DNA of 64,000 bases. Source: an uncultured Actinomycetes bacterium (GTDB lineage: Bacteria; Actinomycetota; Thermoleophilia; Solirubrobacterales; 70-9). Location: the NCBI GenBank assembly GCA_963824865.1, contig CAWGQQ010000002.1, positions 113,188 through 177,187 of the forward strand, in the 5' to 3' direction. A program made the position numbers and the translations under genes. Each line of letters begins with the position of its first letter. Within the stretch, counting starts at the first letter, position 1. This document shows positions 1 through 64,000 of the stretch, one piece after another. The notes below the pieces were generated by a model that did not search any database, was not told the origin of the DNA, and saw only the letters and a list, made by a program, of their open reading frames with translations.

Positions 1-1718
1 CGGGGGCCCTCGAGGTCCTTCGCCACGATTGCGCCCACGTGCTGGCAACCGCGGTGCTCGACCTGTGGCCGGGCACCAAGGTGTCGATCGGCCCCCCGAT
101 CGAGGACGGCTTCTATTACGACTTCGAGTTCCCGGACGGATTCCGGCCCTCCGAGGCGGACCTGGAGCGAATCGAGGAGCGGATGGTGGCTCACATCGAA
201 GCCGATGAAGCCTTCGAACGCACCGAGAGCGCCGCTCGCGAGGCAATCGAGCGCTTCCGCGCCGAGGAGCAGCCGTACAAGGTCGAGCTGATCGAGGACC
301 TGGTGCGCGACGAGGGGGTGGAGCGGGTCTCGCTGTATCGAAACGGGCCCTTCGTGGACCTTTGTCGTGGCCCGCACGGCCCCTCCACGGGCCGGATCGA
401 GGCCTTCAAGCTGAGCTCGGTCGCGGGCGCCTACTGGCGCGGCGACGAGAGCCGCCAGATGCTCACCCGCATCTACGGCACCGCCTTCTTCTCCAAGCGG
501 GAGCTCGCCGAGCACCTGGAGCGGCTCGAGCAGGCGCGGGCGCGCGACCATCGCCGGCTGGGCCCCCAGCTGGGCCTGTTCATGCTCTCGGGCGAGGCCC
601 CGGGGATGCCGTTCTGGCTGCCGCGCGGGACGGTGCTGCTGCGGCTGATCCAGGGGGAGGTTCGCGCCCAGCTGGAGCGGCGCGGCTACCTCGAGATCAA
701 GACGCCACAGCTCCTCGACGAAGAGCTTTGGCACCGCTCGGGCCACTGGGACAACTACCGCGAGAACATGTTCCTCACCTCGGTGGAGGATCGCCGGTTC
801 GCGCTACGTCCGATGAACTGTCCCGGCGCCTGCCTGGTGTACGCCTCGGAACGGCGCTCCTACCGCGACCTGCCGCTTCGCCTGGCCGAGTTCGGCCTGG
901 TCTCGCGCAACGAGCGCGAGGGGGTGCTGCACGGCCTCCTGCGCGTGCGGGCGTTCACCCAGGACGACGCGCACGTCTACTGCACCCCTGAGCAGATCAC
1001 CGACGAAGTGGACTCGATCTGCCAGGCGATCGACGAGCTCTATGCGCGCTTTGGCTTCGACCAAGTGCGGGTTGAGCTCTCCACCCGGCCCGAGAAGCAC
1101 ATCGGCAGCGACGAGCAGTGGGAGCGGGCCGAGGGTGCCCTGCGCGAGGCGCTTGAGCGCCAGGGCCGGGACTACGAGGTGAGCCCGGGTGAGGGGACTT
1201 TCTATGGCCCCAAGATCGATTTCCACATCACCGACGCCCTGGGCCGCTCGTGGCAGTGCGGCACCTGCCAGCTCGACTTCCAGATGCCCGAACGCTTCGA
1301 TCTCAGCTACCAGGGGGCCGACAATGCGGAGCATCGGCCCGCGATGATCCACCGAGCGCTGCTGGGCTCGATGGAGCGGTTCGCCGGCATCCTGATCGAG
1401 CATCACGCGGGCCGGTTCCCCGTCTGGCTGGCCCCTGTTCAGGCGGCGATCCTTCCGGTCGCGGACCGCCACCTGTCCTACGCCCTCCAAGTCGCGGCGA
1501 AGCTGACCGAGGCGGGCGTGCGCGCCCGGGTGGACGAGCGCTCAGAGTCGGTGGGCAAGAAGGTTCACGACGCCGAGACGGCCAAGCTCCCTTACATGCT
1601 GGTGGTCGGCGACCAGGAGCAGGAGGCGGGTGCGGTCTCCGTTCGCTCGCACGATGAGGGCGACCTTGGCCAGATGTCCGTCGAGGAGCTTGCCGGTCGG
1701 ATGGCTTCCGAGACCTAG
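1..1718 (+). CDS. thrS: threonyl-tRNA synthetase, 5' end cut by window edge
   Basis: Reading frame is open from the window edge (..RHDCAHVLATAVLDLWP..). Full class II ThrRS catalytic core and anticodon-binding region (ORF track 39..1718). Confidence 0.95.
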   Translation, partial: GALEVLRHDCAHVLATAVLDLWPGTKVSIGPPIEDGFYYDFEFPDGFRPSEADLERIEERMVAHIEADEAFERTESAAREAIERFRAEEQPYKVELIEDLVRDEGVERVSLYRNGPFVDLCRGPHGPSTGRIEAFKLSSVAGAYWRGDESRQMLTRIYGTAFFSKRELAEHLERLEQARARDHRRLGPQLGLFMLSGEAPGMPFWLPRGTVLLRLIQGEVRAQLERRGYLEIKTPQLLDEELWHRSGHWDNYRENMFLTSVEDRRFALRPMNCPGACLVYASERRSYRDLPLRLAEFGLVSRNEREGVLHGLLRVRAFTQDDAHVYCTPEQITDEVDSICQAIDELYARFGFDQVRVELSTRPEKHIGSDEQWERAEGALREALERQGRDYEVSPGEGTFYGPKIDFHITDALGRSWQCGTCQLDFQMPERFDLSYQGADNAEHRPAMIHRALLGSMERFAGILIEHHAGRFPVWLAPVQAAILPVADRHLSYALQVAAKLTEAGVRARVDERSESVGKKVHDAETAKLPYMLVVGDQEQEAGAVSVRSHDEGDLGQMSVEELAGRMASET

Positions 1719-1735
1719 CTCGGGGCCGGCGGACT

Positions 1736-2509
1736 CTAAGAACCCACTGCCATGCGCGGTATATCGATGCGCACGATGCGCTGCAACTCGGCGACCTCAG
1801 CGAGTTCGGGGAGGTTCGGGCGCGCCACACCAGCGGCACGCTCCGCCCGGATCACATCTCGCACGAGATCATCGTCATATGACAACGAGAGGAAATGGCA
1901 ATACTCGGCATGTTGAATAGGTATCGCACCCAGGAGGCGGGCAGTATGATCTCTCGGCCTGAAGATCCGCCGGGTTTGGAGCTCATAGGTGCCAGCGGTC
2001 AACAGCTTTGCACCGGTTAACCGGAGCAGCGCGAGCCGGTGACATCCATCTCCAGGATAAATCCGGCGGCGGAGTCGCTTGCCTGTCGCCGTGGCGGTGA
2101 TCACGCGGGCAGTCCTAAGACTGATGGGTTGCGTCGAGTCATAGCCGTTGGCCAGAAAGCTTCGGTACAGATCGACCACGGACGCAATCTTGTCGGCGAA
2201 CGCGGTTCGAATGGCTCCATCATGGCCGGCGAGTAAGTCGGGCATGTACTGTGGCGCCAGGACACTTGTGAACCACGCAAAGTAAGGATGCTGTCGCGAT
2301 AGTTCCACCAACTCCGGGAAGTCTCGGTCATACAGAGTGTGGTGCTGCGCAAGGAATTCAAAGTATTGCTGGCGGACAAGGATGTCGTACCGCAGCGGAC
2401 TGACAAGATCATCAATGACTATTGGGTCAGTGCCGGTGACAGGGCTGTTGAGCTCGGAACCCTCGATCACGCGGCGCAGATAGTCGAGAGCTCGGTGGCC
2501 TGGTTTCAT
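1736..2509 (-). CDS. hypothetical protein with ParB/sulfiredoxin-like DGCHR motif
   Basis: 257 aa starting MKPGHRALDYL (ATG 2507-2509), the 3' part of ORF 1736..3601. Contains YPGDGCHRLALLRLTG, resembling the ParB/Srx-fold GCHR signature. ATGA overlap with the upstream gene; GC clearly lower than the flanks. Function not established. Confidence 0.5.
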   Translation of the reverse strand: MKPGHRALDYLRRVIEGSELNSPVTGTDPIVIDDLVSPLRYDILVRQQYFEFLAQHHTLYDRDFPELVELSRQHPYFAWFTSVLAPQYMPDLLAGHDGAIRTAFADKIASVVDLYRSFLANGYDSTQPISLRTARVITATATGKRLRRRIYPGDGCHRLALLRLTGAKLLTAGTYELQTRRIFRPRDHTARLLGAIPIQHAEYCHFLSLSYDDDLVRDVIRAERAAGVARPNLPELAEVAELQRIVRIDIPRMAVGS

Positions 2510-3601
2510 CGAGTGCGTCGGGCCGCCGGGCAGGGGCTGTCCGACGAGATCGCGTAGTCGTGGGCGTCGCGATCGGCGTACTGCGGGTCGACCACCGTGT
2601 TCGCCTTCGCGGTGAAGTTCCGCGACGGGGTTAGGATGCCGCCGTTGGATCTGTAGTGGGGCTTGCTGTCGCCCGCCCAGAGGCAGTTCTGTAGCACCAC
2701 GTTTCCCGTCGCTGTCGGACCGGTGGGGCCGGAGGAGACGTTCCAGCGCAGCTTCGAGTTGGTGATGACGTTGCCTTTCACGAGATTGTGGTTGGAGGTC
2801 ACGCCACCCGTGCCGCCGAAGATGATGCCTTCCCCGTTGCCGTCGATCACGTTGCCGACGATCCTGGTGCGCTGCGCGTCGGGGTAGAGCTGGATGCCGC
2901 GGTCGGCGTTGTCGTAGATCCAGTTGTCGCGGATCACGGTGTTCCTGGCATCCACGACGTAGATGCCGTGGTCCTTGTTGGTGGCCGGGAGGCGGCCACA
3001 GTCGTGGATACGGTTGCGCTCGATCACCACGCCCCGCGGCGGCGGCCGGGAGTAAAAGCTCGAGACCGAGACGCAGATCGACGTGTGGTCGTTGGTGATC
3101 TCGTTGCCGAGCAGCACCACGTTGTCGGCGTTGATCCTGGGCCCGGTGACGCTTTCGCCGCCGGCGCCGTCGAGCTTCATGCCCTGGATCGTCGAGCCCG
3201 CTCCGCCCGGCTTCACCTGGATCGTGCCTTTGAGCGTCACCGCCTCCTCCCGGTATGGAGCAAGGGTGACCGGCGGGCGTCGTGAGTTGCAGCAACGAGA
3301 AGGCGTAGGTGCCGCCACGAAAGCAACCCGTCTGACCCCGTTGGAGGTTGCCGACCAGCTTTTGCGCTGTCCGAAACGGCCTCGTGCGGCTGCCCGGGGC
3401 CGAGTCAGAGCCCCCTGTCGCGGCGTACAGGTCACAGGACGCGCGCGGCAGCGGACCGACTCCGCCCGGATGGGAGGAAGCTTGGTCTTCCGTCTGGCCG
3501 CAGCCCAGCGCCAGCGCCGCGACCAGCAGCGCTGGCCCGGCGAGCCTCCGGGTGCACGTCAGGCCCAATCTGGTGCATGGCAAGCCAGCCCGCCAACGCA
3601 T
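2506..3601 (-). pseudogene. lipoprotein with right-handed parallel beta-helix (NosD/pectate-lyase-like) repeats, apparent frameshift near 3268-3278
   Basis: The N-terminus (frame of ORF 1736..3601) has a lipobox signal, LLVAALALGCGQ, then ..GSDSAPGSRTRPFRTAQ..GGTYAF. The rest lies in the frame of ORF 2506..3435 (NRIHDCG.., IRDNWIYDNADRGIQLY.., GNVIDGNGEGIIFGG). The two frames join at ..LQLTTP/PVTLAPYREEAVTLKG. Confidence 0.6.
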
Positions 3602-3833
3602 CGTCCTATTCTGGCTGATGGTCGCCCTTGGTCCCGAAACCCTCGGGCTGCCCGGCTATACTGGCCGCCGATGAAGGGGACGACATAACCGCACCAGCCT
3701 TTCGCCTCGCCGTGCGGCTCGGCGCCAATACCACTGTGCGTCGCTGACCGCGCGTGCCCTTGCTCGCTTGCCGTCTCGTCTCCCCAACCCGCCAGAGTGT
3801 CGCTAGCTTGACGAGCCCCGTTAACTCGATCTA

Positions 3834-4409
3834 GTGGCGAACCCGCGCTTCGACCGTTCGCCTCCCGCGCGTGACCCGACGCGGATCAACGAGCGGATCC
3901 GCGTCTCCGAGGTCCGCCTTGTCGACGAGGACGGAAGCCAGGTGGGGATCGTTCCCACCGAGCAGGCCCTGGCGCTCGCTTCCGAGCGCGACCTGGACCT
4001 GGTGGAGGTCGCGCCCGAGGCGAAGCCCCCGGTCGCCCGCCTGCTCGACTACTCGAAGTACAAGTACGAGCAGGAGCAGAAGGCGAAGGCGGCCCGCAAG
4101 CACCAGCAGCAGGTCAACGTGCGGGAGATCAAGCTGCGGCCCAAGATTGCCACTCACGACTACGAGACCAAGAAGGGCCACGTCGAGCGCTTCCTGCGCC
4201 AGCAGGACAAGGTCAAGGTGACGATCATGTTTCGCGGCCGCGAGCAGGCGCATCCCGAGCGCGGCCGAGCCCTGTTGCAGCGCCTCTACGACGACATCGA
4301 GGACCTGGCGACGATTGAGCAGGAGCCCGAGCAGGAGGGGCGCAACATGAGCATGCTGCTGGCACCGGTCAGGGCACGGGGCGGAGACGCCGAGCGTCCC
4401 GCCGCTTGA
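3834..4409 (+). CDS. infC: translation initiation factor IF-3
   Basis: [24 protein letters not shown]..., KYEQEQKAK..., [15 protein letters not shown]... are typical IF-3 N and C domains. GTG start directly after a TAG; exact start uncertain because infC often uses unusual starts. Confidence 0.93.
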
Positions 4410-4443
4410 GGCTCACGAGTCCGTCTGCTTCAATAGCCGCTCG

Positions 4444-4644
4444 ATGCCGAAGTCGAAGACGCATTCCGGCACCAAGAAGCGGTTTCGCAAGACCGCCACG
4501 GGCAAGCTGCGCGGACGGCGGGCCAACTCGAGCCACATGCTCGAGAAGAAGTCGCCAAAGCGCAAGCGGCGCATGGCCCAGCCGACCGAGGTGGCGCGCC
4601 CCGACCGCAAGCGGGTGCGCACATTGCTGGCCGGAAGGCGCTGA
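4444..4644 (+). CDS. rpmI: 50S ribosomal protein L35
   Basis: [22 protein letters not shown]..., 66 aa, canonical L35. Confidence 0.95.
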
Positions 4645-5003
4645 TGAGCCGAACGACGAACGCGGTCGCCAGGCGCAGGCGACGCAAGAAGGTGCTCGCC
4701 GAGGCGAAGGGCTACTGGGGACGCAAGCACTCCAGCTACCGGTTGGCCAACGAGCAGGTGATGCGGTCGGGCCACTACGCCTACCGCGATCGGCGCGCCC
4801 GCAAGCGCGAGTTCCGCCGCCTCTGGATCGTGCGGATCAACGCCGCCGCGCGGCGTGAGGGCATGAGCTACTCGGAGCTGATCCACGGCCTGGGCAAGGC
4901 CGGGGTCGAGGTCAACCGCAAGATGCTGGCCGAGATCGCCGTTCACGACCCCGAGGCGTTTCGCCGATTTGCCGAGCTATCCCGGGAGGCCACCGCGGCC
5001 TAG
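4644..5003 (+). CDS. rplT: 50S ribosomal protein L20
   Basis: ..KKVLAEAKGYWGRK..YRDRRARKREFRRLWIVRINAAAR.. is canonical L20. TGATG 1-nt overlap with rpmI. Confidence 0.97.
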   Translation: MSRTTNAVARRRRRKKVLAEAKGYWGRKHSSYRLANEQVMRSGHYAYRDRRARKREFRRLWIVRINAAARREGMSYSELIHGLGKAGVEVNRKMLAEIAVHDPEAFRRFAELSREATAA

Positions 5004-5032
5004 AGGCGCGACGGCTCATACCACTGGCTCCC

Positions 5033-5065
5033 GGGCGGCTCACGATGTGGACCGCCTTTTCTTTT
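5033..5065 (+). terminator. putative intrinsic terminator after rplT
   Basis: GGCGG..(loop)..CCGCC stem followed by TTTTCTTTT, one of very few T-tracts in this GC-rich window, 30 nt after the rplT stop. Confidence 0.5.
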
Positions 5066-5085
5066 ATGAGTGACGAAGGACGAAT

Positions 5086-5856
5086 GTGATCACCAGCCCC
5101 GACAACGAGAAGTTGAAACGGATCCGGAAGCTCCGCTCCCACCGCGAGCGCGAGCGCACCGGCCTGTTCGTGGTGGAGGGTGAGGACCTGGTGACGGCGG
5201 CCGAGGCCGCCGGCGCGGAGGCCGAGCTGCTCCTGGTCGCCGGAGAGGACGTTGAGCCCGGGTTGCTGGGCGCGGTGAGCACGCTGGGTTCCGGGACCCG
5301 GGTGATCGGCGTCTATCGCCAGCGCTGGTCGCAAATCCCTAGCCAAGGAGCCGCCCCCGGAGTAATCCGAGCAAGCTCGGATCATCGGTCGCCTTCGGCT
5401 CCCTGCGAGGAGGCGGCGCAATTATCCGTCTACCTCCACGGGGTCGCCGACCCGGGCAACGTCGGCACCATCGTCCGGGCCGCCCACGCGCTGTGCGACG
5501 GTCCGGTCGTGCTCGGGCCGGGTTGCGCCGACCCCTATTCGCCGAAGGCGGTGAGAGCCAGCATGGGATCCGTGTTCGCCCGCCCGCCCGCCCGGGAGGA
5601 GCTCGCCGGGTTGCACGCAACGAAGCTGGCGCTGGATGGCGGGGCGGAGACCCCGCTGGGCGAGCTGGAGGTACAGCCACCGGTCGTGATCTGCCTTGGA
5701 GCCGAGCGCCATGGCCTGCCCAGCGAGCTGTCGGCGGAGGTTGACGCCCGAGTCCGGATCCCGATGCGGCCCGACGGCCCTGACTCGCTCAATGTGGCGA
5801 TGGCCGCCACCGTGGCGCTGTATGAGCTGGGTCATAGGATGGCCGCTCATGCCTGA
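5086..5856 (+). CDS. TrmH/SpoU-family RNA 2'-O-methyltransferase (TsnR/RlmB-like)
   Basis: LHGVADPGNVGTIVRAAHAL.., VICLGAERHGLP.., IPM..DSLNVAMAATVALYE are SpoU methylase motifs. GAAGGA RBS lies 5 nt upstream of the GTG start. Same position as tsnR in the mycobacterial infC-rplT-pheST region. Confidence 0.85.
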   Translation: MITSPDNEKLKRIRKLRSHRERERTGLFVVEGEDLVTAAEAAGAEAELLLVAGEDVEPGLLGAVSTLGSGTRVIGVYRQRWSQIPSQGAAPGVIRASSDHRSPSAPCEEAAQLSVYLHGVADPGNVGTIVRAAHALCDGPVVLGPGCADPYSPKAVRASMGSVFARPPAREELAGLHATKLALDGGAETPLGELEVQPPVVICLGAERHGLPSELSAEVDARVRIPMRPDGPDSLNVAMAATVALYELGHRMAAHA

Positions 5857-6949
5857 CGTCCAGGGAAGAATCGCGGAGCTTCGCCGCGATGCCGAGGCGG
5901 CGATCGGCGCCGCCTCGGCCGCGGCCGAGCTGGAGGAGTTGCGGGTTCGCCACCTGGGCCGCAAGGCCGAGTTGACGCGGATCCTTCGCGGGATCGTCCA
6001 GCTCCCGGCAGAGGAGCGGGGCCCCGTGGGCACCGCGGGAAACGAGACCAGGCATGCCCTTGAGGAGTTGCTCGCAAGCCGGCGGGCGGAGCTCGAGGCC
6101 GCAGAGCTCGCAGAGGGGCTGGCCGCCGACGCGGTCGACGTGACCCTGCCGGGCACCCCGGCGGTGCCGGTCGGCTCACGCAGCCTGTTGATTCGCACCA
6201 TTCGCGAGATCGAGGACGTCTTCGTCGGGCTTGGCTACCGGGTCATGGAGGGCCCCGAGGTCGAGCTCGACTACTACAACTTCACCGCCCTGAACCACCC
6301 TCCGGGGCACCCGGCCCGACTGGCCCAGGACACCTTCTACGTCGACCCGGACAGCCTGGAGGGTGACCTTGCGCCCGGGCCCGAGGACGTGGTGCTGCGC
6401 ACCCATACCTCGCCCATGCAGGTGCGGGCGATGGAGGAGCAGGGGCCGCCGATCTTCATCGTCGTCCCCGGTCGCTGCTACCGCAGTGACCCGTTCGACG
6501 CCACGCACAGCCCCGTCTTCCACCAGGTCGAGGGCCTCGCGGTGGCGGAGGGCATCACACTCGCCGACCTCAAGGGGACCCTCGACGAGCTCGCGAGGGC
6601 GCTGTTCGGCCCCGAGCGCTCCACCCGCTTCCGTCCCGGGTTCTTCCCGTTCACGGAGCCAAGTGTGGAAGTGGACGTCTCCTGCTTTCGCTGCGGCGGC
6701 TCCGGGCAGCTGTCGGACGGCGCGCGGGACTCCGTCTGCAAGGGCACCGGCTGGATCGAGATCCTCGGCTCGGGGATGGTGGATCCGAACGTGTTCGGCT
6801 TCGTGGAGGCCAACGGCTACGACCCCGAGCGGATCCAGGGCTTCGCCTTCGGAATGGGAATCGAGCGGATCGCGATGCTCAAGCACGGCGTCCCCGACCT
6901 GCGCAAGTTCTTCGAGAATGACGTCCGAGTGCTGGAGCAGTTCCATTGA
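5849..6949 (+). CDS. pheS: phenylalanyl-tRNA synthetase alpha subunit
   Basis: Start MPDVQGRIAELRRDAE.. (ATG 5849, 8-nt overlap with the upstream gene). HPARLAQDTFY, RTHTSPMQVR and FRPGFFPFTEPS are class II motifs. Confidence 0.95.
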   Translation: MPDVQGRIAELRRDAEAAIGAASAAAELEELRVRHLGRKAELTRILRGIVQLPAEERGPVGTAGNETRHALEELLASRRAELEAAELAEGLAADAVDVTLPGTPAVPVGSRSLLIRTIREIEDVFVGLGYRVMEGPEVELDYYNFTALNHPPGHPARLAQDTFYVDPDSLEGDLAPGPEDVVLRTHTSPMQVRAMEEQGPPIFIVVPGRCYRSDPFDATHSPVFHQVEGLAVAEGITLADLKGTLDELARALFGPERSTRFRPGFFPFTEPSVEVDVSCFRCGGSGQLSDGARDSVCKGTGWIEILGSGMVDPNVFGFVEANGYDPERIQGFAFGMGIERIAMLKHGVPDLRKFFENDVRVLEQFH

Positions 6950-9410
6950 GAATCCCGTACTCATGGCTCCGCGAGTGGTGCAATCCCGGGCTGAGCGCCG
7001 AGGAGCTGGGCGAGCTCCTGGCGTTGCGGACGACCGAGGTGGAACGGATCTCCCACCTGGGGCCTCCCTCGACCGACGGCTTCGTGGTCGGAAGGGTCGC
7101 AGGGGTGGAGAAACACCCCGACGCCGACCGTCTGACCGTCTGCCGGGTGGAGACGGGCGACGCCACGCGCACGATCGTCTGTGGCGCCCCCAACGTCGCC
7201 GCCGGGCAGACCGTGGCCGTGGCGCCTCCCGGGGGCCGTGATGCCCGGAGGCGAGGCGCTCGGACGCGCCGAGCTCCGCGGCGTCACCTCCGACGGCATG
7301 ATCCTCTCGGAGGCGGAGCTCGAGATCGGCGAGGACGCGGCTGGAATCATCGTTCTCTCCGGCGACGGGCTAGCGCCTGGAACCCCCCTGGCTGACGTCC
7401 TGCCGATTCCCGAGCCCGTTCTCGAGCTCGAGGTCAACTCGAACCGCGTCGACTGCCTCGGCCTCTACGGGGTGGCGCGCGAGGTGCATGCGATCACGCG
7501 GTGCGCCGCTGGTCGAGCCACCCTGGGAGGCCGACGCGGAGGCCGCCGGCGAGGGCGATGCGGCGGACTACGCGTCGGTTACCGTCGAGGTCCCGGACCT
7601 CTGTCCCCGCTTCACCGCCCGCGTCTTCACCGATGTGACGATCGGCCCCTCACCGCTGTGGCTGAGGGCGCGGCTGGTCGCGGCCGGCCAGCGGCCGATC
7701 AACAACGTCGTGGACATCACCAACTACGTGATGCTGCTGACCGCCCAGCCGCTGCACGCGTTCGACCTCGACCGGGTCCCGGACGGCGGGTTGATCATTC
7801 GCACCGCGGCCGACGGTGAGCGCATGACCACGCTCGACGGGGTCGAGCGCGCCTTCGACGATCAGGCCGTCCTGGTCTGCGATCGCGACGGGCCCTCCGG
7901 CATCGCCGGGATCATGGGCGGCCAGGCATCCGAGGTGTCCGAGTCGACCACCCGCGTCCTGCTCGAGGCGGCGACCTGGAACGGGGTCAACATCCTGCGC
8001 ACCTCACGCAAGCTCGGCCTGCGGTCGGAGGCGTCCAACCGGTTCGAGAAACAGCTTCACCCGGAGCTGGCGATGCGCGCCCAGCGCGTCGCCTCGATGC
8101 TGATCATGGAGCTGTGCGGGGCGAAGCTCGTGCCCGGGACGATCGACGCCGCCGCGGAGATCCCGCCGCCGCGCCGGCCCCGGCTCCACGCGCACCGCGC
8201 GGAATCGCTGCTCGGGATGCGAATCGAGCCGGAGCTCTGCGCCACCTACCTGGAGCGCCTCGGCTTCGGGGTCGAGCGCGAGGGCGACGACCTGGTCGCC
8301 GAGGTGCCCGTCCACCGCCACTACGACGTCACCCGGGAGGTCGACCTGGTGGAGGAGGTGGGCCGCATTCACGGCTATGACGAGCACCTCCCAGCCACCC
8401 TGCCGCAGGCGAGAGGCCAGGGGGGGCGGCTGACGCGGGAGCAGGCTCTGCGCCGCCGCGCCGAGGACGTGATGCGGGACCTGGGCTTCGACGCCGTGGT
8501 GAACCTGAGCCTCGCCGATCCGGGCATTCCGGGACGGCTTCTACTGGGGAAAGGCGATCCGCGAGGCACGCCGATCCGCGTCTCAAACCCCCTCTCGCTC
8601 GAGCAGTCGGAGCTGCGGACCACGCTGCTCTCCTCCCTGCTCGACACGGCGCGGTACAACGCGGCCCGCGGCGCTGAGCGCGTCGCCGTGTTCGAGTCGG
8701 GGCGCGCGTACCTGCCCACGGGGAGATCGGAGGCGGGGGGCGTCCTCGGTGGGGAGTTCGCGGGTGAGCGCAGGGCGCCCGCGTTCGAGCCACACTGCAT
8801 CGCGGCCCTCGCCCTGGGCCCCCTCGCAGGCCCGAGCTGGGGGACGGAGGACCGTTCGGCCGACTTCTTCGGGCTCAAGGGCGTCCTCGAGGCGCTGGCG
8901 GCTCAGCTCGGGGCGGAGCTCGCGGTCGAGCCCGGGGCGCAGCCCTTCCTGCATCCGGGCCGGGCGGCCAGCGTGCGGCTCGGCGGCCTGGAAGCGGGAT
9001 GGCTTGGCGAGGTCCACCCGGTCGTCTGCCGCCAGTGGGACCTCGATGCGGCTGTTGGGTTCCAAATCGCGCTCGCGGAGCTGGTGGCGACATCGTCCTT
9101 CGGCCTGGAGCGCTACCAGGACGTCACCGAGTACCCGGCCGTTCTTCAGGACTTGGCGGTCGCGGTCGAGGAGGGCGTGCCGGCCGCCAGGGTACGGGAG
9201 GCGGTGGTTCGGGGCGGGGGTGAGCTGCTGCGCGGCGCCACGGTCTTCGACCTCTATCACGGCGAGCAGGTGGGAGAGGGGCGCAAGAGCCTTGCGCTGC
9301 GGCTCGAGTTCCACGCTCTCGATCGCACGCTCACCGACGCGGAGGTGGCCGAGCGCCGCGAGGCGATCAACGCCGAGCTTGCCGAGATCGGCGGGTCGCT
9401 CCGTGAGTGA
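6946..9410 (+). CDS. pheT: phenylalanyl-tRNA synthetase beta subunit, needs two +1 frame corrections (near 7222-7236 and 7495-7503)
   Basis: MRIPYSWLREWCNPGLS.. (TTG start, TTGA overlap with pheS). The product continues through three frames: ..GQTVAVA|LPGAVMPGGEALGRAELRGVTSDGMILSEAELE.. then ..YGVAREVHAIT|GAPLVEPPWEAD.. (ORFs 6946..7395, 7181..7819, 7488..9410). Confidence 0.9.
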
Positions 9411-10400
9411 CGTGCGCGTGTTGGTCGCCGGCGCGTCGGGCTATGCCGGTGCGCTCGCCGCGGCGCTCGTGTGGAGGCACCCCCGCCTCGAGCTCGCGGC
9501 TGCCACCTCGCGGGGCGAGGCCGGCACGCGGCTGGATCGCCTCTACCCGCGCCACCGCGTCCCGGTTGAGTTGGTGCAGCTCGACCTCGACCAAGCCGCC
9601 ACATGCGACGCCGCTCTGGTCGCCTATCCACACGGCGCGGCCGCGGAGCTGGTCGGCGAGCTTCGGAGGGCGGACGTGCCGGTGGTGGACATCTCCGCGG
9701 ACTTCCGTCTGCACGACCTGGCGACCTACGAGCGCACCTACGGCGATCACGGCGCGCCGGGGTTGCTGGATGAGGCGGTCTACGGGCTCACGGAGCTTCA
9801 CCGCGAGTCGATCCGCGAGGCGAAGCTGGTCGCCAACCCCGGCTGCTACCCCAGCGCCGCCCTGCTGGCGCTCGCCCCGCTGGCGGAGGCCGGGCTGGCG
9901 GAGGACGTCGTGATCAGCGCGGCGTCGGGGGTCTCGGGCGCCGGGCGGGAGGAGGGGAGCGCCTGTCGTTCGTCGCCGTGGATGAGAACTTCAGCCCCTA
10001 CGGGGTCACCGGCCACCGTCACGCTCCGGAGATCGTTCAGGAGCTCGAGGGGCTCGGCAGCTCGGCGCCGGTGTCCTTCGTTCCCCATCTGTTGCCTCTC
10101 GACCAGGGCCTGCTGGCCAGTTGCTACGTCCGCCTGGCCCGGGACCTGGGGGAGGAGGAGCTCAGGTCGCTGTACGAGGAGCGCTATGCCGGCGAGCGGT
10201 TCGTGGAGCTGGTCGACGAGCCGCCCGGGGTTCGCGACGTGCGCGACACGAACCTCTGCCGAGTCCACGTCACGCTCGACGAGGCCGGCCGGGCCCTTGC
10301 CTTCGCCGCAATCGACAATCTCTGGAAGGGGGCGGCAGGGCAGGCGATCCAGAACCTGAACCTGATGCTCGGGTTGCCGGAGACGGAGGGCCTCGAGTGA
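9403..10400 (+). CDS. argC: N-acetyl-gamma-glutamyl-phosphate reductase, one apparent frameshift near 9950-9960
   Basis: VSDVRVLVAGASGYAG.., NPGCYPSAALLAL.. in frame 1, then ERLSFVAVDENFSPYGVTGHRHAPEI.. in ORF 9978..10400. The break lies in a G run. The GTG start overlaps the pheT stop. Confidence 0.9.
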
Positions 10401-11549
10401 CCTTCTTCCGTTCTCGCTGGGTGCACGCGCCGGCAGGCGCGGAGGAGCTCGATCCCGCAGGGCTGGCGCCGGGGTTCAGGGCGGCGGGCGTTGCCTGCGG
10501 CCTGAAGCACGGCGGCAGCACCGACCTGGGCCTGCTCGTCTGCGACGCCGAGGTGGTCGGCTCCGCTCTGCTTTTGACCCGCAACGCCGCCGCCGCGGCG
10601 CCGGTGCGGGTCTGCAGGGAGCAATGCGACCGCGGCTCGATCCGGGCAGCGGTGGTCAACTCGGGGAACGCGAACGCGGCGGTCGGCGAGCGTGGCTACC
10701 GCGACGCCCTGGAGATGCGCGGCGCCGCTGCGCAGGCGCTTGGTCTGGATGCCGGCTCGGTGGCGATCGCCGAGACCGGCCCGATCGGGGTTCCGCTGGC
10801 AATGGAATCCGTCCGGCGCGGCGTGGCCGAGGCGGCCGGCGCCCTGTCAGCGCGCGGCGGCGAGGACTTCGCATCGGCGATCATGACGACCGACCGCGGC
10901 CCGAAGCGCTGCACGGTTCGAGCCGACGGCGTCACCGTCTCCGCCCAGGCCAAGGGCGCCGGGATGATCGAGCCGGGCTTCGCGACCATGCTGTGCTTCA
11001 TCCAGACCGACGCTCACCTGCCCGATCCGGACCCGACCCTGCGCGCCGCGGTCGCCGACTCATTCGAGCGGATCACCGTCGACGGGCAGATGAGCACCAA
11101 CGACACGGTGCTGCTCCAGGCGACGGGGTGCATCCGGCCGGCCCCTGCCCGCCGGGCTCCTGGACGCCGTCCTGCTCCAGCTCGCGCTCGAGATCGTGGC
11201 TGACGGGGAAGGAGCGACACGGGTGGGCCGGATCGAGGTCACCGGAGGTGCCTCGCCCGAGGAGGCGGAGCGCGTGGCGCGGGCGATCGCCAACTCGCCG
11301 CTGGTCAAGACCGCCGTCTACGGCCGTGACCCCAACTGGGGTCGAATCGCCCAGGCCGCCGGCATGGCCCTGGTGGGCGTCGAACTGCCGGAGCTCGGCC
11401 CGGACGAGGTCGAGGCCGCCGAGCTCGGCTCGGAAACAACCGAGGCCGAGATCGGGCTCCGCCTCGATCGCGGCGACGGCAAGGCCCGAATCTACTTCTC
11501 CGACCTCACGCCGGACTACGTTGCGCTGAACTCGGAGTACGCGACGTGA
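10397..11549 (+). CDS. argJ: bifunctional ornithine acetyltransferase / N-acetylglutamate synthase, one apparent frameshift near 11121-11130
   Basis: ..VNSGNANA.., KGAGMIEPGFATMLCFIQTDA (autocleavage ATML site), then ..ASGRPLPAGLLDAVLLQLALEIVADGEGATR.. in ORF 11196..11549. GTGA overlap with argC. Confidence 0.9.
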
Positions 11550-12404
11550 GCGAGCGACGCGCGCCCGGCGACAACGTCCGCACGCCTGCTCGAGGCGCTC
11601 CCGTACATCAGGGAGTTCCACGGCCGCACCGTGGTGATCAAGTACGGGGGCGCCGCGATGCGCGACGAGGAACTCCGCGAGGGCTTCGCGACGGACGTGG
11701 TGCTGCTCAAGTACGTCGGCCTGAACCCGGTGATCGTCCACGGCGGGGGGCCGGACATCACCACCTACATGGAGCGGCTGGGAATGGAGGTCCGGTTCGT
11801 CGAGGGGGTGCGCGTCTCCGATCCCGAGACGGTGGAGGTGGCGAAGATGGTCCTGCTCGGCAAGGTCAACTCCGACATCGTCAGCCGGCTCAACCGGCAT
11901 GGGCAGCCCGCGGTGGGGCTATCGGGCGAGGACGGGACGCTGTTCGTGGTCCGCCCGCATCCCAACGCGGACCAGGTCGGCTTCGTCGGCGAGGTGGAGC
12001 GCGTCGACGTCGATGTCCTCAACCACATCGCGGGCGACTACATCCCGGTGATCGCCTCCGCCGGCACCGACCGCGAGGGAAACTCCTACAACGTCAACGC
12101 CGACACGGCCGCAGGCAAGGTCGCCGCGGCTCTGCGCGCCTACAAGGCGATCTTCCTGACCGACGTTCGCGGCTGGCTCGCGGACCCCGGCGACCCCGGC
12201 TCGCTCGTCTCTCGCGCCACCGTCAGCGAGGTGGGTGCCGCGCTCGGTGGGGTCGAGGGTGGCATGGGGCCGAAGCTCGGGGCCTGTATCGAGGCGATCG
12301 GCGGCGGCGTGCAGTCCGCGCACATCATCGACGGCTCCAAGCCCCACTCCCTGCTGCTGGAGCTGTTCACCGATGCGGGGATCGGGACGATGGTGACGCC
12401 ATGA
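11546..12404 (+). CDS. argB: acetylglutamate kinase; N-terminal codons probably disturbed by a frameshift near 11560-11585
   Basis: ..ARLLEALPYIREFHGRTVVIKYGGAAM.., HGGGPDI.., NVNADTAAG... The conserved LLEALPYI segment is in frame with ORF 11631..12404 but has no start codon. A GTG at 11546 (GTGA overlap with argJ) lies in another frame. Confidence 0.88.
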
Positions 12405-13577
12405 CCCTGGTGGAGCTGCAGGCGTTGGAGGAGCGGTATGTGATGCCCACTTATGCGCGGGCGCCGGTCGAGTTCGTGCGCGGGTCGGGGGCGCGGCTCT
12501 GGGACGTCGACGGCAAGGAGTACCTGGACTTCTTCTCCGGGCTCTCGGTCCACAACGCCGGCCACTGCCACCCGCGGATAGTCAGGGCGATCTCGGACCA
12601 GGCGGAGCGGCTGGGCGGCGCCTCCAACCTGTACTACACGGAGCCGGCGATGCGGCTGTGCGAGCGGCTGGCCGACTCGAGCCTCGAGGGAAAGGTCTTC
12701 CTCTGCAATTCGGGCGCGGAGGCGAACGAGTGCGCGATCAAGCTGGTCCGAAAGCACGCGCACGGACGCGGTGTGGCGGCTCCCGAGATCGTGGTCCTCG
12801 ACCACGCCTTCCACGGGCGGACGCTCGGCGCGCTCGCTGCCACGCCCAGGCTCGCTCGTGACGATCTCTTCGGGCCCCTGCCGCCGGGCTTCGCCGGCGT
12901 GCCCCGCGACGAGCCCGGCGCGCTCCGCGCCGCAGTCGGCGAGGACACCGCCGCCGTGATCATCGAGCCAATCCAGGGCGAGGCGGGGGTCTTCCCGATC
13001 GCCGACGAGGTGCTGACTCGCCGCGCGGGAAGCGTGTGACGCAGTGGGAGCGCTGCTCGTCCTCGACGAGGTCCAGTCCGGAATGGGGAGGACCGGATCG
13101 CTCTGGGCTTACGAGCAGGTTCCCGTTCGTCCGGACGTGATCACCGCCGCGAAGGCGCTCGGCGGAGGGCTCCCGGTGGGCGCCTGCGTGACCACGCCCC
13201 AGCTGGGCGGGGTGCTCGAACGCGGTGACCACGGCTCGACCTTCGCAGGCGCGCCGGTCGCGGCCGCGGCGGCACTCGCGGCCCTCGAGGTGATCAACGA
13301 CCCGGCGTTGCTCCGCCGCGTCCGCGAGCTGGGCGCTCGCTTGATGGAGGGACTGGCGGCGCTCGACGGCGTCGCCGAGGTTCGCGGCCGAGGCCTCATG
13401 GTCGGCGTCTCGCTGGCCGAGGGCTTGGACGCCGGCGAGGTCGCAGCGCGCGCTCTCGGCGCCGGCCTCGTCCTCAACGTCCCAGCGCCGGGCATGCTGC
13501 GATTCCTGCCGCCGCTGGTGATCGCCACGGAAGACGTCGAATCCGCGCTCGAAATCCTGCGGGATGTCCTCGCCTGA
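12401..13577 (+). CDS. argD: acetylornithine aminotransferase, one apparent frameshift near 13008-13020
   Basis: MTLVELQALEERYVMPTYARAPVEFVRGSG..NSGAEANE.. then ..LAAREACDAVGALLVLDEVQSGMGRTG..AAKALGGG.. in ORF 13044..13577. ATGA overlap with argB. Confidence 0.9.
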
Positions 13578-13947
13578 GCGACCGCCTCCGCCGCCCGACC
13601 CTCGTCGCGTCCTGGCCGAGGGGGGGCTGACGCCGAAGCCGCCGCCGCCCGACGACGGCCCGTCACGTCGCCCGACGATCGCCCTGATCCTGGTCTCCGC
13701 CCTGGCGCTGGGCCTCGGCGTCGCCGTCGCGGTGATCGTCGCGTCGGGACCTGAGAGGGAGGTCGTCACCCGTTCGACGACCATCACCAGCGTGAAGACG
13801 GTGGAGCCGACCACGACGGTCGTGACCACCGTCCCCACGACCACGACGACGGTCAAGAAGACCGTCAAGACAGAGACGGAAACGACGACCGCCACCGTCA
13901 CTGAGACGGAGCCGACGCCGAACGGGCCGCCCTCCGACAACCGGTGA
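13564..13947 (+). CDS. single-pass membrane protein, Pro-rich N-terminus and Thr/Val-rich ectodomain
   Basis: MSSPERPPPPPDP.., TM segment IALILVSALALGLGVAVAVIVA, then ..TTITSVKTVEPTTTVVTTVPTTTTTVKKTVKTETETTTATVTE... Overlaps the argD 3' end by 14 nt. Confidence 0.6.
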   Translation: MSSPERPPPPPDPRRVLAEGGLTPKPPPPDDGPSRRPTIALILVSALALGLGVAVAVIVASGPEREVVTRSTTITSVKTVEPTTTVVTTVPTTTTTVKKTVKTETETTTATVTETEPTPNGPPSDNR

Positions 13948-14021
13948 GAGACCCGCGCCCGCGAGGTCCGGCCGCGGCGCGGCATACACTCGCCCCAGTG
14001 CACGAGGATCCGACTCGTTAC

Positions 14022-14357
14022 ATGGGCCAGCCTGAGCAAGCCCCCGGCCCGCCGCCAGGCCAGCCCCCCCCGGGAGGCATGAGCCGCGGCATCAAGTGGG
14101 TGATCGCCTTGCTGGTGGCGGTCGTGATCGGCCTCGTCGCCGCGCTCGCCGTGATCGCGGCCGACAGCGGCGACACGACCACGACGACGGTCGCCCCGAC
14201 AACGAGCACGTCGACGGCCCCCACGACCACCACGACGGACCCCACGACGACCACGACGACCACGACGGACCCCACGACGACCACGACGACAGGCACGACC
14301 ACCACCACGACCACCGAAACCGGCACCGGCGGGAGTGGAGGAACGCAGTCGCCTTAA
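14022..14357 (+). CDS. single-pass membrane protein, Pro-rich N-terminus and poly-Thr ectodomain (paralogous architecture to 13564..13947)
   Basis: MGQPEQAPGPPPGQPPPGG.., TM segment WVIALLVAVVIGLVAALAVIAA, then DTTTTTVAPTTSTSTAPTTTTTDPTTTTTTTTDPTTTTTTGTTTTTTTE... The ORF track opens at 13944; ATG 14022 is the more plausible start. Confidence 0.6.
   Translation: MGQPEQAPGPPPGQPPPGGMSRGIKWVIALLVAVVIGLVAALAVIAADSGDTTTTTVAPTTSTSTAPTTTTTDPTTTTTTTTDPTTTTTTGTTTTTTTETGTGGSGGTQSP
14231..14290. repeat. perfect 2 x 30 bp tandem duplication inside a longer ACG/ACC-rich tract (about 14175-14320)
   Basis: cacgacggaccccacgacgaccacgacgac occurs twice back to back (14231-14260 and 14261-14290), encoding TTDPTTTTTT twice. 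Confidence 0.85.
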
Positions 14358-14367
14358 ACGTCAGCGC

Positions 14368-15576
14368 GTGCGGATCCTCGTCCTTACCCAGTATTTCACC
14401 CCGGAGATCACCTCCGCAGCGGTGCGGTTGCACCCGCTCGCGGCGGGACTGGCCGAGCGAGGGCACGACGTAGAGGTCATCTGCGAGGTCCCCAACCATC
14501 CGGGCGGCATCGTCGAGCCCGAGTACCGCGGAAACCTCGTTCAGCGGCGCGCCCTCGACGGCTTCGACGTCTCGTACGTCTGGGTACGGGCACGCCCGTC
14601 GAAGGGCGCCTTGAACCGAATCGCGTCGTACGGGTCCTACGCGCTGATGGCGTCCGCGGTCGGCTCCGTGCGCGCGCGGCCCGACGTGGTGTTCGCGTCC
14701 TCGCCGCCGCTCTCGGTAGGCGCGGCCGCTGCCGTGGCGGCGGCGCGGCACAGAGTGCCGTGGGTCTTCGACGTGCGCGACATATGGCCGGACGTCGCGG
14801 TGACGCTGGGCGAGCTGAGCAATCGGCGCGTGATCGCGCTCACCTCGAGGCTCGAGCGCCGCCTGTATCGCAGCGCAACCCGGATCGTCACGGTCACCGA
14901 GCCGTTCCGCGCCGACATCGCGGCCAGGGTCGCGGATCCTTCAAAGGTCGAGCTGATCCCGAACGGGACCACCCGCGCCTGGCTCGACGCCGGCGCGCAA
15001 GCGATCGACCGCGCTGGTGCGGGCCTGCCGGAAGGGCGCTTCGTGTGGGCGTACGCGGGCAACCTCGGGCTCTCGCACGGTCTCGAAGTGGCGATCGAGG
15101 CGGCGAGGCGCCTCGGCGAGGGATTCCAGCTGCTCGTGATCGGCGATGGTCCCCGGCGCCGGTTTCTGGAGGAGGAGGCCGCCGACCTCGCGCCGGGGAC
15201 CGTTGCCTTCCGGCCGACGATGGATCCGCGCGAGCTGGCCGGGGTCCTGCGGGCGTGCGACGCGCTGCTCGTCAGTCAACGCGCCGACCTCCCCAAGGTC
15301 GTCTCCTCGAAGCTCTTCGACTGCTGCGCGCTCGGCCGTCCCGTGATCTCGGTCGCGGAGGGGGAGATGCAGCGGCTGGTCAGCGATGCGGGCGCTGCGC
15401 TGACGGTACCGGCGGGGGATCCGGGCGCCCTCGCCGCGGCGGTGGAGCGGCTGCGCGATGACGACTCGCTTGGCGCTCGCCTCGCGCATGGGGGCCGGGA
15501 CTTCGCCGCTGCATACCTACGCGAGGACCACGCCGTGCGCCTGGCCCGCCTGCTCGAGTCCGCGGCGGGCAGCTAG
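14368..15576 (+). CDS. GT4-family glycosyltransferase (WbuB-like)
   Basis: VRILVLTQYFTPEITSAAVRLHPLA..L..RGHDVEVI.., C-terminal ..LLVSQ...SSKLFDCCALGRPVI... The ORF track opens at 14335; GTG 14368 gives the usual MRILVL-type start. Confidence 0.85.
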   Translation: MRILVLTQYFTPEITSAAVRLHPLAAGLAERGHDVEVICEVPNHPGGIVEPEYRGNLVQRRALDGFDVSYVWVRARPSKGALNRIASYGSYALMASAVGSVRARPDVVFASSPPLSVGAAAAVAAARHRVPWVFDVRDIWPDVAVTLGELSNRRVIALTSRLERRLYRSATRIVTVTEPFRADIAARVADPSKVELIPNGTTRAWLDAGAQAIDRAGAGLPEGRFVWAYAGNLGLSHGLEVAIEAARRLGEGFQLLVIGDGPRRRFLEEEAADLAPGTVAFRPTMDPRELAGVLRACDALLVSQRADLPKVVSSKLFDCCALGRPVISVAEGEMQRLVSDAGAALTVPAGDPGALAAAVERLRDDDSLGARLAHGGRDFAAAYLREDHAVRLARLLESAAGS

Positions 15577-15626
15577 CCCGGGGCTTGGGGGGCCTTAAAG
15601 GCGGGCTGACGTACCCTCCGACGAGG

Positions 15627-16451
15627 ATGAGGACGAGCGTGCTTGCCTATCACGACGTGATCGGCGTCGGCGCGAACCCCGACACGAGCGGCTTTCGGGG
15701 GCCCGGGCCGGCTCGCTACAAGCTGGACTGGGACCAGTTCAACGCCCACCTGGATGCGATTGCCGCGGCCACCGGCCGCGCTCCCGTCGTGGCCAGCGAC
15801 TTGATCGAGGGCCGGGCGGGGGGCGACTCATGGTCGATTACCTTCGACGACGGGGGGTCGAGTTCGCTCGCGGTCGGCGAGGAGCTCGCGCGCCGGGGCT
15901 GGCGTGGGCACTTCTTCGTGGTCAGCGCGCGCGTCGGGACGCCCGGATTTCTCGACGCCGCGGGCATCCGGGCGCTCACCGGCATGGGGCACGTGATCGG
16001 TACCCACTCGGCCTCGCATCCCGTGCGCATGTCCGCCCTCCCCTGGCAGGAGCTGATCGAGGAATGGACCCGGAGCGTCCGCGAGCTGACCGAGCTCGTG
16101 GGGGAGCCAGTCACGGTCGGCGCGGTGCCCGGCGGCTACTACTCGCGCCAAGTGGCGCGGGCCGCGGCGGCTGGTGGGCTGACCGCGCTCTTCACATCGG
16201 AGCCTGTCCGCGCGGTTCGGGACATCGACGGCTGCGCGGTGATCGGCCGGGCCGCGGTGCACTGCCGGACGCCCGCGGCGCGCTCGGCCGAGCTGGCCGC
16301 TGGGCGGCCGCTCCCCTGGCAGCGAGGACGACTGGCATGGGACGCCCGGAAGCTTGCGAAGTCCGTCGGGGGCGAGGCGTACCTGAAGCTGCGCGCCGCA
16401 GTGCTCGCCCGGCGCCGCCGGTCCACCGCACCGGGCAATTCAATCGAGTGA
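15627..16451 (+). CDS. polysaccharide deacetylase (CE4/NodB-like)
   Basis: VLAYHDV.., ITFDDGGSS.., IGTHSASHP.. motifs. The ORF track opens at a TTG at 15585; ATG 15627 is preferred. Confidence 0.8.
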   Translation: MRTSVLAYHDVIGVGANPDTSGFRGPGPARYKLDWDQFNAHLDAIAAATGRAPVVASDLIEGRAGGDSWSITFDDGGSSSLAVGEELARRGWRGHFFVVSARVGTPGFLDAAGIRALTGMGHVIGTHSASHPVRMSALPWQELIEEWTRSVRELTELVGEPVTVGAVPGGYYSRQVARAAAAGGLTALFTSEPVRAVRDIDGCAVIGRAAVHCRTPAARSAELAAGRPLPWQRGRLAWDARKLAKSVGGEAYLKLRAAVLARRRRSTAPGNSIE

Positions 16452-17432
16452 GCCCCCGGTGCGCAGCCGGGTGAGCATGACGCGGGCGGCCTCCCGCAGC
16501 GCGCCGAGCCCTGGCAGGCGCGACTTGCGGAAGTGGGGCACGGTGAGCTCGCGCGGACCGAACTTGCGCTTGTAGCCGCCGCCGCCGCCGAGGTCAAGGA
16601 CGGTCATCCCGCGGGCACGCCAGTCGCGGATCGCGTGCCAGAAGAGGGCCTCGTTCGGGCGAAGGTTCTGGTGGCTGCGCCAGCTTGCTCCACCCCAGAA
16701 ATACGCCGTGCCGTTCATCGCGGGGAAGATCCCGGTGGCGATGGACTCGCCCTCCGGGCTGACCGCTCGCAGGAGCAACAGACGCCCGGTGGGCTCCAGA
16801 CAGCGGATCAGCTCACGCACCCGGTCGATCCCGTAGGGCGGGCGCAGCTCCTGCTTGGCGAACACGTCCTCGAGCTGCGCGTAGTACTCGGTGGCGAACT
16901 CCTCGCCGCGCGCCTCCTCGACGGTGACGCCGACCTTGACGCCCTTGCGGATCGCCCGCCGGCAGGCGCTCGTCATGCCCGCGAAGATCGCATCCTCGTC
17001 CGGGGTGAGGTCGATCTCGAAGGTCAACCTCGGGGTGTGCTGGAAACCGAGTCCCGTGAGGTCGGCAGCCAAGAGGCGGCGGTCCTTGAGCTCCAGGTGC
17101 ATGCAGCCGAGTGACCGAAACGCGAAGCGGGGGAGCGCTGCGGCGGCCTCGCTACGGCTGACTGCATCCGGCAGGTTGAACCCCATGGAAAGGGTGGTCC
17201 AGCCGGGGAGCGGGCTGCCCAGTATGGGCACCCCGAATCGCCTCAGGGTCATGCCGGTGAAGTATCCGACGCGCTCGGCGCCGTCCGACACCGCCGCGAC
17301 GATCGGCTCGGCGCCCTGGGTGCGGGAGATGAACTCGAGCCACTCTCTGGTCTGAAAGATCACCCTGTCCTGGAACGAGTCCATCTCGTCCCAATCGCAG
17401 CGATCGAGCTCCAAGCGCTCCAAGGTCAGCAT
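16440..17432 (-). CDS. FemAB-like / GNAT-fold (lipid II:aminoacyl transferase-like) protein
   Basis: 330 aa with the two-lobed FemX-like pattern: ..FQTREWLEF.., ..MTSACRRAIRKGVK.GVTVEE.., ..AYFWGGASW..HQNLRPNEALFWHAIRDWRARG..LDLGG... Confidence 0.65.
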   Translation of the reverse strand: MLTLERLELDRCDWDEMDSFQDRVIFQTREWLEFISRTQGAEPIVAAVSDGAERVGYFTGMTLRRFGVPILGSPLPGWTTLSMGFNLPDAVSRSEAAAALPRFAFRSLGCMHLELKDRRLLAADLTGLGFQHTPRLTFEIDLTPDEDAIFAGMTSACRRAIRKGVKVGVTVEEARGEEFATEYYAQLEDVFAKQELRPPYGIDRVRELIRCLEPTGRLLLLRAVSPEGESIATGIFPAMNGTAYFWGGASWRSHQNLRPNEALFWHAIRDWRARGMTVLDLGGGGGYKRKFGPRELTVPHFRKSRLPGLGALREAARVMLTRLRTGGSLD

Positions 17433-17633
17433 TGGTCCCGATGCCGGATCCCGATCATTTCCCCGTGGCCCATTGGGGAAGGAACCATATTGCGCCGCCT
17501 CGGATTACGAACGAATGTTACGCAGGCGGATCGTCACCCTGCCCGACTCTGAGCTCTTCGGGCGCCGGCCGCAACTCTTGAGTTCCTTGGGCGTTCAACC
17601 TGTTAGAAGTACCCAATCTCGATCCCTCTAGGC

Positions 17634-18794
17634 GTGACCTCTCTAACAACAGCGGATGGTTTCGAGCAGGCGATCCATCGAATCGAATGGATCGACGACC
17701 CGGCGCGGTTCGAGGAGCTGCAGGAGCAGTGGGACCGGCTGGCGGCGGGGCAGCCGATGCCATTCGGGCGCCATGCCTGGTTCTGGGCATGGTGGAACGC
17801 CTTCGGTTCAGGGGGTGAGCTCAGCATTTGCGCGGTCTGGCGCGGTGAGCGCCTGGTGGCTGTGCTTCCGCTTTGGCGGCGAGGCGGAGCGCTGCGGGCC
17901 ATGGCGAACGTCCACACCCCGGTCTTCCAGGTGCCGGCATCCGACCACCAGGCTCGCCAAGCGGCGTTCGCGGCGGCCCTCGAGGCGGCGCCGGGAGCGC
18001 TCGAGGTCGAGGCGCTTGCCTCGACGGATTCGGCTCTTCCACTCCTCGCGAGGGGTTCCCGTGACGTTCGGCGCGTGGCGTTGACGGAATCGCTCCATAC
18101 GTCTCCCATCATCGACCTGCACGCCGACTTCAGCGCCTACATGCGACTCCATCCGAGCCGCTTCGGCAAGCTCGCGAAGCTCGGCCGCAGGATGTGGCGC
18201 GACCACGAGCCAGAGGTCGCCCTCCTCGAGGTTCCCAAGGACCTCGACTCGGAGCTCGACCGCGCCTTCGCGCTCGAGGCCGCGGGCTGGAAGGGCACAG
18301 CCGGGACGGCGATCGCCTCGGCCTCAGAGACCACCCGCTTCTACCGCTCGGTGGCCCGCGCCTATCACCGGCTCGGGGAGTTTCGGCTGTCGACGATCGC
18401 TCTCGACGGCGAGTTGGCCGCGTTCGACTTCTGCGTCGTACATTCAAAGCGCCTCTGGACGCTGAAGTGCGCCTACGATGAGCGCTTCAGACGCCTGTCG
18501 CCCGGCCTGGTGCTGCTCCTGTGGGAGGTCGAGCGCTCCTTCGAGCTCGGCCTCGAGGCGGTTGAGCTGCTCGGAGACGTCGAGGAGTACAAGCTGGCCT
18601 TCTCGACCAGCGACCGCCAGCACCTTCGATTTCGGGCCTACCGTCGGCGTCCCGGCTCCATGGCTCGATTCGCGTACCGGCGCTGGGCACGGCCGGCGCT
18701 GAGACACGGCTACCGCCAGCTCTCCAGGCGTCAGGGGCGGCAGGAGACGTCCCCCCGGTCGAGCACCTCGCCTGCCACGGTCACGAACGAATAG
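17634..18794 (+). CDS. CelD/BioF2-like GNAT acyltransferase
   Basis: ..WDRLAAGQPMPFGRHAWFWAWWNAFG.., ..LEAAGWKGTAGTAI.., ..LDGELAAFDFCVVHSKRLWTLKCAYDERFRRLSPG.. resemble the cellulose-biosynthesis CelD-like family. The 3' end overlaps the convergent gene by 64 nt, so the C-terminus is uncertain. Confidence 0.65.
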   Translation: MTSLTTADGFEQAIHRIEWIDDPARFEELQEQWDRLAAGQPMPFGRHAWFWAWWNAFGSGGELSICAVWRGERLVAVLPLWRRGGALRAMANVHTPVFQVPASDHQARQAAFAAALEAAPGALEVEALASTDSALPLLARGSRDVRRVALTESLHTSPIIDLHADFSAYMRLHPSRFGKLAKLGRRMWRDHEPEVALLEVPKDLDSELDRAFALEAAGWKGTAGTAIASASETTRFYRSVARAYHRLGEFRLSTIALDGELAAFDFCVVHSKRLWTLKCAYDERFRRLSPGLVLLLWEVERSFELGLEAVELLGDVEEYKLAFSTSDRQHLRFRAYRRRPGSMARFAYRRWARPALRHGYRQLSRRQGRQETSPRSSTSPATVTNE

Positions 18795-19618
18795 TCCGCA
18801 TGCTGGGGGCGCAACTCGAGGCGCACGGCGCCGTACTGTGAGTCGTTGGAGAACCGCAGCCTGGGGTCGGACTCCTCGACACTGGTGAGCAAAGCTCCGC
18901 CGGCGCCGGAGATCAACTCGGTGATCCCGCCTCGGGGGCGAAACCGCTGCATATTGTGGTCGTGGCCGTTGAGGACGATTCGGGCATGACCCCTGACCGC
19001 GTCCCAGAGAGGGTCGACGTCCCCCTGGTCACCGTGATGGGGGCCCGCGCTGAACCGAGGTCGGTGCCAAAACGCGATGCGACAGTCCCCCCCCGCGGCG
19101 ACTTGGCCACGGAGCCACCGCAGCTGCGGAGATCCCGGCTCGTGGTCGATCTCGGAGTTCAGGCTCAGGACCTGCCACCCGGAGACTCGAAACGCGTAGT
19201 AGGGGGGCGTGGGCGCCCCCAGCGCCTCCTCCCAGTAGGGGTTGTAGCCCTGTTCGGCGAGGGGGCCGTCGTGGTTCCCCGGAGTCGGCGCGGTCAGGGC
19301 TGCGATAGCGCCGTAGGTGGGCTCGTAGTTCCTCTCGAACTCTTCGGCGGTCCCCCGGTCGTAGACGTCGCCCAGGTAGAGGAGGCGATCCGGGTCGGAA
19401 TCGGCGATCTGTTGGGCGACCGCCGCCGCTTTGGGCGTGTCCGTGCCTCCGTCGCCGACCGCCCATACGAGCGCGTCGGGGTCGCCGATCGAGGACACGA
19501 AGCCGCCTGCCTCCGGCGTGGCGGAGTCAGGCGCGTCCTCGAAGCCGACGATCAGGCTGAAGGCCGCCGCCGCCGCGACCACGACCAGACCGAGCACAAG
19601 GAGCGGTTTGACCTTCAA
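18731..19618 (-). CDS. secreted/membrane-anchored calcineurin-like metallophosphoesterase
   Basis: N-terminal hydrophobic anchor KPLLVLGLVVVAAAAAF; motifs VGDGG, LGDVYD, PGNHD, NGHDHNMQR. TTG start. Confidence 0.8.
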   Translation of the reverse strand: MKVKPLLVLGLVVVAAAAAFSLIVGFEDAPDSATPEAGGFVSSIGDPDALVWAVGDGGTDTPKAAAVAQQIADSDPDRLLYLGDVYDRGTAEEFERNYEPTYGAIAALTAPTPGNHDGPLAEQGYNPYWEEALGAPTPPYYAFRVSGWQVLSLNSEIDHEPGSPQLRWLRGQVAAGGDCRIAFWHRPRFSAGPHHGDQGDVDPLWDAVRGHARIVLNGHDHNMQRFRPRGGITELISGAGGALLTSVEESDPRLRFSNDSQYGAVRLELRPQHADYSFVTVAGEVLDRGDVSCRP

Positions 19619-19769
19619 GCGGGGGAGCCCTTTCTGGATCGCTGAGGGGCAAAGCGCGCTCTGCCCGCCTTCGAGTCAATCGTGCCGGGCGAGTATAAAC
19701 CGGCGCTAAGCCGCCACCGAGGACCTTTGGGAGCGGCTGGGCTGGGCTCGAATCGGTGGCCACCAAGAG

Positions 19770-21281
19770 ATGAATCGCGACGCTCGCAACAGCGAGTCGT
19801 CCCACGGGGGCGACACGATCAGCCGCAACGCCGTCTTCGCGTTCGCCACGCAGATGAGCACGGCTGCGTTCACGGCCGCGCTCACGATCTACCTGGTGCG
19901 GGCGCTGGGCCCAGCAGGGTATGGGACGCTCTCGCTCGCGGTGGGGGTCACAGGGGTACTGCTGCGGCCGTCCGGCGCCGGCACCAGCCACGCGGCCGGC
20001 CGGTTCGTTGCGGAGCGGTATGGCGACATGAAGGGCATCGCCGCCGTGCTCGGCATGGCATTGCCGATTCGCCTGATGACCGCAGCCAGCGTCTCGGTGG
20101 CGCTGTTCGCGCTCGCCGGACCGATTTCGGATGTCTATGACGCGCCGGAGCTGGCCTGGCCGCTCAGGGGGGTGGCGATCGCCTTCTTCGGACAGAGCAT
20201 CACGGAATTCATGCGGACCATCTTCGTTTCGCTTCGACGGACCTCCAGCGGCTTCAAGCTGATCCTCTCGGAGTCGGCGATGGAGTTCGTGGCCACCGTA
20301 GCCCTGGTCGCGTTCGGCGGGGGAGTTACGGGCGCAGCCTTCGGGAGGGCAGTGGGCTATGTGTTCGGCGCCGTCATCGGGGTGCTCCTGCTGGCCAGGC
20401 TCTTGGGCCGGTCGCCGCTCTTCGGGAGGGGCCCGAGCCCCGTCAGGCGACGGGAGTTCATGAGCTACGCCGGGGCGATGCTGATCGTGACTGGGGCGGG
20501 GTCCCTCTTCAGCTACCTCGACGTGCTGCTGATCGGTGCCTTCCTCACCACCACCGCCGTCGGTCTCTACAGCGCGCCCCTGCGCCTGATCGCGCTCGTT
20601 CAGTACCCCGCGCGGGCCCTCGCGCAGGGAGTGGCGCCGCGAATGGCTCGTCACCCCGATGACCCTCCCAACGTCGCCGCGCTTGAGCGAGCGATCGGCT
20701 ACGTCGTGATCCTCCAGGCCGGGGTGGTGGTGTTCCTGACCTTGTGGGCGGATCCCATCGTGAGTCTGTTGCTCGGGTCGGAGTTCTCGGAGTCAGCCGA
20801 GGTCCTGAGGGCGCTGGGCCCCTTCATCTTCATGACGGCGGTTGGCTCCCTGCTGACCTCGCCGCTCAACTACGCGGGCGAGGGAAGGCGGCGGATCCCA
20901 ATTTCGATCGCCACCGTGGTCTTGAACGTGGCGATCGACCTGGTCCTGATTCCGGAGATGGGCATCCTCGGCGCCGCGGTCGGAACCGACGTTGCATACG
21001 CCCTCTACGGGGGCTCTCACCTGTGGCTGTGTCACCGGCTGCTCGGCCTCCCACTGAGGCCGCTCGCGGCGACGGCCGCCCGAGCGCTCGTCGCCGCCGG
21101 GGCGATGGCCGCGGTTCTCGCACTGGTCGGCACCGGAAGCCTTTCGCCGCTCGAGTGGCTCGTCGGCCTGCCCGTCGCCGGCGCTGCCTTCGTGGCCGCT
21201 CTGCTCGCCACTCGGGCGCTGTCGCTGGGCGAGATCCGGGCAATGGTCAGATTGCTCAAAAAAACGCTTCGCCGTGGCTGA
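19770..21281 (+). CDS. MOP-superfamily polysaccharide/oligosaccharide flippase (Wzx-like)
   Basis: 503 aa, multi-pass and hydrophobic throughout (12-14 TM helices by eye). N-terminal ..ISRNAVFAFATQMSTAAFTAALTIYLVRALGPAGYG.. is typical of polysaccharide biosynthesis (Wzx) proteins. Confidence 0.8.
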   Translation: MNRDARNSESSHGGDTISRNAVFAFATQMSTAAFTAALTIYLVRALGPAGYGTLSLAVGVTGVLLRPSGAGTSHAAGRFVAERYGDMKGIAAVLGMALPIRLMTAASVSVALFALAGPISDVYDAPELAWPLRGVAIAFFGQSITEFMRTIFVSLRRTSSGFKLILSESAMEFVATVALVAFGGGVTGAAFGRAVGYVFGAVIGVLLLARLLGRSPLFGRGPSPVRRREFMSYAGAMLIVTGAGSLFSYLDVLLIGAFLTTTAVGLYSAPLRLIALVQYPARALAQGVAPRMARHPDDPPNVAALERAIGYVVILQAGVVVFLTLWADPIVSLLLGSEFSESAEVLRALGPFIFMTAVGSLLTSPLNYAGEGRRRIPISIATVVLNVAIDLVLIPEMGILGAAVGTDVAYALYGGSHLWLCHRLLGLPLRPLAATAARALVAAGAMAAVLALVGTGSLSPLEWLVGLPVAGAAFVAALLATRALSLGEIRAMVRLLKKTLRRG

Positions 21282-21305
21282 CGCGTCAACTACCCTGGTC
21301 GGCTG

Positions 21306-22254
21306 ATGTCAGTGCTCATCACGGGTGTGGCGGGCTTCATCGGCTCGCATCTGGCGGAGCGGCTTGTCGACTCCGGGGAGAGGGTGGTCGGGACAGATGG
21401 CTTCACGACCTACTACGACCCCACCCTGAAACGGAGGAACATCGAGGGTCTGGCGCGGCTCCGAGCGCTTCCGGCTGGTCGAGGGGAACCTCCGCGACCT
21501 CGAGCTGAGCGGTCTCCTTGCTGGAGTCGACGTCGTCTATCACCTCGCCGGCCAGCCGGGCGTCCGGCGAAGCTGGGGACGAGAGTTCGAGATCTATCTG
21601 AACGAGAACCTGCTCGCGACCCAGTTACTGCTGGAGGCCGTCCGTGAGACGGACGTGCGGCGATTCGTGTTCGCGTCGTCCTCGTCGGTGTACGGCGATG
21701 CCGAGCGCCTTCCAACGTGCGAGTCGGACACGCCGCAACCGGTTTCCCCCTACGGGGTCACCAAGCTCGCCTGCGAGCACCTCTGCCACCTTTACTTCTC
21801 GCGCTTCGGTGTACCGACGGTGCCGCTGCGGTACTTCACCGTCTTCGGACCGCGCCAGCGACCCGACATGGCTTTCACCCGCTTTATCGAAGCTGCGACA
21901 GAGGACCGGGAGATCGAGATCTTCGGCGACGGGCTGCAGAGCCGCGATTTCACGTACGTCGACGATGCGGTCAGCGCGACGATCGCAGCGTCGTCGCAGG
22001 GGCGGCCGGGCGAGGTGTACAACGTCGCGGGGGGCTCCCAGGCCACGGTGCTCCAAGTGATCGAGATCCTCGGCGACCTGCTCGGGCGCAACGTGTCGAT
22101 GCGAGAGCTGCCCCCAGTTCCGGGCGACGTGCGACACACCGGAGCTGACATCACCAAGGCGCAACGCGATCTCGGGTACGAGCCGGGAACGAGACTCAGG
22201 GAAGGCTTGGCCCAACAGCTCTCCGCGCAGAGCCCGGCTCTACACCGCAGCTGA
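21306..22254 (+). CDS. NAD-dependent sugar epimerase/dehydratase, one apparent frameshift near 21450-21462
   Basis: MSVLITGVAGFIGSHL.. in ORF 21306..21647, then ..FRLVEGNLRDLE..VVYHLAGQPGVRRSW..SSSSVYG..PVSPYGVTKLA.. in the frame of ORF 21655..22254 (Rossmann GxxGxxG and YxxxK). Confidence 0.85.
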
Positions 22255-22269
22255 CGACGCGTAACCGTC

Positions 22270-23157
22270 TCAGTCACCGGCGAGGTAGCGTGCCACGGAC
22301 GGCGCGGGAGGAGAGATCTCCCCCGGGGCGCGAAGGCTGTAGCCGTAGGGCGCTATGCGGTCCTCGAACGAGCTCTCGAGGTGGCCAAGGTATGAGCGCT
22401 TGACAAAGTTGGCGCTGTTCCTGTTCCAGCGACTGATGTAGCCCTCGTTGAGGGCTGCCTTCACCTCCCAATCATCGTCGATGGGTTGGAGCCCGCTGAA
22501 CCGGAAGACCCTTGCGAGCTCCCGCGGGCAGTCGGCGACCAGGTCTTCGTAGCGAACCAGCGCCACGTTGTCCAGGAGCGGCGCATCGGCGAGGAAACGC
22601 TCATGCGCCTCGACCCAATGCTCCAGGAGGGCATGGAGGCTGGCTTGAAGCGGGCCCAGGCGGGCGGCAAGCCTCGGTGGCACCCAAGCGAACAAGCGAC
22701 TCCATCTCTTGGTCGCATATGCGACGGCAATCGGGTGCCTGATCACGGCCAGGAAATACGACTGGCCGGGGAACAGCGCTTGCAGGAAGCGCATCCTGAT
22801 CAAGTTCGGGGGTGACTTCTCCAAAAGGACTGGCTTTGCCAGGTCCCAGTGCGAGCTCCACGCGGACCAGACACGGCGGCGGCTCTCGTCAGAAACAAGC
22901 CGCGAAGTCTCCGTGAGGTGGGCCTCGTCGTCGAACGCGAACCGACCAGGACCACCGTGAGGAACTGCCGTCGGATAGACGTCCTGGAGATGCTGCCCCT
23001 CGTCCTCCCAGACCCCGGTGTTCCAGAACGCGCTGACCTCGGGATGCTGAGCGATCCAGCGGGCCACCGGCGTGGTGCCGCTCCGGTGGAGTCCACCGAC
23101 GAACAGAATCCTGTGCCCTTCGATCATGGTTGGGTGACGCGTCGGTCTGATCGCCAT
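22270..23157 (-). CDS. sulfotransferase-family protein
   Basis: ILFVGGLHRSGTT (PAPS 5'-phosphosulfate-binding loop), ..LLEKSPPNLIRMRFLQALFP... Start taken at MAIRPTRHP (23157); MIEG at 23127 is also possible. GC lower than backbone. Confidence 0.7.
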   Translation of the reverse strand: MAIRPTRHPTMIEGHRILFVGGLHRSGTTPVARWIAQHPEVSAFWNTGVWEDEGQHLQDVYPTAVPHGGPGRFAFDDEAHLTETSRLVSDESRRRVWSAWSSHWDLAKPVLLEKSPPNLIRMRFLQALFPGQSYFLAVIRHPIAVAYATKRWSRLFAWVPPRLAARLGPLQASLHALLEHWVEAHERFLADAPLLDNVALVRYEDLVADCPRELARVFRFSGLQPIDDDWEVKAALNEGYISRWNRNSANFVKRSYLGHLESSFEDRIAPYGYSLRAPGEISPPAPSVARYLAGD

Positions 23158-23202
23158 CGAAATCACTGTAGCCCGGATGGAAGCAGGGGCTATATTGGCC
23201 GG

Positions 23203-24120
23203 ATGCTGAGAGGCCCGGACTTCTTCATCGTCGGAGCGCCCAAGTGCGGGACCACCGCGATGACGGATTACCTGGGCCAGCACCCGGAGATCGGCATGTG
23301 CGCCCAAAAGGAGACGCAGCATTTCGCCACCGATCTATACCCCCGGTTCGAAATAAGGAGTCGCCACGAGTGGCTGACGCAAGACGAGTACATGAAGCTG
23401 TTCGAGGGCGCGCAGAACAGGAAGAGGCTCGGCGAGGCCTCGGTCTGGTACCTGTACTCGTCCGCCGCCCCGCGCGAGATCAATGAGTTCTCGCCGGCAG
23501 CGGACATCATCGTGATGCTGCGCAATCCGCTCCAGGCGCTGCCGTCGCTCCACTCCCAGTTCGTGTTTATGGGAATCGAGCCCGTGGAGGATTTCGAGCG
23601 GGCCCTGGACCTCGACGAGGAGCGGGAGCGGGACGGAGCACCGAAGGGCTTTCCGCCACACTCCTACAGGTCGGCCGTCCGGTACTCCGAGCAGCTGAAG
23701 CGGTACCTCGACGTGTTTGGCCGCGACAGGGTCCACGTTGTCATCTACGACAGGTTTCGGGAACGCACACTTGACGAGTATCGTGCGACGTGTGAGTTCC
23801 TCCGTGTGAATCCGAGCTTCACCCCGGAGATCAGCGTCGTGAACCCCAACAAGCGCGTTAGGAGTAGGGCGCTGCGGAACCTGGCGGAGCGTACGCCGGA
23901 GCCGCTCCGCCAGGTGATCCACGTCGGCACCTCTCAGAGGCTTCGGCGGAGGACCGGGCTCGCTCTGAGGCGATTGAACACGAGGTTCGAGCCGCGGGAG
24001 CCGGTGCGGGACCAGGTGATGCAGTCACTCCGCCCCCTGGTCGCCCGCGAGGTCAGCGAGCTGCGGGCCCTGCTTGGGGTGGATCTGAGCTTCTGGCTCG
24101 ATCAGTCACCGGGGCAGTAG
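23203..24120 (+). CDS. sulfotransferase-domain protein (Sulfotransfer_1-like)
   Basis: MLRGPDFFIVGAPKCGTTAMTDYL (5'-PSB loop), ..IIVMLRNPLQALPSLHSQ.. (3'-PB region). Divergent from the other sulfotransferase. Confidence 0.75.
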   Translation: MLRGPDFFIVGAPKCGTTAMTDYLGQHPEIGMCAQKETQHFATDLYPRFEIRSRHEWLTQDEYMKLFEGAQNRKRLGEASVWYLYSSAAPREINEFSPAADIIVMLRNPLQALPSLHSQFVFMGIEPVEDFERALDLDEERERDGAPKGFPPHSYRSAVRYSEQLKRYLDVFGRDRVHVVIYDRFRERTLDEYRATCEFLRVNPSFTPEISVVNPNKRVRSRALRNLAERTPEPLRQVIHVGTSQRLRRRTGLALRRLNTRFEPREPVRDQVMQSLRPLVAREVSELRALLGVDLSFWLDQSPGQ

Positions 24121-24193
24121 AAACTGCGACCGTCGTGGCCGATAGCCTGAGTTCCAGGATGCACGGGCCTCAAGGCGTCGCCGACCGTACGGG

Positions 24194-25381
24194 TTGAGAC
24201 CAGTGCCAGTCGCGCCGCGCAAGGGCGGGAGGCTGACGGTGGTGACGCTCATCGACATCGTCGGCGTAGGGGGTGGTGGGGAGCGGCTGGCGATGGAGGT
24301 GGTCAAGCGCCTCGACCCGGATCGGTTCGAGCGCATCCTCTGCGTCAGCCGCTGGTCCGCCGATGAAGCGAGCGACTTGGAGGGCGCGGCGCTCGATGAG
24401 CTGCGCCGATCCGGAGTGCGGTTCCTGGGGCTCGAGCGCAGCTCTGCGGCGGCCGTTTGGTCGTGGCGTCCGCTGGTCTCGCTCCTTCGCTCCGAGCCGG
24501 TCGACGTCCTCCACGCTCACAAGTTCGGTTCGAACGTGTGGGCCGCCGTCTTGGGAAGGTTCGCCCGCACGCCCGTGGTGATAGCCCACGAGCACACCTG
24601 GTCGTACGAGGGCCAGCCGCTCCGGCGACTGCTCGACCGCTACCTGATCGCGCCGCGCGTCGATGCCTTCGTCGCTGTCTCTCGGGAGGACCGACGGCGG
24701 ATGATCGAGGTTGAGGGAATCAGCGCGGAGAAGATCCGCTTCATTCCCAATGGCATTGCGACGATGCCCCGGGATCGGGGCAACGACTTGCGCGCCGAGT
24801 TCGGAATCGACGCCCGGGACCCAGTGATTGGGGCCGTTTCCGGCTTGCGAGCACAGAAGGCGTACGACGTGCTCTTACGCGCCGCTGCGATACTGAGGCC
24901 GCAGTTCCCGCGCCTGCGGGTGCTGATCGCCGGGTGGGGCGAGGAGAGGGCCCACCTCGAGGCGCTGATCGACGAACTGGGACTCGAACGGACAGTGACG
25001 CTGCTCGGGCACCGTGCGGACATTCCGGACTTCCTCGAGGCCCTGGACGTGGCCGTATCCTCGTCCGACTTCGAGGGCAGCCCACTCTCGATCATGGAGT
25101 ACATGGAGGCTGGTAAGCCGGTCGTCGCTACTCGCGTCGGGGGTGTGCCAGACCTGATCGAACAGGGGGTTCACGGGCTGCTCGTGGAGCGGCGGAACCC
25201 GAGCGCTCTTGCCGCTTCGATCGCAGAGCTCCTCCGCGATCCGGATCGAGCCGCCAAGATGGGCGTGCGCGGCCGCGAGAGGCGGCGCAGCGAATTCGAT
25301 ATCGAGGTTACCCGGCGCAGGTTCGAGGAGCTCTACGAGGAACTCTGGACCGCCGCGCGAGCCGATCATTCGTCCAGATAG
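24194..25381 (+). CDS. GT4-family glycosyltransferase
   Basis: ..VLHAHKFGSNVWAA.., ..GRADIPDFLEALDVAVSSSDFEGSPLSIMEYMEAGKPVVATRVGGVPDLI.. (E-x7-E region). Start (TTG 24194 or a downstream GTG) uncertain. Confidence 0.85.
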   Translation: MRPVPVAPRKGGRLTVVTLIDIVGVGGGGERLAMEVVKRLDPDRFERILCVSRWSADEASDLEGAALDELRRSGVRFLGLERSSAAAVWSWRPLVSLLRSEPVDVLHAHKFGSNVWAAVLGRFARTPVVIAHEHTWSYEGQPLRRLLDRYLIAPRVDAFVAVSREDRRRMIEVEGISAEKIRFIPNGIATMPRDRGNDLRAEFGIDARDPVIGAVSGLRAQKAYDVLLRAAAILRPQFPRLRVLIAGWGEERAHLEALIDELGLERTVTLLGHRADIPDFLEALDVAVSSSDFEGSPLSIMEYMEAGKPVVATRVGGVPDLIEQGVHGLLVERRNPSALAASIAELLRDPDRAAKMGVRGRERRRSEFDIEVTRRRFEELYEELWTAARADHSSR

Positions 25382-25425
25382 CCGGGCTGATCTGAAGATC
25401 GCCGAAGCTGCGGCCGACTCTCCGG

Positions 25426-26634
25426 GTGATGCTGCGAATCGCCCGCCCGCCAGTCGCCCTTGCCGCTTTGGCCCTGCTGCTGGCAGTCGCCGTGCTCGCC
25501 GGGCTGCGCCCGTTGCCCAGCGCTTCGGCGGCAGGCTCATCGGCTCGCTGCGGCGTCGCGAAGGACGGAACCGGCGCGAGCGAAGCGCTTAAGGGCACCG
25601 CCGGCCACGATGCGATCAAGGGCGCGGGCGGCCGCGACCTGATCAAGGGGCTGGGCGACGGCGACTGCCTGCGCGGAGGCACGGGTGCCGACACGGTCAG
25701 GGGCGGCCCCGGTCGCGACCTTCTCGACGGGGGTCCAGGGCGTGACAAGCTGGTGGCGGCCGACGGCCAACGCGACGTGGTCCGCTGTGGACGGGGCAGG
25801 GACCTGGCCCGCGTCGACGCAAAGGACACGACCAGAGGCTGCGAAAGGACGAGGCGTCCTGCCGACGGCGGAAACCCCGGCGGCGGTGGCGGCGGAATCC
25901 CCGGCGGCGGTGCCGGGTATCCCTCGCTCGCCGATGTCGATTGGGAAGGCGACTTCGACTCCGGCTGTCAGCTCACCGGATCACTCTCCGGAGCGTGGGA
26001 CAACAACGCGACCAACGCCGACTCGACCGGCAGCCAGACGACGATTGAGCGCACTGTTGTGGGCGAGGGCCAGTGCGCCGCGAAGTTCGTCAACAATGCC
26101 TCGAACACCATGACCCGCGCGGAGCTTGCGCGTTCCGCCACCGGCGACGATCCCGAGTTCACCTACGAGGTGCTGGTGCGGGTGCCTTCCGGCCAGACGT
26201 TCCCGGATGGCGCCAACATCACGCAGACCATGATGGAGAAAGGCGACGGCGACGGATGCTACGGGGGAGGGTGGAAGATAAGCGACGGCACGGGAAGCAG
26301 CGGCGGTGAGCTCGAATTGCGGACCGTCCCGGCGTGCACCCGCCCCCAGACAAAGCAAAGCTTCCCTGCTGGGGAGCTGCCCCGCGACAGGTGGTTTGCG
26401 CTCAAGGTCCACGAAAAGTTCTCGAACGATCCTCAGGTGGGTTTCGTTCACGCGTGGATGGACGCCGATGGTCCAGGCCCCGTCGGGTACGTCGAGGTGG
26501 TGCCAAAGACCCACGTTGACAACGAGACCGGCCGGCAGGTGCGGCTGCGCATCGGCTCCTACCGGCAGGCCTCCGACCACACGAACGTTCTCTACATGGA
26601 CGGCTACCACCTCGACTGCATCTTCCACTGCTGA
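25426..26634 (+). CDS. secreted protein: hemolysin-type Ca-binding (RTX-like) repeats plus a jelly-roll polysaccharide-lyase-like domain
   Basis: Signal peptide ..ALAALALLLAVAVLAGL..ASA; repeats GTAGHDAIKGAGGRDLIKGLGDGDCLRGGTGADTVRGGPGRDLLDGGPGRDKL. The C-terminal pattern RAEL..FTYEV..ITQ..WFALKVHEKFSNDPQVGFVHAWMD..RLRIGSYRQ resembles the PF14099/PL20-type fold. The fold call is low confidence. Confidence 0.55.
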   Translation: MMLRIARPPVALAALALLLAVAVLAGLRPLPSASAAGSSARCGVAKDGTGASEALKGTAGHDAIKGAGGRDLIKGLGDGDCLRGGTGADTVRGGPGRDLLDGGPGRDKLVAADGQRDVVRCGRGRDLARVDAKDTTRGCERTRRPADGGNPGGGGGGIPGGGAGYPSLADVDWEGDFDSGCQLTGSLSGAWDNNATNADSTGSQTTIERTVVGEGQCAAKFVNNASNTMTRAELARSATGDDPEFTYEVLVRVPSGQTFPDGANITQTMMEKGDGDGCYGGGWKISDGTGSSGGELELRTVPACTRPQTKQSFPAGELPRDRWFALKVHEKFSNDPQVGFVHAWMDADGPGPVGYVEVVPKTHVDNETGRQVRLRIGSYRQASDHTNVLYMDGYHLDCIFHC

Positions 26635-26726
26635 GCACGTCCGCGGTCTGCTCCACCCGGATTTCAACGTTCCCATCCGAAGAGTCAGGGATGGAGCATT
26701 GAGCGTGCGCGGCTGGCGAGGTGCCG

Positions 26727-27488
26727 CTAGCCGCGGCCCGGGCGCAGCGCGTGCAGCACGCTCCACGCGGCACTGGCCCTGAGCTTGCGAACGACGGGTG
26801 AGACCTTCCATCGGAAGCGGCGCTCGTCGTCGGCGCGAGTGACGACGATGCGGGGCCAATCCAGCGGCCCGGTCGGCCGCTTCAGCCTCGCGGGGAGGGT
26901 GCCGGCGGCGTGGTACCCCGCATGCCTCGCGGCCTCGACGACGCGAGCGTCGTAGTCGCCGTAGGGATAGGCGAGAGAGGGGCATGGCCGTGCCAGGCGC
27001 CGCTCTATCTCCTGACGCGACGTCTCGAGCTCGTCCTTCAGCGCGGCATCGTCGAGCGTCGGGAGCCGTGGATGGGAACGGGTGTGGGAGCCGATCTCCC
27101 AGCCGGCCTCCGCGAGGCGATCCAGCTCCTCCCACGACATGGGCACCAGCTCCTCGGCGTGCTCTGTGTCACGCCAGTGGTCGACGCCGGGCCAGGCCAT
27201 CGGCTCCTCGCTGCCCACGTACGCGGTGGGCGCGAACACTGTTGCCACGAACCCCACCCCCGAGAGGATCGGGAGCGCAAGCTTGATCACCGAGCGGTAT
27301 GCGTCGTCGAACGTGATCGCCAACGTCTTCGGTGTGGGCCCGGTGACGGCTTCGTGGAAAGTCACGCCCCGGTAGCCCCGATCCGCGAGCATCGAGACGT
27401 GCTCCTCCAGGTGCTGGGGTGCGATCGACAGTGACGCGGGCCAGCGCTCGCTGACGGCGTGATAGCCGAGGGCGAGCACGTCACTCAA
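26727..27488 (-). CDS. polysaccharide deacetylase (CE4/NodB-like)
   Basis: LGYHAV.., ITFDDAYRS.., IGSHTRSHPRL.., AYPYGDYD... Confidence 0.8.
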   Translation of the reverse strand: MSDVLALGYHAVSERWPASLSIAPQHLEEHVSMLADRGYRGVTFHEAVTGPTPKTLAITFDDAYRSVIKLALPILSGVGFVATVFAPTAYVGSEEPMAWPGVDHWRDTEHAEELVPMSWEELDRLAEAGWEIGSHTRSHPRLPTLDDAALKDELETSRQEIERRLARPCPSLAYPYGDYDARVVEAARHAGYHAAGTLPARLKRPTGPLDWPRIVVTRADDERRFRWKVSPVVRKLRASAAWSVLHALRPGRG

Positions 27489-28800
27489 CTCCTTGGAGGT
27501 CGCTCCGGGAGCGAGCGATGGCCAGGAGTGCCGGCGCCAGTCCGAGCAGCAGCCAGATGTCCTTGGCGTACACCCTCGAGGTGAAGAAGGCGCCCGCCAA
27601 GAAGCCTGCCAGAGCGACGAACAGGGCGCGGGCGAGCATCTCCATGGGGAGATCTCGCTGCCGGACGAACAATCGCGCCGCCTTGAGGGTCGACTGGAGA
27701 CAGAATCCGACGATCAACAGGAAGAGCATCAGCCCGACGAGCCCAGCCTCCGCCCACATCTGGAGGTAGGTGTTGTGCCCGACCTTGGGTGTACCGACGA
27801 TGTACTTGCCTCGAACGTTTGCGCCCGGCTGAAGCAGGTAATGCACTGAGGACACCGGAAAGTTGCCGATACCGACGCCGTGCACAGGCTGGTCCTCGAC
27901 CATTCGCCAGCCGACCGTCCAGAGGTCCACCCGGCCCGAGCCGCTGCCGATGCTCGAGACGTGGCCGCGCAGATCTGGGGAGGCGACGTACCGGTAGTAA
28001 CCGACGCCGGCGAGAGTCAAGGCGAGCATGAGGACGACTAGCCGCCCGCGCCATCGGGAGCCGACGACAATAAACGCGGCCAGCCCGACGGCGAGGGCGA
28101 TCAGGCCACCCCGCGAGCCGGTGAGGAAGACTCCGGCGGCGCACAAGCCGGCAGCGCCCAGGGCTGCGAAGCGCGCCGGCGGGGATCGCTTCAATGCCGC
28201 GGCGAGGCCGAGGCTCAGTGCCAGGCCGGCCACAAGCAACGCTGCCAGCTCTCCCGGCCTGGCGATCGAGCTGCCGAGGCGCGCTGAATTGTCCAGGGTC
28301 GCAGGAGTGAAGATCAGCCCGTAAAGCGCGTTGATGGAGGCTCCGGCGACAAAGGCGGCCACGATTCCGATCGCCTGGGTGCGTGTGCGAACGGCCGTGA
28401 AGATGATCAGGAACAGGATGGCGTTGAGCGCCAGGCGGGAGAACCCGGTGAGGGCCTCGCCCGGGTCCTCCGCCCAGATTTGGCTGAGCGCTGCCCAGCT
28501 CAAGAACAGCACCAGCGCGTATGTGAGCCCGGGATGTGCCGACATGAAGTCCGACCTGGCGTCCCGTCGTGTGGCCAAGGTCGCGAGCCACGAGATCGCC
28601 AGCAGCAGCCCGGCGAGCTTGGCGAAGGTGAGCCCGGGCCCGGCGAGGGTCGGCACCTGGGAGGCGAAGGTGAGAAGCGTGAACAAGACCAGACCCACGT
28701 AGAGGTCGGCGAGCACGAGGAGCACGAACCCGAGGCTGATCGCAGCCGCGATCGCGAGGCGCGGGTCGATTCCGGCCAGCAGGCCGACCGAGCCGGCCAT
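27481..28800 (-). CDS. O-antigen ligase / Wzy_C-domain membrane protein (polymerase or ligase)
   Basis: Start taken at MAGSVGLLAG (28800). About 10-12 TM helices, with ..FLTGSRGGLIALAVG.. and a large loop ..GRVDLWTVGWRMVEDQPVHGVGIGNF..GHNTYLQMWAEAGLVG.. typical of Wzy_C. The upstream part of ORF 27481..29169 is Arg/Pro-rich non-coding-looking sequence. Confidence 0.75.
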   Translation of the reverse strand: MAGSVGLLAGIDPRLAIAAAISLGFVLLVLADLYVGLVLFTLLTFASQVPTLAGPGLTFAKLAGLLLAISWLATLATRRDARSDFMSAHPGLTYALVLFLSWAALSQIWAEDPGEALTGFSRLALNAILFLIIFTAVRTRTQAIGIVAAFVAGASINALYGLIFTPATLDNSARLGSSIARPGELAALLVAGLALSLGLAAALKRSPPARFAALGAAGLCAAGVFLTGSRGGLIALAVGLAAFIVVGSRWRGRLVVLMLALTLAGVGYYRYVASPDLRGHVSSIGSGSGRVDLWTVGWRMVEDQPVHGVGIGNFPVSSVHYLLQPGANVRGKYIVGTPKVGHNTYLQMWAEAGLVGLMLFLLIVGFCLQSTLKAARLFVRQRDLPMEMLARALFVALAGFLAGAFFTSRVYAKDIWLLLGLAPALLAIARSRSDLQGVE

Positions 28801-28838
28801 GACGCCGAGGGTGGCCGACAGCCCCCATCTGCCGAGAC

Positions 28839-30077
28839 GTGACTCTGCTGGCACGGTGGGATTCTCGCAGCCGGGTCGGTGGATGGGCGGGATATGCTCG
28901 GCCCGTGGCGCGGCCAGCGACCAGCCAGGCTCGTGGCGGGACCGCCGAGGTGATCGCCGACCCCCACCGCCTGGCCGAGATCGAGCCGGAGTGGCGGTCC
29001 CTCGCGGAGCGGCGGGGCAACGCGTTCCTGACCCCGGAGTGGTATTTCGCCTGGCTGCGAACGTACGGCGCCCACGCCGATCCGGCGGTGATCGCAGTCG
29101 GCGACGCGGCCGGCGATCTGCGGGGCGTCGTGCCCCTGGCCCGAGATCAGGCGGCGCGGCCGAGGTCACTCAGGTTCGGCGGCGCCAACCTCGCCGATCA
29201 CCTTCACCCGGTCGCCGCGGGCGTCGACGAGGAGGGGGTCGCGGCGGCCGCGGGCGCCAGGCTGGGCGCCGAGGTTTCGGGCTGGAGCGCGATCGTCCTC
29301 GACAATGTCGATGTCGATGCCGGCTGGTGGCGGGCCATGATGTCCGCCGCCCCCCTGTCGCTCGCGGCTGTCTCCTACCGTCAGACGACCCTGCCATGGA
29401 TCGAGCTGCCCTCTAGCTGGGAGGCCTACCTGGCGAGCCGCAGCCGCAACCTCCGCAGCCAGCTCGGCAGGAAGCTGCGGGCTCTCGAGCGCGACCACGA
29501 GGTGCGTTTCCGTCGCACGCAAACCGCTGCGGAGCTGGGGAGAGACCTGGAGGCGTTCTTCCGTTTGCATTACGCCCGGTGGGAGTCACGCGGGGGCTCG
29601 ACCTCCGCGAGCGAGCGGACGCAGATGTTCCACGCGGACTTCACTGCGGCAGCGCTCGAGCGAGGCTGGTTGCGCCTCTGGCTGATGGAGGTCGACGGTG
29701 AGTCGGTTGCTGCCTGGTACGGGTGGCGCCTGGGAGAGCGCTACTCGTACTACCTCGCCGGATTCGAGCCGCGCTGGTCGGATGCCAGCGTCGGGCTGTT
29801 GCTCTTAGCCCACACCGTGCACGAGGCAATCGGCGAGTCCGCCTCGGTTTACGACCTGCTGCTCGGCGATGAGGCTTACAAGCAACGCTTCGCCACCGCC
29901 GCGCGCCCGGTTGAGACCGTAATCCTGACCCGCTCCTTCCACCCGGTGCGCCTGCTGGTCAGTGCCGAGGCGGCTCTTTGGCGAGCCCACAGGCGGCTCC
30001 CGCCCCGGATCCGCGAGCGGTCCCGGTCACTCGCAGGGGTCGTGAGGAGGCGACTTCCCTCCTTCCGACAGCGCTAG
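28839..30077 (+). CDS. CelD/BioF2-like GNAT acyltransferase (second copy)
   Basis: ..EPEWRSLAERRGNAFLTPEWYFAWLRTYG.., ..FFRLHYARWESRGG.., ..VDGESVAAWYGWRLGERYSYYLAGFEPRWSDASVGLLLLAH... Start uncertain (GTG 28839 or GTG 28950). Confidence 0.68.
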   Translation: MTLLARWDSRSRVGGWAGYARPVARPATSQARGGTAEVIADPHRLAEIEPEWRSLAERRGNAFLTPEWYFAWLRTYGAHADPAVIAVGDAAGDLRGVVPLARDQAARPRSLRFGGANLADHLHPVAAGVDEEGVAAAAGARLGAEVSGWSAIVLDNVDVDAGWWRAMMSAAPLSLAAVSYRQTTLPWIELPSSWEAYLASRSRNLRSQLGRKLRALERDHEVRFRRTQTAAELGRDLEAFFRLHYARWESRGGSTSASERTQMFHADFTAAALERGWLRLWLMEVDGESVAAWYGWRLGERYSYYLAGFEPRWSDASVGLLLLAHTVHEAIGESASVYDLLLGDEAYKQRFATAARPVETVILTRSFHPVRLLVSAEAALWRAHRRLPPRIRERSRSLAGVVRRRLPSFRQR

Positions 30078-31678
30078 CCCTCCAATGGCTGCCGCTCGGC
30101 GGCCTGCGGTGTGCGCTCTCGCTGTGACGGAGGCGCGGGCCGCGGCTGAGGCCCGGCGTAGTAGTGGTAGTCCGACCGACCCGGCCTCGGGGTTCCGACC
30201 ACCGCGAACCCGGCCGGCCTGACGCCGTGCTCGGCGAGCAGCTCCCCAAGCTGGGCGAGCTTCCCGAGGTGGGTCTTGCCGACCCCCGCGACGAGCACAA
30301 CGTCGTCAACGTAGTCGACCAGCGGAAGAGCGTCGATGACGTCTGTCAGGGGAGGAGAGTCGACGATCACGAAATCGGCCAACCGCCGCGCCTCGGCGAC
30401 CAGCTCTCGGGCCGCCGGCAGAGCGAACAGGTCGCTGATCCAGCCTCCCTCGTAGTCGGCCAGCAGGATGCCGAGGTTCGAGCCGAAGGTGGGCGTCGTC
30501 ACGAGCGCTTCCTGGAGCGCGATGCTCTCGACCAGGACGCTCGCGACCCCGTACTTGGACTTGAGGTTGAGTGCCGCACCGATCCCGGGCCGCCGCAGAT
30601 CGGCCTCGATCAGGATCACGTTGTGGCCGGCGGTTGCCAGCGAGGAGGACAGGTTGACGGCGGTCGTCGTCTTCCCCTCGGAGGGAGACGAGCCGGTGAC
30701 CAGGATCGCGTGCGATTGGGAGCCCGAAGCTCGGCGCGAGACCGCCAGCGTCCCTCGAAGCGTCCGGTAGGCCTCGGAGGTCGCCGGCGAGAGCTCGAGA
30801 GGGCCAAGCGGCCTCTCGGTGCGGTTTCGGGGCTGCCGCGGGATGCGGGCCAGGATGGGGAGGCGGTATAGCCGCCTCAGCTGCTCCTCGCGACGCAACC
30901 GGGGGTCGAGGACCTGGAAGGAAAACGCCGCGCCGATACCGAGCACCAACCCGGCGATCAGTCCACCGGCGATGCTGAGCGCCGGGCGGGGCGAGGCCTG
31001 GCGGGTTGGGGGGGTGGCCTTCGTCTCAACGCTCATGCTCGGATTGGGCCCGCTCCGGAGCTGCTCGAGCTGCGCTATCTGGGCCCGGGTTGCGGGATCG
31101 CCGGCCCCCTGCCTGACGCGGGCCTCGAGCACGGGGAGAATCTGGTTGACCCCGGTGTGGAGCTCGTCGGTCCGCTCGGCGACCGCTTCGTTGGCGAAGG
31201 CGTTGGCGAGCTCGGCGGACTCGCTGGGCGAACCGGCCTCCGCCGTAACGGCGACGATGTTGCTCGAGGCGACTGGTTCCGCCGTCACCTTCCCCAGGAG
31301 CTTCTGGGCGCTCAGGGAGGAGTTGAGCGCCTCCTTGACGCGCTCGGCGACGTCCACGTTCTCCACCAGCCGGGACGCCGTCTCCACGTCGCGGGTGGGA
31401 TCGGAGGATCCCTGAATCAACCCCGGCAGCCCGAATGGGGCGGCTTCAGTGGCTTCGTAGGGAGAGATCAGGAGGTCGGCCTCGGCCTCGTACACCTTGT
31501 CCGCCGTGACCACGTAGACGATCGCGACGGTCGTGGTGATCACAACCGCGGCGACCACGATCCAGATCCGCTCGCGCAGGGTCTGGAGGTAGCGGCTTAG
31601 TCCCGCCGCCTCCTCGGGTGGCTGGATCCAGTCGGCCGCGCGCGCACTGCGCTGCTGGGGGCTCAGACCGTCCTCCAT
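30074..31678 (-). CDS. Wzz-type chain-length determinant fused to BY-kinase (tyrosine autokinase)
   Basis: Start MEDGLSPQQ (31678). TM, periplasmic-type coiled region, second TM. Walker A GSSPSEGKTTTAVNLS, A' VILIEADLRRP, B FVIVDSPP; C-terminal Tyr cluster DYHYY. Confidence 0.85.
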   Translation of the reverse strand: MEDGLSPQQRSARAADWIQPPEEAAGLSRYLQTLRERIWIVVAAVVITTTVAIVYVVTADKVYEAEADLLISPYEATEAAPFGLPGLIQGSSDPTRDVETASRLVENVDVAERVKEALNSSLSAQKLLGKVTAEPVASSNIVAVTAEAGSPSESAELANAFANEAVAERTDELHTGVNQILPVLEARVRQGAGDPATRAQIAQLEQLRSGPNPSMSVETKATPPTRQASPRPALSIAGGLIAGLVLGIGAAFSFQVLDPRLRREEQLRRLYRLPILARIPRQPRNRTERPLGPLELSPATSEAYRTLRGTLAVSRRASGSQSHAILVTGSSPSEGKTTTAVNLSSSLATAGHNVILIEADLRRPGIGAALNLKSKYGVASVLVESIALQEALVTTPTFGSNLGILLADYEGGWISDLFALPAARELVAEARRLADFVIVDSPPLTDVIDALPLVDYVDDVVLVAGVGKTHLGKLAQLGELLAEHGVRPAGFAVVGTPRPGRSDYHYYAGPQPRPAPPSQRERTPQAAERQPLEG

Positions 31679-31750
31679 GAGCCCCGCATTGTTGCATTGG
31701 CACCGGGCGCAGCGAGGGACGTGGCGGACGATCTGATCTAGGCTCGCCGG

Positions 31751-32948
31751 GTGCGGCTGGCCGTATATACCGACTACGCCTACCACCGGGTGGGGGGCGA
31801 GGTGTTCGCCGAGCGCGCCTTCGCTCTGTTCCTCGGGCGGCTGTCGGGAGAGTTGGACCGTCTCGTCCTGGTCGGGCGCGAGGCACCTGCGGTCACCGGC
31901 GCCCGCTATGCGGTTGGAGCAGGGGTGGAGCTGGTGTCGCTTCCGTACTACCGCAGGCTGTCCGAGCCCTGGAGCGTGCTGCGCTCTTCGATCTCATCGC
32001 TGGCCAGGTTCTGGCGGGCCCTGCGCGGCGTCGATGGCGTCTGGCTGCTCGGCCCGCACCCACTGGGGATCGCCTTCGCGGCGCTGGCGGCGGTGCGGCG
32101 ACGCAGGGTCGTGCTCGGGGTTCGCCAGGACATACGCGCGTACGTGGAGTCCCGGCACCCGAACCGGCGCTCGCTCCGGCTCGCGGCCGCCGTCCTCGAC
32201 GCGGCGTGGCGCTTGCTGGCCCGCCGGTTCCCCGTGGTGGTGGTCGGCCCCGAGATCGCCACCCACTACGCCCGCGCGACGGCGCTGCTAGAGATCACCG
32301 TCTCGCTGGTCGACCGAGCGCGACCTCGTCCCCGTCGACGCGGCGCTCAGCCGCCCGTATGACGGCGAGCTGCGGGTGATCAGCGTCGGCCGGCTGGAGG
32401 CGGAGAAGAACCCTCTGCTGCTCGCCGACGTGGCGGCCCTGCTGCTCCAGGACGGCGATCGCTGGCGGCTGATCGTCTGCGGCGAAGGCGGGATGCAGGC
32501 GGCGCTCGAAGATCGCCTCCGCGAGCTGGGCGTCGCCGAGCGAGTGGAGCTCCGCGGCTACGTCCCCTACGGGCCCAAGCTCCTCGCCTTGTATCAGGAC
32601 AGCCACGCCTTCTTGCACGTCTCGTGGACCGAGGGCTTTCCGCAGGTGCTGGTGGAGGCGTCCGCCGCCGGCCTGCCGGTGGTCGCGACCGACGTCGGCG
32701 GGGTGGCGGCGGCGGTCGGGGACGCGGTTCGCCTGGTCCCTCCCGGAGATGCCGGCGCCGCGGCGTCCGAGCTCCAGGCGATCGCCGCGGACCGGGGCTT
32801 GAGGGAGGGCCTGATTCGCGCCGGTCACGACTACGCTGCGGCGCGGACCGCGACCGCCGAGGTGAAGCGCGTGGCGGACTTCCTGCGCGGCGCGTCGCCC
32901 CCGGCTACGGGTCGTTCCAGCGGCGATCGGAGAGGGCGAAGAAGCTGA
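31751..32948 (+). CDS. GT4-family glycosyltransferase, one apparent frameshift near 32308-32320
   Basis: VRLAVYTDYAYHRVGGEVFAE.. (ORF 31751..32362), then ..ERDLVPVDAALSRPYDGELRVISVGRLEAEKNP..HVSWTEGFPQVLVEASAAGLPVVATDVGG.. (frame of ORF 32376..32948). Confidence 0.8.
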
Positions 32949-33645
32949 CCTCCTCGAGTCGCGCGAACGCCGCGATCCGCTGAGCGGCGCTGTACAGCGG
33001 GTGGCAGGCCGTGAGCACGAGTCGCTCATAGCCGACCCTGTGGATGATCCCGACGGCGGAATCGTCCACCACCCTGGTCTCCTGGACCCGGTAGGCGAAG
33101 TTGGCGTAGGGCATCTCGATACGGATCTCGTCGCCCTGCTCGAGCTGGTCGAGATGACGAAACGGAGCCAGGTAGGTGGTGCGGTGCCCGGCAATCGCGA
33201 CGGTGCCGCCCTGGCCTGGGAACGGCGTCTCGGGATAGTGCCCCGGGCCCTTCTGAAGACTGGCGGTGTCCGTGCCCTCGACGACGACTACGTCGACGTC
33301 GATGGTCGGGATGCTGAGCCGGCCGATCGCCTCGCCGTTGGGGGCGCGCTTTGCGAACAGGCCGGCGAGGATCTCGACCTTCTTGCGGATCTCCTCGACG
33401 TGCTCGACCTCGCGCAGGTCCGCCCTGGCCGGGAACCTGCCCTCCAGCTCGGCGAGCTCGTCCTCGGCCTCGCCCTGCTGGATCGACCCGTAGACGGTCG
33501 ACACGGGCTCCTTCCAGGCCAGGGTGGTTGCCACGTCCGCGAGCACCACCAGGCCGGCGGTCATCAACGCCACGGAGAGGATGCGAAGCGTACGGCGCAC
33601 GGCGCACAATGATGGCGGACCGGCCGGGCAGCGGCACGTCTTCAC
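32905..33645 (-). CDS. sortase (class E-like)
   Basis: N-terminal TM ..ILSVALMTAGLVVLADV..; ..GPGHYPETPFPGQGGTVAIAGHRTTYLAPF.., catalytic ..LVLTACHP... Start (ATG 33645 or a downstream GTG) uncertain. Confidence 0.85.
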   Translation of the reverse strand: MKTCRCPAGPPSLCAVRRTLRILSVALMTAGLVVLADVATTLAWKEPVSTVYGSIQQGEAEDELAELEGRFPARADLREVEHVEEIRKKVEILAGLFAKRAPNGEAIGRLSIPTIDVDVVVVEGTDTASLQKGPGHYPETPFPGQGGTVAIAGHRTTYLAPFRHLDQLEQGDEIRIEMPYANFAYRVQETRVVDDSAVGIIHRVGYERLVLTACHPLYSAAQRIAAFARLEEVSFFALSDRRWNDP

Positions 33646-34961
33646 CGGGTTGGAGCGTGCGAGACTTCGCGCCCGTGAGCGAGCCTCCCGTGCAGCGGAC
33701 CGCCTCCTATGAGGCCGACCCCGAGCAGGTGGGGCGCGTCCTGCTGCTCTATTCGGGGGGGCTCGACACCTCGGTGATGCTGCGCTGGATCCAGGAGCGC
33801 TACGGAGCCCAGATCGTCACCCTCACCGTCAACCTCGGCCAGCCCGGTGAGGACTGGGACGTGGTGGTGGGCAAGGCGCGCGATCTCGGGGCGCTCGACG
33901 CGGTCGTCGTCGACGCCCGCGAGGAGTTCGCACGCGACTACGTGCTGCCGGCGATCAAGGCCAACGCGCTCTACGGGGGCGGCTACCCCCTGTTCACCGC
34001 GCTCGGGAGGCCGCTGATCGCCAAGCTCGCCGTCGCCGAGGCTCGCCGCGCGGGCTGCGACACGGTCGCCCACGGCTGCACCGGGAAGGGAAACGACCAG
34101 GTGCGGATTGAGGCGACCCTGGCGACGCTCGACCCCGAGCTCCGCGTGATTGCGCCGGTTCGCGAGTGGCGCATGGGGCGTGAGGAGGAGATCGCCTATG
34201 CCCGGGAGCACGGGATCCCGGTCAAGGGCGGCACGGAGGCACCGCCGTACTCGATCGACGACAACCTCTGGGGACGCTCCTCGGAGGGGGGTGCGATCGA
34301 GGATCTGGGCTTGCCGCCCGGCGCCGACGTCTTCGAGCTGGTGACCAGCCCGGAGGACGCCCCCGACCGGCCCGAGCTGGTCCGGGTCGGCTTCGAGCAC
34401 GGCTGTCCCGTGTCCCTGGACGGCCAGCCGCTCGGGCTCGTCGACCTGCTCGAGCGCGCCGCCGAGCTGGGGCGGCGGCACGGGGTCGGGATCGTCGACC
34501 AGATCGAGGATCGCATCGTTGGGCTCAAGGTTCGGGACCTCTACGAGGTGCCGGCGGCGGCGATCGTTCTCACCGCCCATCGCGAGCTCGAGAGGCTCGT
34601 CTCGACCATTCACCAGAACACCTTCAAGCGGGCACTCGAGGACAGGTGGGCGTACCTGTGCTACGCGGGCCTGTGGCACGAGCCGCTGCGTTCGGATCTC
34701 GATGCGTACATGGACTCGGCAAACGAATTGGTCACCGGCGAGGTCACGATGAGGCTCTACAAGGGCTCGGCGACCCCGGTGGCGCGCAGCTCGCCCTACG
34801 CGCTCTACGACCGCTCGCTGGCCTCGTTCGGCGACTCGGGGGGCGACTTCAGCCAGGCGGCAAGCCCGGGGTTCATCGAGCTGTTCACCCTTCAGAGCCG
34901 GATGGCCCACCGGATCCGGGCCCGCGCCTCAGAGGAGCGAGAGCAGAGGGGAGGGGAGTGA
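33609..34961 (+). CDS. argG: argininosuccinate synthase
   Basis: ..VLLLYSGGLDTSVML.., ..AHGCTGKGNDQVR.., ..YSIDDNLWGRS... Start uncertain (ATG 33609 or GTG 33675). Confidence 0.95.
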   Translation: MMADRPGSGTSSPGWSVRDFAPVSEPPVQRTASYEADPEQVGRVLLLYSGGLDTSVMLRWIQERYGAQIVTLTVNLGQPGEDWDVVVGKARDLGALDAVVVDAREEFARDYVLPAIKANALYGGGYPLFTALGRPLIAKLAVAEARRAGCDTVAHGCTGKGNDQVRIEATLATLDPELRVIAPVREWRMGREEEIAYAREHGIPVKGGTEAPPYSIDDNLWGRSSEGGAIEDLGLPPGADVFELVTSPEDAPDRPELVRVGFEHGCPVSLDGQPLGLVDLLERAAELGRRHGVGIVDQIEDRIVGLKVRDLYEVPAAAIVLTAHRELERLVSTIHQNTFKRALEDRWAYLCYAGLWHEPLRSDLDAYMDSANELVTGEVTMRLYKGSATPVARSSPYALYDRSLASFGDSGGDFSQAASPGFIELFTLQSRMAHRIRARASEEREQRGGE

Positions 34962-35113
34962 TGGCAGCGATCTACGAGCTGATCGGTCGCCTCGTCGTGC
35001 GGTTCGTCCGGACGCGCTACCGGCGCCAGATCCGCATCGCGCTCGGCATCGGCATCGCCGGAGTCGTGGCCGGCGCCTATCTGGCGGCGACCCGCGAGCC
35101 ACCCGAGGGCTAG
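34961..35113 (+). CDS. small hydrophobic protein (50 aa), translationally coupled to argG
   Basis: MAAIYELIGRLVVRFVRTRYRRQIRIALGIGIAGVVAGAYLAATREPPEG. TGATG overlap with the argG stop and a GGAGGGGAG purine run just upstream. One predicted TM helix. Confidence 0.4.
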   Translation: MAAIYELIGRLVVRFVRTRYRRQIRIALGIGIAGVVAGAYLAATREPPEG

Positions 35114-35184
35114 TGGCGGTCGGCGCCCGCGCTGCAACACGCATTGCAGCCCCGGCCTCGCCAATGCCGGCTTCATGACTTCCT

Positions 35185-35356
35185 AACGATTCGCTAGGAT
35201 GCCGCCGCTTGACACCGCCGAGCCTCCCGGGTCTTCTCCGGGAGGGCGGGGGAACCACTGAGGCGGCCCAGGCGGCCGGCTTCGGGGCGAGTCGCGGCAA
35301 GCGCCGCGTAGCGCCAGTCCTTCGGCGCGAGCCCGTCAGCTAACCCCGCAGGCAGT
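35185..35356 (+). promoter_or_regulatory. ydaO/yuaA-type c-di-AMP riboswitch
   Basis: Matches the conserved blocks of the B. subtilis ydaO element. AUUCGCU; GGGCGGGGGAACCAC (cf GAGCGGGGGACCCA); GGGGCGAGUC (cf GGGGUGAAUCC); GAGCCCGUCAGCUAACCCCGCAGGC (cf GAACCCGUCAGCUAACCUCGUAAGC). Ends a few nt before the RBS/ATG of an Rpf-like gene. Confidence 0.8.
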
Positions 35357-35361
35357 GAAGG

Positions 35362-36399
35362 ATGGACCGTAGGCATCTGACAAGAGCCGCACGCGCGCAC
35401 GCCCGGGGGCGTTACCGCCGCGTTGGCGTGCTCGCGCTGGCCGCGGGCGCGGTGCTCGCTGTGCCCGCCGCCCAGACCGGCGCCCAGAGCGTCGACGAGC
35501 TGAGCTCCAAGATCGCCTCGGCCGAATCGCAGGCGCAGAGCCTCGGCGCCGAGATCGACGCCAGCGCTTCGCAGCTTGCCGTGGCCCGTTCCGAGGCGGC
35601 CGCTGCCGCGGCGCGAGAGGCCGAGCTCTCCATCGTGCTGGCGCAAGGCCAGGAGCGCGAGGCCCAGCTCGAGGTCAGAGTCCAAGAGACCTCGGCACAG
35701 CTCGCCAGGGCTCGAGCCCGCCTGCGCCGGGCCCTGGGGACGCTCTCGACCCGTCTCGTGTCGATCTACGAGGGCGACGCGCCGGACGCCACCGAGCTGC
35801 TGCTGGACTCGAACGGCTTCGATGACCTTGTCAATCGCGCCGAGCTTCTCGGCCGGATCGAGAGCGCCGATGCGGCGCTCGCCGCCCGGGTGCGCCAGCT
35901 CCGCAACCTGGTCTCGGCGCAGCTCGCCGAGGTGAAACGCGCTCGCGCCGAGGCGGTCGCCTTCAATCAGCGGATCGCTGCCGCCCGCGAAGCGATCGCC
36001 GGCGTTCGCGCCACGGCCGAGGCTCAGGCGGCGCGGCTCGAGCAGGCTCGTGCCGAGCAGGCGGCGGCGCTCTCCAGCCTCCGGTCCCAGGTCGCGACCT
36101 GGGAGGAGCAGGTGCAGCAGGCGCAACAGGTCTCTGCGGCAGAGGCACAGCAGACCGTTTCCAGCTGGTTCGGGGACTGGGCGATCCCGCAGGCGATCGT
36201 GATGTGCGAGTCGGGCGGCAACTTCGGCGCCGTCAATCCGTCCTCCGGCGCCGGTGGCGCCTACCAGATCCTGCCCTCGACCTGGCGCCTGTACGGCGGC
36301 AGCGGCGCTCCACAAGACGCCTCGCCTCAGGAGCAGAGCGCGATCGCCTCGCAGATCTGGGCCGACTCCGGGCCGGGCGCCTGGGTTTGCGCCCAGTAG
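35362..36399 (+). CDS. secreted coiled-coil protein with C-terminal Rpf-like transglycosylase domain
   Basis: Signal/anchor ..VGVLALAAGAVLAVPAAQ.., then ~250 aa of Ala/Glu/Gln/Arg-rich coiled coil. C-terminal ..WAIPQAIVMCESGGNFGAVNPSSGAGGAYQILPSTW..WADSGPGAWVC. Confidence 0.75.
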   Translation: MDRRHLTRAARAHARGRYRRVGVLALAAGAVLAVPAAQTGAQSVDELSSKIASAESQAQSLGAEIDASASQLAVARSEAAAAAAREAELSIVLAQGQEREAQLEVRVQETSAQLARARARLRRALGTLSTRLVSIYEGDAPDATELLLDSNGFDDLVNRAELLGRIESADAALAARVRQLRNLVSAQLAEVKRARAEAVAFNQRIAAAREAIAGVRATAEAQAARLEQARAEQAAALSSLRSQVATWEEQVQQAQQVSAAEAQQTVSSWFGDWAIPQAIVMCESGGNFGAVNPSSGAGGAYQILPSTWRLYGGSGAPQDASPQEQSAIASQIWADSGPGAWVCAQ

Positions 36400-36407
36400 G
36401 GCTGCTC

Positions 36408-37713
36408 TCAACGAGAGGTCTCGGGCGCCTCTAGGCCGCCCGCGCCGGGCGTTCGGGCTGCCGCCGCCCCCGGCAGCACGTCCTCGGGCGAGGGCGCGAG
36501 GTCATCGGGGGGCTCGCCCCTCCAGTCCGCCCGCGAGAGCGCCACGGTGGCGAGGGCCAGGACCGCCAACACGCCGGCCCCCGCGACGACGAAGCTCGTG
36601 CGAGGGCTGAAGACCGCGGCCACCGCGCCCCCGATCACGAATCCCAGCCCCGGCATCGCCGTGCCCAGGGACTCCAGCAGCGAGATCACGCGAGCCTGAT
36701 AGTCGGCGCGGGTCAGCTGCTGGACGGCGGTGATCAGGGCGACCCACTGGATGCCGTTGCCGGCCCCTCCCACGGCCGATGCGACGCAGGCGGCGAAGAG
36801 GGTGGGGGCAGCGCCGGTGGCCAGGTAGGCGCAGCCGATCGCCAGGGTGCTCGCCGGCAGCAGGATCCGAAGCTCGGTGTGCCGCAGGGCCGCGAACGCG
36901 AGCCCGCCGACGACCATGCCGCCCCCCCAGCTCGCCAGCAGCGCGCCATAGCCGGCGTCACCCGCGTCCAGGGTCTCCTTTGCGAACACCACCTCGATCG
37001 GGATCACGACCGCGAAGAAGACGAACGCCATCGCCTGGGCCGTCGAGCAGCAGCCGGAGCTGGCGGTGGGACCTGACGTAGCTCAGTCCCTTGCGCAGCC
37101 GGGTGGTCCACCCAACGGCCTCCGCCTTGGCGCGGGGCAGGCTGGAGGCGGTGGCGAGCAAAAGCGCCACGGCGCCGAAGGAGGCGGCGTCAGCGAACAG
37201 CGCCGTCTCTGGCCCGGCGGTGGCCACGATCACGCCCGCCAGCGCCGGTCCGGCCGCCGCGCTGACCGTGAACTCGATGTTGAGCAGCGCGTTTCCCTCG
37301 CGCAGCAGCCCGTGCGGCGTCAAGACGGTCGCCGCCGCCGCCCTGGTCAGAGTGCGTCCGCAGGCAGCGAGCGTGCCGGCGAGCGTCGCCAACGCGATCA
37401 CGGGCGGGAGGGAGAAGTCGGTGGACAGCACGGCGAGACCGGCGAAGGCCGCCGCCTGCACGACGCTCAGCGCGGGCAGGCTGACGCGGCTGTGGAGCGA
37501 CTCGAGGCGGGCGACCAGCGGCGGCGTGGCCAGGGCCGGCGCGAACTGAAGCCCCACGAAGAGGGCCGCGGTCGCCAGCGGGCTCCCCGTCTGGTCGAAG
37601 ACGAGCAAGGCCAGCGCGATCTCTCCCAGCCAATCGCCCAGCTCGTCGACGAAGCGAGCCAGGGCCAGCCGGCGGAAAGCCGGCAGGCGAAGCGGGCGAA
37701 GGGCGGGGCGCAC
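36408..37713 (-). CDS. MFS transporter (MFS_3/EntS-like), one apparent frameshift near 37040-37065
   Basis: MRPALRPLRLPAFRRLALARFVDELGDWLGEIALALLV.. (ORF 36958..37713) continues as ..STAQAMAFVFFAVVIPIEVVFAKETL.. (ORF 36408..37031). Hydrophobic multi-pass throughout. Confidence 0.75.
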
Positions 37714-37987
37714 GGGCGCCTACCTTAGAACCCGGTACTGACAGGTTTTGGTCGGGTTAGAGCGAGGTACTGGCAAGTTTCCGCCGTTTTCGCTAGGGTT
37801 TTGCAGGCATCGGCCTCTCAGATGGGGGCCCTTCTTTCAAGGAAGAAAGGAACGGTCATGGGTTACTCGCGTCGGTAGGCACCACTAGAGATCACTAGCA
37901 CCGCGCCGCGGCTCCACGGATGCGTGGCCCCAGCAGGGGCCCGTTCGTGATCGCGGCGCCTGCTTTTGGCGAGGCGTCGAGGAGGGC

Positions 37988-39380
37988 TCAGGCCCGGAGC
38001 CGCGGCCGAGCGGTGGTGCCGGCTGTCGCGTACTCGTGGATCCGCCGGTCGAGCGCAAGCTCCGTCTCGAAGTCGGCGTCCTCCCCGTGACGGTAGGGCA
38101 GGTCCTTGTCGACCAGGAGCTCGGCCAGGATCTCGACCAAGTTCGGGTCGAGCTGGGTACCGGCCGAGCGGCGCAGCTCGGTGATCGCCTCGTGGGCGCT
38201 CACCGGTTGCCGGTAGGAGTCGCGCGCCGTGAGCACGTCGTAGGTGTCGGCGACGGCGATCACCTTCGACAGCATCGGGATCTCGTCGCTGCGGAGGCTC
38301 TGCGGGTATCCCAGGCCGTCGAGGCGCTCGTGGTGGGCCAGGATGATGTCGCCGACGGGCTGGTAGCCGTCGATCTGGGAGACGATGCGGGCCCCCTCGT
38401 ACGGGTGCTTGCGAATCTCCACCCAGTCGGCCTCGGTGAGCTCCACGTTCCCCTTCAGGATCCGGTCGGGGAGGATGAACTTGCCGATGTCGTGCAGCAG
38501 GCCCGCTGTGTGGGCGAGCTCCTGCTCCTCCTCGGAGAGGCCCGCGGCGGCGGCGATCTCGCGCGAGTAGCGGGCGACGGCGGCGCTGTGGCGCGCGGTC
38601 ATCCGGTCGCGGAGGTCGAGCGTCCGCAGCAGGGCGCTCAGCAATGCGACCTGGAAGCCGGCCAGCTGCTTGGCCCGCAGCTCCAGCTCGTCGGCCCGCT
38701 GCTGGGAGACCAGGAGCGCCCCGATCAGATACTGGAAGACGATCACGACGACGGCGAACATGGCGATGGTCGGAAGGCCGAACTCGACGTAGAGGAAGGC
38801 GACGCCGACGGCCAGCAGGGCGGAGGCGAGCTCGGAGGGGAGCAGCGGGGCCAGCCCTCGGCGCGCTGCTGTCCACAGCGAGGTCCCGTCCACGTAGCTG
38901 GAGTAGCCCGCGATCAGGGTGAAGTTGATCGCCAGGGCGACCACGAAGAGGGCGAACACGCACAGGTAGAAGAGCCCGTCCGTCTGGCCGATCCCGGCCC
39001 CCTGGAGGACCGGCCGAGAAGGCGAGCCCGGAGATCAGCGGGAACCAGGCGTAGGTGACCAGGTTGATCAGCAGCGTCGCCGCCGCGTAGCGGAACCGGA
39101 GCCACGCGGCGGCCATGGTCGCGACCCCGATCACGGCGGCCGGCGTCTCCCCCAGGAAGACGGTGGCGGTGACGATGGTCAAGAAGCTCGACGAGATCAC
39201 CATCCTGCTGGCCGGGGTGTCGACCGCCGTCAGTTCGCCCACCACGGAGGTGGCCAGCAGGATGGCGAACAGGCCCAGGCCCCAGTTGGAGTCGCCGTTG
39301 AGCCAGATGGCGACCACGAGCGCCGCGGCCAGCGCGGCCAGCTCGAGGGCGATGACCCTCTTGCTTGGGCGTCCTGGCAT
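37988..39380 (-). CDS. membrane-anchored HD-GYP phosphodiesterase, one apparent frameshift near 39005-39020
   Basis: The N-terminal TM region (MPGRPSKRVIALELAALAAALVV.., frame of ORF 37863..39581) joins ..VLQGAGIGQTDGLFYLCVFALFVVALAINF.. (ORF 37988..38959). HD-GYP signatures LLHDIGK and HHERLDGLGYP. Confidence 0.85.
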
Positions 39381-39390
39381 ACGGGTCGTT

Positions 39391-39597
39391 TTAGCCGCGC
39401 ATCGCGGCGACGGACTGGCCGTTCGCCGATGGCTCGCGCATCGAGCGGATGAACCGGTCGAGGTCCGTGGTTGAGAATCGACGCTGCCCGCCAGGCGTCC
39501 GGTAGACGGGAACCAGCCCCTGGTTCGACCAGCTGCGCAGCGAGGCGGCGCTGACGCCCAGATAGGCGGCCGCCTGGCCAACGTTCAGTAGTCGCAT
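39391..39597 (-). CDS. small excisionase/MerR-type HTH DNA-binding protein
   Basis: MRLLNVGQAAAYLGVSAASLRSWSNQGLVPVYRTPGGQRRFSTTDLDRFI.. (HTH_17-like). GGAGGA RBS lies 3-4 nt before ATG 39597. The stop is 10 nt upstream of the HD-GYP gene. Confidence 0.65.
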   Translation of the reverse strand: MRLLNVGQAAAYLGVSAASLRSWSNQGLVPVYRTPGGQRRFSTTDLDRFIRSMREPSANGQSVAAMRG

Positions 39598-39786
39598 CTG
39601 TCCTCCCATCTCTGTTGAGGTCCTAGAGTCAAGACGTAAATCGCATAAAGGGCCCGTTTGGTGCGGTTTCTGACTAAGTTTTTCGCACTTTACACAGCTT
39701 TTTGCAAGTTTCCGGCCTGCGAAACGCCGGATTCCGATCCATGATCGCCCCTCGGCGACCTCCGTGCGCCGGTTGCAGGCGTTTCG

Positions 39787-41055
39787 TTGCCGGGCAGCAG
39801 GGTTCGGTCGATCGGCCTGGTTAGACTCGCAAGCCAGGTGGTCGATCCGGAGCGAGAAGACGCCGCTGCGGACGCGCCGGCGGACCCCGGCGAGGGGGAC
39901 CCGATCCTGGGTGCCACCCTCAATGCGCTGAAGCAGGCGGCGGAGGGCGTCGAGATCGAGCGGCGGGTGGCCGAGACCCTTCAGCGGAGCCTCTTGCCGC
40001 GGCTGCCGGTCGTGCCTGGCCTGCGGCTTGCGGCTCGATACCGGCCCGGAGGCGCGGAGGCCAGTATCGGGGGGGACTGGTACGACGCGATTCCCCTGCG
40101 GGGTGGAAACGTGGCGATCGCGATCGGAGACGTGGTCGGACGCGGCGTCAAAGCCGCGGCGCGAATGGCGCACCTGCAAAGCGCCTTGCGCGCCTACGCG
40201 CTTGAGTCCCTGCGACCCGCTTTGGTGCTGGAGAGGATGAACAGCTTCGTGCTCGAGGGAGAGCAGGGCGGGATGGTCACGCTGCTGTATGCGGTCGTCG
40301 ACCCGGATGGGCACACCGTGCAGGTGGCAAGCGCGGGCCACCCGCCGCCCCTGCTGCTCGAACCGGGCGGACCGCCGACCTTCGTGGAGGCGCCCGCGGG
40401 CAGTCCGCTGGGGGTGGCGCGCTACTCCGCTTACGAAGAGAGCGTGACGACGCTCGACCCTTCGTCGACGCTGCTGCTCTACACCGATGGCCTCGTCGAG
40501 GGCCCCGACCTGCCCCTCGGCCAGGGCCTGGAGGGGCTGCGAACTTCGATGGAGGACGGGCCGCGCGAGCCCGAGGAGCTCTGCCAAGCCGTGCTCGATT
40601 CGCTCGACGTGCGGGTCGGCTTCAGCGACGACCTCGCGCTGCTCGCCCTTCAGTTGACGCCACCCGGCAAGACGCTCAGCCTGACGCTGCCGACCCGACC
40701 CTCCTCGCTTGCCTCGATGCGTCGCGCGGTGGCGCAGTGGCTGCGGTTGGCGGGAGCCGGGGAGGACGAGATCTACGAGATCCTGGTCGCCTGTGGCGAG
40801 GCGGGCGCGAATACGGTCGCGCATGCCCATTCCGCGCTGTCGGACTCGTCGTTCGAAGTCCGCGCCGAGCGTGAGGGCCCCGAAATCGAGGTCACGGTTC
40901 GCGACACGGGTCGGTGGCGAGTGCCAGGGGATGAGGGCCGGGGCCGCGGGCTCGCGGTGATGCGGGAGTTGATGGACGATGTTGAGATCGAGCCCTCGGA
41001 CGACGGCACGACCGTCAGGCTGCGACGGCGGTTGCGCGGCGAGGACCTGGCATGA
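39787..41055 (+). CDS. PP2C (SpoIIE/RsbU-like) phosphatase fused to an RsbW-like HATPase anti-sigma kinase domain
   Basis: ..QRSLLP..ARYRPGG.EASIGGDWYDAI..IAIGDVVGRGVKAAARMA..LYTDGLVE.. followed by ..ILVACGEAGANTVAHAH..VRDTGRW..GRGRGLAVMRELMDDVEI... Start uncertain (TTG 39787 or GTG 39839). Confidence 0.8.
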   Translation: MPGSRVRSIGLVRLASQVVDPEREDAAADAPADPGEGDPILGATLNALKQAAEGVEIERRVAETLQRSLLPRLPVVPGLRLAARYRPGGAEASIGGDWYDAIPLRGGNVAIAIGDVVGRGVKAAARMAHLQSALRAYALESLRPALVLERMNSFVLEGEQGGMVTLLYAVVDPDGHTVQVASAGHPPPLLLEPGGPPTFVEAPAGSPLGVARYSAYEESVTTLDPSSTLLLYTDGLVEGPDLPLGQGLEGLRTSMEDGPREPEELCQAVLDSLDVRVGFSDDLALLALQLTPPGKTLSLTLPTRPSSLASMRRAVAQWLRLAGAGEDEIYEILVACGEAGANTVAHAHSALSDSSFEVRAEREGPEIEVTVRDTGRWRVPGDEGRGRGLAVMRELMDDVEIEPSDDGTTVRLRRRLRGEDLA

Positions 41056-41414
41056 GCCCCCTGGCGGATTTGAGCTTCGAGACGGCCGGCAGCGTGATCG
41101 TGGGGCGCGTCGTGGGCGAGATCGAGAGCGTCAACGCCGAGGAGATGAGCGCGGCGCTCGCCGCGCGGCTTACGAATGAGGCGGCCGGCCTGGTCATCGA
41201 CCTGTCGCAGGTGACCTACCTCGACAGCGTTGGGATCGAGCTCCTGTTCGACCTGGCGCGACGGTTGCGGACGCATCGCCAGAGGCTGCGACTCGTGGTG
41301 CCCGTGGGTGCCCCGATGCGTCGCGTCCTCGAGCTGTGCGACATCGATCGGGCTGCCCCGATCGATGCCACCGTCGAGGCCGCGCTCCAAGGCTTCGGGG
41401 AGCCCCCCGACTAG
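41052..41414 (+). CDS. STAS-domain anti-sigma-factor antagonist (RsbV/SpoIIAA-like)
   Basis: ..VIDLSQVTYLDSVGIELLFDLARRL.. is the STAS core. ATGA overlap with the PP2C-kinase gene. Confidence 0.85.
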   Translation: MSPLADLSFETAGSVIVGRVVGEIESVNAEEMSAALAARLTNEAAGLVIDLSQVTYLDSVGIELLFDLARRLRTHRQRLRLVVPVGAPMRRVLELCDIDRAAPIDATVEAALQGFGEPPD

Positions 41415-41466
41415 GCTCGCCGGGCCCGATGCGCCCGGGCCTGGTCCTGTGGCGTGAGGTAGCCGG

Positions 41467-42300
41467 TCAGGGGGTGCCGGCGGCCGACCAGGAGGCGCGG
41501 AAACGCTCCAGCGTCTCCTTCAGCCGCCCCGGGGGATCGCCGCTCGCGGAGACCAGGATCTCGCCGACCCGGTTCGCGAACGCCTGCAACAGCAGCAACT
41601 CCCCTCGCCCGGTCAGCCTGCTGGGCCGCGTGGTCAGGCAGATGACGCCCACCAGCCTTCCCGACGGAATCATCGGCGCGTAGATCGTCGTCCGTCCGCG
41701 GGCGTCGCCGCTGGAGCCCGAACCGTGGACAAGTTGCGCCCGCCGTTCCAATGCCGCACGGCCGAGCGTTCCCTGTCCGAGGGAGACGCGCTCGGGATGA
41801 TGATGGTCGCCGTTCTCGTCGGCGGCGCCCCGGATGGCGGCCCGGCGCAGCGACAGCCCGTCCTCCTCGGCCAGGAAGACCGTGCCTCCGTCGACGTCAT
41901 ACAGGGAGATCAGTCCGTCGAGCAGCGTCGCCATGGTGGTGTCGGACTTGCCCGCCGCGAGGTCCGCCCTGGCACGCGATCGCCCGGGGCGGGTTGCCGT
42001 GGTGGGGCCAGGCCCGGCCTCCCCAGGCGACGCCGGGGCATCCGTGGCCGCATCTGCCCCCTCGCCGATTTCGTTGCGCTGGAAGGCCAGCGCGACCGCC
42101 TGCGCGCGGCTGGAGGCGCCAAGCTTGGACATCGCGTTACGGATGTGCGTACGCACCGTCTCAGGCGAAAGCACCAGGGCCTCGGCTATCTGGGCCCCGC
42201 TGTCCCCGCCGGCGATCAGGCCTAGGATCTGCCGCTCCCGAACGGAGAGAGGCGCCCCCTGGCCGTCGCCGCGAGCGGCTCGGTTGCTGTCTTCGCTCAA
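41467..42300 (-). CDS. LuxR/GerE HTH (N-terminal) fused to a C-terminal GAF domain
   Basis: ..LSVRERQILGLIAGGDSGAQIAEALVLSPETVRTHIRNAMSKLGASSRAQAV.., then a Pro/Ala-rich linker, then a GAF-like region ..GGTVFLAEEDGLSLRRAA..GQGTLGRAA..IYAPMIPSGRLVGVICL... Confidence 0.72.
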   Translation of the reverse strand: MSEDSNRAARGDGQGAPLSVRERQILGLIAGGDSGAQIAEALVLSPETVRTHIRNAMSKLGASSRAQAVALAFQRNEIGEGADAATDAPASPGEAGPGPTTATRPGRSRARADLAAGKSDTTMATLLDGLISLYDVDGGTVFLAEEDGLSLRRAAIRGAADENGDHHHPERVSLGQGTLGRAALERRAQLVHGSGSSGDARGRTTIYAPMIPSGRLVGVICLTTRPSRLTGRGELLLLQAFANRVGEILVSASGDPPGRLKETLERFRASWSAAGTP

Positions 42301-42594
42301 CTGTCCTCCGTCTCGCGGCCCGCCGTCCTGCTCAACGGCGAAACTTGACTTCTGAGGAGGCTAGCACTAACCGCATTGGGGTAACGCGGGCTGCCAATAC
42401 TAGGTAATTGATCCCTTGACCGTTGACTACGGACACGATTTCTGGGCATCCTGATCACGTCCCGAAAACCCAGGTGGGGCGAGATCCCAGGCAGGGGTTG
42501 CCCCCGTTCCCCTCTTTTCCCGCGGTTGCATGGCAGATGGGTCGCGGACTCCGGGGGGGTAACAGCGTCGTCGCTGACGGCAGGAGAAAAGAGC

Positions 42595-42936
42595 ATGTTT
42601 AATCGATTCGTAGGCCAGCGTCCACGGCCTCAGTGGGGATTGTGGATTGCTTTGGGGCTTGCCATCGTCGCGCTCGCGGTTCCGACCGCTGCGCTGGCGG
42701 GCTCCCCCACCAGTTCCGAGTACGACACGACCAACCACCAGATCGCAGCCGCCGGCGGCGGCGGCGGACCTTCGGAGCCCGCCGGGCCCTCGGGTGGCGG
42801 CAACGACGCCGTCATCAGTGGCCTTCCGTTCACCGGCTTCGATGTCGGCATCCTCGCACTCGCGTCGGTCGCCCTGCTGGGCTCCGGCCTGACCCTGCGA
42901 CGGCTGTCCGATCCGGCCAGGCGGTCTTCCTCCTAG
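42595..42936 (+). CDS. very small LPXTG-type sortase substrate
   Basis: Signal peptide ..LWIALGLAIVALAVPTAALAG. Gly/Pro/Ser-rich ~45 aa mature part. Sorting signal LPFTG, hydrophobic FDVGILALASVALLGSGLTL, then RRLSDPARR. AGGAGA RBS upstream of ATG 42595. Confidence 0.7.
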   Translation: MFNRFVGQRPRPQWGLWIALGLAIVALAVPTAALAGSPTSSEYDTTNHQIAAAGGGGGPSEPAGPSGGGNDAVISGLPFTGFDVGILALASVALLGSGLTLRRLSDPARRSSS

Positions 42937-42997
42937 AGCGGAGGAACAAGGGACGAGGAGGCGAGAGGTCGCCGCTGAGCGAGCGGAGGACGACGAG

Positions 42998-44458
42998 ATG
43001 CTCGATACAGCCAACCACACTCGGGTAGTCGTTCCCGTTGCGCTCCGCGCGCTTGAGGCCCAGCGGCTGGTCAACCTGATCGCCTTCAAGGCAAACCCGG
43101 CCGTGGCGGCGGGGCTGATCGCCTACGCGCACATCGGCGAGGTAGGCTCGGCGCTGTTGGTCGCGGCCGCGATGCTGGGCGCGCTGCAGCTTGTCGAGCG
43201 CGCGACGCTGCCCTTGGAGTTGATGCCCGCGGCGCGCCTGGGGTTGGGCCTCTGCGCGCCCGTTCTGGGTGCCGCCGCCGCCGCGGCACTCGCCCTGGGA
43301 GCGGGCCATCAGCTCACGTTCGCAGACCTCCAGGCACCGGTAGCGGGCGCCTGGCTGATCATGGCCCTGGGAGTGTGGGTGACCATCCGGTTCGACGATG
43401 ACCGGCGCGCGCGGGTCGCCGTGATCGGGTCGGCGGGGTTCGCCTCCGATCTCGCCGAGGAGCTCGACGCGGCCGGTATCCGCGCCTATCAGGTGATCGG
43501 CTGGTTCGGGCGCGGGGAGCCCGGACCGGACACGCCCGGACTGCTGACCGGCCGCCTCGACTACCTCGGCGACTTGGAGGACGTCCGCTGGGCTGTCTTG
43601 GAGCGGCAGATCGAGCTGCTCGTTTGCGGGCGAGCCGACCCGGTCGACGCCAACAACGGCGCCGATTCGGATCGCGATCCCTATGCGGTGATCGCGGATT
43701 CCTGCCTCGATCTGCCGGTGCGGATGCTCGATGCGAATCAGCTCTACGAGGATCTGCTGGGGCACGTGCCGCTCGGGACCACGGACTCGGCTTGGTTCCG
43801 CTACATCATGCATCCGCGTTTTCGGCCGACGTCGCCGCTCTGGAAGCGGTGCTTCGACCTGGCCAACGCGGCCTGGATGGCCGTCTTCGTGCTGCCGTTG
43901 GTCGGCATCGCCGGAGTGGCGATCAAGCTGGCGGACGGCGGGCCGGTGTTCTACCGCCAGCGGCGCGTCGGCGAGCGCGGCAAGGAGTTCGAGATCGTGA
44001 AGCTTCGGACGATGGTTCCGGACGCCGAGACGAGCGGTCCGCAGTGGTGCGAGCCCGGCGACGAGCGCGTGACGCGCCTCGGCAGGTTCCTGCGCCGTTC
44101 TCACATCGACGAGCTGCCACAGCTCTGGAATGTCCTGCGAGGCGAGATGACGCTGGTCGGCCCGCGGCCAGAGCGCCCGGAGATCTGCGCCGAGCTCGAA
44201 AACCGGTTCCCGCACTACATTCGGCGTCACCTCGTGAAGCCGGGGATCACGGGCTGGGCGCAGCTTCGCTGCGGCTACGCAGGCTCGGAGCTGGGGACTG
44301 CATGGAAGCTCTGCCACGACCTCTTCTACATCAAGCGGCGCTCGATCCTGGCCGATTTCCTGATCATCGTCGAGACGGTGTTCCAGGCGGGGCGGGACGC
44401 CCATCGTGCGCTGCGCGCTCCAGGACAGCGGTTCATCGTGGGTGAGGCCAGTGAGTAG
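42998..44458 (+). CDS. exopolysaccharide polyprenyl-phosphate glycosyl-1-phosphate transferase (WbaP/Bac_transf family)
   Basis: N-terminal TM helices, central Rossmann-like region, C-terminal ..GGPVFYRQRRVGERGKEFEIVKLRTM..IDELPQLWNVLRGEMTLVGPRPERP..KPGITGWAQ... GGAGGA RBS. Confidence 0.9.
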   Translation: MLDTANHTRVVVPVALRALEAQRLVNLIAFKANPAVAAGLIAYAHIGEVGSALLVAAAMLGALQLVERATLPLELMPAARLGLGLCAPVLGAAAAAALALGAGHQLTFADLQAPVAGAWLIMALGVWVTIRFDDDRRARVAVIGSAGFASDLAEELDAAGIRAYQVIGWFGRGEPGPDTPGLLTGRLDYLGDLEDVRWAVLERQIELLVCGRADPVDANNGADSDRDPYAVIADSCLDLPVRMLDANQLYEDLLGHVPLGTTDSAWFRYIMHPRFRPTSPLWKRCFDLANAAWMAVFVLPLVGIAGVAIKLADGGPVFYRQRRVGERGKEFEIVKLRTMVPDAETSGPQWCEPGDERVTRLGRFLRRSHIDELPQLWNVLRGEMTLVGPRPERPEICAELENRFPHYIRRHLVKPGITGWAQLRCGYAGSELGTAWKLCHDLFYIKRRSILADFLIIVETVFQAGRDAHRALRAPGQRFIVGEASE

Positions 44459-45095
44459 CTCCAGCCAAGAGTTGGCCGGGGCCATGGGCCCGACCGCCGT
44501 CCCGACTCGGCTCGCGATCCTGGTCGTCGACGACGGGCGACGCTGCCTGGAGGTCAATCTGGCGGCCTGTCGGCTGCTCGGCCTTCCCCGGTCGGCAGCG
44601 CTCGGCCGGACGGTTGACGACTTCCTCACCTCCGGCATGCGCAAGCGCCTGGACCACGTCTGGCGCGCCTTTCGCGAGGGAGGCGGGCACGCCGGGCCGT
44701 TTGAGCTCAGCTCACAAGCTGCCGAGGTGCACGAGGTGAACCTGAGTGTTGTGGCCAATGTCCTCCCCGGCCGCCATCTGTTGATCCTCTCGGCGACCGA
44801 TTCCCAGTCCGACGGAGTGGAAGCCACGCGGCAGCCCCTCCCCGAGGTAGAGGCGCAGTCCGGCCGGGTCAACAGCGGTGCTCGCTTTGGCCGGGGCGGG
44901 CCGACCCCCCGCGAGCGGGAAGTGCTCGCGCTCTTGGCGGCGGGGGCCACCGACGAGCAGATCGCGGAGATGCTCGAGCTCTCGCCGGCGACGGTGCAGA
45001 CCCACGTGCGAAACGCCAAGGCCAAGCTTGGGGCGCGAACGAGAGCCCAGGCGGTGGCCATGGCGCTCCAGCACGGCATGATCAGCGTCAGCTGA
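44451..45095 (+). CDS. PAS-like sensor domain fused to LuxR/GerE HTH
   Basis: ..LAILVVDDGRRCLEVNLAACRLLGLPRSAALGRTVDDF.. (PAS-like), then ..TPREREVLALLAAGATDEQIAEMLELSPATVQTHVRNAKAKLGARTRAQAV... GTG 44451 overlaps the upstream stop by 8 nt. Confidence 0.75.
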   Translation: MSSSSQELAGAMGPTAVPTRLAILVVDDGRRCLEVNLAACRLLGLPRSAALGRTVDDFLTSGMRKRLDHVWRAFREGGGHAGPFELSSQAAEVHEVNLSVVANVLPGRHLLILSATDSQSDGVEATRQPLPEVEAQSGRVNSGARFGRGGPTPREREVLALLAAGATDEQIAEMLELSPATVQTHVRNAKAKLGARTRAQAVAMALQHGMISVS

Positions 45096-45288
45096 GCGGC
45101 GCCTTGGCCGGCGGGCCTGAACCGCGGCAGGGCCCGGGCCAGGCAAGTAGGGGAACCGGCCCGCATCCACGAACCGGACGAATTGGTTCCGACCTGCGGA
45201 ACCAACGGACCACAGTTCGATCACCGCGGTCCTGCTGGGCATCGGTATCCGGGGCTATGCGGACAGCGATCGTGTGACCACTCGCCCC

Positions 45289-47337
45289 TCAACGCTTGGC
45301 ACTGCGAGCGTTCGGGCGACTCGCAGCGCTCAGTCCCGCCGCGCGTCGCTCCTCGGCGAACCTCTCCTCCAGGGCCAAGACCTCGGGGTCGTAGGGGTTG
45401 AGCCGCTTGGCGATCGCCAGTTTTTGGCGGGCAAGTCGGGGCGAGCTCCGGGCGTAGAGCTCGGCCAGGTTGTAGTGCGACGCCCATTCCTCGGGGGCCT
45501 TGCTCGCCGCCTCGCGGAAGGCTTCGATGGCTTGGGCGCGATCCCCGTTGGCACGGGCGATGGCGCCCTCGGAGAGCAGTGGATCGATGCTCAGCGGGTT
45601 GAGCGCCTGCGCCCGATCGAGGTCGTCGTAGGCCCGCGACGGGTCGGACCGCCACTCGTCGTAGGCGTCGTTTACGTAACGGTCGCTGAGGAAGGGGGGG
45701 ACCGCCGAGATCGCGAGCGCGATGGCGCCCAGCGCCAGCCAGCGTCGGCCGTGACCCCGGGGCCCCTCGCCGGCGGTCCGCAGAGCCGGCGCGCAGGCCG
45801 AGCCGAGCAGGGCGAAGACGGGCGCGGTGATCGCCGGGTAGGGCCAGAACCAGTCGAGCGAGGAATGCACGAGCCAGTAGGCGCCGGCCGTCAGGGCGAT
45901 GATCGACAACAACGCAGGCTCAGGCCCGAGCCGGCGCGCCCGGACCGCGCCGAGGCCCGCGGCGCCGATGGCGCCGGCGAACAGCAGCAGCCCCGGGATG
46001 CCGAGCTCGGACAGGTTCTCGAGCTCGACGCTGTGGGCGTCGCGAACCGAGACGGGGGCGTCCCGTTCCCGCTCGCGCAGATAGCTGTAGAGAAAGCCGC
46101 CGCCCCCTTCGCCGAGCACGGGATGATCGCGCGCGTCGATCAGCGCCACCCGCCAGATCGCGGCGCGGCGGGTGCCGGTGCTGAGGGAGGAGAAACGGCT
46201 CGACTCGCTCCTCAGGTCGGCGTCCTCGCCGCTGACGAACTGGGAAACACGCTCATCGATCCATTCGGCGGGATTGCCGACTGCCGCCACGAAGGCGGTG
46301 GAGCCGGCGAGCACGGCCGCCACGAGGCCGACAAGGGCCACGCGGTTGGCGACCGCGACGCGCTGTGCCGAGGCGGGCATGCGGTTGCCCACCAGCGCGG
46401 CCCCGGCGCCGATGGCCAGCGAGCCCAGGCAGGTGAAGGTGATCGCGCGCGCCGCCCCGCGCATCTCGCCGAGCGCGGAGCTCAGCTGGGCGTCTGCGGT
46501 TCCAGCGCGGTACAGATCGGTGAGGGCGGGGAGGATCAGGAGCGCCGGGATGACGGCGAGCGCCAGCCATCCCAATCTGCGCGCCCGGTCCTCCGAAAAC
46601 AGGAGGTAGACGCACAACGCCACCGCGCCGGCCGCCAGCGACCCCCGGGCCTGGCTCAGCATCGCCAGCTCGAGACAGAGGGTGGCGGTTGCGAGCGCGG
46701 CGCCTCGCACGGGCCAGGCGACCGTGCGGTGTGAGGCCAGCCCCAGCGCTGGCCACATGGCGATCGCGAAGAAGGCCGCGTTCGCGTTCCGGTAGCTGAG
46801 CGGGAATTCGAGCGTTCCCTCGTCGAGATAGCGGCCGACGTCGTCGCCCGTCAGCATGCCGACCACGGCGACGACCCCTCCGAACGCTCCGGCGACGGCA
46901 AGTGGGACCAGCGCCAGGTGCAAGCGGGGGGCCAACAGGTTGCAGAGCCAGATGCCGAGGCCGAAGGCGAGCCCGTAGGTGAGGATCCGCTGGCCGTCAC
47001 CGATCGCGACGTCCGGTACCGGGCTCCAGAGCGCCGACAGCGCCGCCCAGGCGCCGAGTCCGATCAGTGAGCCGAGCGCGATGGTCGCCGGCCGTGACCG
47101 CCACAGGCTGCCGCGCCAGGGGGCCGCCCAGGCGAGCAGCGCCATCGTGGCGCAGAGCAGGATCGTCCCCGGGAGCAGCACGGTTTCGAAGAACGCGCCG
47201 TCCTTGGCCGCCCACCACGACCAGACGATCGCGAGCATCGCTCCGAGGAGCAGCGCCGCCGGCTCGATCTGCCGCCAGCCCGCCGGGGAGTCGTCGGCGT
47301 TCGCGGACGCGGCAGGGGCTTGCGGGCCGGCCAGCAT
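45289..47337 (-). CDS. O-antigen ligase (Wzy_C)-like membrane protein with C-terminal TPR repeats
   Basis: Start taken at MLAGPQAP (47337). Multi-pass TM with ..LSQARGSLAAGAVAL.. and ..DAHSVELENLSELGIPGLLLF... C-terminal ..AYDDLDRAQALNPLSIDPLLSEGAIARANGDRAQAIEAFREAASKAPEEWASHYNLAELY.. is TPR-like. Confidence 0.75.
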   Translation of the reverse strand: MLAGPQAPAASANADDSPAGWRQIEPAALLLGAMLAIVWSWWAAKDGAFFETVLLPGTILLCATMALLAWAAPWRGSLWRSRPATIALGSLIGLGAWAALSALWSPVPDVAIGDGQRILTYGLAFGLGIWLCNLLAPRLHLALVPLAVAGAFGGVVAVVGMLTGDDVGRYLDEGTLEFPLSYRNANAAFFAIAMWPALGLASHRTVAWPVRGAALATATLCLELAMLSQARGSLAAGAVALCVYLLFSEDRARRLGWLALAVIPALLILPALTDLYRAGTADAQLSSALGEMRGAARAITFTCLGSLAIGAGAALVGNRMPASAQRVAVANRVALVGLVAAVLAGSTAFVAAVGNPAEWIDERVSQFVSGEDADLRSESSRFSSLSTGTRRAAIWRVALIDARDHPVLGEGGGGFLYSYLRERERDAPVSVRDAHSVELENLSELGIPGLLLFAGAIGAAGLGAVRARRLGPEPALLSIIALTAGAYWLVHSSLDWFWPYPAITAPVFALLGSACAPALRTAGEGPRGHGRRWLALGAIALAISAVPPFLSDRYVNDAYDEWRSDPSRAYDDLDRAQALNPLSIDPLLSEGAIARANGDRAQAIEAFREAASKAPEEWASHYNLAELYARSSPRLARQKLAIAKRLNPYDPEVLALEERFAEERRAAGLSAASRPNARSAKR

Positions 47338-47381
47338 CACGGGCAAGCTACTGATCGACCAGGCCGAAGGACGTGCCCGGA

Positions 47382-48314
47382 CTACCTGAAGGAATCGGCG
47401 GTCGCTCGCAGGCCCTGCTCGAGGGTGGTCCCGGGCCGCCATCCCAGCTCGCTTGTCGCGAGCGCGCTGTCGATCGCGATGCGCTGTACCTCCCCGGGTC
47501 GGGGTGGAGCCATCTCTGGGTCGAACTCTCCGTTGCCGACGCTCGCCAGCAGCCGTCCCAGCTCGAGCACGCTCGTTTCAACTCCGGTGCCGATGTTGTA
47601 GGTGCCGCTGGCTTGCGAGGTGGCTGCGGCCAGGAACGCCTCGACAACGTCGCCGACATACACGTAGTCGCGCGTCTGGCGACCGTCGCCGAACACCCTC
47701 GGGGTGCTGCCGCCGAGTAACGCCCCGCAGAAGATCGCCACTACGCCGGCCTCCCCGAGCGGGTCCTGCCGTGATCCGTAGACGTTGCCGAGCCGCAGGG
47801 CCACCGTGGGGAGGCCGTAGAGACGTCCGTAGAGCGACAGATAGCCCTCGGCCGCGTACTTGCTCTGGCCGTACGGGGCATCCGGCCTGCAATCGGATCC
47901 CTCGTCCAGGGGGAGCGGGCGTCCGGCGCCCTCGCCGTAGATCGCGCCTCCGGTAGAGGCCAGGATGAAGCGCCGTGTTTGTGCGCGGCGCGCTGCCTCG
48001 AGCAGGTTGACTGTCCCGGCTACATTGACGCCGAGGTCGAACACCGGCTCGGTGACGGAGCGGCGCACGTCGATCTGGGCCGCGAGGTGGAAGACGACCT
48101 CCGGGCTGCGGGTCTCGAAGGCACGGGCGACCGCCGCCGCATCGGTGACGTCGGCCTCGAGCAGCAGCGCCCCCTTGGCAATTGCCCCTTCGAGGTTCTC
48201 GCGCCGCCCGGTCGAGAGGTCGTCGATCACCACGACCCGGTCGCCGCGTTCGAGCAGGCCGTCGACCAGATGGGAGCCGATGAAGCCCGCCCCGCCGGTT
48301 ACCAATGCCTCCAT
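47382..48314 (-). CDS. NAD-dependent nucleotide-sugar epimerase (GalE-like)
   Basis: MEALVTGGAGFIGSHL.., ..ASTGGAIYG.., ..PYGQSKYAAE.. (GxxGxxG, S/YxxxK). Confidence 0.85.
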   Translation of the reverse strand: MEALVTGGAGFIGSHLVDGLLERGDRVVVIDDLSTGRRENLEGAIAKGALLLEADVTDAAAVARAFETRSPEVVFHLAAQIDVRRSVTEPVFDLGVNVAGTVNLLEAARRAQTRRFILASTGGAIYGEGAGRPLPLDEGSDCRPDAPYGQSKYAAEGYLSLYGRLYGLPTVALRLGNVYGSRQDPLGEAGVVAIFCGALLGGSTPRVFGDGRQTRDYVYVGDVVEAFLAAATSQASGTYNIGTGVETSVLELGRLLASVGNGEFDPEMAPPRPGEVQRIAIDSALATSELGWRPGTTLEQGLRATADSFR

Positions 48315-48400
48315 GGAAGAGGTCAGCTTAGAACGCTGGCTCGGCGGAAAATGCGGAAACTCGGTGCGGTGGCATCTGGGCCGATTGACATGATCCCTTC

Positions 48401-51400
48401 GTGAGCGGGTCGGCGGTCCATTTGCATGTCCACAGTGAGTACTCGCTGCTCGATGGCGCGTGCAAGATCAGCCGCATGGCGGAGCGAGCGGCCGAGTTGG
48501 AGATGCCCGCGCTCGGGCTCACGGACCATGGCGTCATGAACGGCGCCCTCGAGCACTACACGGCGTGCAAGGCGAGCGGGATCAAGCCGATCATCGGCCT
48601 GGAGGCCTATCTGGTCGATGACCGCAGCCGCGCCGCGGAGCGCCTCGAGCGCAACCATCTCACCCTGCTGGCCACCACGGACACCGGCTTTCGCAACCTC
48701 GTCAAGCTCACCTCGGCGGGGTTTCTGGAGGGGTTCGGTCGCGGCAAGCCGAGCGTCGACATGGAGCTCATGGACCGCCATTCGGAAGGGGTGATCGCAC
48801 TCACCGGATGCCTTCAGTCCCGCTTTTGCCGGCGCCTCGTGGAGGAGCGGCCGGCTGACGCGCGCAGCCATGTCGACGAGCTGCTGGGCGTCTTCGGGCC
48901 CGACAACGTCTACTTCGAGGTCCAGGCCAACGGGCTGGCCGAGCAGGACAAGGCCAACGAGGGCATCGCCCGGGTCGCCTCGGAGGTCGGCCGCCCGCTG
49001 GTCGCGACAGCAGACGTCCACTACCTGCGCCGTGAGGACTACTCGAACCACGCGGCGCTCCTTTGCGTGCAGACCAAGTCCACGATCGAGCAGCCCAAGC
49101 TGCGCTTCGAGACCAACGAGTTCTTCCTCAAGAGCGCCGATGAGATGACCGACTCGTTCTCGCGCTGGCCCGAGGCGGTGCCGACGACGCTCGAGATCGC
49201 CGAGCGTTGCGACGTGGAGATCGAGCTCGGCCAGCTCCTGCTGCCCCGATTCCCGACGCCCGAGGGCGAGGAGCCAGCCGCGATGCTGCGACGACTCGCC
49301 ACCGAGGGCCTGCGCCGCCGCTACGAGGATCCGGCTCCCGCGGAGGCCCACGAGCGGCTCGACTTCGAGCTCTCCGTGATCGCGGAGATGGGCTTCGATT
49401 CCTACTTCTTGATCGTCTGGGACTTCGTCAAGTACGCCAAGGACAACGGCATCGCCGTGGGCCCGGGACGGGGCTCCGCGGCGGGCTCGATCGTCGCCTA
49501 CTGCCTCAACATCACAGACCTCGATCCCCTGGCCAACGAGCTGCTGTTCGAGCGCTTCCTCAACCCGGCGCGCAAGTCGATGCCGGACATCGACATCGAC
49601 TTCTCGGTCCGCGGTCGCGAGCGGGTGATCCGCTACGTGGCGGAGAAGTACGGGCGCGAGTCGGTGGCGCAGATCATCACCTTCGGCAAGATGGCGCCTC
49701 GCGCGGCCACCCGCGACGCGGCCCGGGTCCTGGGCTTCGACTACGGAACCGGCGACCGGATCGCCAAGCAGATCCCCGAGCCCGTGCTCGGTCGAAACCC
49801 GAGCTTCAAGGAGTGTCTCGCGGATGGAGAGGAGCTGAAGCGCACCTACGACTCCGATCCGGAGGCGCGGCGCATCCTCGATGTCGCCCAGGGGCTCGAG
49901 GGGATCGTCCGCAACAACTCCATCCACGCCGCTGCAGTGGTGATCGCCGATCGGCCCTTGGCCGAGATCGTCCCGCTCCAGCTGGCGGAGGATCGTGGCG
50001 GCCCTGTCGATCGCGACGCGAATGGACTCGGCGCCGCCAACGGAGGCCGAGCCCAGCGCTCGTACAAGATCGTCACCCAGTACTCGATGGGGCCGATCGA
50101 GGAGATGGGCCTCCTGAAGATGGACTTCCTGGGGCTCCGCAACCTCGACGTGATCGAGGATGCGGTCGAGATCATCGAGCGCTCGCGCGACGTCAAGATC
50201 GAGATCGAGTCAATCCCCCTCGACGACGCCAAGACGTTCGAGATGCTCTCGAGGGGGGAGTCGGTTGGCGTCTTCCAGCTCGAGTCCGATGGCATGCGCG
50301 ATGCGTTGCGCCGGGTGCGCCCGACCGACTTCAACGACATCGTGGCGCTGGTCTCGTTGTACCGGCCGGGCGCGATGCGGTTCATCGACGACTACGCAAG
50401 CGGCAAGCTCGACCCCAGCTCGGTTCGCTACGCGGATCCTCGCCTGCGCCCGATCACCGAATCTACGTACGGCTGCTGCATCTACCAGGAGCAGCTGATG
50501 GAGATCGCCAAGCGGATGGCCGGATTCAGCCCCGCAGAGGCGGACGACCTACGGAAGGCGGTGGGCAAGAAGAAGCGTGACCTGATGGCGCAGATGAGGG
50601 ACAAGTTCCTCGCCGGCCTCGCCGAATCGGGAACCGATCGCCGGGTTGCCCAGGACCTCTGGTCGTTGATGACGGCCGCGGCCGATTACAGCTTCAATCG
50701 AAGCCATGCGGCCTGCTACGCGCTGATCGCCTATCGGACCGCGTTCTTGCGGGCCAACTACCCGGCCGAATACATGGCCGCCGTGATCTCCTCGGTGATG
50801 TCGACCAAGGACAAGGTGCCCTTCTTCGTCAATCGCTGTGAGGAGATGGGGATCGAGGTGTTGCCTCCGGACGTCAACTCGTCCGACCACGGCTTCGTGG
50901 TGAGCGGGAAGTCGATTCGCTTCGGGCTCGACGCGGTCAAGAACGTCGGCCACCAAGCGGTCGAGGCGATCATCGAGGCACGCAAGAGCGGCGGCGCGTT
51001 CTCGTCGATCTGGGAATTCTGCGACCGAGTGGACGCCCGGGCAGTCAACAAGCGGGCGATCGAGTGCCTGATCAAATGCGGGGCCCTCGAATCCACCGGC
51101 GGCAGCCGGAAGGGGACCCTCGAGGTGCTGTCCGTGGCGCAGGCGAGCGCCTCGAAGTCGCAGGAGGACGCCCGGCGGGGGCAGGGCTCGATCTTCGACC
51201 TCGGCGGCGAGCCGGCCGGCGGCGTGGAGACGCCGGCTGGCGGTGGGGGCGAGCAGCGACCGCCGATCCCAGGCGAAGAATTCGACCAGCGTGAGCTGCT
51301 GCGGCTCGAGAAGGAGACCCTCGGGACGTTTCTGTCAGCACACCCGCTGGCCGAGGTGCGCGACGCGCTTCGCGAACGGGTGGACTGCTCGCTTCCGGAC

Positions 51401-51946
51401 GTGGCCCGCAAGGAGGACGGCGCTTGGGTCTCCGTGGGCGGGATCGTCAGCGAGAGCAAGCGAGTCCGCACCCGCAACGGGGCCTACGTGATGTTCGCGA
51501 CTCTCGACGACCTGGAGGGTCGTGTGGAGCTGTTCGTCCGCGACGCGGGTTCAGAGGCGGCTTCGCGGATCGAGCTCGATCGCGTGGTCCTGGTGCGAGG
51601 TCGAGTCGACCACAAGGGCCGCGGCGAGACGAGCCTCGTGGTCGCTGAGGCGGAGCCATTCGAGCCCGGTGAGGACGAGGTGGCAGCCGCGCGGGCCAAG
51701 GCGAAGGCTCGGCGGCCCGATCGGATCCTGTTGCGAGTCAGCGCCGCCGAGTTCGGGGCCCAGCTCGTGGAGGAGTTGAAGTCCGTCTTCCAGAGCTTTC
51801 CGGGCGACTGTGAGGTGATGCTCGAGATGGAGACCCGAGACGGCACCCGGCGGTTGCGCTTCGGCCATGAGTACAGCGTCACGCCGTCTCAGGCCCTCCG
51901 CGCCGAGCTCGACCACCTGCTGGGCCCGCAGGCGGTTGCGGCATGA
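48401..51946 (+). CDS. dnaE: DNA polymerase III alpha subunit
   Basis: ..VHLHVHSEYSLLDGA.. PHP domain, ..GPGRGSAAGSIVAYCLNITDLDP.., ..PDIDIDF.., OB-fold C-terminus. 1181 aa and intact. Confidence 0.97.
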   Translation: MSGSAVHLHVHSEYSLLDGACKISRMAERAAELEMPALGLTDHGVMNGALEHYTACKASGIKPIIGLEAYLVDDRSRAAERLERNHLTLLATTDTGFRNLVKLTSAGFLEGFGRGKPSVDMELMDRHSEGVIALTGCLQSRFCRRLVEERPADARSHVDELLGVFGPDNVYFEVQANGLAEQDKANEGIARVASEVGRPLVATADVHYLRREDYSNHAALLCVQTKSTIEQPKLRFETNEFFLKSADEMTDSFSRWPEAVPTTLEIAERCDVEIELGQLLLPRFPTPEGEEPAAMLRRLATEGLRRRYEDPAPAEAHERLDFELSVIAEMGFDSYFLIVWDFVKYAKDNGIAVGPGRGSAAGSIVAYCLNITDLDPLANELLFERFLNPARKSMPDIDIDFSVRGRERVIRYVAEKYGRESVAQIITFGKMAPRAATRDAARVLGFDYGTGDRIAKQIPEPVLGRNPSFKECLADGEELKRTYDSDPEARRILDVAQGLEGIVRNNSIHAAAVVIADRPLAEIVPLQLAEDRGGPVDRDANGLGAANGGRAQRSYKIVTQYSMGPIEEMGLLKMDFLGLRNLDVIEDAVEIIERSRDVKIEIESIPLDDAKTFEMLSRGESVGVFQLESDGMRDALRRVRPTDFNDIVALVSLYRPGAMRFIDDYASGKLDPSSVRYADPRLRPITESTYGCCIYQEQLMEIAKRMAGFSPAEADDLRKAVGKKKRDLMAQMRDKFLAGLAESGTDRRVAQDLWSLMTAAADYSFNRSHAACYALIAYRTAFLRANYPAEYMAAVISSVMSTKDKVPFFVNRCEEMGIEVLPPDVNSSDHGFVVSGKSIRFGLDAVKNVGHQAVEAIIEARKSGGAFSSIWEFCDRVDARAVNKRAIECLIKCGALESTGGSRKGTLEVLSVAQASASKSQEDARRGQGSIFDLGGEPAGGVETPAGGGGEQRPPIPGEEFDQRELLRLEKETLGTFLSAHPLAEVRDALRERVDCSLPDVARKEDGAWVSVGGIVSESKRVRTRNGAYVMFATLDDLEGRVELFVRDAGSEAASRIELDRVVLVRGRVDHKGRGETSLVVAEAEPFEPGEDEVAAARAKAKARRPDRILLRVSAAEFGAQLVEELKSVFQSFPGDCEVMLEMETRDGTRRLRFGHEYSVTPSQALRAELDHLLGPQAVAA

Positions 51947-51958
51947 GGAAAGCGGTGC

Positions 51959-52063
51959 GGGCTAGCGACGAAGTCGCGGTAGCGGCGTGTGGACCTGCCG
52001 GGTCAGGCTTGAACCCTAGCCCGGCGGAAACGTAGGCGAAGCCGAGGCTTCCGCCGGAGTTAT
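51959..52063 (+). repeat. structured intergenic repeat, copy A
   Basis: GGGCTAGCGACGAAGTCGCGGTAGCGGCGTGTGGACCTGCCGGGTCAGG...CCCTAGCCCGGCGGAAACGTAGGCGAAGCCGAGGCTTCCGCCGGAGTTAT. Starts 12 nt after the dnaE stop and ends 19 nt before the next ATG. Confidence 0.85.
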
Positions 52064-52082
52064 GCAGGTCTAGACTTCTGAC

Positions 52083-52478
52083 ATGCCGCTCAAGCAACTA
52101 GAGGGGGAGGGTGTCCGGGCTGGCGAGTGTCGCCAGTGCCGCACCTTCTGCGACCGTCTCGTTGACCCTCGCGGTTGCGTCGAGCTTCGCTGCCGCTATC
52201 TCTACAGCTACGTCGATTCGCTGAGCGGCGGCCACTACATGGGATGCATGCGCAAGGTGTTTCGCGCCGAGATCGACCTGTCGATGTTCGAGGCCGCTGA
52301 GCAAAACGGCGGTTACGGTGGCATCAAGATGACCGGTGAGCCGCTGCCGCAATGCCAGTTCCGGGTGGAGCCTGCCTACGAGCAGGTCGGCCCCGCTCAC
52401 GAGTGCGTCAACCCAGGCTTCTTCGACTGCGGCGACGGGGAGCCACGCGCATTCGACCTCCGCGACGCCCTGGCGTAA
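52083..52478 (+). CDS. Cys-rich hypothetical protein (131 aa, 9 Cys, CxxC)
   Basis: MPLKQLEGEGVRAGECRQCRTFCDRLVDPRGCVELRCRYLYSY... No family recognised. Bracketed by repeat copies A and B. Confidence 0.5.
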   Translation: MPLKQLEGEGVRAGECRQCRTFCDRLVDPRGCVELRCRYLYSYVDSLSGGHYMGCMRKVFRAEIDLSMFEAAEQNGGYGGIKMTGEPLPQCQFRVEPAYEQVGPAHECVNPGFFDCGDGEPRAFDLRDALA

Positions 52479-52492
52479 ACGTCGGCTCGCCG

Positions 52493-52597
52493 GGGCTAGG
52501 GACGCAGTCCCGGTAGCAGCGTGTGGACCTGCCGGGTCAGGTCGGCGCCCTAGCCCGGCGGCAACGTAGCCGAAGGCGAGGCTGCCGCCGGAGTTAT
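52493..52597 (+). repeat. structured intergenic repeat, copy B
   Basis: GGGCTAGGGACGCAGTCCCGGTAGCAGCGTGTGGACCTGCCGGGTCAGGTCGGCGCCCTAGCCCGGCGGCAACGTAGCCGAAGGCGAGGCTGCCGCCGGAGTTAT. Its last bases contain the nfo stop codon (TAA on the minus strand, 52594-52596). Confidence 0.85.
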
Positions 52598-53454
52598 TTG
52601 CGCCTGGCCAGCGCCTCTTTGCGCAGGCGTTTCGCGAGGCGCACGTCCTTGCGTGCGGGGCTGCCGCCCTGCCCGGTCCCAGTCTCGATCAGGGCGGGAA
52701 GGCCCTCGAACCGCGGCTCCGATAGGAACACCCGCAGGCCCGCGTTGCCCAGCTCGCCCTCGCCCAGGTTCGCGTGCCGGTCGCGGTTGGAGCCGAGCGG
52801 AACCTTGGAGTCGTTGACGTGCAAGCAGCGCAACCGGTCGAGGCCGACCTTGGCGTGGAAGTCGTCCACCACCTCGGCGAGCGCCTCGGCCGAGCGGATC
52901 TCGAACCCCGAGGCGAGCAGGTGGCAGCAGTCGAGGCAGGCGCCCAGGCGCTTGCCGCCTCCAGCGGCGTCGATCAGCTCGGCGAGCTCGTCGAAGTTGC
53001 GGCCGAGCGGGCCCTGCGTTCCAGCGGTGTTCTCGAGCAGCAGCGGCGAGCGCTCCGAGCTTTCGAGCGCCTCGCGGATGGCCTTGCCGGCGCGTTTTAT
53101 CGAAGGACCCTGAGGCTCTCCCTTGCGTGCCCCGGCGTGCAGGACAACCCCGGCAGCGGCGATTCCATCGCCGATCCGCAGCGCGTGCTCCAGCGAGGTC
53201 AGCGATTTACGCCGGATCTCACGTTCCTTGCTGGCGCAGTTGATCAGGTAAACGGCATGGATGACGACGGCCTGCAGCGGCGAGGCGGCGATCGCCTCGC
53301 GAAACGCTTCGAAGTCCTCCTCGGTGTAGGACGTCGGTCGCCACATCCGGGGGCTCTGGTGGAAGATCTGGATCGCTTCGCAGTCACGCTCGACCCCGCG
53401 ATGGACGGCGTTCACCAGCCCGCCCGCCGTGGAGACGTGCGCGCCGATCAGCAC
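52594..53454 (-). CDS. nfo: endonuclease IV (AP endonuclease)
   Basis: ..IGAHVSTAGGL.., ..AIQIF..SPRMW.., ..VVLHAG.., ..LLENTAG.., ..CLDCCHL.., ..LHVNDSK... GTG start. Confidence 0.9.
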   Translation of the reverse strand: MLIGAHVSTAGGLVNAVHRGVERDCEAIQIFHQSPRMWRPTSYTEEDFEAFREAIAASPLQAVVIHAVYLINCASKEREIRRKSLTSLEHALRIGDGIAAAGVVLHAGARKGEPQGPSIKRAGKAIREALESSERSPLLLENTAGTQGPLGRNFDELAELIDAAGGGKRLGACLDCCHLLASGFEIRSAEALAEVVDDFHAKVGLDRLRCLHVNDSKVPLGSNRDRHANLGEGELGNAGLRVFLSEPRFEGLPALIETGTGQGGSPARKDVRLAKRLRKEALARRK

Positions 53455-53537
53455 CGGCGGCCCCGTCTCGCGCGGGTGCGGCGACCAACCCGCTTTGAGG
53501 TAAATCTACTCGTAATCACTACCCGAAAACAGGGTAG

Positions 53538-55523
53538 GTGGCGATAGGACCAGGCAGGATCGTGCGTTTACTGATCGACGCCCGCCTCCAAGGACGGAGG
53601 CGAGGCCAGGCAGGGTGTCTACAGCAGGGCGGGGATGCAGTAACTGTGACTGTGGCAGGGAGAACGTACGCAAAGCGTGCCAGGGGGCCCGGCGGTGCCG
53701 AGGGCGCGCGCCGCATCGAGCAACTCGCCCGCGCTACGCGCGCCATCTCCGAGGCGCCCGACTCCGAGCACGCCATTGCCGCGCTGCTGGAACACGCCCA
53801 TGGCATGTTCGGCGCCCGCAGGGCCGAGCTCGTGCTGCTCTCGCACGAGCAGGCGACGAGCGCCCTTCGAGCGAGGTTGGAGCCCGGCCGTCCGATCGCT
53901 CGTCCGCGCGCCATCGATCCCTCGACCGATCCCGTGTGGAATGCGGTTGCAGGCCTCCGCCAAGGCGTGCACCTGCCCGCGGCGGCGAGCGTCAAGGCGC
54001 AGGAGGGGCTGCGCGCGGAGGGGATCCAGGAGGCGATCGCCGCTCCAATCGTTCAGGCCGGCAGCTTCAAGGGCGCGGTGCTCGTCGCCAATCCCGTCAA
54101 CGAGCTGAAGGGCTTCTCGAGCGACGACGTAGCGCTGGTCCAGCTTCTGGCCGCCCACGCGGGCGCGGCGCTCGAGGTCGACCGGCTCAGCGAGTCGTTC
54201 ACGGAGCTTCGACGCCTCGAACGTGAGCTCAGGCACCACGCCCTGCACGACGATCTGACGGGTCTCGCCAACCGCGTTCTGTTCATCGAGCGTCTCAAGC
54301 ACGCGTTGACCCGGCGCTCGCAGGCGCCGCTGGCGGTTCTGTTCATCGACCTCGACGACTTCAAGTCGGTGAACGACACGCACGGTCACGCCGCCGGCGA
54401 CCAGCTATTGGTACGGGTGGCGAATCGGCTGGAGCGGTGCATGCGCCCGCACGACACGGCGGCGCGGCTCGGCGGGGACGAGTTCGGAGTCCTGCTCGAG
54501 GAGATCGCCGGTGAGGGCGAGGCCGAGCAGATCGCCGAGCGCATCGCCTGCGCCCTGCGCGACGAGCGCGCGAACGGCCGCGGCGGCACCCGGATCAGCG
54601 TCGGGATCGCGATGGCGCGGCCCGGGAATGCGGACTCGGAGGAGTTGCTGCGCAACGCCGACCTCGCGATGTACGCGGCGAAGGACGGGGGCAAGAATCG
54701 CAAGGCGCTCTTCCGGCTCACGATGTACGAGCAGGCGGCCCTTCGGTACAACCTCGGCGCCGAGCTGCCGGCGGCCATCCGCAATCATCAGCTCGTTGTG
54801 CATTACCAGCCCATCCGGGCGCTCGATGGCCGCCGGATAGCGGGCCATGAGGCACTTGTTCGCTGGCGCCATCCCGTTCGTGGTCAGCTGCCGCCGACGG
54901 ACTTCCTCCCGGTGGCCGAGGTGGCCGGCGTGATGCCCGAGGTGTTTCGCTGGACCCTTGGCCGGGCGCTTGCGGATTGTTCTGGGCAGAGCCTGCCCAA
55001 CGAAGGCTTCATGTGCGTGAACGTCTCGCCGAGCCAGCTCGAGCATCGAGACTTCCTCGCAGACCTCGAAAGGGCGCTGGCCGACTCAGAGGTGCCGGCG
55101 GATCGCCTGATCCTGGATCTCGTCGAGACCGAGCTGATGGACGGGCTGATCCTTGCGACGACCCGACTCGAGGCCGTCCGCCGCCTGGGTGTGCGAGTGG
55201 CTATCGACGACTTCGGTACCGGACATTCCTCCCTCGAGCATCTGGTGCGACTGCCGGTGGACATCATCAAGATCCCGCGTTCGCTGACCACGGACACCGC
55301 GCGCAACCGGCGCGCGACCGCGCTCCTGGACGCCGTCCGTTCGATGGCAGACGAGCTCGACCTGACGGTGGTGGCGGAGGGCCTCGAGGAAGAGGACCAG
55401 CTGCAGACGCTGACCGAGATCGGGATCCCGTACGGGCAGGGCTTCCTGCTCGGTCGTCCCGCGCCGCTCGGGTTCGCAACTGACCGCGCTCTGGCGGGTT
55501 ACGACGTCCAGGAGCCGAAATGA
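53538..55523 (+). CDS. GAF-GGDEF-EAL c-di-GMP turnover protein
   Basis: GAF-like N-terminus; ..HDDLTGLANR..FIDLDDFKSVNDTHGHAAGD..RLGGDEFGVLL..; ..YQPI..GHEALVRW..VNVS..DDFGTGHSSL..DIIKI..AEGLEEEDQL..GQGFLLGRP. Start uncertain. Confidence 0.9.
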   Translation: MAIGPGRIVRLLIDARLQGRRRGQAGCLQQGGDAVTVTVAGRTYAKRARGPGGAEGARRIEQLARATRAISEAPDSEHAIAALLEHAHGMFGARRAELVLLSHEQATSALRARLEPGRPIARPRAIDPSTDPVWNAVAGLRQGVHLPAAASVKAQEGLRAEGIQEAIAAPIVQAGSFKGAVLVANPVNELKGFSSDDVALVQLLAAHAGAALEVDRLSESFTELRRLERELRHHALHDDLTGLANRVLFIERLKHALTRRSQAPLAVLFIDLDDFKSVNDTHGHAAGDQLLVRVANRLERCMRPHDTAARLGGDEFGVLLEEIAGEGEAEQIAERIACALRDERANGRGGTRISVGIAMARPGNADSEELLRNADLAMYAAKDGGKNRKALFRLTMYEQAALRYNLGAELPAAIRNHQLVVHYQPIRALDGRRIAGHEALVRWRHPVRGQLPPTDFLPVAEVAGVMPEVFRWTLGRALADCSGQSLPNEGFMCVNVSPSQLEHRDFLADLERALADSEVPADRLILDLVETELMDGLILATTRLEAVRRLGVRVAIDDFGTGHSSLEHLVRLPVDIIKIPRSLTTDTARNRRATALLDAVRSMADELDLTVVAEGLEEEDQLQTLTEIGIPYGQGFLLGRPAPLGFATDRALAGYDVQEPK

Positions 55524-57061
55524 GGCCGATCTTGGAGCCCACATTGGACACGCGTACGGAGCAGCCTCGCCCCCGGCAGCTTGGCGTCCTCAACGCGCGC
55601 CGTGTGCTGGACCTGGTCGCGCTCGGGATCGTGCCCTCCGCAGCCGCTGGCCTGCTCGCCTTCGCTCACACCAACCGTCCCTATTGGGGGGGAGTGGTGG
55701 CGATCTGCATCCTGGTCGCAAACCAGCTGGTCAGCAGGACGAGGTACCCGCTCCACCTGATGCCGGTCGCGAGGCTCGCCATGTGCGGCCTGACCCCGTT
55801 CCTGGGGGCGCTCCTGGCGTGGGCCGCCGCTCTCTCCACGGGGATGGGCTCCTTGGGCGACTCACTGATCCCCGCGGTGGCCGGCGCGGTGCCGCTCGCG
55901 GCCCTCGGCTGCTGGGTCAGGGACCTTTTCGACAGGAACGTTGTGGCGCGGATCGCGGTGATCGGCGACCCGGAGGTTGCGGAAGGGCTCAGCAGGGAGA
56001 TCGCCGCGGCAGGGATTCGCGGCTACCGGGTCCTGGGCTGGATCTCCGTCGGTGGCCTACCTCTCGCCGATCCCGCCCCAGGGGTTCCCCACCTCGGCTC
56101 GATCGACGGCCTGCGCCGGATCGTCCCCGCTCACCAGATCGAATTGCTCGTCCACGCGCAGGGCCCGGGCGGGGAGGTCTCTCGCCTCGACATCTTCGAA
56201 GGGGTCGGCGCAGCCTGCCTCGACCTCCCGGTGAGGTTGATCGAGGCAAGCCAGTTCTATGAGGAGCTCCTGGGCCACGTTCCCGTCGGCCAGATCAACG
56301 CCGCCTGGTTCCAGTACATCATGCACCCGCGCTACCGGAGTACCCCGACCATCTCAAAGCGGCTCTTCGACTTCGCGGTCGGCAGCGTCGCGCTGGTCGC
56401 GTTCGCGCCGCTGATCGCCCTTTTCGCGGTCGCCATCAAGCTCTCGGATGGTGGGCCGGTGTTCTACCGGCAGCGGCGGATCGGCGAGGGTGGCCGCGAT
56501 TTCGAGATGGTCAAGCTGCGCTCGATGCGCCCGGGGGCGCAGGCGGACGGCGCACAGTGGTCGAGCCGCGACGACGATCGCGTGCTGCCGGTCGGCCGGG
56601 TGATGCGCAAGCTCCACATCGACGAGCTTCCCCAGCTGTGGAACGTGCTGCGCGGCGAGATGACGCTGGTCGGCCCGCGGCCGGAGCAGCCGGAGCTCGT
56701 GGCGGAGCTCGAGCGTCGCTTTCCTCACTACGAGCGCCGCAGCCTGGTGAAGCCCGGCATCACGGGGTGGGCCCAGGTGCGCTGCGGCTACGCGGGAACG
56801 AAGGAAGGATCCGCCTGGAAGCTCTGTCACGACCTCTACTACTTGAAGCACCGCTCGCTGCTCGCGGATCTGATGATCATCTTGGAGACGGCGCGGGCGC
56901 TCGGGCAGCGAGCCCAATTCGACGTGGAGGCACCGAGCGAGCAGTTCATAGTCCGGAGTGAGCCGGGGCCGGCCGTCGCGATGACCGCCGCAACGCCGGC
57001 GACCGAGCAGCCCTTCCGTGGCGGCGGTGGCCGCGCCGCGATCGACGTGCTGCGCCCGTAG
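55520..57061 (+). CDS. polyprenyl-phosphate glycosyl-1-phosphate transferase (second WbaP/Bac_transf paralog)
   Basis: ..GGPVFYRQRRIGEGGRDFEMVKLRSM..IDELPQLWNVLRGEMTLVGPRPEQP..KPGITGWAQ... Same overall architecture as 42998..44458. ATGA overlap with the GGDEF-EAL gene. Confidence 0.9.
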   Translation: MRPILEPTLDTRTEQPRPRQLGVLNARRVLDLVALGIVPSAAAGLLAFAHTNRPYWGGVVAICILVANQLVSRTRYPLHLMPVARLAMCGLTPFLGALLAWAAALSTGMGSLGDSLIPAVAGAVPLAALGCWVRDLFDRNVVARIAVIGDPEVAEGLSREIAAAGIRGYRVLGWISVGGLPLADPAPGVPHLGSIDGLRRIVPAHQIELLVHAQGPGGEVSRLDIFEGVGAACLDLPVRLIEASQFYEELLGHVPVGQINAAWFQYIMHPRYRSTPTISKRLFDFAVGSVALVAFAPLIALFAVAIKLSDGGPVFYRQRRIGEGGRDFEMVKLRSMRPGAQADGAQWSSRDDDRVLPVGRVMRKLHIDELPQLWNVLRGEMTLVGPRPEQPELVAELERRFPHYERRSLVKPGITGWAQVRCGYAGTKEGSAWKLCHDLYYLKHRSLLADLMIILETARALGQRAQFDVEAPSEQFIVRSEPGPAVAMTAATPATEQPFRGGGGRAAIDVLRP

Positions 57062-57075
57062 TCTCACGGGCCTAG

Positions 57076-58455
57076 ATGCCTCGCCTTCGCTTCGCCCCCT
57101 CGCCGACGGGGGCGCTCCACATCGGCGGTGCCCGAACGGCCCTCTACAACTGGCTGCTCGCCCGGCACTTGGACGGCACGCTTGTGCTGCGGATCGAGGA
57201 CACCGACCGCGAGCGCTCCGTGCCCGAGAACGTCGAGCAGATCCTGGATGCTTTGCGGTGGCTGGAGCTCGACTGGGATGAGGGCCCGATGAGCCAGTTC
57301 GAACGCCGCCAGCGCCACAGCGAGCGGGTGGAGGAGCTGCTTGCAGGCGGCCACGCCTATCCCGACCCGGCCGTCGCGGAGGACGTTCGCTCCTGGAAGC
57401 AGGCCCACGGGGGCGCCGGCTACCGGGGCGAGCCCCGGGACGAGCCTGGCGCAGCGATCCGCCTGCGCGTCCCGGACGAGGGGGTGACCGTGGTCGAGGA
57501 CCTGATCCGCGGGCCGGTGCGGTTCGAGAACCGGACCCAGGACGACTTCGTGATCGCGCGGGGTGACGGCACCCCGCTGTACAACCTCGCGGTCGCAGTG
57601 GACGATGCCGACATGGGGATCACCGACGTCGTTCGTGGCGACGACCACCTGTCGAACACGCCGAAGCAGTTGCTGGTCCTGGGTGCCCTCGACGCCGTCG
57701 CGCCGCGGTATGCGCATCTGCCGCTCCTGCACGGGCCCGACGGGCGCAAGCTGTCGAAGCGTCATGGCGCCGCCTCGGTGCAGGAGTTGCGCGAGGGCGG
57801 CTACCTGCCGGTCGCGGTCCGCAACTATCTCGCTCTGCTCGGTTGGGGCACCGAGGACGACGCGACGATTCTCAGCACCGACGAGCTGATCGAGCGCTTC
57901 TCGATCGACCGCGTGGGACGCTCCTCGGCGATCTTCGACGAGCGCAAGCTGCGCTGGCTCAACGGGCGCTTCATGCGCGAGCTGCCGCTCGACTCCTACG
58001 AGCAGCGACTGGGCGCTCATCTGCGACTCCAGGGCGAGCCGGGCGCGGAGGCGTTCGATGCCGCGGAACCCGAGCAGCGGAGGACCGCATGCGAGATCGT
58101 CCAAGACAAGGCGCAGACGCTCGACGAGGCGTGGCCCTTGATCCGGTTCCTCTTCGCGGGGCCGCTCGACGACGCGGATGCCTGGGAGCGGGTGATGACC
58201 CCCGAGGCACGCTCCGTGCTTACACAGGCCCTCGAGGCCCTGCGCTCCGTGGACGGCTTCGACCCGGCCTCGATCGAGGCGGCGCTGAGCCCGATCGTCG
58301 AGCGCTCAGGCCGCAGCGCGAAGGCCGTTTATCAGCCGATCCGGGTTGCGATCACCGGCACCACCGTCTCGCCGGGCATCTTCGACTCGCTCGCCGCGCT
58401 GGGACGCGAAGGGTCCCTGGCCAGAATCGAGAAGGCGCTGAACAGGCTCGGGTGA
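57076..58455 (+). CDS. gltX: glutamyl-tRNA synthetase
   Basis: MPRLRFAPSPTGALHIGGARTALYNWL.. (HIGH), ..KLSKRHG.. (KMSKS). Confidence 0.95.
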   Translation: MPRLRFAPSPTGALHIGGARTALYNWLLARHLDGTLVLRIEDTDRERSVPENVEQILDALRWLELDWDEGPMSQFERRQRHSERVEELLAGGHAYPDPAVAEDVRSWKQAHGGAGYRGEPRDEPGAAIRLRVPDEGVTVVEDLIRGPVRFENRTQDDFVIARGDGTPLYNLAVAVDDADMGITDVVRGDDHLSNTPKQLLVLGALDAVAPRYAHLPLLHGPDGRKLSKRHGAASVQELREGGYLPVAVRNYLALLGWGTEDDATILSTDELIERFSIDRVGRSSAIFDERKLRWLNGRFMRELPLDSYEQRLGAHLRLQGEPGAEAFDAAEPEQRRTACEIVQDKAQTLDEAWPLIRFLFAGPLDDADAWERVMTPEARSVLTQALEALRSVDGFDPASIEAALSPIVERSGRSAKAVYQPIRVAITGTTVSPGIFDSLAALGREGSLARIEKALNRLG

Positions 58456-58560
58456 GCCCGAACTGGGGGCCACCCCCATGGCGGGTCAGGGCGCGGTCTC
58501 GGCGCCAGGGCTAAACAAGCGCCTCCGCCTTGCCGATCATGAAAGCGGGTAGCGACACGC

Positions 58561-59757
58561 ATGCCTCCGGTAGCCACCAAGCAGCGACGTCAGCGGGCGT
58601 CGCAGAAGCGCGCGCCAGCGTCGCGGAAGGGTGCCACGAGCGCATCCCGGAATCGCCCGCCGTCCCAAACGCAAGCCAAGCCACGAAACACGAAGCCAAG
58701 GAAAGGGAATGGTGGGATGCCCAAGCCGGCGACGACAAGAGAGCGCGATGGGGGACAGGGCGGCCGCCGTCTTGCCGCGGCGTTCGACTCCGCCTCGCGC
58801 CTGCCGGCGCTGGCCGAGTCGCGCCGGCGCCTCCTTCGCGCCTCGGAGCACGAGGTCTCGTCGAGGGGAGAGCTGGCCCAGGCGATCGAGTCTGACGTCG
58901 CTTTGACGATTGCCGTCATGCGCGCGGCCGGCGGCGCCCACGCCAATGGCAGAACCGGCGGCGTGGAACAGGCGATCGAGGCGCTCAGCCCACCTGGCGT
59001 GCGAGAAGTCGTCGCATCAATCGAAACCTACGACCCGCTTGATTCGCCAAATGCTCGAGCAGAGCGATACGAGCGCTTCCGGCGTCACGCGGTGGCCACC
59101 CGCCTTGCCGCCGACCGGATCGGAGAGCTGGCGCGCCTTCCGGAGCGAGACGAGCTGGCGGTTGCGGCGCTTCTTCACGACGTGGGACGCCTCGTCCTGT
59201 CCGAGATGTACGACCAGTTCGAGAAGCTCGACGACCGGCGGATGGCGCCCGAGGCGCGGGTGCGGTGCGAGCGTCGCGAGCTCGGGATCGACCATGCGCT
59301 GGTCGGCGCGGTCCTTGTCCGGCGCTGGGGCCTTCCCCAGGGCGTCGCGGCGGCAGTCGAGCGGCATCACGCGCCGCGCGCGAGCGGACACGCGGCGGCC
59401 ATCCGGCTCGCCGACCTGATCGTCCACCACGCTCACGGCGAGGCCGCCCCCGTCGACGCGATCGTCGATGCGGCCTCGAGGCTCGGGCTGGAGCGCGAGC
59501 AACTGGGGGCGCTCGTCTACGAGTTTCCGTATGCGGGCACCGAGCGCCGACGCAGCTCGGACCCCTGCCCGCTGTCGACCCGCGAGATCGACGCGCTGCG
59601 CGGACTCGCGGAGGGCAAGGTCTACAAGCAGATTGCCTCCGAGCTGTCGCTTTCGGTGAGCACGATTCGCACCCACCTGCACAACGTCTACCGCAAGATC
59701 GATGCGGTCGATCGTGCCCAAGCGGTCCTGATCGCACGCGACCGCGGCTGGATCTAG
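58561..59757 (+). CDS. HDOD-like domain fused to a C-terminal LuxR/GerE HTH, with a basic low-complexity N-terminal tail
   Basis: ..IESDVALTIAVMRAA.., ..HAVATRLAADRI..ELAVAALLHDVGRLVL.., ..HALVGAVLVRRWGLPQGVAAAVERHH.. (HDOD-like). Then ..LSTREIDALRGLAEGKVYKQIASELSLSVSTIRTHLHNVYRKI... The start may instead be ATG 58717. Confidence 0.62.
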   Translation: MPPVATKQRRQRASQKRAPASRKGATSASRNRPPSQTQAKPRNTKPRKGNGGMPKPATTRERDGGQGGRRLAAAFDSASRLPALAESRRRLLRASEHEVSSRGELAQAIESDVALTIAVMRAAGGAHANGRTGGVEQAIEALSPPGVREVVASIETYDPLDSPNARAERYERFRRHAVATRLAADRIGELARLPERDELAVAALLHDVGRLVLSEMYDQFEKLDDRRMAPEARVRCERRELGIDHALVGAVLVRRWGLPQGVAAAVERHHAPRASGHAAAIRLADLIVHHAHGEAAPVDAIVDAASRLGLEREQLGALVYEFPYAGTERRRSSDPCPLSTREIDALRGLAEGKVYKQIASELSLSVSTIRTHLHNVYRKIDAVDRAQAVLIARDRGWI

Positions 59758-59762
59758 CAGGA

Positions 59763-59869
59763 ATAACTCCGGCGGCAGCCTCGCCTTCGGCTGCGTATGC
59801 CTGCCGGGTTAGGGCGCGGTGCCTGACCCGGCAGGTCCACACGCCGTACCGGGACTTCGTCCCTAGCCC
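59763..59869 (-). repeat. structured intergenic repeat, copy C (inverted orientation)
   Basis: Plus strand reads ATAACTCCGGCGGCAGCCTCGCCTTCGGCTGCG...CCTGACCCGGCAGGTCCACACGCCGTACCGGGACTTCGTCCCTAGCCC. Starts 5 nt after the upstream TAG, between convergent genes. Confidence 0.85.
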
Positions 59870-59897
59870 GGGCGATCCACCTTCAGCCGGGGCGCGT

Positions 59898-60522
59898 CTA
59901 CTCGATCAGTGAGGAGCGCAGGGCGATTGCCACCGCGTGGGCGCGATCTTGGGCGCCTAGCCGCGCCAGGATCGCCTTCGTGTGCGTGCGAACGGTCTCC
60001 GCGCTCAGGCCGAGGCGCTTGGCGACCCGCGCGGTCGATTGGCCGTCGGCGTAGAGCTGAATGATCTGGCGCTGGCGGCGCGTGAGCCCAGACCCGCGCC
60101 CGGGGCGGCCGGCCGCCGGGTCGACGAAGCTGCTCGGCCTCCACGGCGGCGTCCACGGCTCGGTGCAGCTCCTCGACCGACGAGCTCTTGACGACATAGG
60201 CGGTGGCGCCGGCCTTGATCGCCTCGGTGGCGGCGTGATGCTGGGCCTCGGGCCCGTGAGCGACGATCCCCAGGCCTGGCTGCGCCTTGCGAAGAGCGCG
60301 GATCGCCGCCATTCCCGAGAGATCCTCGCCTCGCTCCCGCCCGTTCGCGCGGCCCAGATCGACGATCGCGACGTCGAAGTCGCCGATCGAGGTGAGCAGC
60401 TCGAGGGCGCTGTCCCCGTTCTCGGCCTCCTCGACCTCATACCGGCGCCCGAGAGCCTCGCGCACCCCTAGGCGCACGGTGGGCTGGGCGTCTATGACCA
60501 TGCAGCGTCGGTCCTCGCTCAC
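59898..60522 (-). CDS. NarL/FixJ-type response regulator (REC + LuxR HTH), one apparent frameshift near 60120-60135
   Basis: REC: ..MVIDAQPTVRLGV..FDVAIVDL..VKSSSVEEL.. (ORF 59863..60522). HTH: ..LTRRQRQIIQLYADGQSTARVAKRLGLSAETVRTHTKAILARLG.. (ORF 59898..60440). GAGGA RBS before the GTG start. Confidence 0.8.
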
Positions 60523-60703
60523 AAATCCTCACTCCGACCGCGACTCCGCGGCCAAGCCACGGTCACCCGGCCCCCGAGAGCACAACTCCGGCCATCCGCG
60601 CCGGTGTTCCCATCCTAGCGACGGCCAAACGGATCGGCCCCCTGCCGAGCGGAAACAGCGACCTTTTCTTCGACGCCGCCGATTCCGATACAAAGGCCCT
60701 CGG

Positions 60704-61102
60704 ATGATCTCCGTGACCTCGAAGTCCCGCTACGCGGTGGTCGCTCTCGCCGAGCTGGCGCGCTCGGGAGAGCGGCCGGTCCCGATCGCGCAGATCGCCG
60801 AGCGGCGCGACATGCCGGTGCAGTTCCTCGAGCAGCTGTTCACGACCCTGCGTCGCGATGGGCTGCTGCAGAGCCACCGCGGCGTCAAGGGCGGCTACAC
60901 GCTCGCGCGACCCGCCCAGGAGATCAACGTGCTCGAGGTCGTGCAGTCGCTCGACGGCAGGGTGGGGCAGGAGGGCAAGGAGGCCGGCGGCATCTGGGAG
61001 CAGGGCGTCGAGGCGCTCCGCGACGTCTTCCGAGGCACCACGATCGCCGACATCGCCCGCCGCGAGGCCGAGGAGGCCGGGGCGGGGATGTACCACATCT
61101 AG
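60704..61102 (+). CDS. Rrf2-family transcriptional regulator (CymR/IscR-like)
   Basis: MISVTSKSRYAVVALAELAR..PVPIAQIAERRDMPVQFLEQLFTTLRRDGLLQSHRGVKGGYTLARP... Confidence 0.85.
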   Translation: MISVTSKSRYAVVALAELARSGERPVPIAQIAERRDMPVQFLEQLFTTLRRDGLLQSHRGVKGGYTLARPAQEINVLEVVQSLDGRVGQEGKEAGGIWEQGVEALRDVFRGTTIADIARREAEEAGAGMYHI

Positions 61103-61161
61103 CTCGACAGCTGGGTCTATGGCCGGTTAGGGACGCTCCTGGGAGGCGCCCGGCGCTACCG

Positions 61162-61913
61162 CTACGATCCCGGCGCCAGCCAGGTCATCGAGAACTCGGG
61201 GCTGTACTCGGAATGCTCCCAATGGTCTTGGAGCTGCCGCTGAGCTGTGACACGAGCACCTCGATGTAGTCGCCCGCGACGAGCCTCGCCATGGTGCTGA
61301 CCGTGTTGGCGTCGTTGCCGGCATCTTCCTCCCACGCCAAAAGTACGCTTCCGTTCTTCCTCAGCTGTACGGTGCTCGCCCCGCCGTGAACTGGGCCCCC
61401 GACCACCGGACGTCGGCGCTCACCTCGTAGATGCCCGTCACCGGGCGCCGTCAGCCGGGAGGTGTTGGACGAGTTCGAGTGCATGCTCGCCGTGTCGTAG
61501 CGCTCGGAGTTGAAGGCGAGAACTCCGAGGGTGCCGTTTGGGATCACCTGGCCGCTGGTGTTCGTCACCCGCGCGGCCGGGATGCGAGGTCGCATGCTCG
61601 CTGCGTGCCGACCGCGTTCGCGCCGATGTCCGACGCTGGTGAGGGTGTCGGTCGCGATGTCGGAGCCGAGCAGGCCGCTGGTGGCGACGTCGGAGCCGGT
61701 CAAGGTGCTGTTCGCGACCCTGTCGGCTGGTGACCGCACTCGGTCCCAGATCGGCGTTTTGGACCTGGCCGTCCTGGATGTCGCCCGGTGCTGATCGTGT
61801 TGGCGCCGCCGCGGATGGGTGGCGTAGGCGGTGCCGCCCATCGCGAAGCAAAACGAGCGCGATCGTAGCCGACGACGTTTGAGCGCGAGGTGCTGGCGGA
61901 TCGCTCGGGACAT
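61162..61913 (-). pseudogene. secreted repeat protein with C1q/TNF-like jelly-roll C-terminus, needs several frame changes
   Basis: Pieces in three frames. MSRAIRQHL / SNVVGY / AMGGTAYATHP / RGGANTISTG / DIQDGQVQNADLGPSAVTS / DRVANSTLTGSDVATSGLLGSDIATDTLTS. Then ..ARVTNTSGQVIPNGTLGVLAFNSERYDTASMH..RLTAPGDG.., ..VQLRKNGSVLLA..ARLVAGDYIEVLVSQLSG.., and in another frame ..HSEYSPEFSMTWLAPGS stop (61162-61164). Confidence 0.4.
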
Positions 61914-62039
61914 GGCAGGCCCTCCCACAAGGTTCGAGGAGCGGGCACGGGCTGTGTCCGCTGTCACGAGGACGCTACACCCGAGCGGCGCCTGCCGTCA
62001 ATCCGTGTGTTGACGCCGGTACGTATCTCGGCTCCCACC

Positions 62040-62999
62040 GTGGGTGGAGAGCCGCGAACAGCAGACGGGCCTGCCGCGATCGCGCGCGAGGCGTCGAGCA
62101 CGGTGGGCAACACGCCGCTGGTCGCTCTGCGACGAATGGCCGAAGGGCTCGGGGCCGAGGTCGTCGCCAAGCTCGAGTACCTGAGCCCGGGCGGCTCGGT
62201 CAAGGACCGGATCGGAGTGGCGATGATCGACGCCGCGGAGCGCGAGGGGCGGATCGAGCCCGGGCGTTCGGTGATCGTCGAGTCGACCAGCGGCAACACC
62301 GGGATCGCGCTGGCGATGGTCTGCGCCGCCCGCGGCTACGAGCTGGTGCTGACGCTGCCCGAGGGGATGACCCGGGAGCGGACCGCGCTGCTCCGCACCT
62401 ACGGCGCCGAGGTCCACGAGACCCCGTCGCTGGGCGGCATGAACGAGGCGGTGGAGTTGGCGGAGCGGATCGCGAGCGACCGTGGCGCGTTCATGCCCCA
62501 GCAGTTCAACAACCCCGCCAACCCCGAGATCCATCGGCGCACCACCGCCGAGGAGATCTGGCGCGATCTCGACGGCGAGGTCGACGCGCTCGTCTGCGGC
62601 GTCGGCACCGGGGGCACGATCACCGGCGTCGGGCAGGTGCTCAAGGAGCGCCGCCCCTCGGTCCAGGTGGTCGCCGTGGAGCCCGCCACCTCGGCGGTGC
62701 TCGCGGGCGGGATTCCGGGACCGCACAAGATCCAGGGGATCGGCGCCGGCTTCGTACCCGAGGTGCTCGACCGCTCGGTGATCGACGAGGTGATCCCGGT
62801 GGACGACGAGACCGCGCTTCGGCGCGCGCGCGAGGCGGCCCAACGCGAGGGCCTGCTGGTCGGGATCTCGGCCGGCGCCGCGATCGACGCGGCGCTCGAG
62901 CTCGCCGCCCGGCCCGAGCTGTCCGGGAAGCGGGTCGTGGTAATCGTCCCCGACGGCGGCGAGCGCTACATGTCGCTGCCCTTCTTCGCCCCGGAATAA
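62040..62999 (+). CDS. cysK: cysteine synthase A (O-acetylserine sulfhydrylase)
   Basis: ..[45 protein letters not shown]... GTG 62040 gives the usual ~319 aa length. Confidence 0.93.
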
Positions 63000-63107
63000 A
63001 TAACTCCGCCGAAAGCCTCGCCTTCGGCGACGTTTCCGCCGGGCTAGGGCGCCGAGCCTGACCCGGCAGGTTCACACGCGAGCTACCGCGGACTCCGTCC
63101 CTAGCCC
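63000..63107 (-). repeat. structured intergenic repeat, copy D (inverted orientation)
   Basis: Plus strand reads ATAACTCCGCCGAAAGCCTCGCCTTCGGCGACGTTTCCGCCGGGCTAGGGCGCCGAGCCTGACCCGGCAGGTTCACACGCGAGCTACCGCGGACTCCGTCCCTAGCCC. Begins directly after the cysK TAA and ends 13 nt before the cysE GTG. Confidence 0.85.
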
Positions 63108-63120
63108 GTACGCTTTAGCC

Positions 63121-63855
63121 GTGTTCGGCCTCGGGACGTTGCAGCGCGTGGTCAAGGAGATCCGGGCGGATGTCGCCTCGGCGCGCGATCGCGACCCGGC
63201 GGCGCGGGGGGTCGGCACGGGCGAGATCCTCATGAACTGGGCCGGGGTGCAGGCGATCCTCGTGCACCGCGTCGCCCATGCCCTGCACGAGTCCGGGGTG
63301 CCGCTGGCGCCGATGGCGCTCTCCTACACAAGTCGGTCGGTGACGGGGGTCGAGATCCATCCGGCCGCCAGGATCGGCGCCGATTTCTTCATCGACCACG
63401 GGTCCGGGGTCGTGGTCGGCGAGACCGCGGAGATCGGGGACCGGGTGACGCTCTACCAGGGGGTCACGCTGGGCGGCACCGGCTTTGCGCGCGGCAAGCG
63501 CCACCCGACGGTCGAGGACGACGTCTCGATCGGCTCCGGCGCCAAGCTGCTGGGCCCGATCACGGTTGGCCATTGCGCCAAGGTCGGCGCCAACACGGTC
63601 GTGATCGAGGACGTGCCTCCCAACTCGACCGTGGTCGGCAATCCGGGTCACCCGGTTCGGGTCGAGGGTCGCCGGGTCGAGGGTCCCGACGCCGACTGGA
63701 TCCACCTGCCGGACCCGGTGGCCGACGCGATCAAGGGCCTCTCGGAGCGGATCGGCGAGCTGGAGCGGCGGATCGGCGAGCTCGACGGAAAGGCGGCCGA
63801 GGGCGAGGTGAGGGAGCTGAATCCCAAGCGCGGGCCCTCCACTGCGGGCGGCTGA
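63121..63855 (+). CDS. cysE: serine O-acetyltransferase
   Basis: ..RDPAA..ILVHRVAHAL.., hexapeptide repeats ..GVEIHPAARIGADFFIDHGSGVVVGETAEIGDRVTLYQGVTLGG..HPTVEDDVSIGSGAKLLG... Confidence 0.9.
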   Translation: MFGLGTLQRVVKEIRADVASARDRDPAARGVGTGEILMNWAGVQAILVHRVAHALHESGVPLAPMALSYTSRSVTGVEIHPAARIGADFFIDHGSGVVVGETAEIGDRVTLYQGVTLGGTGFARGKRHPTVEDDVSIGSGAKLLGPITVGHCAKVGANTVVIEDVPPNSTVVGNPGHPVRVEGRRVEGPDADWIHLPDPVADAIKGLSERIGELERRIGELDGKAAEGEVRELNPKRGPSTAGG

Positions 63856-63895
63856 CCTGCTCTGAGCGCGCCGCGTCCGTAGCTATGCTCGCCTT

Positions 63896-64000
63896 GTGGC
63901 CACCGAGACCGAGCTGAGGCCGACCGAGCCGGGCGCGAGCCAGGTCGAGCGCCTGCTCGCGGAGCTGAACCCGCCGCAGCGCGAGGCGGTCACGCACGGC
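63896..64000 (+). CDS. probable UvrD/PcrA-type helicase, first 35 codons only
   Basis: The GTG at 63896 opens VATETELRPTEPGASQVERLLAELNPPQREAVTHG, the usual L..LNP.QREAV.H N-terminus of UvrD/PcrA. Truncated by the window edge. Confidence 0.4.
   Translation, partial: MATETELRPTEPGASQVERLLAELNPPQREAVTHG

Follow-up and report, generated by a model that had tools for sequence, protein, structure and literature searches.

The window, a 64 kb stretch of DNA from an uncultured bacterium of the Actinomycetes, carries two small adjacent genes, denoted T1 and T2, on the + strand. T1 (13564..13947) encodes a 127-aa and T2 (13998..14357) a 119-aa bitopic membrane protein. Both ORFs were found by scanning at these coordinates, and each features a single transmembrane (TM) helix and a Thr-rich tail, as the initial annotation had described; the Thr-rich peptide quoted there matches the T2 translation exactly. 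The ATG of T1 overlaps the argD stop by 14 nt. The longest T2 ORF opens at 13944; relatives share a start that corresponds to the GTG at 13998, which was taken as the best one. Charge distribution and hydropathy predict an N-in/C-out topology for both proteins. Measured on whole proteins against the Thr background of the other window genes (4.4% of 18,017 residues), the Thr excess has a binomial tail probability of 1e-11 in T1 and 2e-24 in T2, and no other in-frame Thr-rich coding stretch was found in the 64 kb. Antisense poly-Val ORFs (14018-14326 and others) are shadows of the Thr codons, and were discarded.

The T1 head, about 38 aa long, is Pro-rich and predicted to be cytoplasmic. It includes the motif PPPPPDPRRVL (13582..13614); compared with the homologous codons in loci L023, L024 and L039, 7–9 of the 11 feature synonymous differences, and none a non-synonymous one. 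The TM helix (residues 39-60, 13678..13743; Kyte-Doolittle score 2.87) corresponds to an AF2 helix spanning residues 36-60, and its ALALGLGVA core is kept in aligned relatives. The extracytoplasmic tail (13744..13944) is rich in Thr, Val and Glu, Thr making up 25 of 67 residues (37%). Conservation of the tail is position-specific, and involves a PTTT motif, in which P82-T83-T84 are invariant, and an alternating TxTxTxT pattern, in which T105, T107, T109 and T111 are nearly so. The AF2 model of T1, built on a 14-sequence alignment, is of low confidence (pLDDT 59), and the strands predicted in the tail were distrusted for their low pLDDT. Homologs of T1 are 57–65% identical to it; an exact-match look-up with T1 returned no match.

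T2 is organized in a similar fashion, and is the core member of its family. The M/V-HEDPTRxM start (M/V-HEDPTR-Y/H-M among relatives) is conserved across 10 loci. The TM helix (residues 34-55, 14097..14162; Kyte-Doolittle score 3.29), conserved in alignment A2, is flanked by positive charge at the N side and by acidic residues at the C side. It is followed by a poly-Thr spacer of variable length (14163..14327), which holds a 30-nt tandem repeat (14221-14314; TRF period 30, 3.1 copies, 89% match) and differs by 3-nt length variants among soil contigs. Thr accounts for 38 of the 62 tail residues (61%). The protein ends with GGSGGTQSP (14328..14354), which conforms to the family consensus GSGG[TIV]xxP-COOH. 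This end is retained regardless of the gene located downstream of T2.

GC3 is 0.89 in T1 and 0.85–0.88 in T2. Since, in addition, changes in the T1 motif are exclusively synonymous, and the TM and N-terminal motifs are kept in 10 loci and in the A2 and A3 alignments, T1 and T2 are, by sequence criteria, real genes, paralogous to each other and under purifying selection. Short-read contigs from soil metagenomes independently cross the argD/T1, T1/T2 and T2/GT4 junctions. A promoter and terminator scan of the region 11000-17500 gave nothing beyond the shuffle expectation.

T1 and T2 define a small undescribed family of Solirubrobacterales-like soil Actinomycetota. The single-sequence search with T2 retrieved 2 relatives only, because of low complexity, and an alignment profile was required. 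Profile searches yielded 60 matches for T1 among 1.84 billion representatives, and 134 relatives for T2 among 5.8 billion; all relatives with a named source come from Solirubrobacterales, Thermoleophilia or soil. T proteins measure 84–140 aa and have cytoplasmic heads of 30–38 aa. T2-type members begin with MHEDPTRxM, have a single TM helix and, past a variable Thr/Ser/Glu spacer, end in GSGG(T/I/V)xxP. T1 is a tandem duplicate that has diverged, and was seen only in the sub-clade nearest to the window. Three seemingly longer homologs (P0025, P0031, P0043) stem from ORFs called too long in high-GC sequence, and two other hits (P0050, P0065) are compositional matches; all five were set aside.

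T1 and T2 score below the cut-off of every Pfam and NCBIfam model. Weak NCBIfam (anti-sigma factor, SCO2584, GltJ, SAG1386) and Pfam (Mucin, New_glue) matches were judged compositional. The membrane anti-sigma factor model NF052375 scores 19.2 against a cut-off of 100, and no sigma-factor gene adjoins T1 or T2. Several T2 relatives are labelled as RodZ in JGI; the label was rejected, as T1 and T2 have no HTH or other Pfam domain. Proteins of the SCO2584 family, involved in Streptomyces spore-wall synthesis, and the C-terminal regions of RodZ are actinobacterial and bitopic as T proteins are, the TM helix leading into an exoplasmic stretch rich in Thr and Pro. For the SCO2584 model NF052259, the score is 22.9 bits (cut-off 80), and the aligned region is limited to the TM helix and the low-complexity sequence. 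The likeness is taken as one of composition, not of homology.

In one relative, P0013, an RCC1/WD40-like domain is tethered by the T head, TM helix and Thr stretch, which act as its linker. This arrangement is consistent with tails that carry no glycan, the T1 ectodomain being a beta-structured protein- or wall-binding module, perhaps pairing with T2, and the T2 spacer a flexible hydrophilic linker. The conservation of the T1 tail (PTTT, TxTxT/TETVTE), which goes beyond composition, points the same way, as do the three long strands that AF2 places over residues 65-113. The pLDDT of these strands is, however, only ~50–55, and a T2 tail made of 61% Thr and varying in length by tandem repeats is typical of mucin-like spacers. 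Moreover, S/T-rich exported segments are often O-mannosylated in Actinomycetota (PMC11727336). Unglycosylated tails of this kind are considered unlikely.

The gene preceding T1 is argD (acetylornithine aminotransferase; 12401..13577, + strand), the last gene of argCJBD. The reading frame is split in the window by a 1-nt insertion near 13016: tblastn with the intact argD of L001 places the frame change at 13015/13017, and the inserted base is absent from a short-read contig. T genes lie directly downstream of argD in almost every locus having upstream sequence. argD was found within 5.5 kb upstream of T genes in the window, in L005, L014, L019, L023, L024 and L036-L040, and also in L043, L044, L047, L051-L056 and L058-L063. 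The conserved block is bounded at the right by argG (33735..34961, + strand; Pfam). In six lineages (L037, L051, L052, L055, L058-60, L061), the T gene resides between argD and argG or a sortase gene, and the polysaccharide island described below is absent. Gene order is argD-T2-argG-Rpf-dnaE in L051 and argD-T-sortase(-)-argG in L058-60, L037 and L052; in L055 and L061 T2 stops at the argG start or within 3 nt of it. Wzy_C, polyprenyl-phosphate glycosylphosphotransferase (PGT) and Wzx genes were searched across the entire argD-dnaE interval of L037, L051, L055, L058 and L061, and none was found. The home of the T family is therefore the arginine operon, directly after argD.

T start and stop codons often overlap or abut the neighbouring arg gene, be it argD or argG, as expected if T genes were translationally coupled ORFs of the arg operon, in which the poly-Pro head or the nascent peptide tunes the downstream genes and the membrane role is secondary. 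The strict conservation of the T1 poly-Pro motif at the amino-acid level is in line with this notion. Yet conservation extends to the TM helix, tail and C-terminal motif, which would be superfluous in a purely regulatory ORF, and the poly-Pro run is absent from many T2-type members. In addition, T genes are absent in L001 although argD and the GT4 gene are intact there. A mainly regulatory function is highly improbable.

L001 is the closest relative of the window locus (91% identical). Both T gene bodies are gone, and what is left is a piece of the 5' end of T1 and the spacer between T1 and T2; the island start is present as far as the contig reaches. T genes are missing also from three more loci in which argD lies upstream of GT4. 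T1 was seen only in loci with island genes (Fisher p = 0.012, confounded by phylogeny), an association given no weight because T1-bearing loci make up one sub-clade.

In the window, a variable polysaccharide island of the Wzx/Wzy type spans 18.5 kb (14368..32948) between T2 and the sortase and argG genes. Its GC content is 0.687, vs 0.713 and 0.705 in the flanks. The first island gene encodes a WcaI-like GT4 glycosyltransferase (14368..15576, + strand; Pfam, NCBIfam); as judged from the L001 ortholog, it probably starts at GTG 14368, 10 nt past the T2 stop, and is paired with a CE4 deacetylase gene. Further along are a Wzx (MOP) flippase (19770..21281, + strand; Polysacc_synt and MurJ Pfam matches), a Wzy_C protein (27481..28800, - strand; PF04932 at 2e-19) and a PCP-2-like co-polymerase joining Wzz and BY-kinase (30074..31786, - strand; PF02706 and AAA_31, TIGR01007, TIGR03018). 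A class E sortase (32905..33645, - strand; NF033747), the right neighbour of T genes in island-free genomes, and Rpf (35362-36399) follow. Two priming transferases of the Bac_transf type lie at 42998 and 55520, the former being a PGT (42998..44458, + strand; PF02397, TIGR03025), and a second Wzy_C protein, with a C-terminal TPR, is encoded at 45289..47442 (- strand; PF04932 at 2e-11 plus TPR_16/19). The gene inventory of the initial annotation was thus confirmed by Pfam and NCBIfam, as concerns the co-directional GT4 and deacetylase genes immediately downstream of T2, the two Wzy_C proteins, the Wzx flippase and the two priming transferases; its view of a monoderm gene content agrees with the sortase and Rpf genes, and the host is judged to be a monoderm actinomycete.

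The island content varies by locus, and includes sulfotransferases, PEP mutase, or methyltransferases/GHL15. From the six island-free lineages with T genes in the argD...argG block, the island can be recognized as an insertion, variable among genomes, that separates T2 from sortase/argG. T genes lie at the island head owing to the location of the island, and their position seems mostly an accident of the insertion site, rather than evidence of glycosylation targets. Surface-glycan genes come after T genes in most sampled lineages, and the repeated insertion directly after T2 might be due to a link in function and not just to a hotspot. The GT2 genes found beside T2 in L037 and in L043/L044 are not orthologous. 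The L037 copy is weakly similar to polyprenyl-phosphate-sugar synthases, the L043/L044 copy is generic, and neither was retained as evidence.

Wzx/Wzy capsule and EPS loci with a PCP-2 are close to the island in content (Wzx, a Wzy_C candidate, Wzz-BY-kinase, GT4s, deacetylases and modifying enzymes) as in the layout, a variable island within conserved flanks. Unlike in those loci, the priming transferases are outside the island, and the window shows no LCP ligase. The island adds sulfotransferases and three Acetyltransf_6 (FemAB-like) genes, and T genes are no known component of such loci.

Both Wzy_C proteins have the central Wzy_C domain by which O-oligosaccharyltransferases (O-OTases) are recognized. 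The domain is not discriminating, because it is found in WaaL and Wzy as well (PMC12645811), and the Pfam name 'O-antigen ligase' cannot separate ligases from polymerases (PMC4594306, PMC12645811). Neither protein matches PglL_A (PF15864) or Wzy_C_2 (PF11846) at E up to 10. PDB sequence searches with both gave no match to the transmembrane domain, and only generic matches to the TPR. The O-OTases TfpO and TfpM are not known to have PglL_A or Wzy_C_2 either, so that an O-OTase function may exist without them. The protein encoded at 27481-28800, 13 kb from T2, most likely polymerizes the repeat units of the island, because a Wzz/BY-kinase gene, one gene away, and Wzx in the same locus are the standard polymerase context. 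The Wzy_C-Wzz/BY-kinase pair recurs in seven other loci (L002, L003, L007, L015, L022, L027, L030).

Of the window proteins, only the Wzy_C-TPR protein is a credible O-OTase candidate. Pfam locates Wzy_C at residues 255-489 and TPR_16/TPR_19 at 628-686. According to hydropathy, four TM helices follow the large loop, which would leave the TPR outside the cell, at the same side as the Thr tails. A single-sequence AF2 model was discarded (pLDDT 46.5). The initial annotation had proposed that the Thr tails are substrates of a Wzy_C-type O-glycosylation system. In a narrower form of that proposal, T2 and T1 tails would be acceptors of a polyprenyl-diphosphate-linked glycan, transferred en bloc by the Wzy_C-TPR protein with the help of the PGT at 42998 and the GT4 at 14368, to form a surface layer, anchored in the membrane, of the mucin or proteoglycan type. 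T1 and T2 are packed with GT4 in operon style, with a 10-nt gap and no terminator, and in several O-OTase classes substrate genes lie near the enzyme gene (PMC3643930; PMC12645811). Seven genomes (L004, L006, L008, L010, L011, L012, L028) carry PGT-GT4-Wzy_C-TPR triads in which the GT4 is orthologous to the one adjoining T2. In L046/L049, a Wzy_C-TPR homolog (61% identical) divergently adjoins T2 at ~230 bp; the adjacency, seen only there, comes from two contigs of a single soil sample. None of the seven triads has a T gene within 10 kb, and the Wzy_C-TPR gene itself is 31 kb from T2 in the window. T genes are kept in six lineages without a glycan island, and were lost in L001, which retains the island start. 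The missing PglL_A and Wzy_C_2 signatures, and a Wzy_C domain equally typical of polymerases (PMC4594306), also weigh against this pathway, which is quite unlikely. The descriptive part of the earlier claim stands, while the substrate proposal is little supported, given the island-free lineages, the loss in L001 and the polymerase context. Among the loci compared, T genes go with the argD...argG block, with or without the glycan locus.

The architecture of the Wzy_C-TPR protein (45289-47442) is that reported for the O-OTase WsfB of Paenibacillus alvei and for PglL, a Wzy_C domain with a C-terminal TPR, a likeness in domain architecture (PMC2943079). As with the S-layer O-OTases WsfB and WsaB (Geobacillus), the host is monoderm and a PGT gene is nearby. 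The window differs for having no S-layer glycoprotein gene or slg-type cluster, and for the distance between the TPR and T genes. That the protein is a WsfB-like O-OTase, loading the PGT/GT4 glycan en bloc onto T2/T1 stalks to build a membrane-anchored coat, is by analogy conceivable and very unlikely. If true, the range of TPR-bearing Wzy_C-type O-OTases would include Actinomycetota, where their acceptor would be simple and genetically linked, of interest to glycoengineering; lipid-linked en bloc O-glycosylation with a dedicated acceptor family would then be described for the first time in the phylum.

The data taken together are probably best accounted for by a family of Thr stalks native to the arg block, next to which the island has inserted, with the Wzy_C protein at 27481-28800 polymerizing the glycan of the island. 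The Thr tail would be an extended stalk of ~50–65 residues, displaying the C-terminal peptide off the membrane, within or across the wall. This picture is drawn from composition, because of the low confidence of the T1 model. The conserved cytoplasmic peptide (MHEDPTRxM in T2, PPPPPDPRRVL in T1) may dock a partner. If the tails are O-glycosylated, the machinery is more likely encoded outside the adjacent island, the likeliest candidate being a stepwise enzyme of the PMT/GT-C type using polyprenyl-phosphate sugars. By analogy, O-glycosylation of Thr/Pro-rich exported tails is plausible in Actinomycetota, in which exported S/T-rich segments are commonly O-mannosylated, and S/T-rich linkers are heavy targets of GT39 mannosylation, a single linker carrying as many as 65 hexoses (PMC11727336). 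PMT substrates are defined by low-complexity Thr-rich composition, not by a sequon (PMC11727336, PMC12757957), and T1 and T2 tails, Thr-rich, Pro-containing and, by predicted topology, exported, fit by composition. Known PMT (GT39) targets, as the Cellulomonas GH6 linkers and mannoproteins of Streptomyces and Mycobacterium, belong to the same phylum and feature extracytoplasmic Thr-rich stretches of 50–70 residues. These linkers join folded domains, whereas T proteins are tiny type-II membrane proteins with an ectodomain that consists almost entirely of the Thr stretch. GT39/PMT and polyprenyl-phosphate-mannose synthase genes were not found within the 64 kb window, and no literature on PMT/GT39 in Solirubrobacterales was found.

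If the Thr-stalk reading is correct, T1 and T2 represent an undescribed, order-specific family of Thr-rich stalks, oddly placed within an arginine operon, next to a hypervariable surface-polysaccharide island at a fixed site between T2 and sortase-argG. A fixed site would help annotation, and the reading of capsule diversity in MAGs of abundant, poorly studied soil Actinomycetota. The case also calls for caution, in that neither a location beside a glycan locus nor a Pfam name such as 'O-antigen ligase' is by itself a sign of protein glycosylation.

The argD-T-sortase(-)-argG order raises the question of whether T proteins are sortase-associated factors similar to SafA, or sortase substrates. 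SafA is likewise a small N-in/C-out membrane protein of actinobacteria (PMC9282373). SafA, however, counts 52 aa and features an exoplasmic FPW motif, and its gene directly follows srtA in the same orientation. FPW is absent from T proteins, whose genes converge with that of the sortase. T2 of L051, L055 and L061, moreover, has no sortase neighbour, and no LPXTG/LAXTG signal was found in T1 or T2. A role of this type is scarcely credible. The GspA/LcpA/SrtA system of Actinomyces oris sets an actinobacterial precedent for coupling a lipid-linked glycopolymer to a small protein of the cell surface, a housekeeping sortase being close by (PMC6381275). GspA carries a LAXTG signal, is a substrate of the sortase, and is glycosylated by an LCP enzyme; in contrast, T1 and T2 lack a sorting signal, and the window an LCP gene. 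The closer GspA analogue in the window is the small LPFTG protein encoded at 42595-42936.

Two adjacent threonine-rich genes, T1 and T2, described in the initial annotation, lie on the + strand of the window between argD and a polysaccharide locus (hereafter, the island). T1 (13564–13947) is an ORF of 127 aa, the ATG of which overlaps the end of argD, 14 nt inside the latter. The longest T2 ORF begins at 13944. Since relatives conserve the start peptide M/V-HEDPTR-Y/H-M, its ATG or GTG aligning with GTG 13998 of the window, and the codons of this peptide differ synonymously among them, T2 is best read as 13998–14357 (119 aa). Both proteins feature a Pro-rich head of 30–38 residues, one hydrophobic helix (Kyte-Doolittle hydrophobicity 2.9 in T1, 3.3 in T2) and a Thr-rich tail. 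Helices are preceded by basic and followed by acidic residues, which argues for a predicted N-in/C-out topology of the family. Thr accounts for 25 of 67 tail residues in T1 and 38 of 62 in T2, vs. a background of 4.4% in the other window genes (18,017 residues), the binomial tail probabilities being 1e-11 and 2e-24, respectively. No further in-frame Thr-rich coding stretch was found in the whole 64 kb. Both genes have a core-gene-like GC3 (0.88–0.89). The T2 tail includes a 30-nt tandem repeat (3.1 copies, 89% match), 3-nt length variants of which are present in soil contigs, and four soil metagenomes yielded short-read contigs that independently cross the argD/T1, T1/T2 and T2/GT4 junctions. 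The AF2 model of T1 is of low confidence (pLDDT 59) and led nowhere.

T1 and T2 belong to one family and are paralogous to each other (38% identity). T2-type proteins start with M(H/S)(E/D)DPTRxM, followed by a G/P/Q-rich stretch, the pre-helix motif GM(S/G)xGxK, a TM helix whose core reads GLGVALAVIA, and an acidic, Thr/Ser-rich spacer of ~40–70 residues; the C-terminus, GSGG(T/I/V)xxP, is constant regardless of the downstream gene. A short class (83–88 aa) lacks the long head. T1-type proteins have in common PPPPPDPRRVL and the TM helix ALALGLGVAVAVIVA, and their tail is conserved by position, PTTT being invariant and alternate-position Thr nearly so. In an 11-codon T1 motif, comparison to L023, L024 and L039 revealed 7–9 synonymous and 0 non-synonymous codon differences. 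The head, TM helix and C-terminal end of the family are under purifying selection. Profile searches retrieved 60 proteins with T1 (E <= 1e-3; 1.84 billion representatives) and 134 with T2 (5.8 billion clusters), and the few named sources are Solirubrobacterales MAGs. No Pfam or NCBIfam model scored above cut-off for T proteins, and several weak family matches were dismissed as compositional. The automatic JGI name 'RodZ', carried by some members, was similarly rejected, because these lack the HTH domain. The family is new to description, but its type is well known: small envelope proteins, bitopic and with mucin-like spacers. Tandem duplication is recurrent. Two T2-type genes lie in tandem in L052 (5766–6470), and the second joins a T2 head (MHEDPTRRM) to a T1-like TETETETxTE tail, as does the protein relative P0027; both look like intermediates between the two types. 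In the relative P0013 (JGI contig, 1472 bp) the T1 head PPPPPDPRRVL, the TM helix and a short Thr stretch precede a Cys-containing RCC1/WD40-like domain (PF25390), the Thr stretch being a linker to this folded ectodomain.

Gene order in the window was established by Pfam and NCBIfam scans. T1 and T2 are preceded by thrS, infC, rplT, a SpoU methylase gene, pheS, pheT, argC, argJ, argB and argD. The island (14368–32948, ~18.5 kb) opens with a WcaI-like GT4, a CE4 deacetylase, two Acetyltransf_6 proteins and a metallophosphoesterase. Wzx (19770–21281) is followed by a truncated epimerase, two sulfotransferases, a second GT4, a polysaccharide lyase with RTX repeats, a second CE4, Wzy_C (27481–28800, −), a third Acetyltransf_6, Wzz plus BY-kinase (30074–31786, −) and a split GT4. 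The right flank starts with a class E sortase (−), argG, Rpf, a split MFS gene, an HD domain protein, a SpoIIE phosphatase, a STAS protein and LuxR-GAF, and continues with a small LPFTG protein, a polyprenyl-phosphate priming transferase (PGT, 42998), LuxR-PAS, a TPR-bearing Wzy_C protein (Wzy_C-TPR, 45289–47442, −) located outside the island, an epimerase, dnaE and further genes. The earlier inventory (GT4 and deacetylase after T2, two Wzy_C, Wzx, two priming transferases) was correct. With GTG 14368 as the GT4 start, as in the L001 ortholog, T2 and GT4 are 10 nt apart, and a promoter/terminator scan detected no such sites between argD, T1, T2 and GT4. Relatives of GT4 assign the window to Solirubrobacterales/Thermoleophilia, Actinomycetota, and its sequence is met in soil, permafrost and freshwater metagenomes.

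The genomic location of the family proved decisive. Where upstream sequence is available, argD almost always lies <=5.5 kb ahead of the T genes (window, L005, L014, L019, L023, L024, L036–L040, L043, L044, L047, L051–L056, L058–L063). Six lineages have no island at the T site. The order is argD-T2-argG-Rpf-dnaE in L051, argD-GT2-T2-sortase(−)-argG in L037, and argD-T2-T2'-two coiled-coil genes-sortase(−)-argG in L052. In L055 and L061 a gene for a coiled-coil protein of 144–145 aa is followed by T2, whose end coincides with the argG start or lies 3 nt or less from it. L058–60 have argD-T-sortase(−)-argG, with an 84-aa T protein present in 41 blocks of the collection. Where an island is present, the T genes precede it, and its gene content varies by lineage, including sulfotransferases (L036), methyltransferases and GHL15 (L038), PEP mutase (L053) or JmjC/GNAT/GT4/Wzz (L056). 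In the window the GC content is 0.687 in the island vs. 0.713 and 0.705 in the flanks. On the simplest reading, T2 belongs to the argCJBD...argG block, and the island is a variable insert that separates T2 from sortase/argG. T1 was found only in the sub-clade nearest the window (argD 80–90% identical), always with island genes nearby, an association confounded by phylogeny. It is curious to find such a family embedded in an arginine operon. A coiled-coil protein with a conserved C-terminal ATQMAVSGSSREEIE...ILD motif, matching no Pfam family and not found in the window, is encoded in L061 (8564–8998), L055 (8558–8995), L052 (6810–7451) and L046 (1137–1955, −), as in L002, L027 and L030; its gene adjoins T2 in island-free genomes, and Wzz/BY-kinase genes in glycan loci.

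T gene presence is polymorphic among close relatives. L001 DNA (91% identity in 8.2 kb of flanking sequence) can be aligned with the window as far as position 13629 and anew from 14361. Both T gene bodies are missing. In the 90 bp that separate argD from GT4, two remnants persist, the beginning of T1 (with 9 nt gapped in its poly-Pro codons) and 22 nt of the T1/T2 spacer (20/22 identical). The alignment break and these remnants indicate that T1 and T2 were lost while argD and the island start remained; the L001 sequence reaches no further than window position 18175, so that only the island start is visible. In the close relative L040, T1-T2 are kept, and GT4 has an internal deletion. Among 30 GT4-anchored loci, argD is located upstream in 9, 5 of which carry T genes. 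L001 and the island-free lineages thus dissociate T genes and glycan locus in both directions.

The Thr tails had been proposed as acceptors of a Wzy_C-type, lipid-linked en bloc O-glycosylation. Pfam Wzy_C is in routine use as a marker of both Wzy and WaaL (PMC4594306), and alone is insufficient to assign O-OTases (PMC12645811). The 27481–28800 protein has a Wzy_C match (2e-19) and no other domain, and is separated from Wzz/BY-kinase by a single gene, sharing the island with Wzx; the Wzy_C-Wzz pairing is repeated in seven other loci. By its gene neighborhood it is a textbook candidate repeat-unit polymerase, and the island is an ordinary Wzx/Wzy-type locus. PglL_A (PF15864) and Wzy_C_2 are the PglL/PglS signatures according to Schulz et al. 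and later reviews (PMC3643930). Neither was found in the two window proteins, for which the best NCBIfam match, TIGR03097 ('putative O-glycosylation ligase, exosortase A-associated'), is far below threshold (84 vs. a cut-off of 188 bits). To our knowledge, TfpO and TfpM likewise lack both signatures, so their absence is compatible with O-OTase function. PDB searches with both sequences were uninformative, and the single-sequence AF2 model of Wzy_C-TPR (pLDDT 46.5) led nowhere.

Comparative genomics weakens the glycosylation mechanism for the island as a whole; a minority hypothesis, it would stay alive solely for Wzy_C-TPR, as the putative O-OTase of the T1 and T2 tails. This protein joins a Wzy_C domain to C-terminal TPRs, an architecture reported also for the Paenibacillus alvei O-OTase WsfB and for PglL (PMC2943079), and simple hydropathy predicts four TM helices after the large loop, which would place the TPRs outside the cell. 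PGT(−)/GT4(+)/Wzy_C-TPR(−) triads, in which GT4 is orthologous to the T2-adjacent gene, are conserved in seven Conexibacter-like genomes (L004, L006, L008, L010, L011, L012, L028; e.g. L012 3275–19601), and a 61%-identical homolog divergently adjoins T2 in L046 and L049, two contigs from one soil sample. However, T genes are absent from the 10 kb around each of the seven triads, and Wzy_C, PGT and Wzx are all missing from the whole argD-dnaE interval of L037, L051, L055, L058 and L061. The assignment is improbable. The L012 triad is flanked by sulfotransferases, a beta-helix/RTX protein, a GlxA-like galactose oxidase, an AMP-binding enzyme and an asparagine synthase homolog; such a homolog, wsfA, occurs also in the P. 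alvei slg locus (PMC2943079).

We rather favor a positional association of the T family with the arginine block, the island Wzy_C being a polymerase. The Thr tail may act as an extended hydrophilic stalk, displaying the conserved C-terminal peptide at a distance from the membrane, and the conserved cytoplasmic peptide may bind a partner. Were the tail glycosylated, the enzyme would more probably be a stepwise, polyprenyl-phosphate-sugar-dependent GT-C (actinobacterial PMT-like) than the island machinery. PMT can add up to 65 hexoses to a single S/T-rich linker (PMC11727336); a literature search for PMT in Solirubrobacterales found nothing.

Other features concern the glycan genes and their surroundings. 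Two sulfotransferases (22270–24120), a lyase fused to RTX calcium-binding repeats (25426–26634) and three FemAB/CelD-like Acetyltransf_6 proteins (16440–18794, 28839–30077) are encoded in the island, hints that its product may be a sulfated and acylated or aminoacylated exopolysaccharide. The start of the second PGT gene (55520–57061; region 53538–57061) shares 4 nt with a GAF-GGDEF-EAL gene, an overlap which suggests possible c-di-GMP-linked control of a glycan pathway. A candidate sortase substrate of 113 aa (42595–42936, +) lies 62 nt upstream of the PGT at 42998, on the same strand; a signal peptide and a Gly/Ser/Pro-rich mature part (~55 aa) are followed by LPFTG, a TM helix and an RR tail. 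Glycosylated Actinomyces GspA is nearer to this protein than to T1 or T2, and weak homologs reside within the glycan loci L007 (877–1128) and L030 (19654–19764). A conserved single-TM protein of 49–51 aa (34958–35113, +), the start of which overlaps the argG stop, is found also in L058 (10331–10480) and L061 (10607–10762); its identification as SafA was rejected, since the FPW motif is absent. Several window genes look split or truncated. argD carries a 1-nt insertion at 13016, not present in L001 or in a short-read soil contig, a GT4 is split into two ORFs (31751–32362, 32376–32948), as is the MFS gene (36408–37031, 36958–37713), and the epimerase at 21655–22254 misses the first 107 profile positions. 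These changes suggest indel errors of long-read assembly, rather than pseudogenes.

Follow-up and report, generated by a model that had tools for sequence, protein, structure and literature searches.

Modular, structured intergenic repeats of roughly 100 nt, in which modules can be missing or duplicated, include BOX of Streptococcus pneumoniae, with its boxA-boxB-boxC order, and the ERIC/Correia type, where both Correia and ERIC carry terminal inverted repeats. For these families a mobilising enzyme is at most indirectly known, and neighbouring transcripts can be affected. The GTAG REPs and BIMEs of E. coli, Pseudomonas and Stenotrophomonas are mobilised by RAYT/TnpA-REP, and a REP is a single palindrome of 20-40 nt present in hundreds of copies. 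GTAG-REP termini are reported to donate TAG stop codons, and Actinobacteria are not listed in the 2013 GTAG-REP survey (PMC3733652). REPs are also reported to terminate transcription and stabilise mRNA (PMC6006769).

A preliminary description of the window (the whole stretch of DNA analysed, 64 kb) had claimed four copies of a structured repeat. A covariance model (CM) built from 41 family copies and run with filters off recovered exactly these four in the 64 kb (131.3, 129.1, 101.5 and 97.1 bits), the next match being an antisense self-hit at 18 bits. The 23-mer core GCGTGTGGACCTGCCGGGTCAGG and the repeat's 3′ block each gave four matches in the window against zero expected. The copies are:

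51953-52065, + strand: copy A, F orientation (CM match 51959-52065, 129.1 bits; 5′ end lengthened by the conserved YSGYYC)
52487-52599, + strand: copy B, F orientation (CM match 52493-52599, 131.3 bits)
59761-59875, - strand: copy C (CM match 59761-59869, 97.1 bits)
62998-63113, - strand: copy D (CM match 62998-63107, 101.5 bits)

Flanking genes, assigned by Pfam and the ORF list, agree with the claimed placement at gene 3′ ends. Copy A lies between dnaE (stop 51946) and orf131 (start 52083), and copy B between orf131 (stop 52478) and a convergent gene resembling nfo; the TAA of the latter (52594-52596, minus strand) falls within the copy's TTAT end, as had been described. Copy C separates the convergent HDOD-LuxR (stop 59757) and response-regulator genes, while copy D fills the spacer between the co-directional cysK and cysE. 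The stop codon of the response-regulator gene is the TAG of GGGCTAG in copy C (59863-59865), a feature absent from the preliminary description. A GGCAGG variant gives copy C a different fold; the GGGCTAG/CTAGCCC outer pairing is present in copies A, B and D.

Across the family, the conserved unit is about 113 nt long, extending 6 nt further 5′ (YSGYYC) and ending 3′ in TTC, and it occurs in a short form of about 113 nt and a long form of about 143 nt. Both boundaries are sharp and the flanks unconserved: conservation drops steeply past the terminal TTC, and G stands at -4 in 83 of 90 copies. On the F strand, YSGYYC-GGGCTAG is followed by P2 (GSGAC-GNA-GTCSC) and GGTAGC; next come an invariant 21-mer with P3 and CCCTAGCCC; the 3′ part consists of P4, with 7-9 bp around ACGTAG, P5 (GSC-GNA-GSC) and CGAGGCT, and then the tail. 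The parts of copy B are:

52499-52511, + strand: P2 mini-hairpin (GGGAC-GCA-GTCCC), with CTAG directly before it; CG (69 copies) or GC (37) at its second stem pair
52521-52541, + strand: invariant 21-mer GTGTGGACCTGCCGGGTCAGG with P3 (CCTG-CCGGGT-CAGG); the exact 21-mer occurs at 51 genome and 37 metagenome loci
52555-52591, + strand: P4 long hairpin (CCGGCGGCA...TGCCGCCGG), around ACGTAG, P5 and CGAGGCT; several pairs occur in 2-4 Watson-Crick states
52569-52577, + strand: P5 mini-hairpin (GCC-GAA-GGC), with GTAG directly before it; CG (56 copies) or GC (50) at its middle pair
52592-52599, + strand: 3′ tail AGTTATTT (family consensus AGTTATTC), whose reverse complement gives TAA

On the F strand P2 and P5 have C(GNA)G loops, a very stable type that is found at P2 in 97 of the 122 copies (GAA 78, GCA 13, GGA 5, GTA 1) and at P5 in 84. 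CTAG precedes P2 in 94/122 copies and GTAG precedes P5 in 69/122. The P3 loop is CCGGGT in 113/122 copies, and the P3 pairs show zero variation among the 41 full copies. Module 1, which contains the 7-nt inverted repeat GGGCTAG/CTAGCCC, stands alone in two relatives (L038 and L077).

Copies A and B had been said to differ by paired changes that keep their stems, and all three differences are present: GCGAC/GTCGC versus GGGAC/GTCCC, CCGGCGGAA/TTCCGCCGG versus CCGGCGGCA/TGCCGCCGG, and GGC-GAA-GCC versus GCC-GAA-GGC. Family-wide, P2, P4 and P5 covary strongly, above all 500 shuffles and all slid controls, and the hairpin-preserving structure holds for these three stems. One P4 pair, for example, is CG in 52 copies, GC in 46, UA in 3 and AU in 1, and another is GC in 59, AU in 26 and CG in 6; orthologous copies at site C in L003 and L015 differ by a paired P2 change. 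The proposed nested outer stem, P1 (GGGCTAG/CTAGCCC), is not supported across the family: it is paired in only 81% of cells, has 43 C-A mismatches at one pair and shows no real covariation. Outside P1 the helices comprise 2236 Watson-Crick cells against 23 G-T and 34 A-C. Neither strand is therefore enriched in wobble pairs, G-U making up about 1% of cells and being no commoner than A-C. Hairpin recognition in single strands would explain such Watson-Crick-only covariation, going by the PATE mechanism as summarised in PMC6006769. As a separate point, paired changes could alternatively stem from hairpin-templated (quasipalindrome) correction rather than from selection.

Related genomes hold further copies, as the preliminary description had thought worth checking: the CM finds 122 in 626 kb of sequence drawn from soil metagenomes and from seven MAGs of related, uncultured Actinomycetes, the genome loci with the exact core being spread over all seven MAG species. 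Sampled 8-kb blocks give at least 7-14 copies per MAG. An Rfam search of the repeat returned no match at gathering score, which bears out the claim that it has no Rfam name, and phages, plasmids and the literature gave no match to the family. Among 65 copies whose gene context was assigned, convergent genes flank 28 and co-directional genes another 28, the latter copies pointing either way; a gene end is found at the TTATTC side in 46, and both strands are represented relative to transcription. The unit ends carry TAG and TAA, both of which flanking genes use as stop codons, and in many copies high-GC3 ORFs finish inside or a few nt from the 3′ tail. Truncated, tandem and chimeric copies are common, and inverted REPIN-type doublets are rare (L009, L021 and L003 only). 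Orientation relative to GC skew is weakly biased (43 vs 25), a bias confounded with gene direction and orthology.

The repeat behaves as mobile or rapidly turned-over DNA, since one and the same intergenic site is empty, filled in forward or reversed orientation, truncated or tandem among genomes 82-97% identical. At site A the window has an F copy, whereas L038, with flanks 97% identical, and L040 have a reversed one; L003 has a chimeric copy there, and L015, L060, L064 and L074 have none. At site B three genomes (window, L054 and L064) show the F orientation and seven (L038, L040, L015, L003, L060, L074 and L077) the reverse. At site C, orthologous copies in six relatives differ in stem variants and carry extra fragments. 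At site D four genomes carry a copy, in one orientation or the other, and the copy in L030 is reversed and 5′-truncated; L006 and L076 have none there, and L032 keeps a remnant. At 12.4 kb the window is empty where L036 carries a copy. Empty and filled sites have diverged beyond a reading of the exact target. The earlier argument for selection on RNA or single-stranded DNA structure is partly supported: P2, P4 and P5 do covary strongly, but the lack of G-U enrichment and the orientation flips at co-directional sites speak against RNA. Altogether, near-pure Watson-Crick pairing, the absence of strand asymmetry, the turnover of sites and the presence of both strands relative to transcription point to DNA rather than RNA, and a function at the RNA level is unlikely.

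These properties closely resemble those of the GTAG REPs and BIMEs, which are likewise extragenic and mostly 3′ of genes, form short, imperfect hairpins that are rich in GC and carry (G/C)TAG at the foot, give flanking ORFs TAG stops (PMC3733652), keep their stems by paired changes, occur as single copies, clusters and mosaics, lack terminal inverted repeats and target-site duplication, and differ in presence between close relatives. Unlike a REP, however, the present unit has a fixed length of 107-113 nt, with three unlike hairpins in direct order and the invariant 21-mer; inverted doublets are rare, copy number is low (about ten or more per genome), the P2 tag is CTAG rather than GT[AG]G, no RAYT gene was found near any sampled copy, and the host phylum is outside those listed in PMC3733652. 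With the IS200/IS605-derived PATEs it shares a subterminal hairpin at either end (P2 close to the 5′ end, P4/P5 at a distance of 8-10 nt from the 3′ end) and the lack of inverted repeats and target duplication, but it has no conserved 4-5 nt target at the left end, and no parent IS carrying tnpA or tnpB turned up; copies in the window point both ways within 11 kb of a single replichore, and the two end hairpins of the repeat are unlike in sequence. BOX and ERIC/Correia elements are similar in being modular, intergenic, structured and about 100 nt long, but show no sequence relation to the repeat, which has TAG-tagged GNA mini-hairpins and an invariant hairpin.

We lean towards reading the repeat as a non-autonomous, REP/BIME-like element that is processed in single-stranded form, with a Y1/HUH transposase as the probable enzyme. 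Of the possibilities offered in the preliminary description, the REP-like mobile one fits best, with its empty, filled and inverted sites, TAG/GTAG at hairpin feet and stop-donating termini, whereas its strict MITE variant falls away. Recognition would act on hairpins of the single strand, F being the likeliest one, and the enzyme is probably of the RAYT or IS200/IS605 type and encoded elsewhere in the genome, which would make the element a REP/BIME- or PATE-like passenger. A search for such genes, suggested earlier, found no mobilising enzyme in the 626 kb sampled: tblastn with E. coli RayT gave nothing below E = 0.5, HUH followed by Yx3[NQ] was absent from all 3468 ORFs of at least 100 aa, and the sampled DNA showed neither a multi-copy ORF family near copies nor a left-end/right-end pair enclosing a gene.

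Another reading, of which the terminator suggested earlier is one form, seems unlikely: a transcript-end module that the host keeps because it insulates neighbouring genes, acting either as a factor-independent terminator, I-shaped or bidirectional, or as a stabiliser of mRNA 3′ ends. Placement between convergent genes is enriched (the 28/65 above), the TTATTC side commonly faces a gene end (46/65), stop codons directly precede GC-rich hairpins, F-strand P4/P5 is followed by AGUUAUUC, and the functions reported for REPs in PMC6006769 would suit such a module. However, a simple hairpin-plus-T-tract pattern occurs in 1/4 copies, D only, where it faces away from any gene, and copy D sits within the co-directional cysK-cysE pair. 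Several relatives that have the same genes lack a copy at site A or D, which makes the module dispensable at these places; the invariant 21-mer and TAG tags have no role in termination, and truncated 3′ fragments are left unexplained.

More doubtful still is a structured ncRNA or cis-acting 3′-UTR element (an sRNA, ribozyme-like or protein-binding RNA) selected for its RNA fold. Covarying stems around an invariant loop or junction are the classic pattern, most copies lie at gene 3′ ends, where transcription is expected, and one variant copy weakly matches Twister-P5 (21.2 bits). Against this, Rfam offers nothing at gathering score, and the twister match is far under the 37.6-bit cut-off, rests on a 16-nt coincidence in that variant and is not in the window copies. 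The scarcity of G-U on either strand does not fit an RNA, nor does orientation relative to the upstream gene, which at sites A and D, both co-directional, flips between close relatives. Many copies are truncated, tandem or chimeric, and folding of single sequences gives z-scores of only -1 to -4 for either strand.

It is quite improbable that the 21-mer serves as a chromosomal binding site of a host protein with a nucleoid, segregation or regulatory role, with the rest of the unit carried along. The 21-mer is invariant among species whose coding flanks are 82-90% identical, and copies are clustered: few contigs hold them, 6/7 core-containing blocks of one MAG are on a 318-kb contig (raw count), and the window's four lie within 11 kb, with none in the other 52 kb. 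Yet covarying hairpins, sharp ends, stop-codon termini, truncated copies and empty orthologous sites go unexplained, and the core forms a hairpin instead of the dyad-symmetric duplex of a binding site. Finally, a classical MITE, derived by deletion from a DDE-transposase IS and moved by cut-and-paste via terminal inverted repeats, would fit the size, copy number, intergenic location, presence/absence polymorphism and solitary module 1, but is very improbable, and in its strict form excluded, because the unit ends (YSGYYCGGGCTAG... and ...CGGAGTTATTC) do not form inverted repeats and target-site duplications of 2-5 nt, whatever the offset, did not exceed the shuffled control; moreover, the 7-nt repeat shows unconstrained decay in its 3′ half, and the sampled DNA yielded no transposase-like multi-copy ORF.

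For a REP/BIME-like element, the transcript-end hairpins and donated stop codons would be side effects that make insertions tolerable rather than the element's reason. The repeat is non-coding, modular, hairpin-rich interspersed DNA of an uncultured soil Actinomycetes clade, and it constitutes a new family of a familiar bacterial repeat type, not a new kind of RNA.

We found that the window holds exactly four copies of the structured repeat, as the preliminary description had located them. A covariance model derived from 41 full copies of the roughly 113-nt unit and run over the 64-kb window with filters off scored these at 131, 129, 101, and 97 bits, and the next matches, at 18 bits or less, were antisense echoes and noise. 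A 23-nt core occurred four times against zero expected, as did the 3′ block, and mean column identity across the four aligned copies was 85%. Read in the GGGCTAG...TTC direction (the F strand; R is its reverse complement), copies A and B lie on the + strand and copies C and D on the − strand, and GC skew keeps a single sign throughout the window. By ORFs and Pfam, all four copies sit in spacers at gene ends, with dnaE, orf131, an nfo-like AP endonuclease, an HDOD-LuxR gene, a response regulator, cysK, and a cysE-like hexapeptide acetyltransferase as their neighbors. The nfo stop codon does fall within the TTAT end of copy B, copy D does fill the cysK-cysE spacer, and the three paired differences quoted between copies A and B were correct on inspection; what had been missed is that the response regulator beside copy C takes the TAG of GGGCTAG as its stop codon. 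The finding is real, and its first description was a good one.

The family extends past the window, as revealed by searches of genomes and metagenomes with a core 21-mer and with the covariance model. The exact 21-mer, GTGTGRACCTGCCGGGTCAGG, was present in 51 blocks among GTDB species genomes, all but one chance match coming from seven MAGs labelled uncultured Actinomycetes or Actinomycetota, and on 37 soil-metagenome contigs, often at the contig end. A covariance-model search of sampled blocks and contigs from related MAGs and soil metagenomes (loci numbered with the prefix L, 626 kb) recovered 122 copies, amounting to at least 7 to 14 per MAG from the sampled blocks alone. Plasmid and phage similarity searches with the repeat gave no match, and a literature search for the core sequence gave only an unrelated one. 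By raw counts, the copies are concentrated on few contigs: a single 318-kb contig accounts for six of the seven blocks with the core from MAG CAVUDI, and a single 1.0-Mb contig for five of the six from MAG CAVSJS; in the window, the four copies fall inside 11 kb, with none in the remaining 52 kb.

Information content placed a sharp 3′ boundary after ...CGGAGTTATTC and a 5′ boundary 6 nt upstream of GGGCTAG (YSGYYC), and the flanks outside these limits (past −6 in the 5′ flank, immediately after the terminal TTC in the 3′ flank) were at background. Of the hairpins P2 to P5, P2 (GSGAC-GNA-GTCSC), P4, and P5 (GSC-GNA-GSC) covaried far above shuffled and slid controls, with several pairs in two to four Watson-Crick states, which bears out the claim of hairpin-preserving paired substitutions. 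Since P3 (CCTG-CCGGGT-CAGG) and its 5′ flank are invariant, covariation neither supports nor refutes this helix; the 21-mer, which holds P3, is invariant across species. The outer GGGCTAG/CTAGCCC stem (P1) that was proposed to enclose the hairpins was not supported, with 81% of cells pairing, 43 C-A cells at one pair, a fixed 5′ half, and a drifting 3′ half. P2 begins 7 nt in from the GGGC end, and CTAG stands before it in 94 of the 122 copies. P5, which has only 3-4 pairs and is nested within P4, is preceded by GTAG in 69 of the 122 and otherwise by GCAG, GGAG, or GGAC, and P4/P5 end 8-10 nt from the TTC end. Both P2 and P5 carry a C(GNA)G triloop on the F strand.

The unit also varies in length and completeness. 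In a long form (about 143 nt) the P4 loop contains additional hairpins, short 3′-terminal fragments are stacked directly behind full copies (L011 has as many as three), second tandem copies begin just past P2, and left-end-only fragments exist, one of them in a hom-thrC spacer. Some seemingly 5′-truncated copies (L035 3758-3936 and L024 798-975) are actually interrupted, 60-77 nt of unrelated sequence separating the 21-mer from the GGGCTAG-P2 module upstream. A retroelement-like origin of the 5′ truncations was considered and rejected, with no reverse transcriptase or other support. Individual features of the window were the following:

35206-35369 (+): c-di-AMP (ydaO/yuaA) riboswitch aptamer, 61.6 bits against a gathering score of 38, the sole Rfam family in the window.
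52083-52478 (+): orf131, Cys-rich, 131 aa, no Pfam family, conserved between dnaE and nfo in all relatives, with sites A and B on either side.
52493-52599 (+): copy B, with TAG in all three frames of its F strand (copy positions 5, 22, 59, and 75), so that a gene reading into it is stopped within 80 nt; by direct sequence reading, its reverse strand has stops in two frames.
59806-59840 (−): copy C, with GGCAGG in the 5′ arm of P4, so that ACCCGGCAGG can form a 10-bp alternative hairpin with the core CCTGCCGGGT; this hairpin dominates the predicted fold on both strands.

The strongest evidence for mobile DNA is the turnover of copies among relatives whose flanks at the compared sites are 82-97% identical. 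The states of the four intergenic sites were as follows:

Site A (dnaE-orf131): F orientation in the window; the opposite orientation in L038 (flanks 97% identical) and L040; a chimeric copy in L003; no copy in L015, L060, L064, and L074.
Site B: F orientation in the window, L054, and L064; reversed in seven others.
Site C: orientation constant; P2/P4 variants differ and extra fragments are present.
Site D: filled in the window, L026, and L037; a truncated copy in reverse orientation in L030; no copy in L006 and L076; a remnant of 15 nt in L032.

In both states of site B, the convergent gene that the ATAAC end faces has its stop codon directly against that end. At site C, a paired P2 change is among about eight substitutions in 107 nt between L003 and L015. 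A further site, empty at 12.4 kb of the window, is filled in L036. Two larger arrangements were also observed. In L013 (455-5152), two neighboring genes are duplicated in inverted arrangement around an element copy at 2181-2298, forming a palindromic gene duplication centered on the repeat. Beside cysK in L026 (1700-8000, CAVUDI010000002.1), a stretch of phage-like genes (capsid-like, DNA methylase, and paired SnoaL-like ORFs) has no counterpart in the window, which suggests an integrated element at this cysK-adjacent spot.

We have high confidence that the repeat is mobile, DNA-level repeat DNA, and it most likely represents a new family of REP/BIME-like mobile repeats in uncultured Actinomycetes. 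REPs have an associated RAYT/TnpA-REP transposase gene, usually REP-flanked (a REPtron), as well as high copy number and frequent inverted doublets (REPIN/BIME). Their hallmark is a small hairpin whose foot bears the tetranucleotide GT[AG]G on the 5′ side (PMC6006769); GTAG-tagged REPs lie outside genes, for the most part 3′ of them, and a gene may take its TAG stop from their termini (PMC3733652). Our repeat matches the tag in part, with GTAG at the foot of many but not all P5 hairpins and CTAG at that of most P2 hairpins. Like the GTAG-tagged REPs, it is extragenic and 3′ of genes, provides at many copies the end of flanking ORFs through its GGGC-TAG or the TAA/TGA of its other end, and shows mosaics, truncated units, and patchy presence among relatives. 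Since REP families of 20-100 units or fewer have been noted, low copy number alone is no bar to membership, and GTAG-type REPs were not catalogued in this phylum in a 2013 survey (both PMC3733652). On the other hand, its copy number is low for a REP family, and its arrays are mostly direct or truncated, unlike those of typical REPs, with inverted pairs only in L009, L021, and L003.

Unlike in a REPtron, no RAYT/TnpA-REP gene was found in the 626 kb sampled around the 122 copies. A tblastn search of this DNA with E. coli RayT returned only noise, the best match lying in the phage-like region of L026, and a HUH...Yx3[NQ] motif scan of its 3468 ORFs, run with a positive control, was negative. There were no multi-copy ORF families near the sampled copies, nor was any gene in the sampled DNA enclosed by left and right repeat ends. 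The gene between inverted copies, considered as a transposase, is instead hpf (ribosome hibernation factor), bracketed by two copies with their TTATTC ends toward the gene at three separate loci:

L008 1763-2449: hpf locus.
L055 51-728: hpf locus.
L069 1-624: hpf locus.

IS200/IS605-derived palindrome-associated elements (PATEs) have subterminal hairpins at both ends, a conserved 4-5 nt left-end target, and a parent IS that encodes tnpA, in many cases together with tnpB. Our repeat shares the subterminal hairpins and, like these elements, has no inverted repeats and no duplication; unlike them, it has no conserved left-flank target, and no parent IS with tnpA was found in the sampled DNA. Its likeness to IS200/IS605-type ends is looser than that to GTAG-tagged REPs. 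Both kinds are read by Y1/HUH enzymes as single-stranded hairpins (PMC3733652, PMC6006769). A Y1/HUH enzyme would likewise read the hairpins of the repeat as single-stranded DNA, and we infer mobilization by such an enzyme with moderate to low confidence. Since C(GNA)G DNA mini-hairpins are unusually stable, their presence on the F strand suggests that this is the active one.

A different possibility, which we consider improbable, is that the repeat is not a RAYT/IS200 passenger but a new stop-codon-proximal module, with the invariant 21-nt hairpin as a putative site for an undescribed recombinase or host factor. With a stop codon in each end, such a module could be installed, flipped, and removed at gene 3′ ends without harm to the gene. 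It might also serve as a bidirectional, exchangeable cassette for transcript ends. This idea is kept in view by the lack of a transposase among our matches, the stacked 3′-terminal fragments, and the apparent regional clustering of copies.

Of the REP/MITE-like mobile element proposed initially, the REP-like part fits best, given turnover, stop donation, and partly matching TAG tags, and the classical MITE part does not fit. MITEs derived from DDE transposases have terminal inverted repeats and a target-site duplication. Neither consensus end, YSGYYCGGGCTAG or CGGAGTTATTC, is the reverse complement of the other, and no 2-5 nt direct repeat rose above the shuffled control at any tested offset in 90 full copies; a DDE-type MITE is thus excluded. 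In the first 48 kb of the window, inspected for DDE transposases by reading translations, the genes appear to be housekeeping and polysaccharide-synthesis ones.

A structured functional RNA should show covariation that tolerates G-U on the transcribed strand, together with constant orientation to transcription. Despite its covariation, the repeat showed neither. Helix cells outside P1 comprised 2236 Watson-Crick pairs, 23 G-T, 34 A-C, and 74 other mismatches. Since wobble pairs, at about 1% of cells, are no commoner than their A-C mirror image, neither strand bears a signature of RNA-level selection, and assigning a strand from them failed for want of asymmetry. Together, the scarcity of wobble pairs and the changes of orientation at sites A and D point to DNA rather than RNA and speak against a 3′-UTR-derived sRNA family, which had been one of the early suggestions. 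Crude gene calls for 65 copies placed 28 between convergent genes and 9 between divergent calls, with the R strand co-transcribed in 18 co-directional contexts and the F strand in 10. Folding energies did not discriminate, with modest RNA and DNA z-scores on both strands.

That the repeat falls outside Rfam was upheld, since a gathering-threshold scan of the whole window with Rfam 15 gave no match to the copies, and permissive scans over copies A, B, and L038 gave noise only, apart from one Twister-P5 match. This match, at 21.2 bits against a cut-off of 37.6 and absent from the window copies, lies in a variant copy (L038 4948-5003, −) that includes CCGGTCCCAAGCCCGG, the same sequence as the P4 hairpin consensus of the twister ribozyme; we judged the resemblance to be coincidence. 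An intrinsic terminator consists of a GC-rich hairpin with a U-tract behind it, placed 3′ of a gene on the same strand. Only one of the four window copies (D) has a simple terminator pattern, on the strand without an upstream gene and thus pointing away from any gene, which counts against the suggested terminator module, and the region as a whole has fewer such matches than its shuffles. The repeat is most likely neither a new RNA class nor a dedicated terminator. A tRNA-like origin (no ARAGORN match) and an integron attC site (no R″/R′ inverted core sites on inspection) were dismissed.

Altogether, these findings describe a new, well-defined family of structured repeats from a little-known lineage of soil Actinomycetes, and they supply a covariance model together with an alignment of 122 copies. 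They also caution that in RNA discovery, strong hairpin covariation alone is no proof of RNA, and they bear on assembly, as metagenome copies are frequently at contig ends. For the host genes, C-termini change when an element inserts, flips, or is lost, and nfo, cysK, and the response regulator borrow their stops from it. If its enzyme is found, the REP-like family would offer a compact system for single-strand DNA hairpin recognition in high-GC bacteria.
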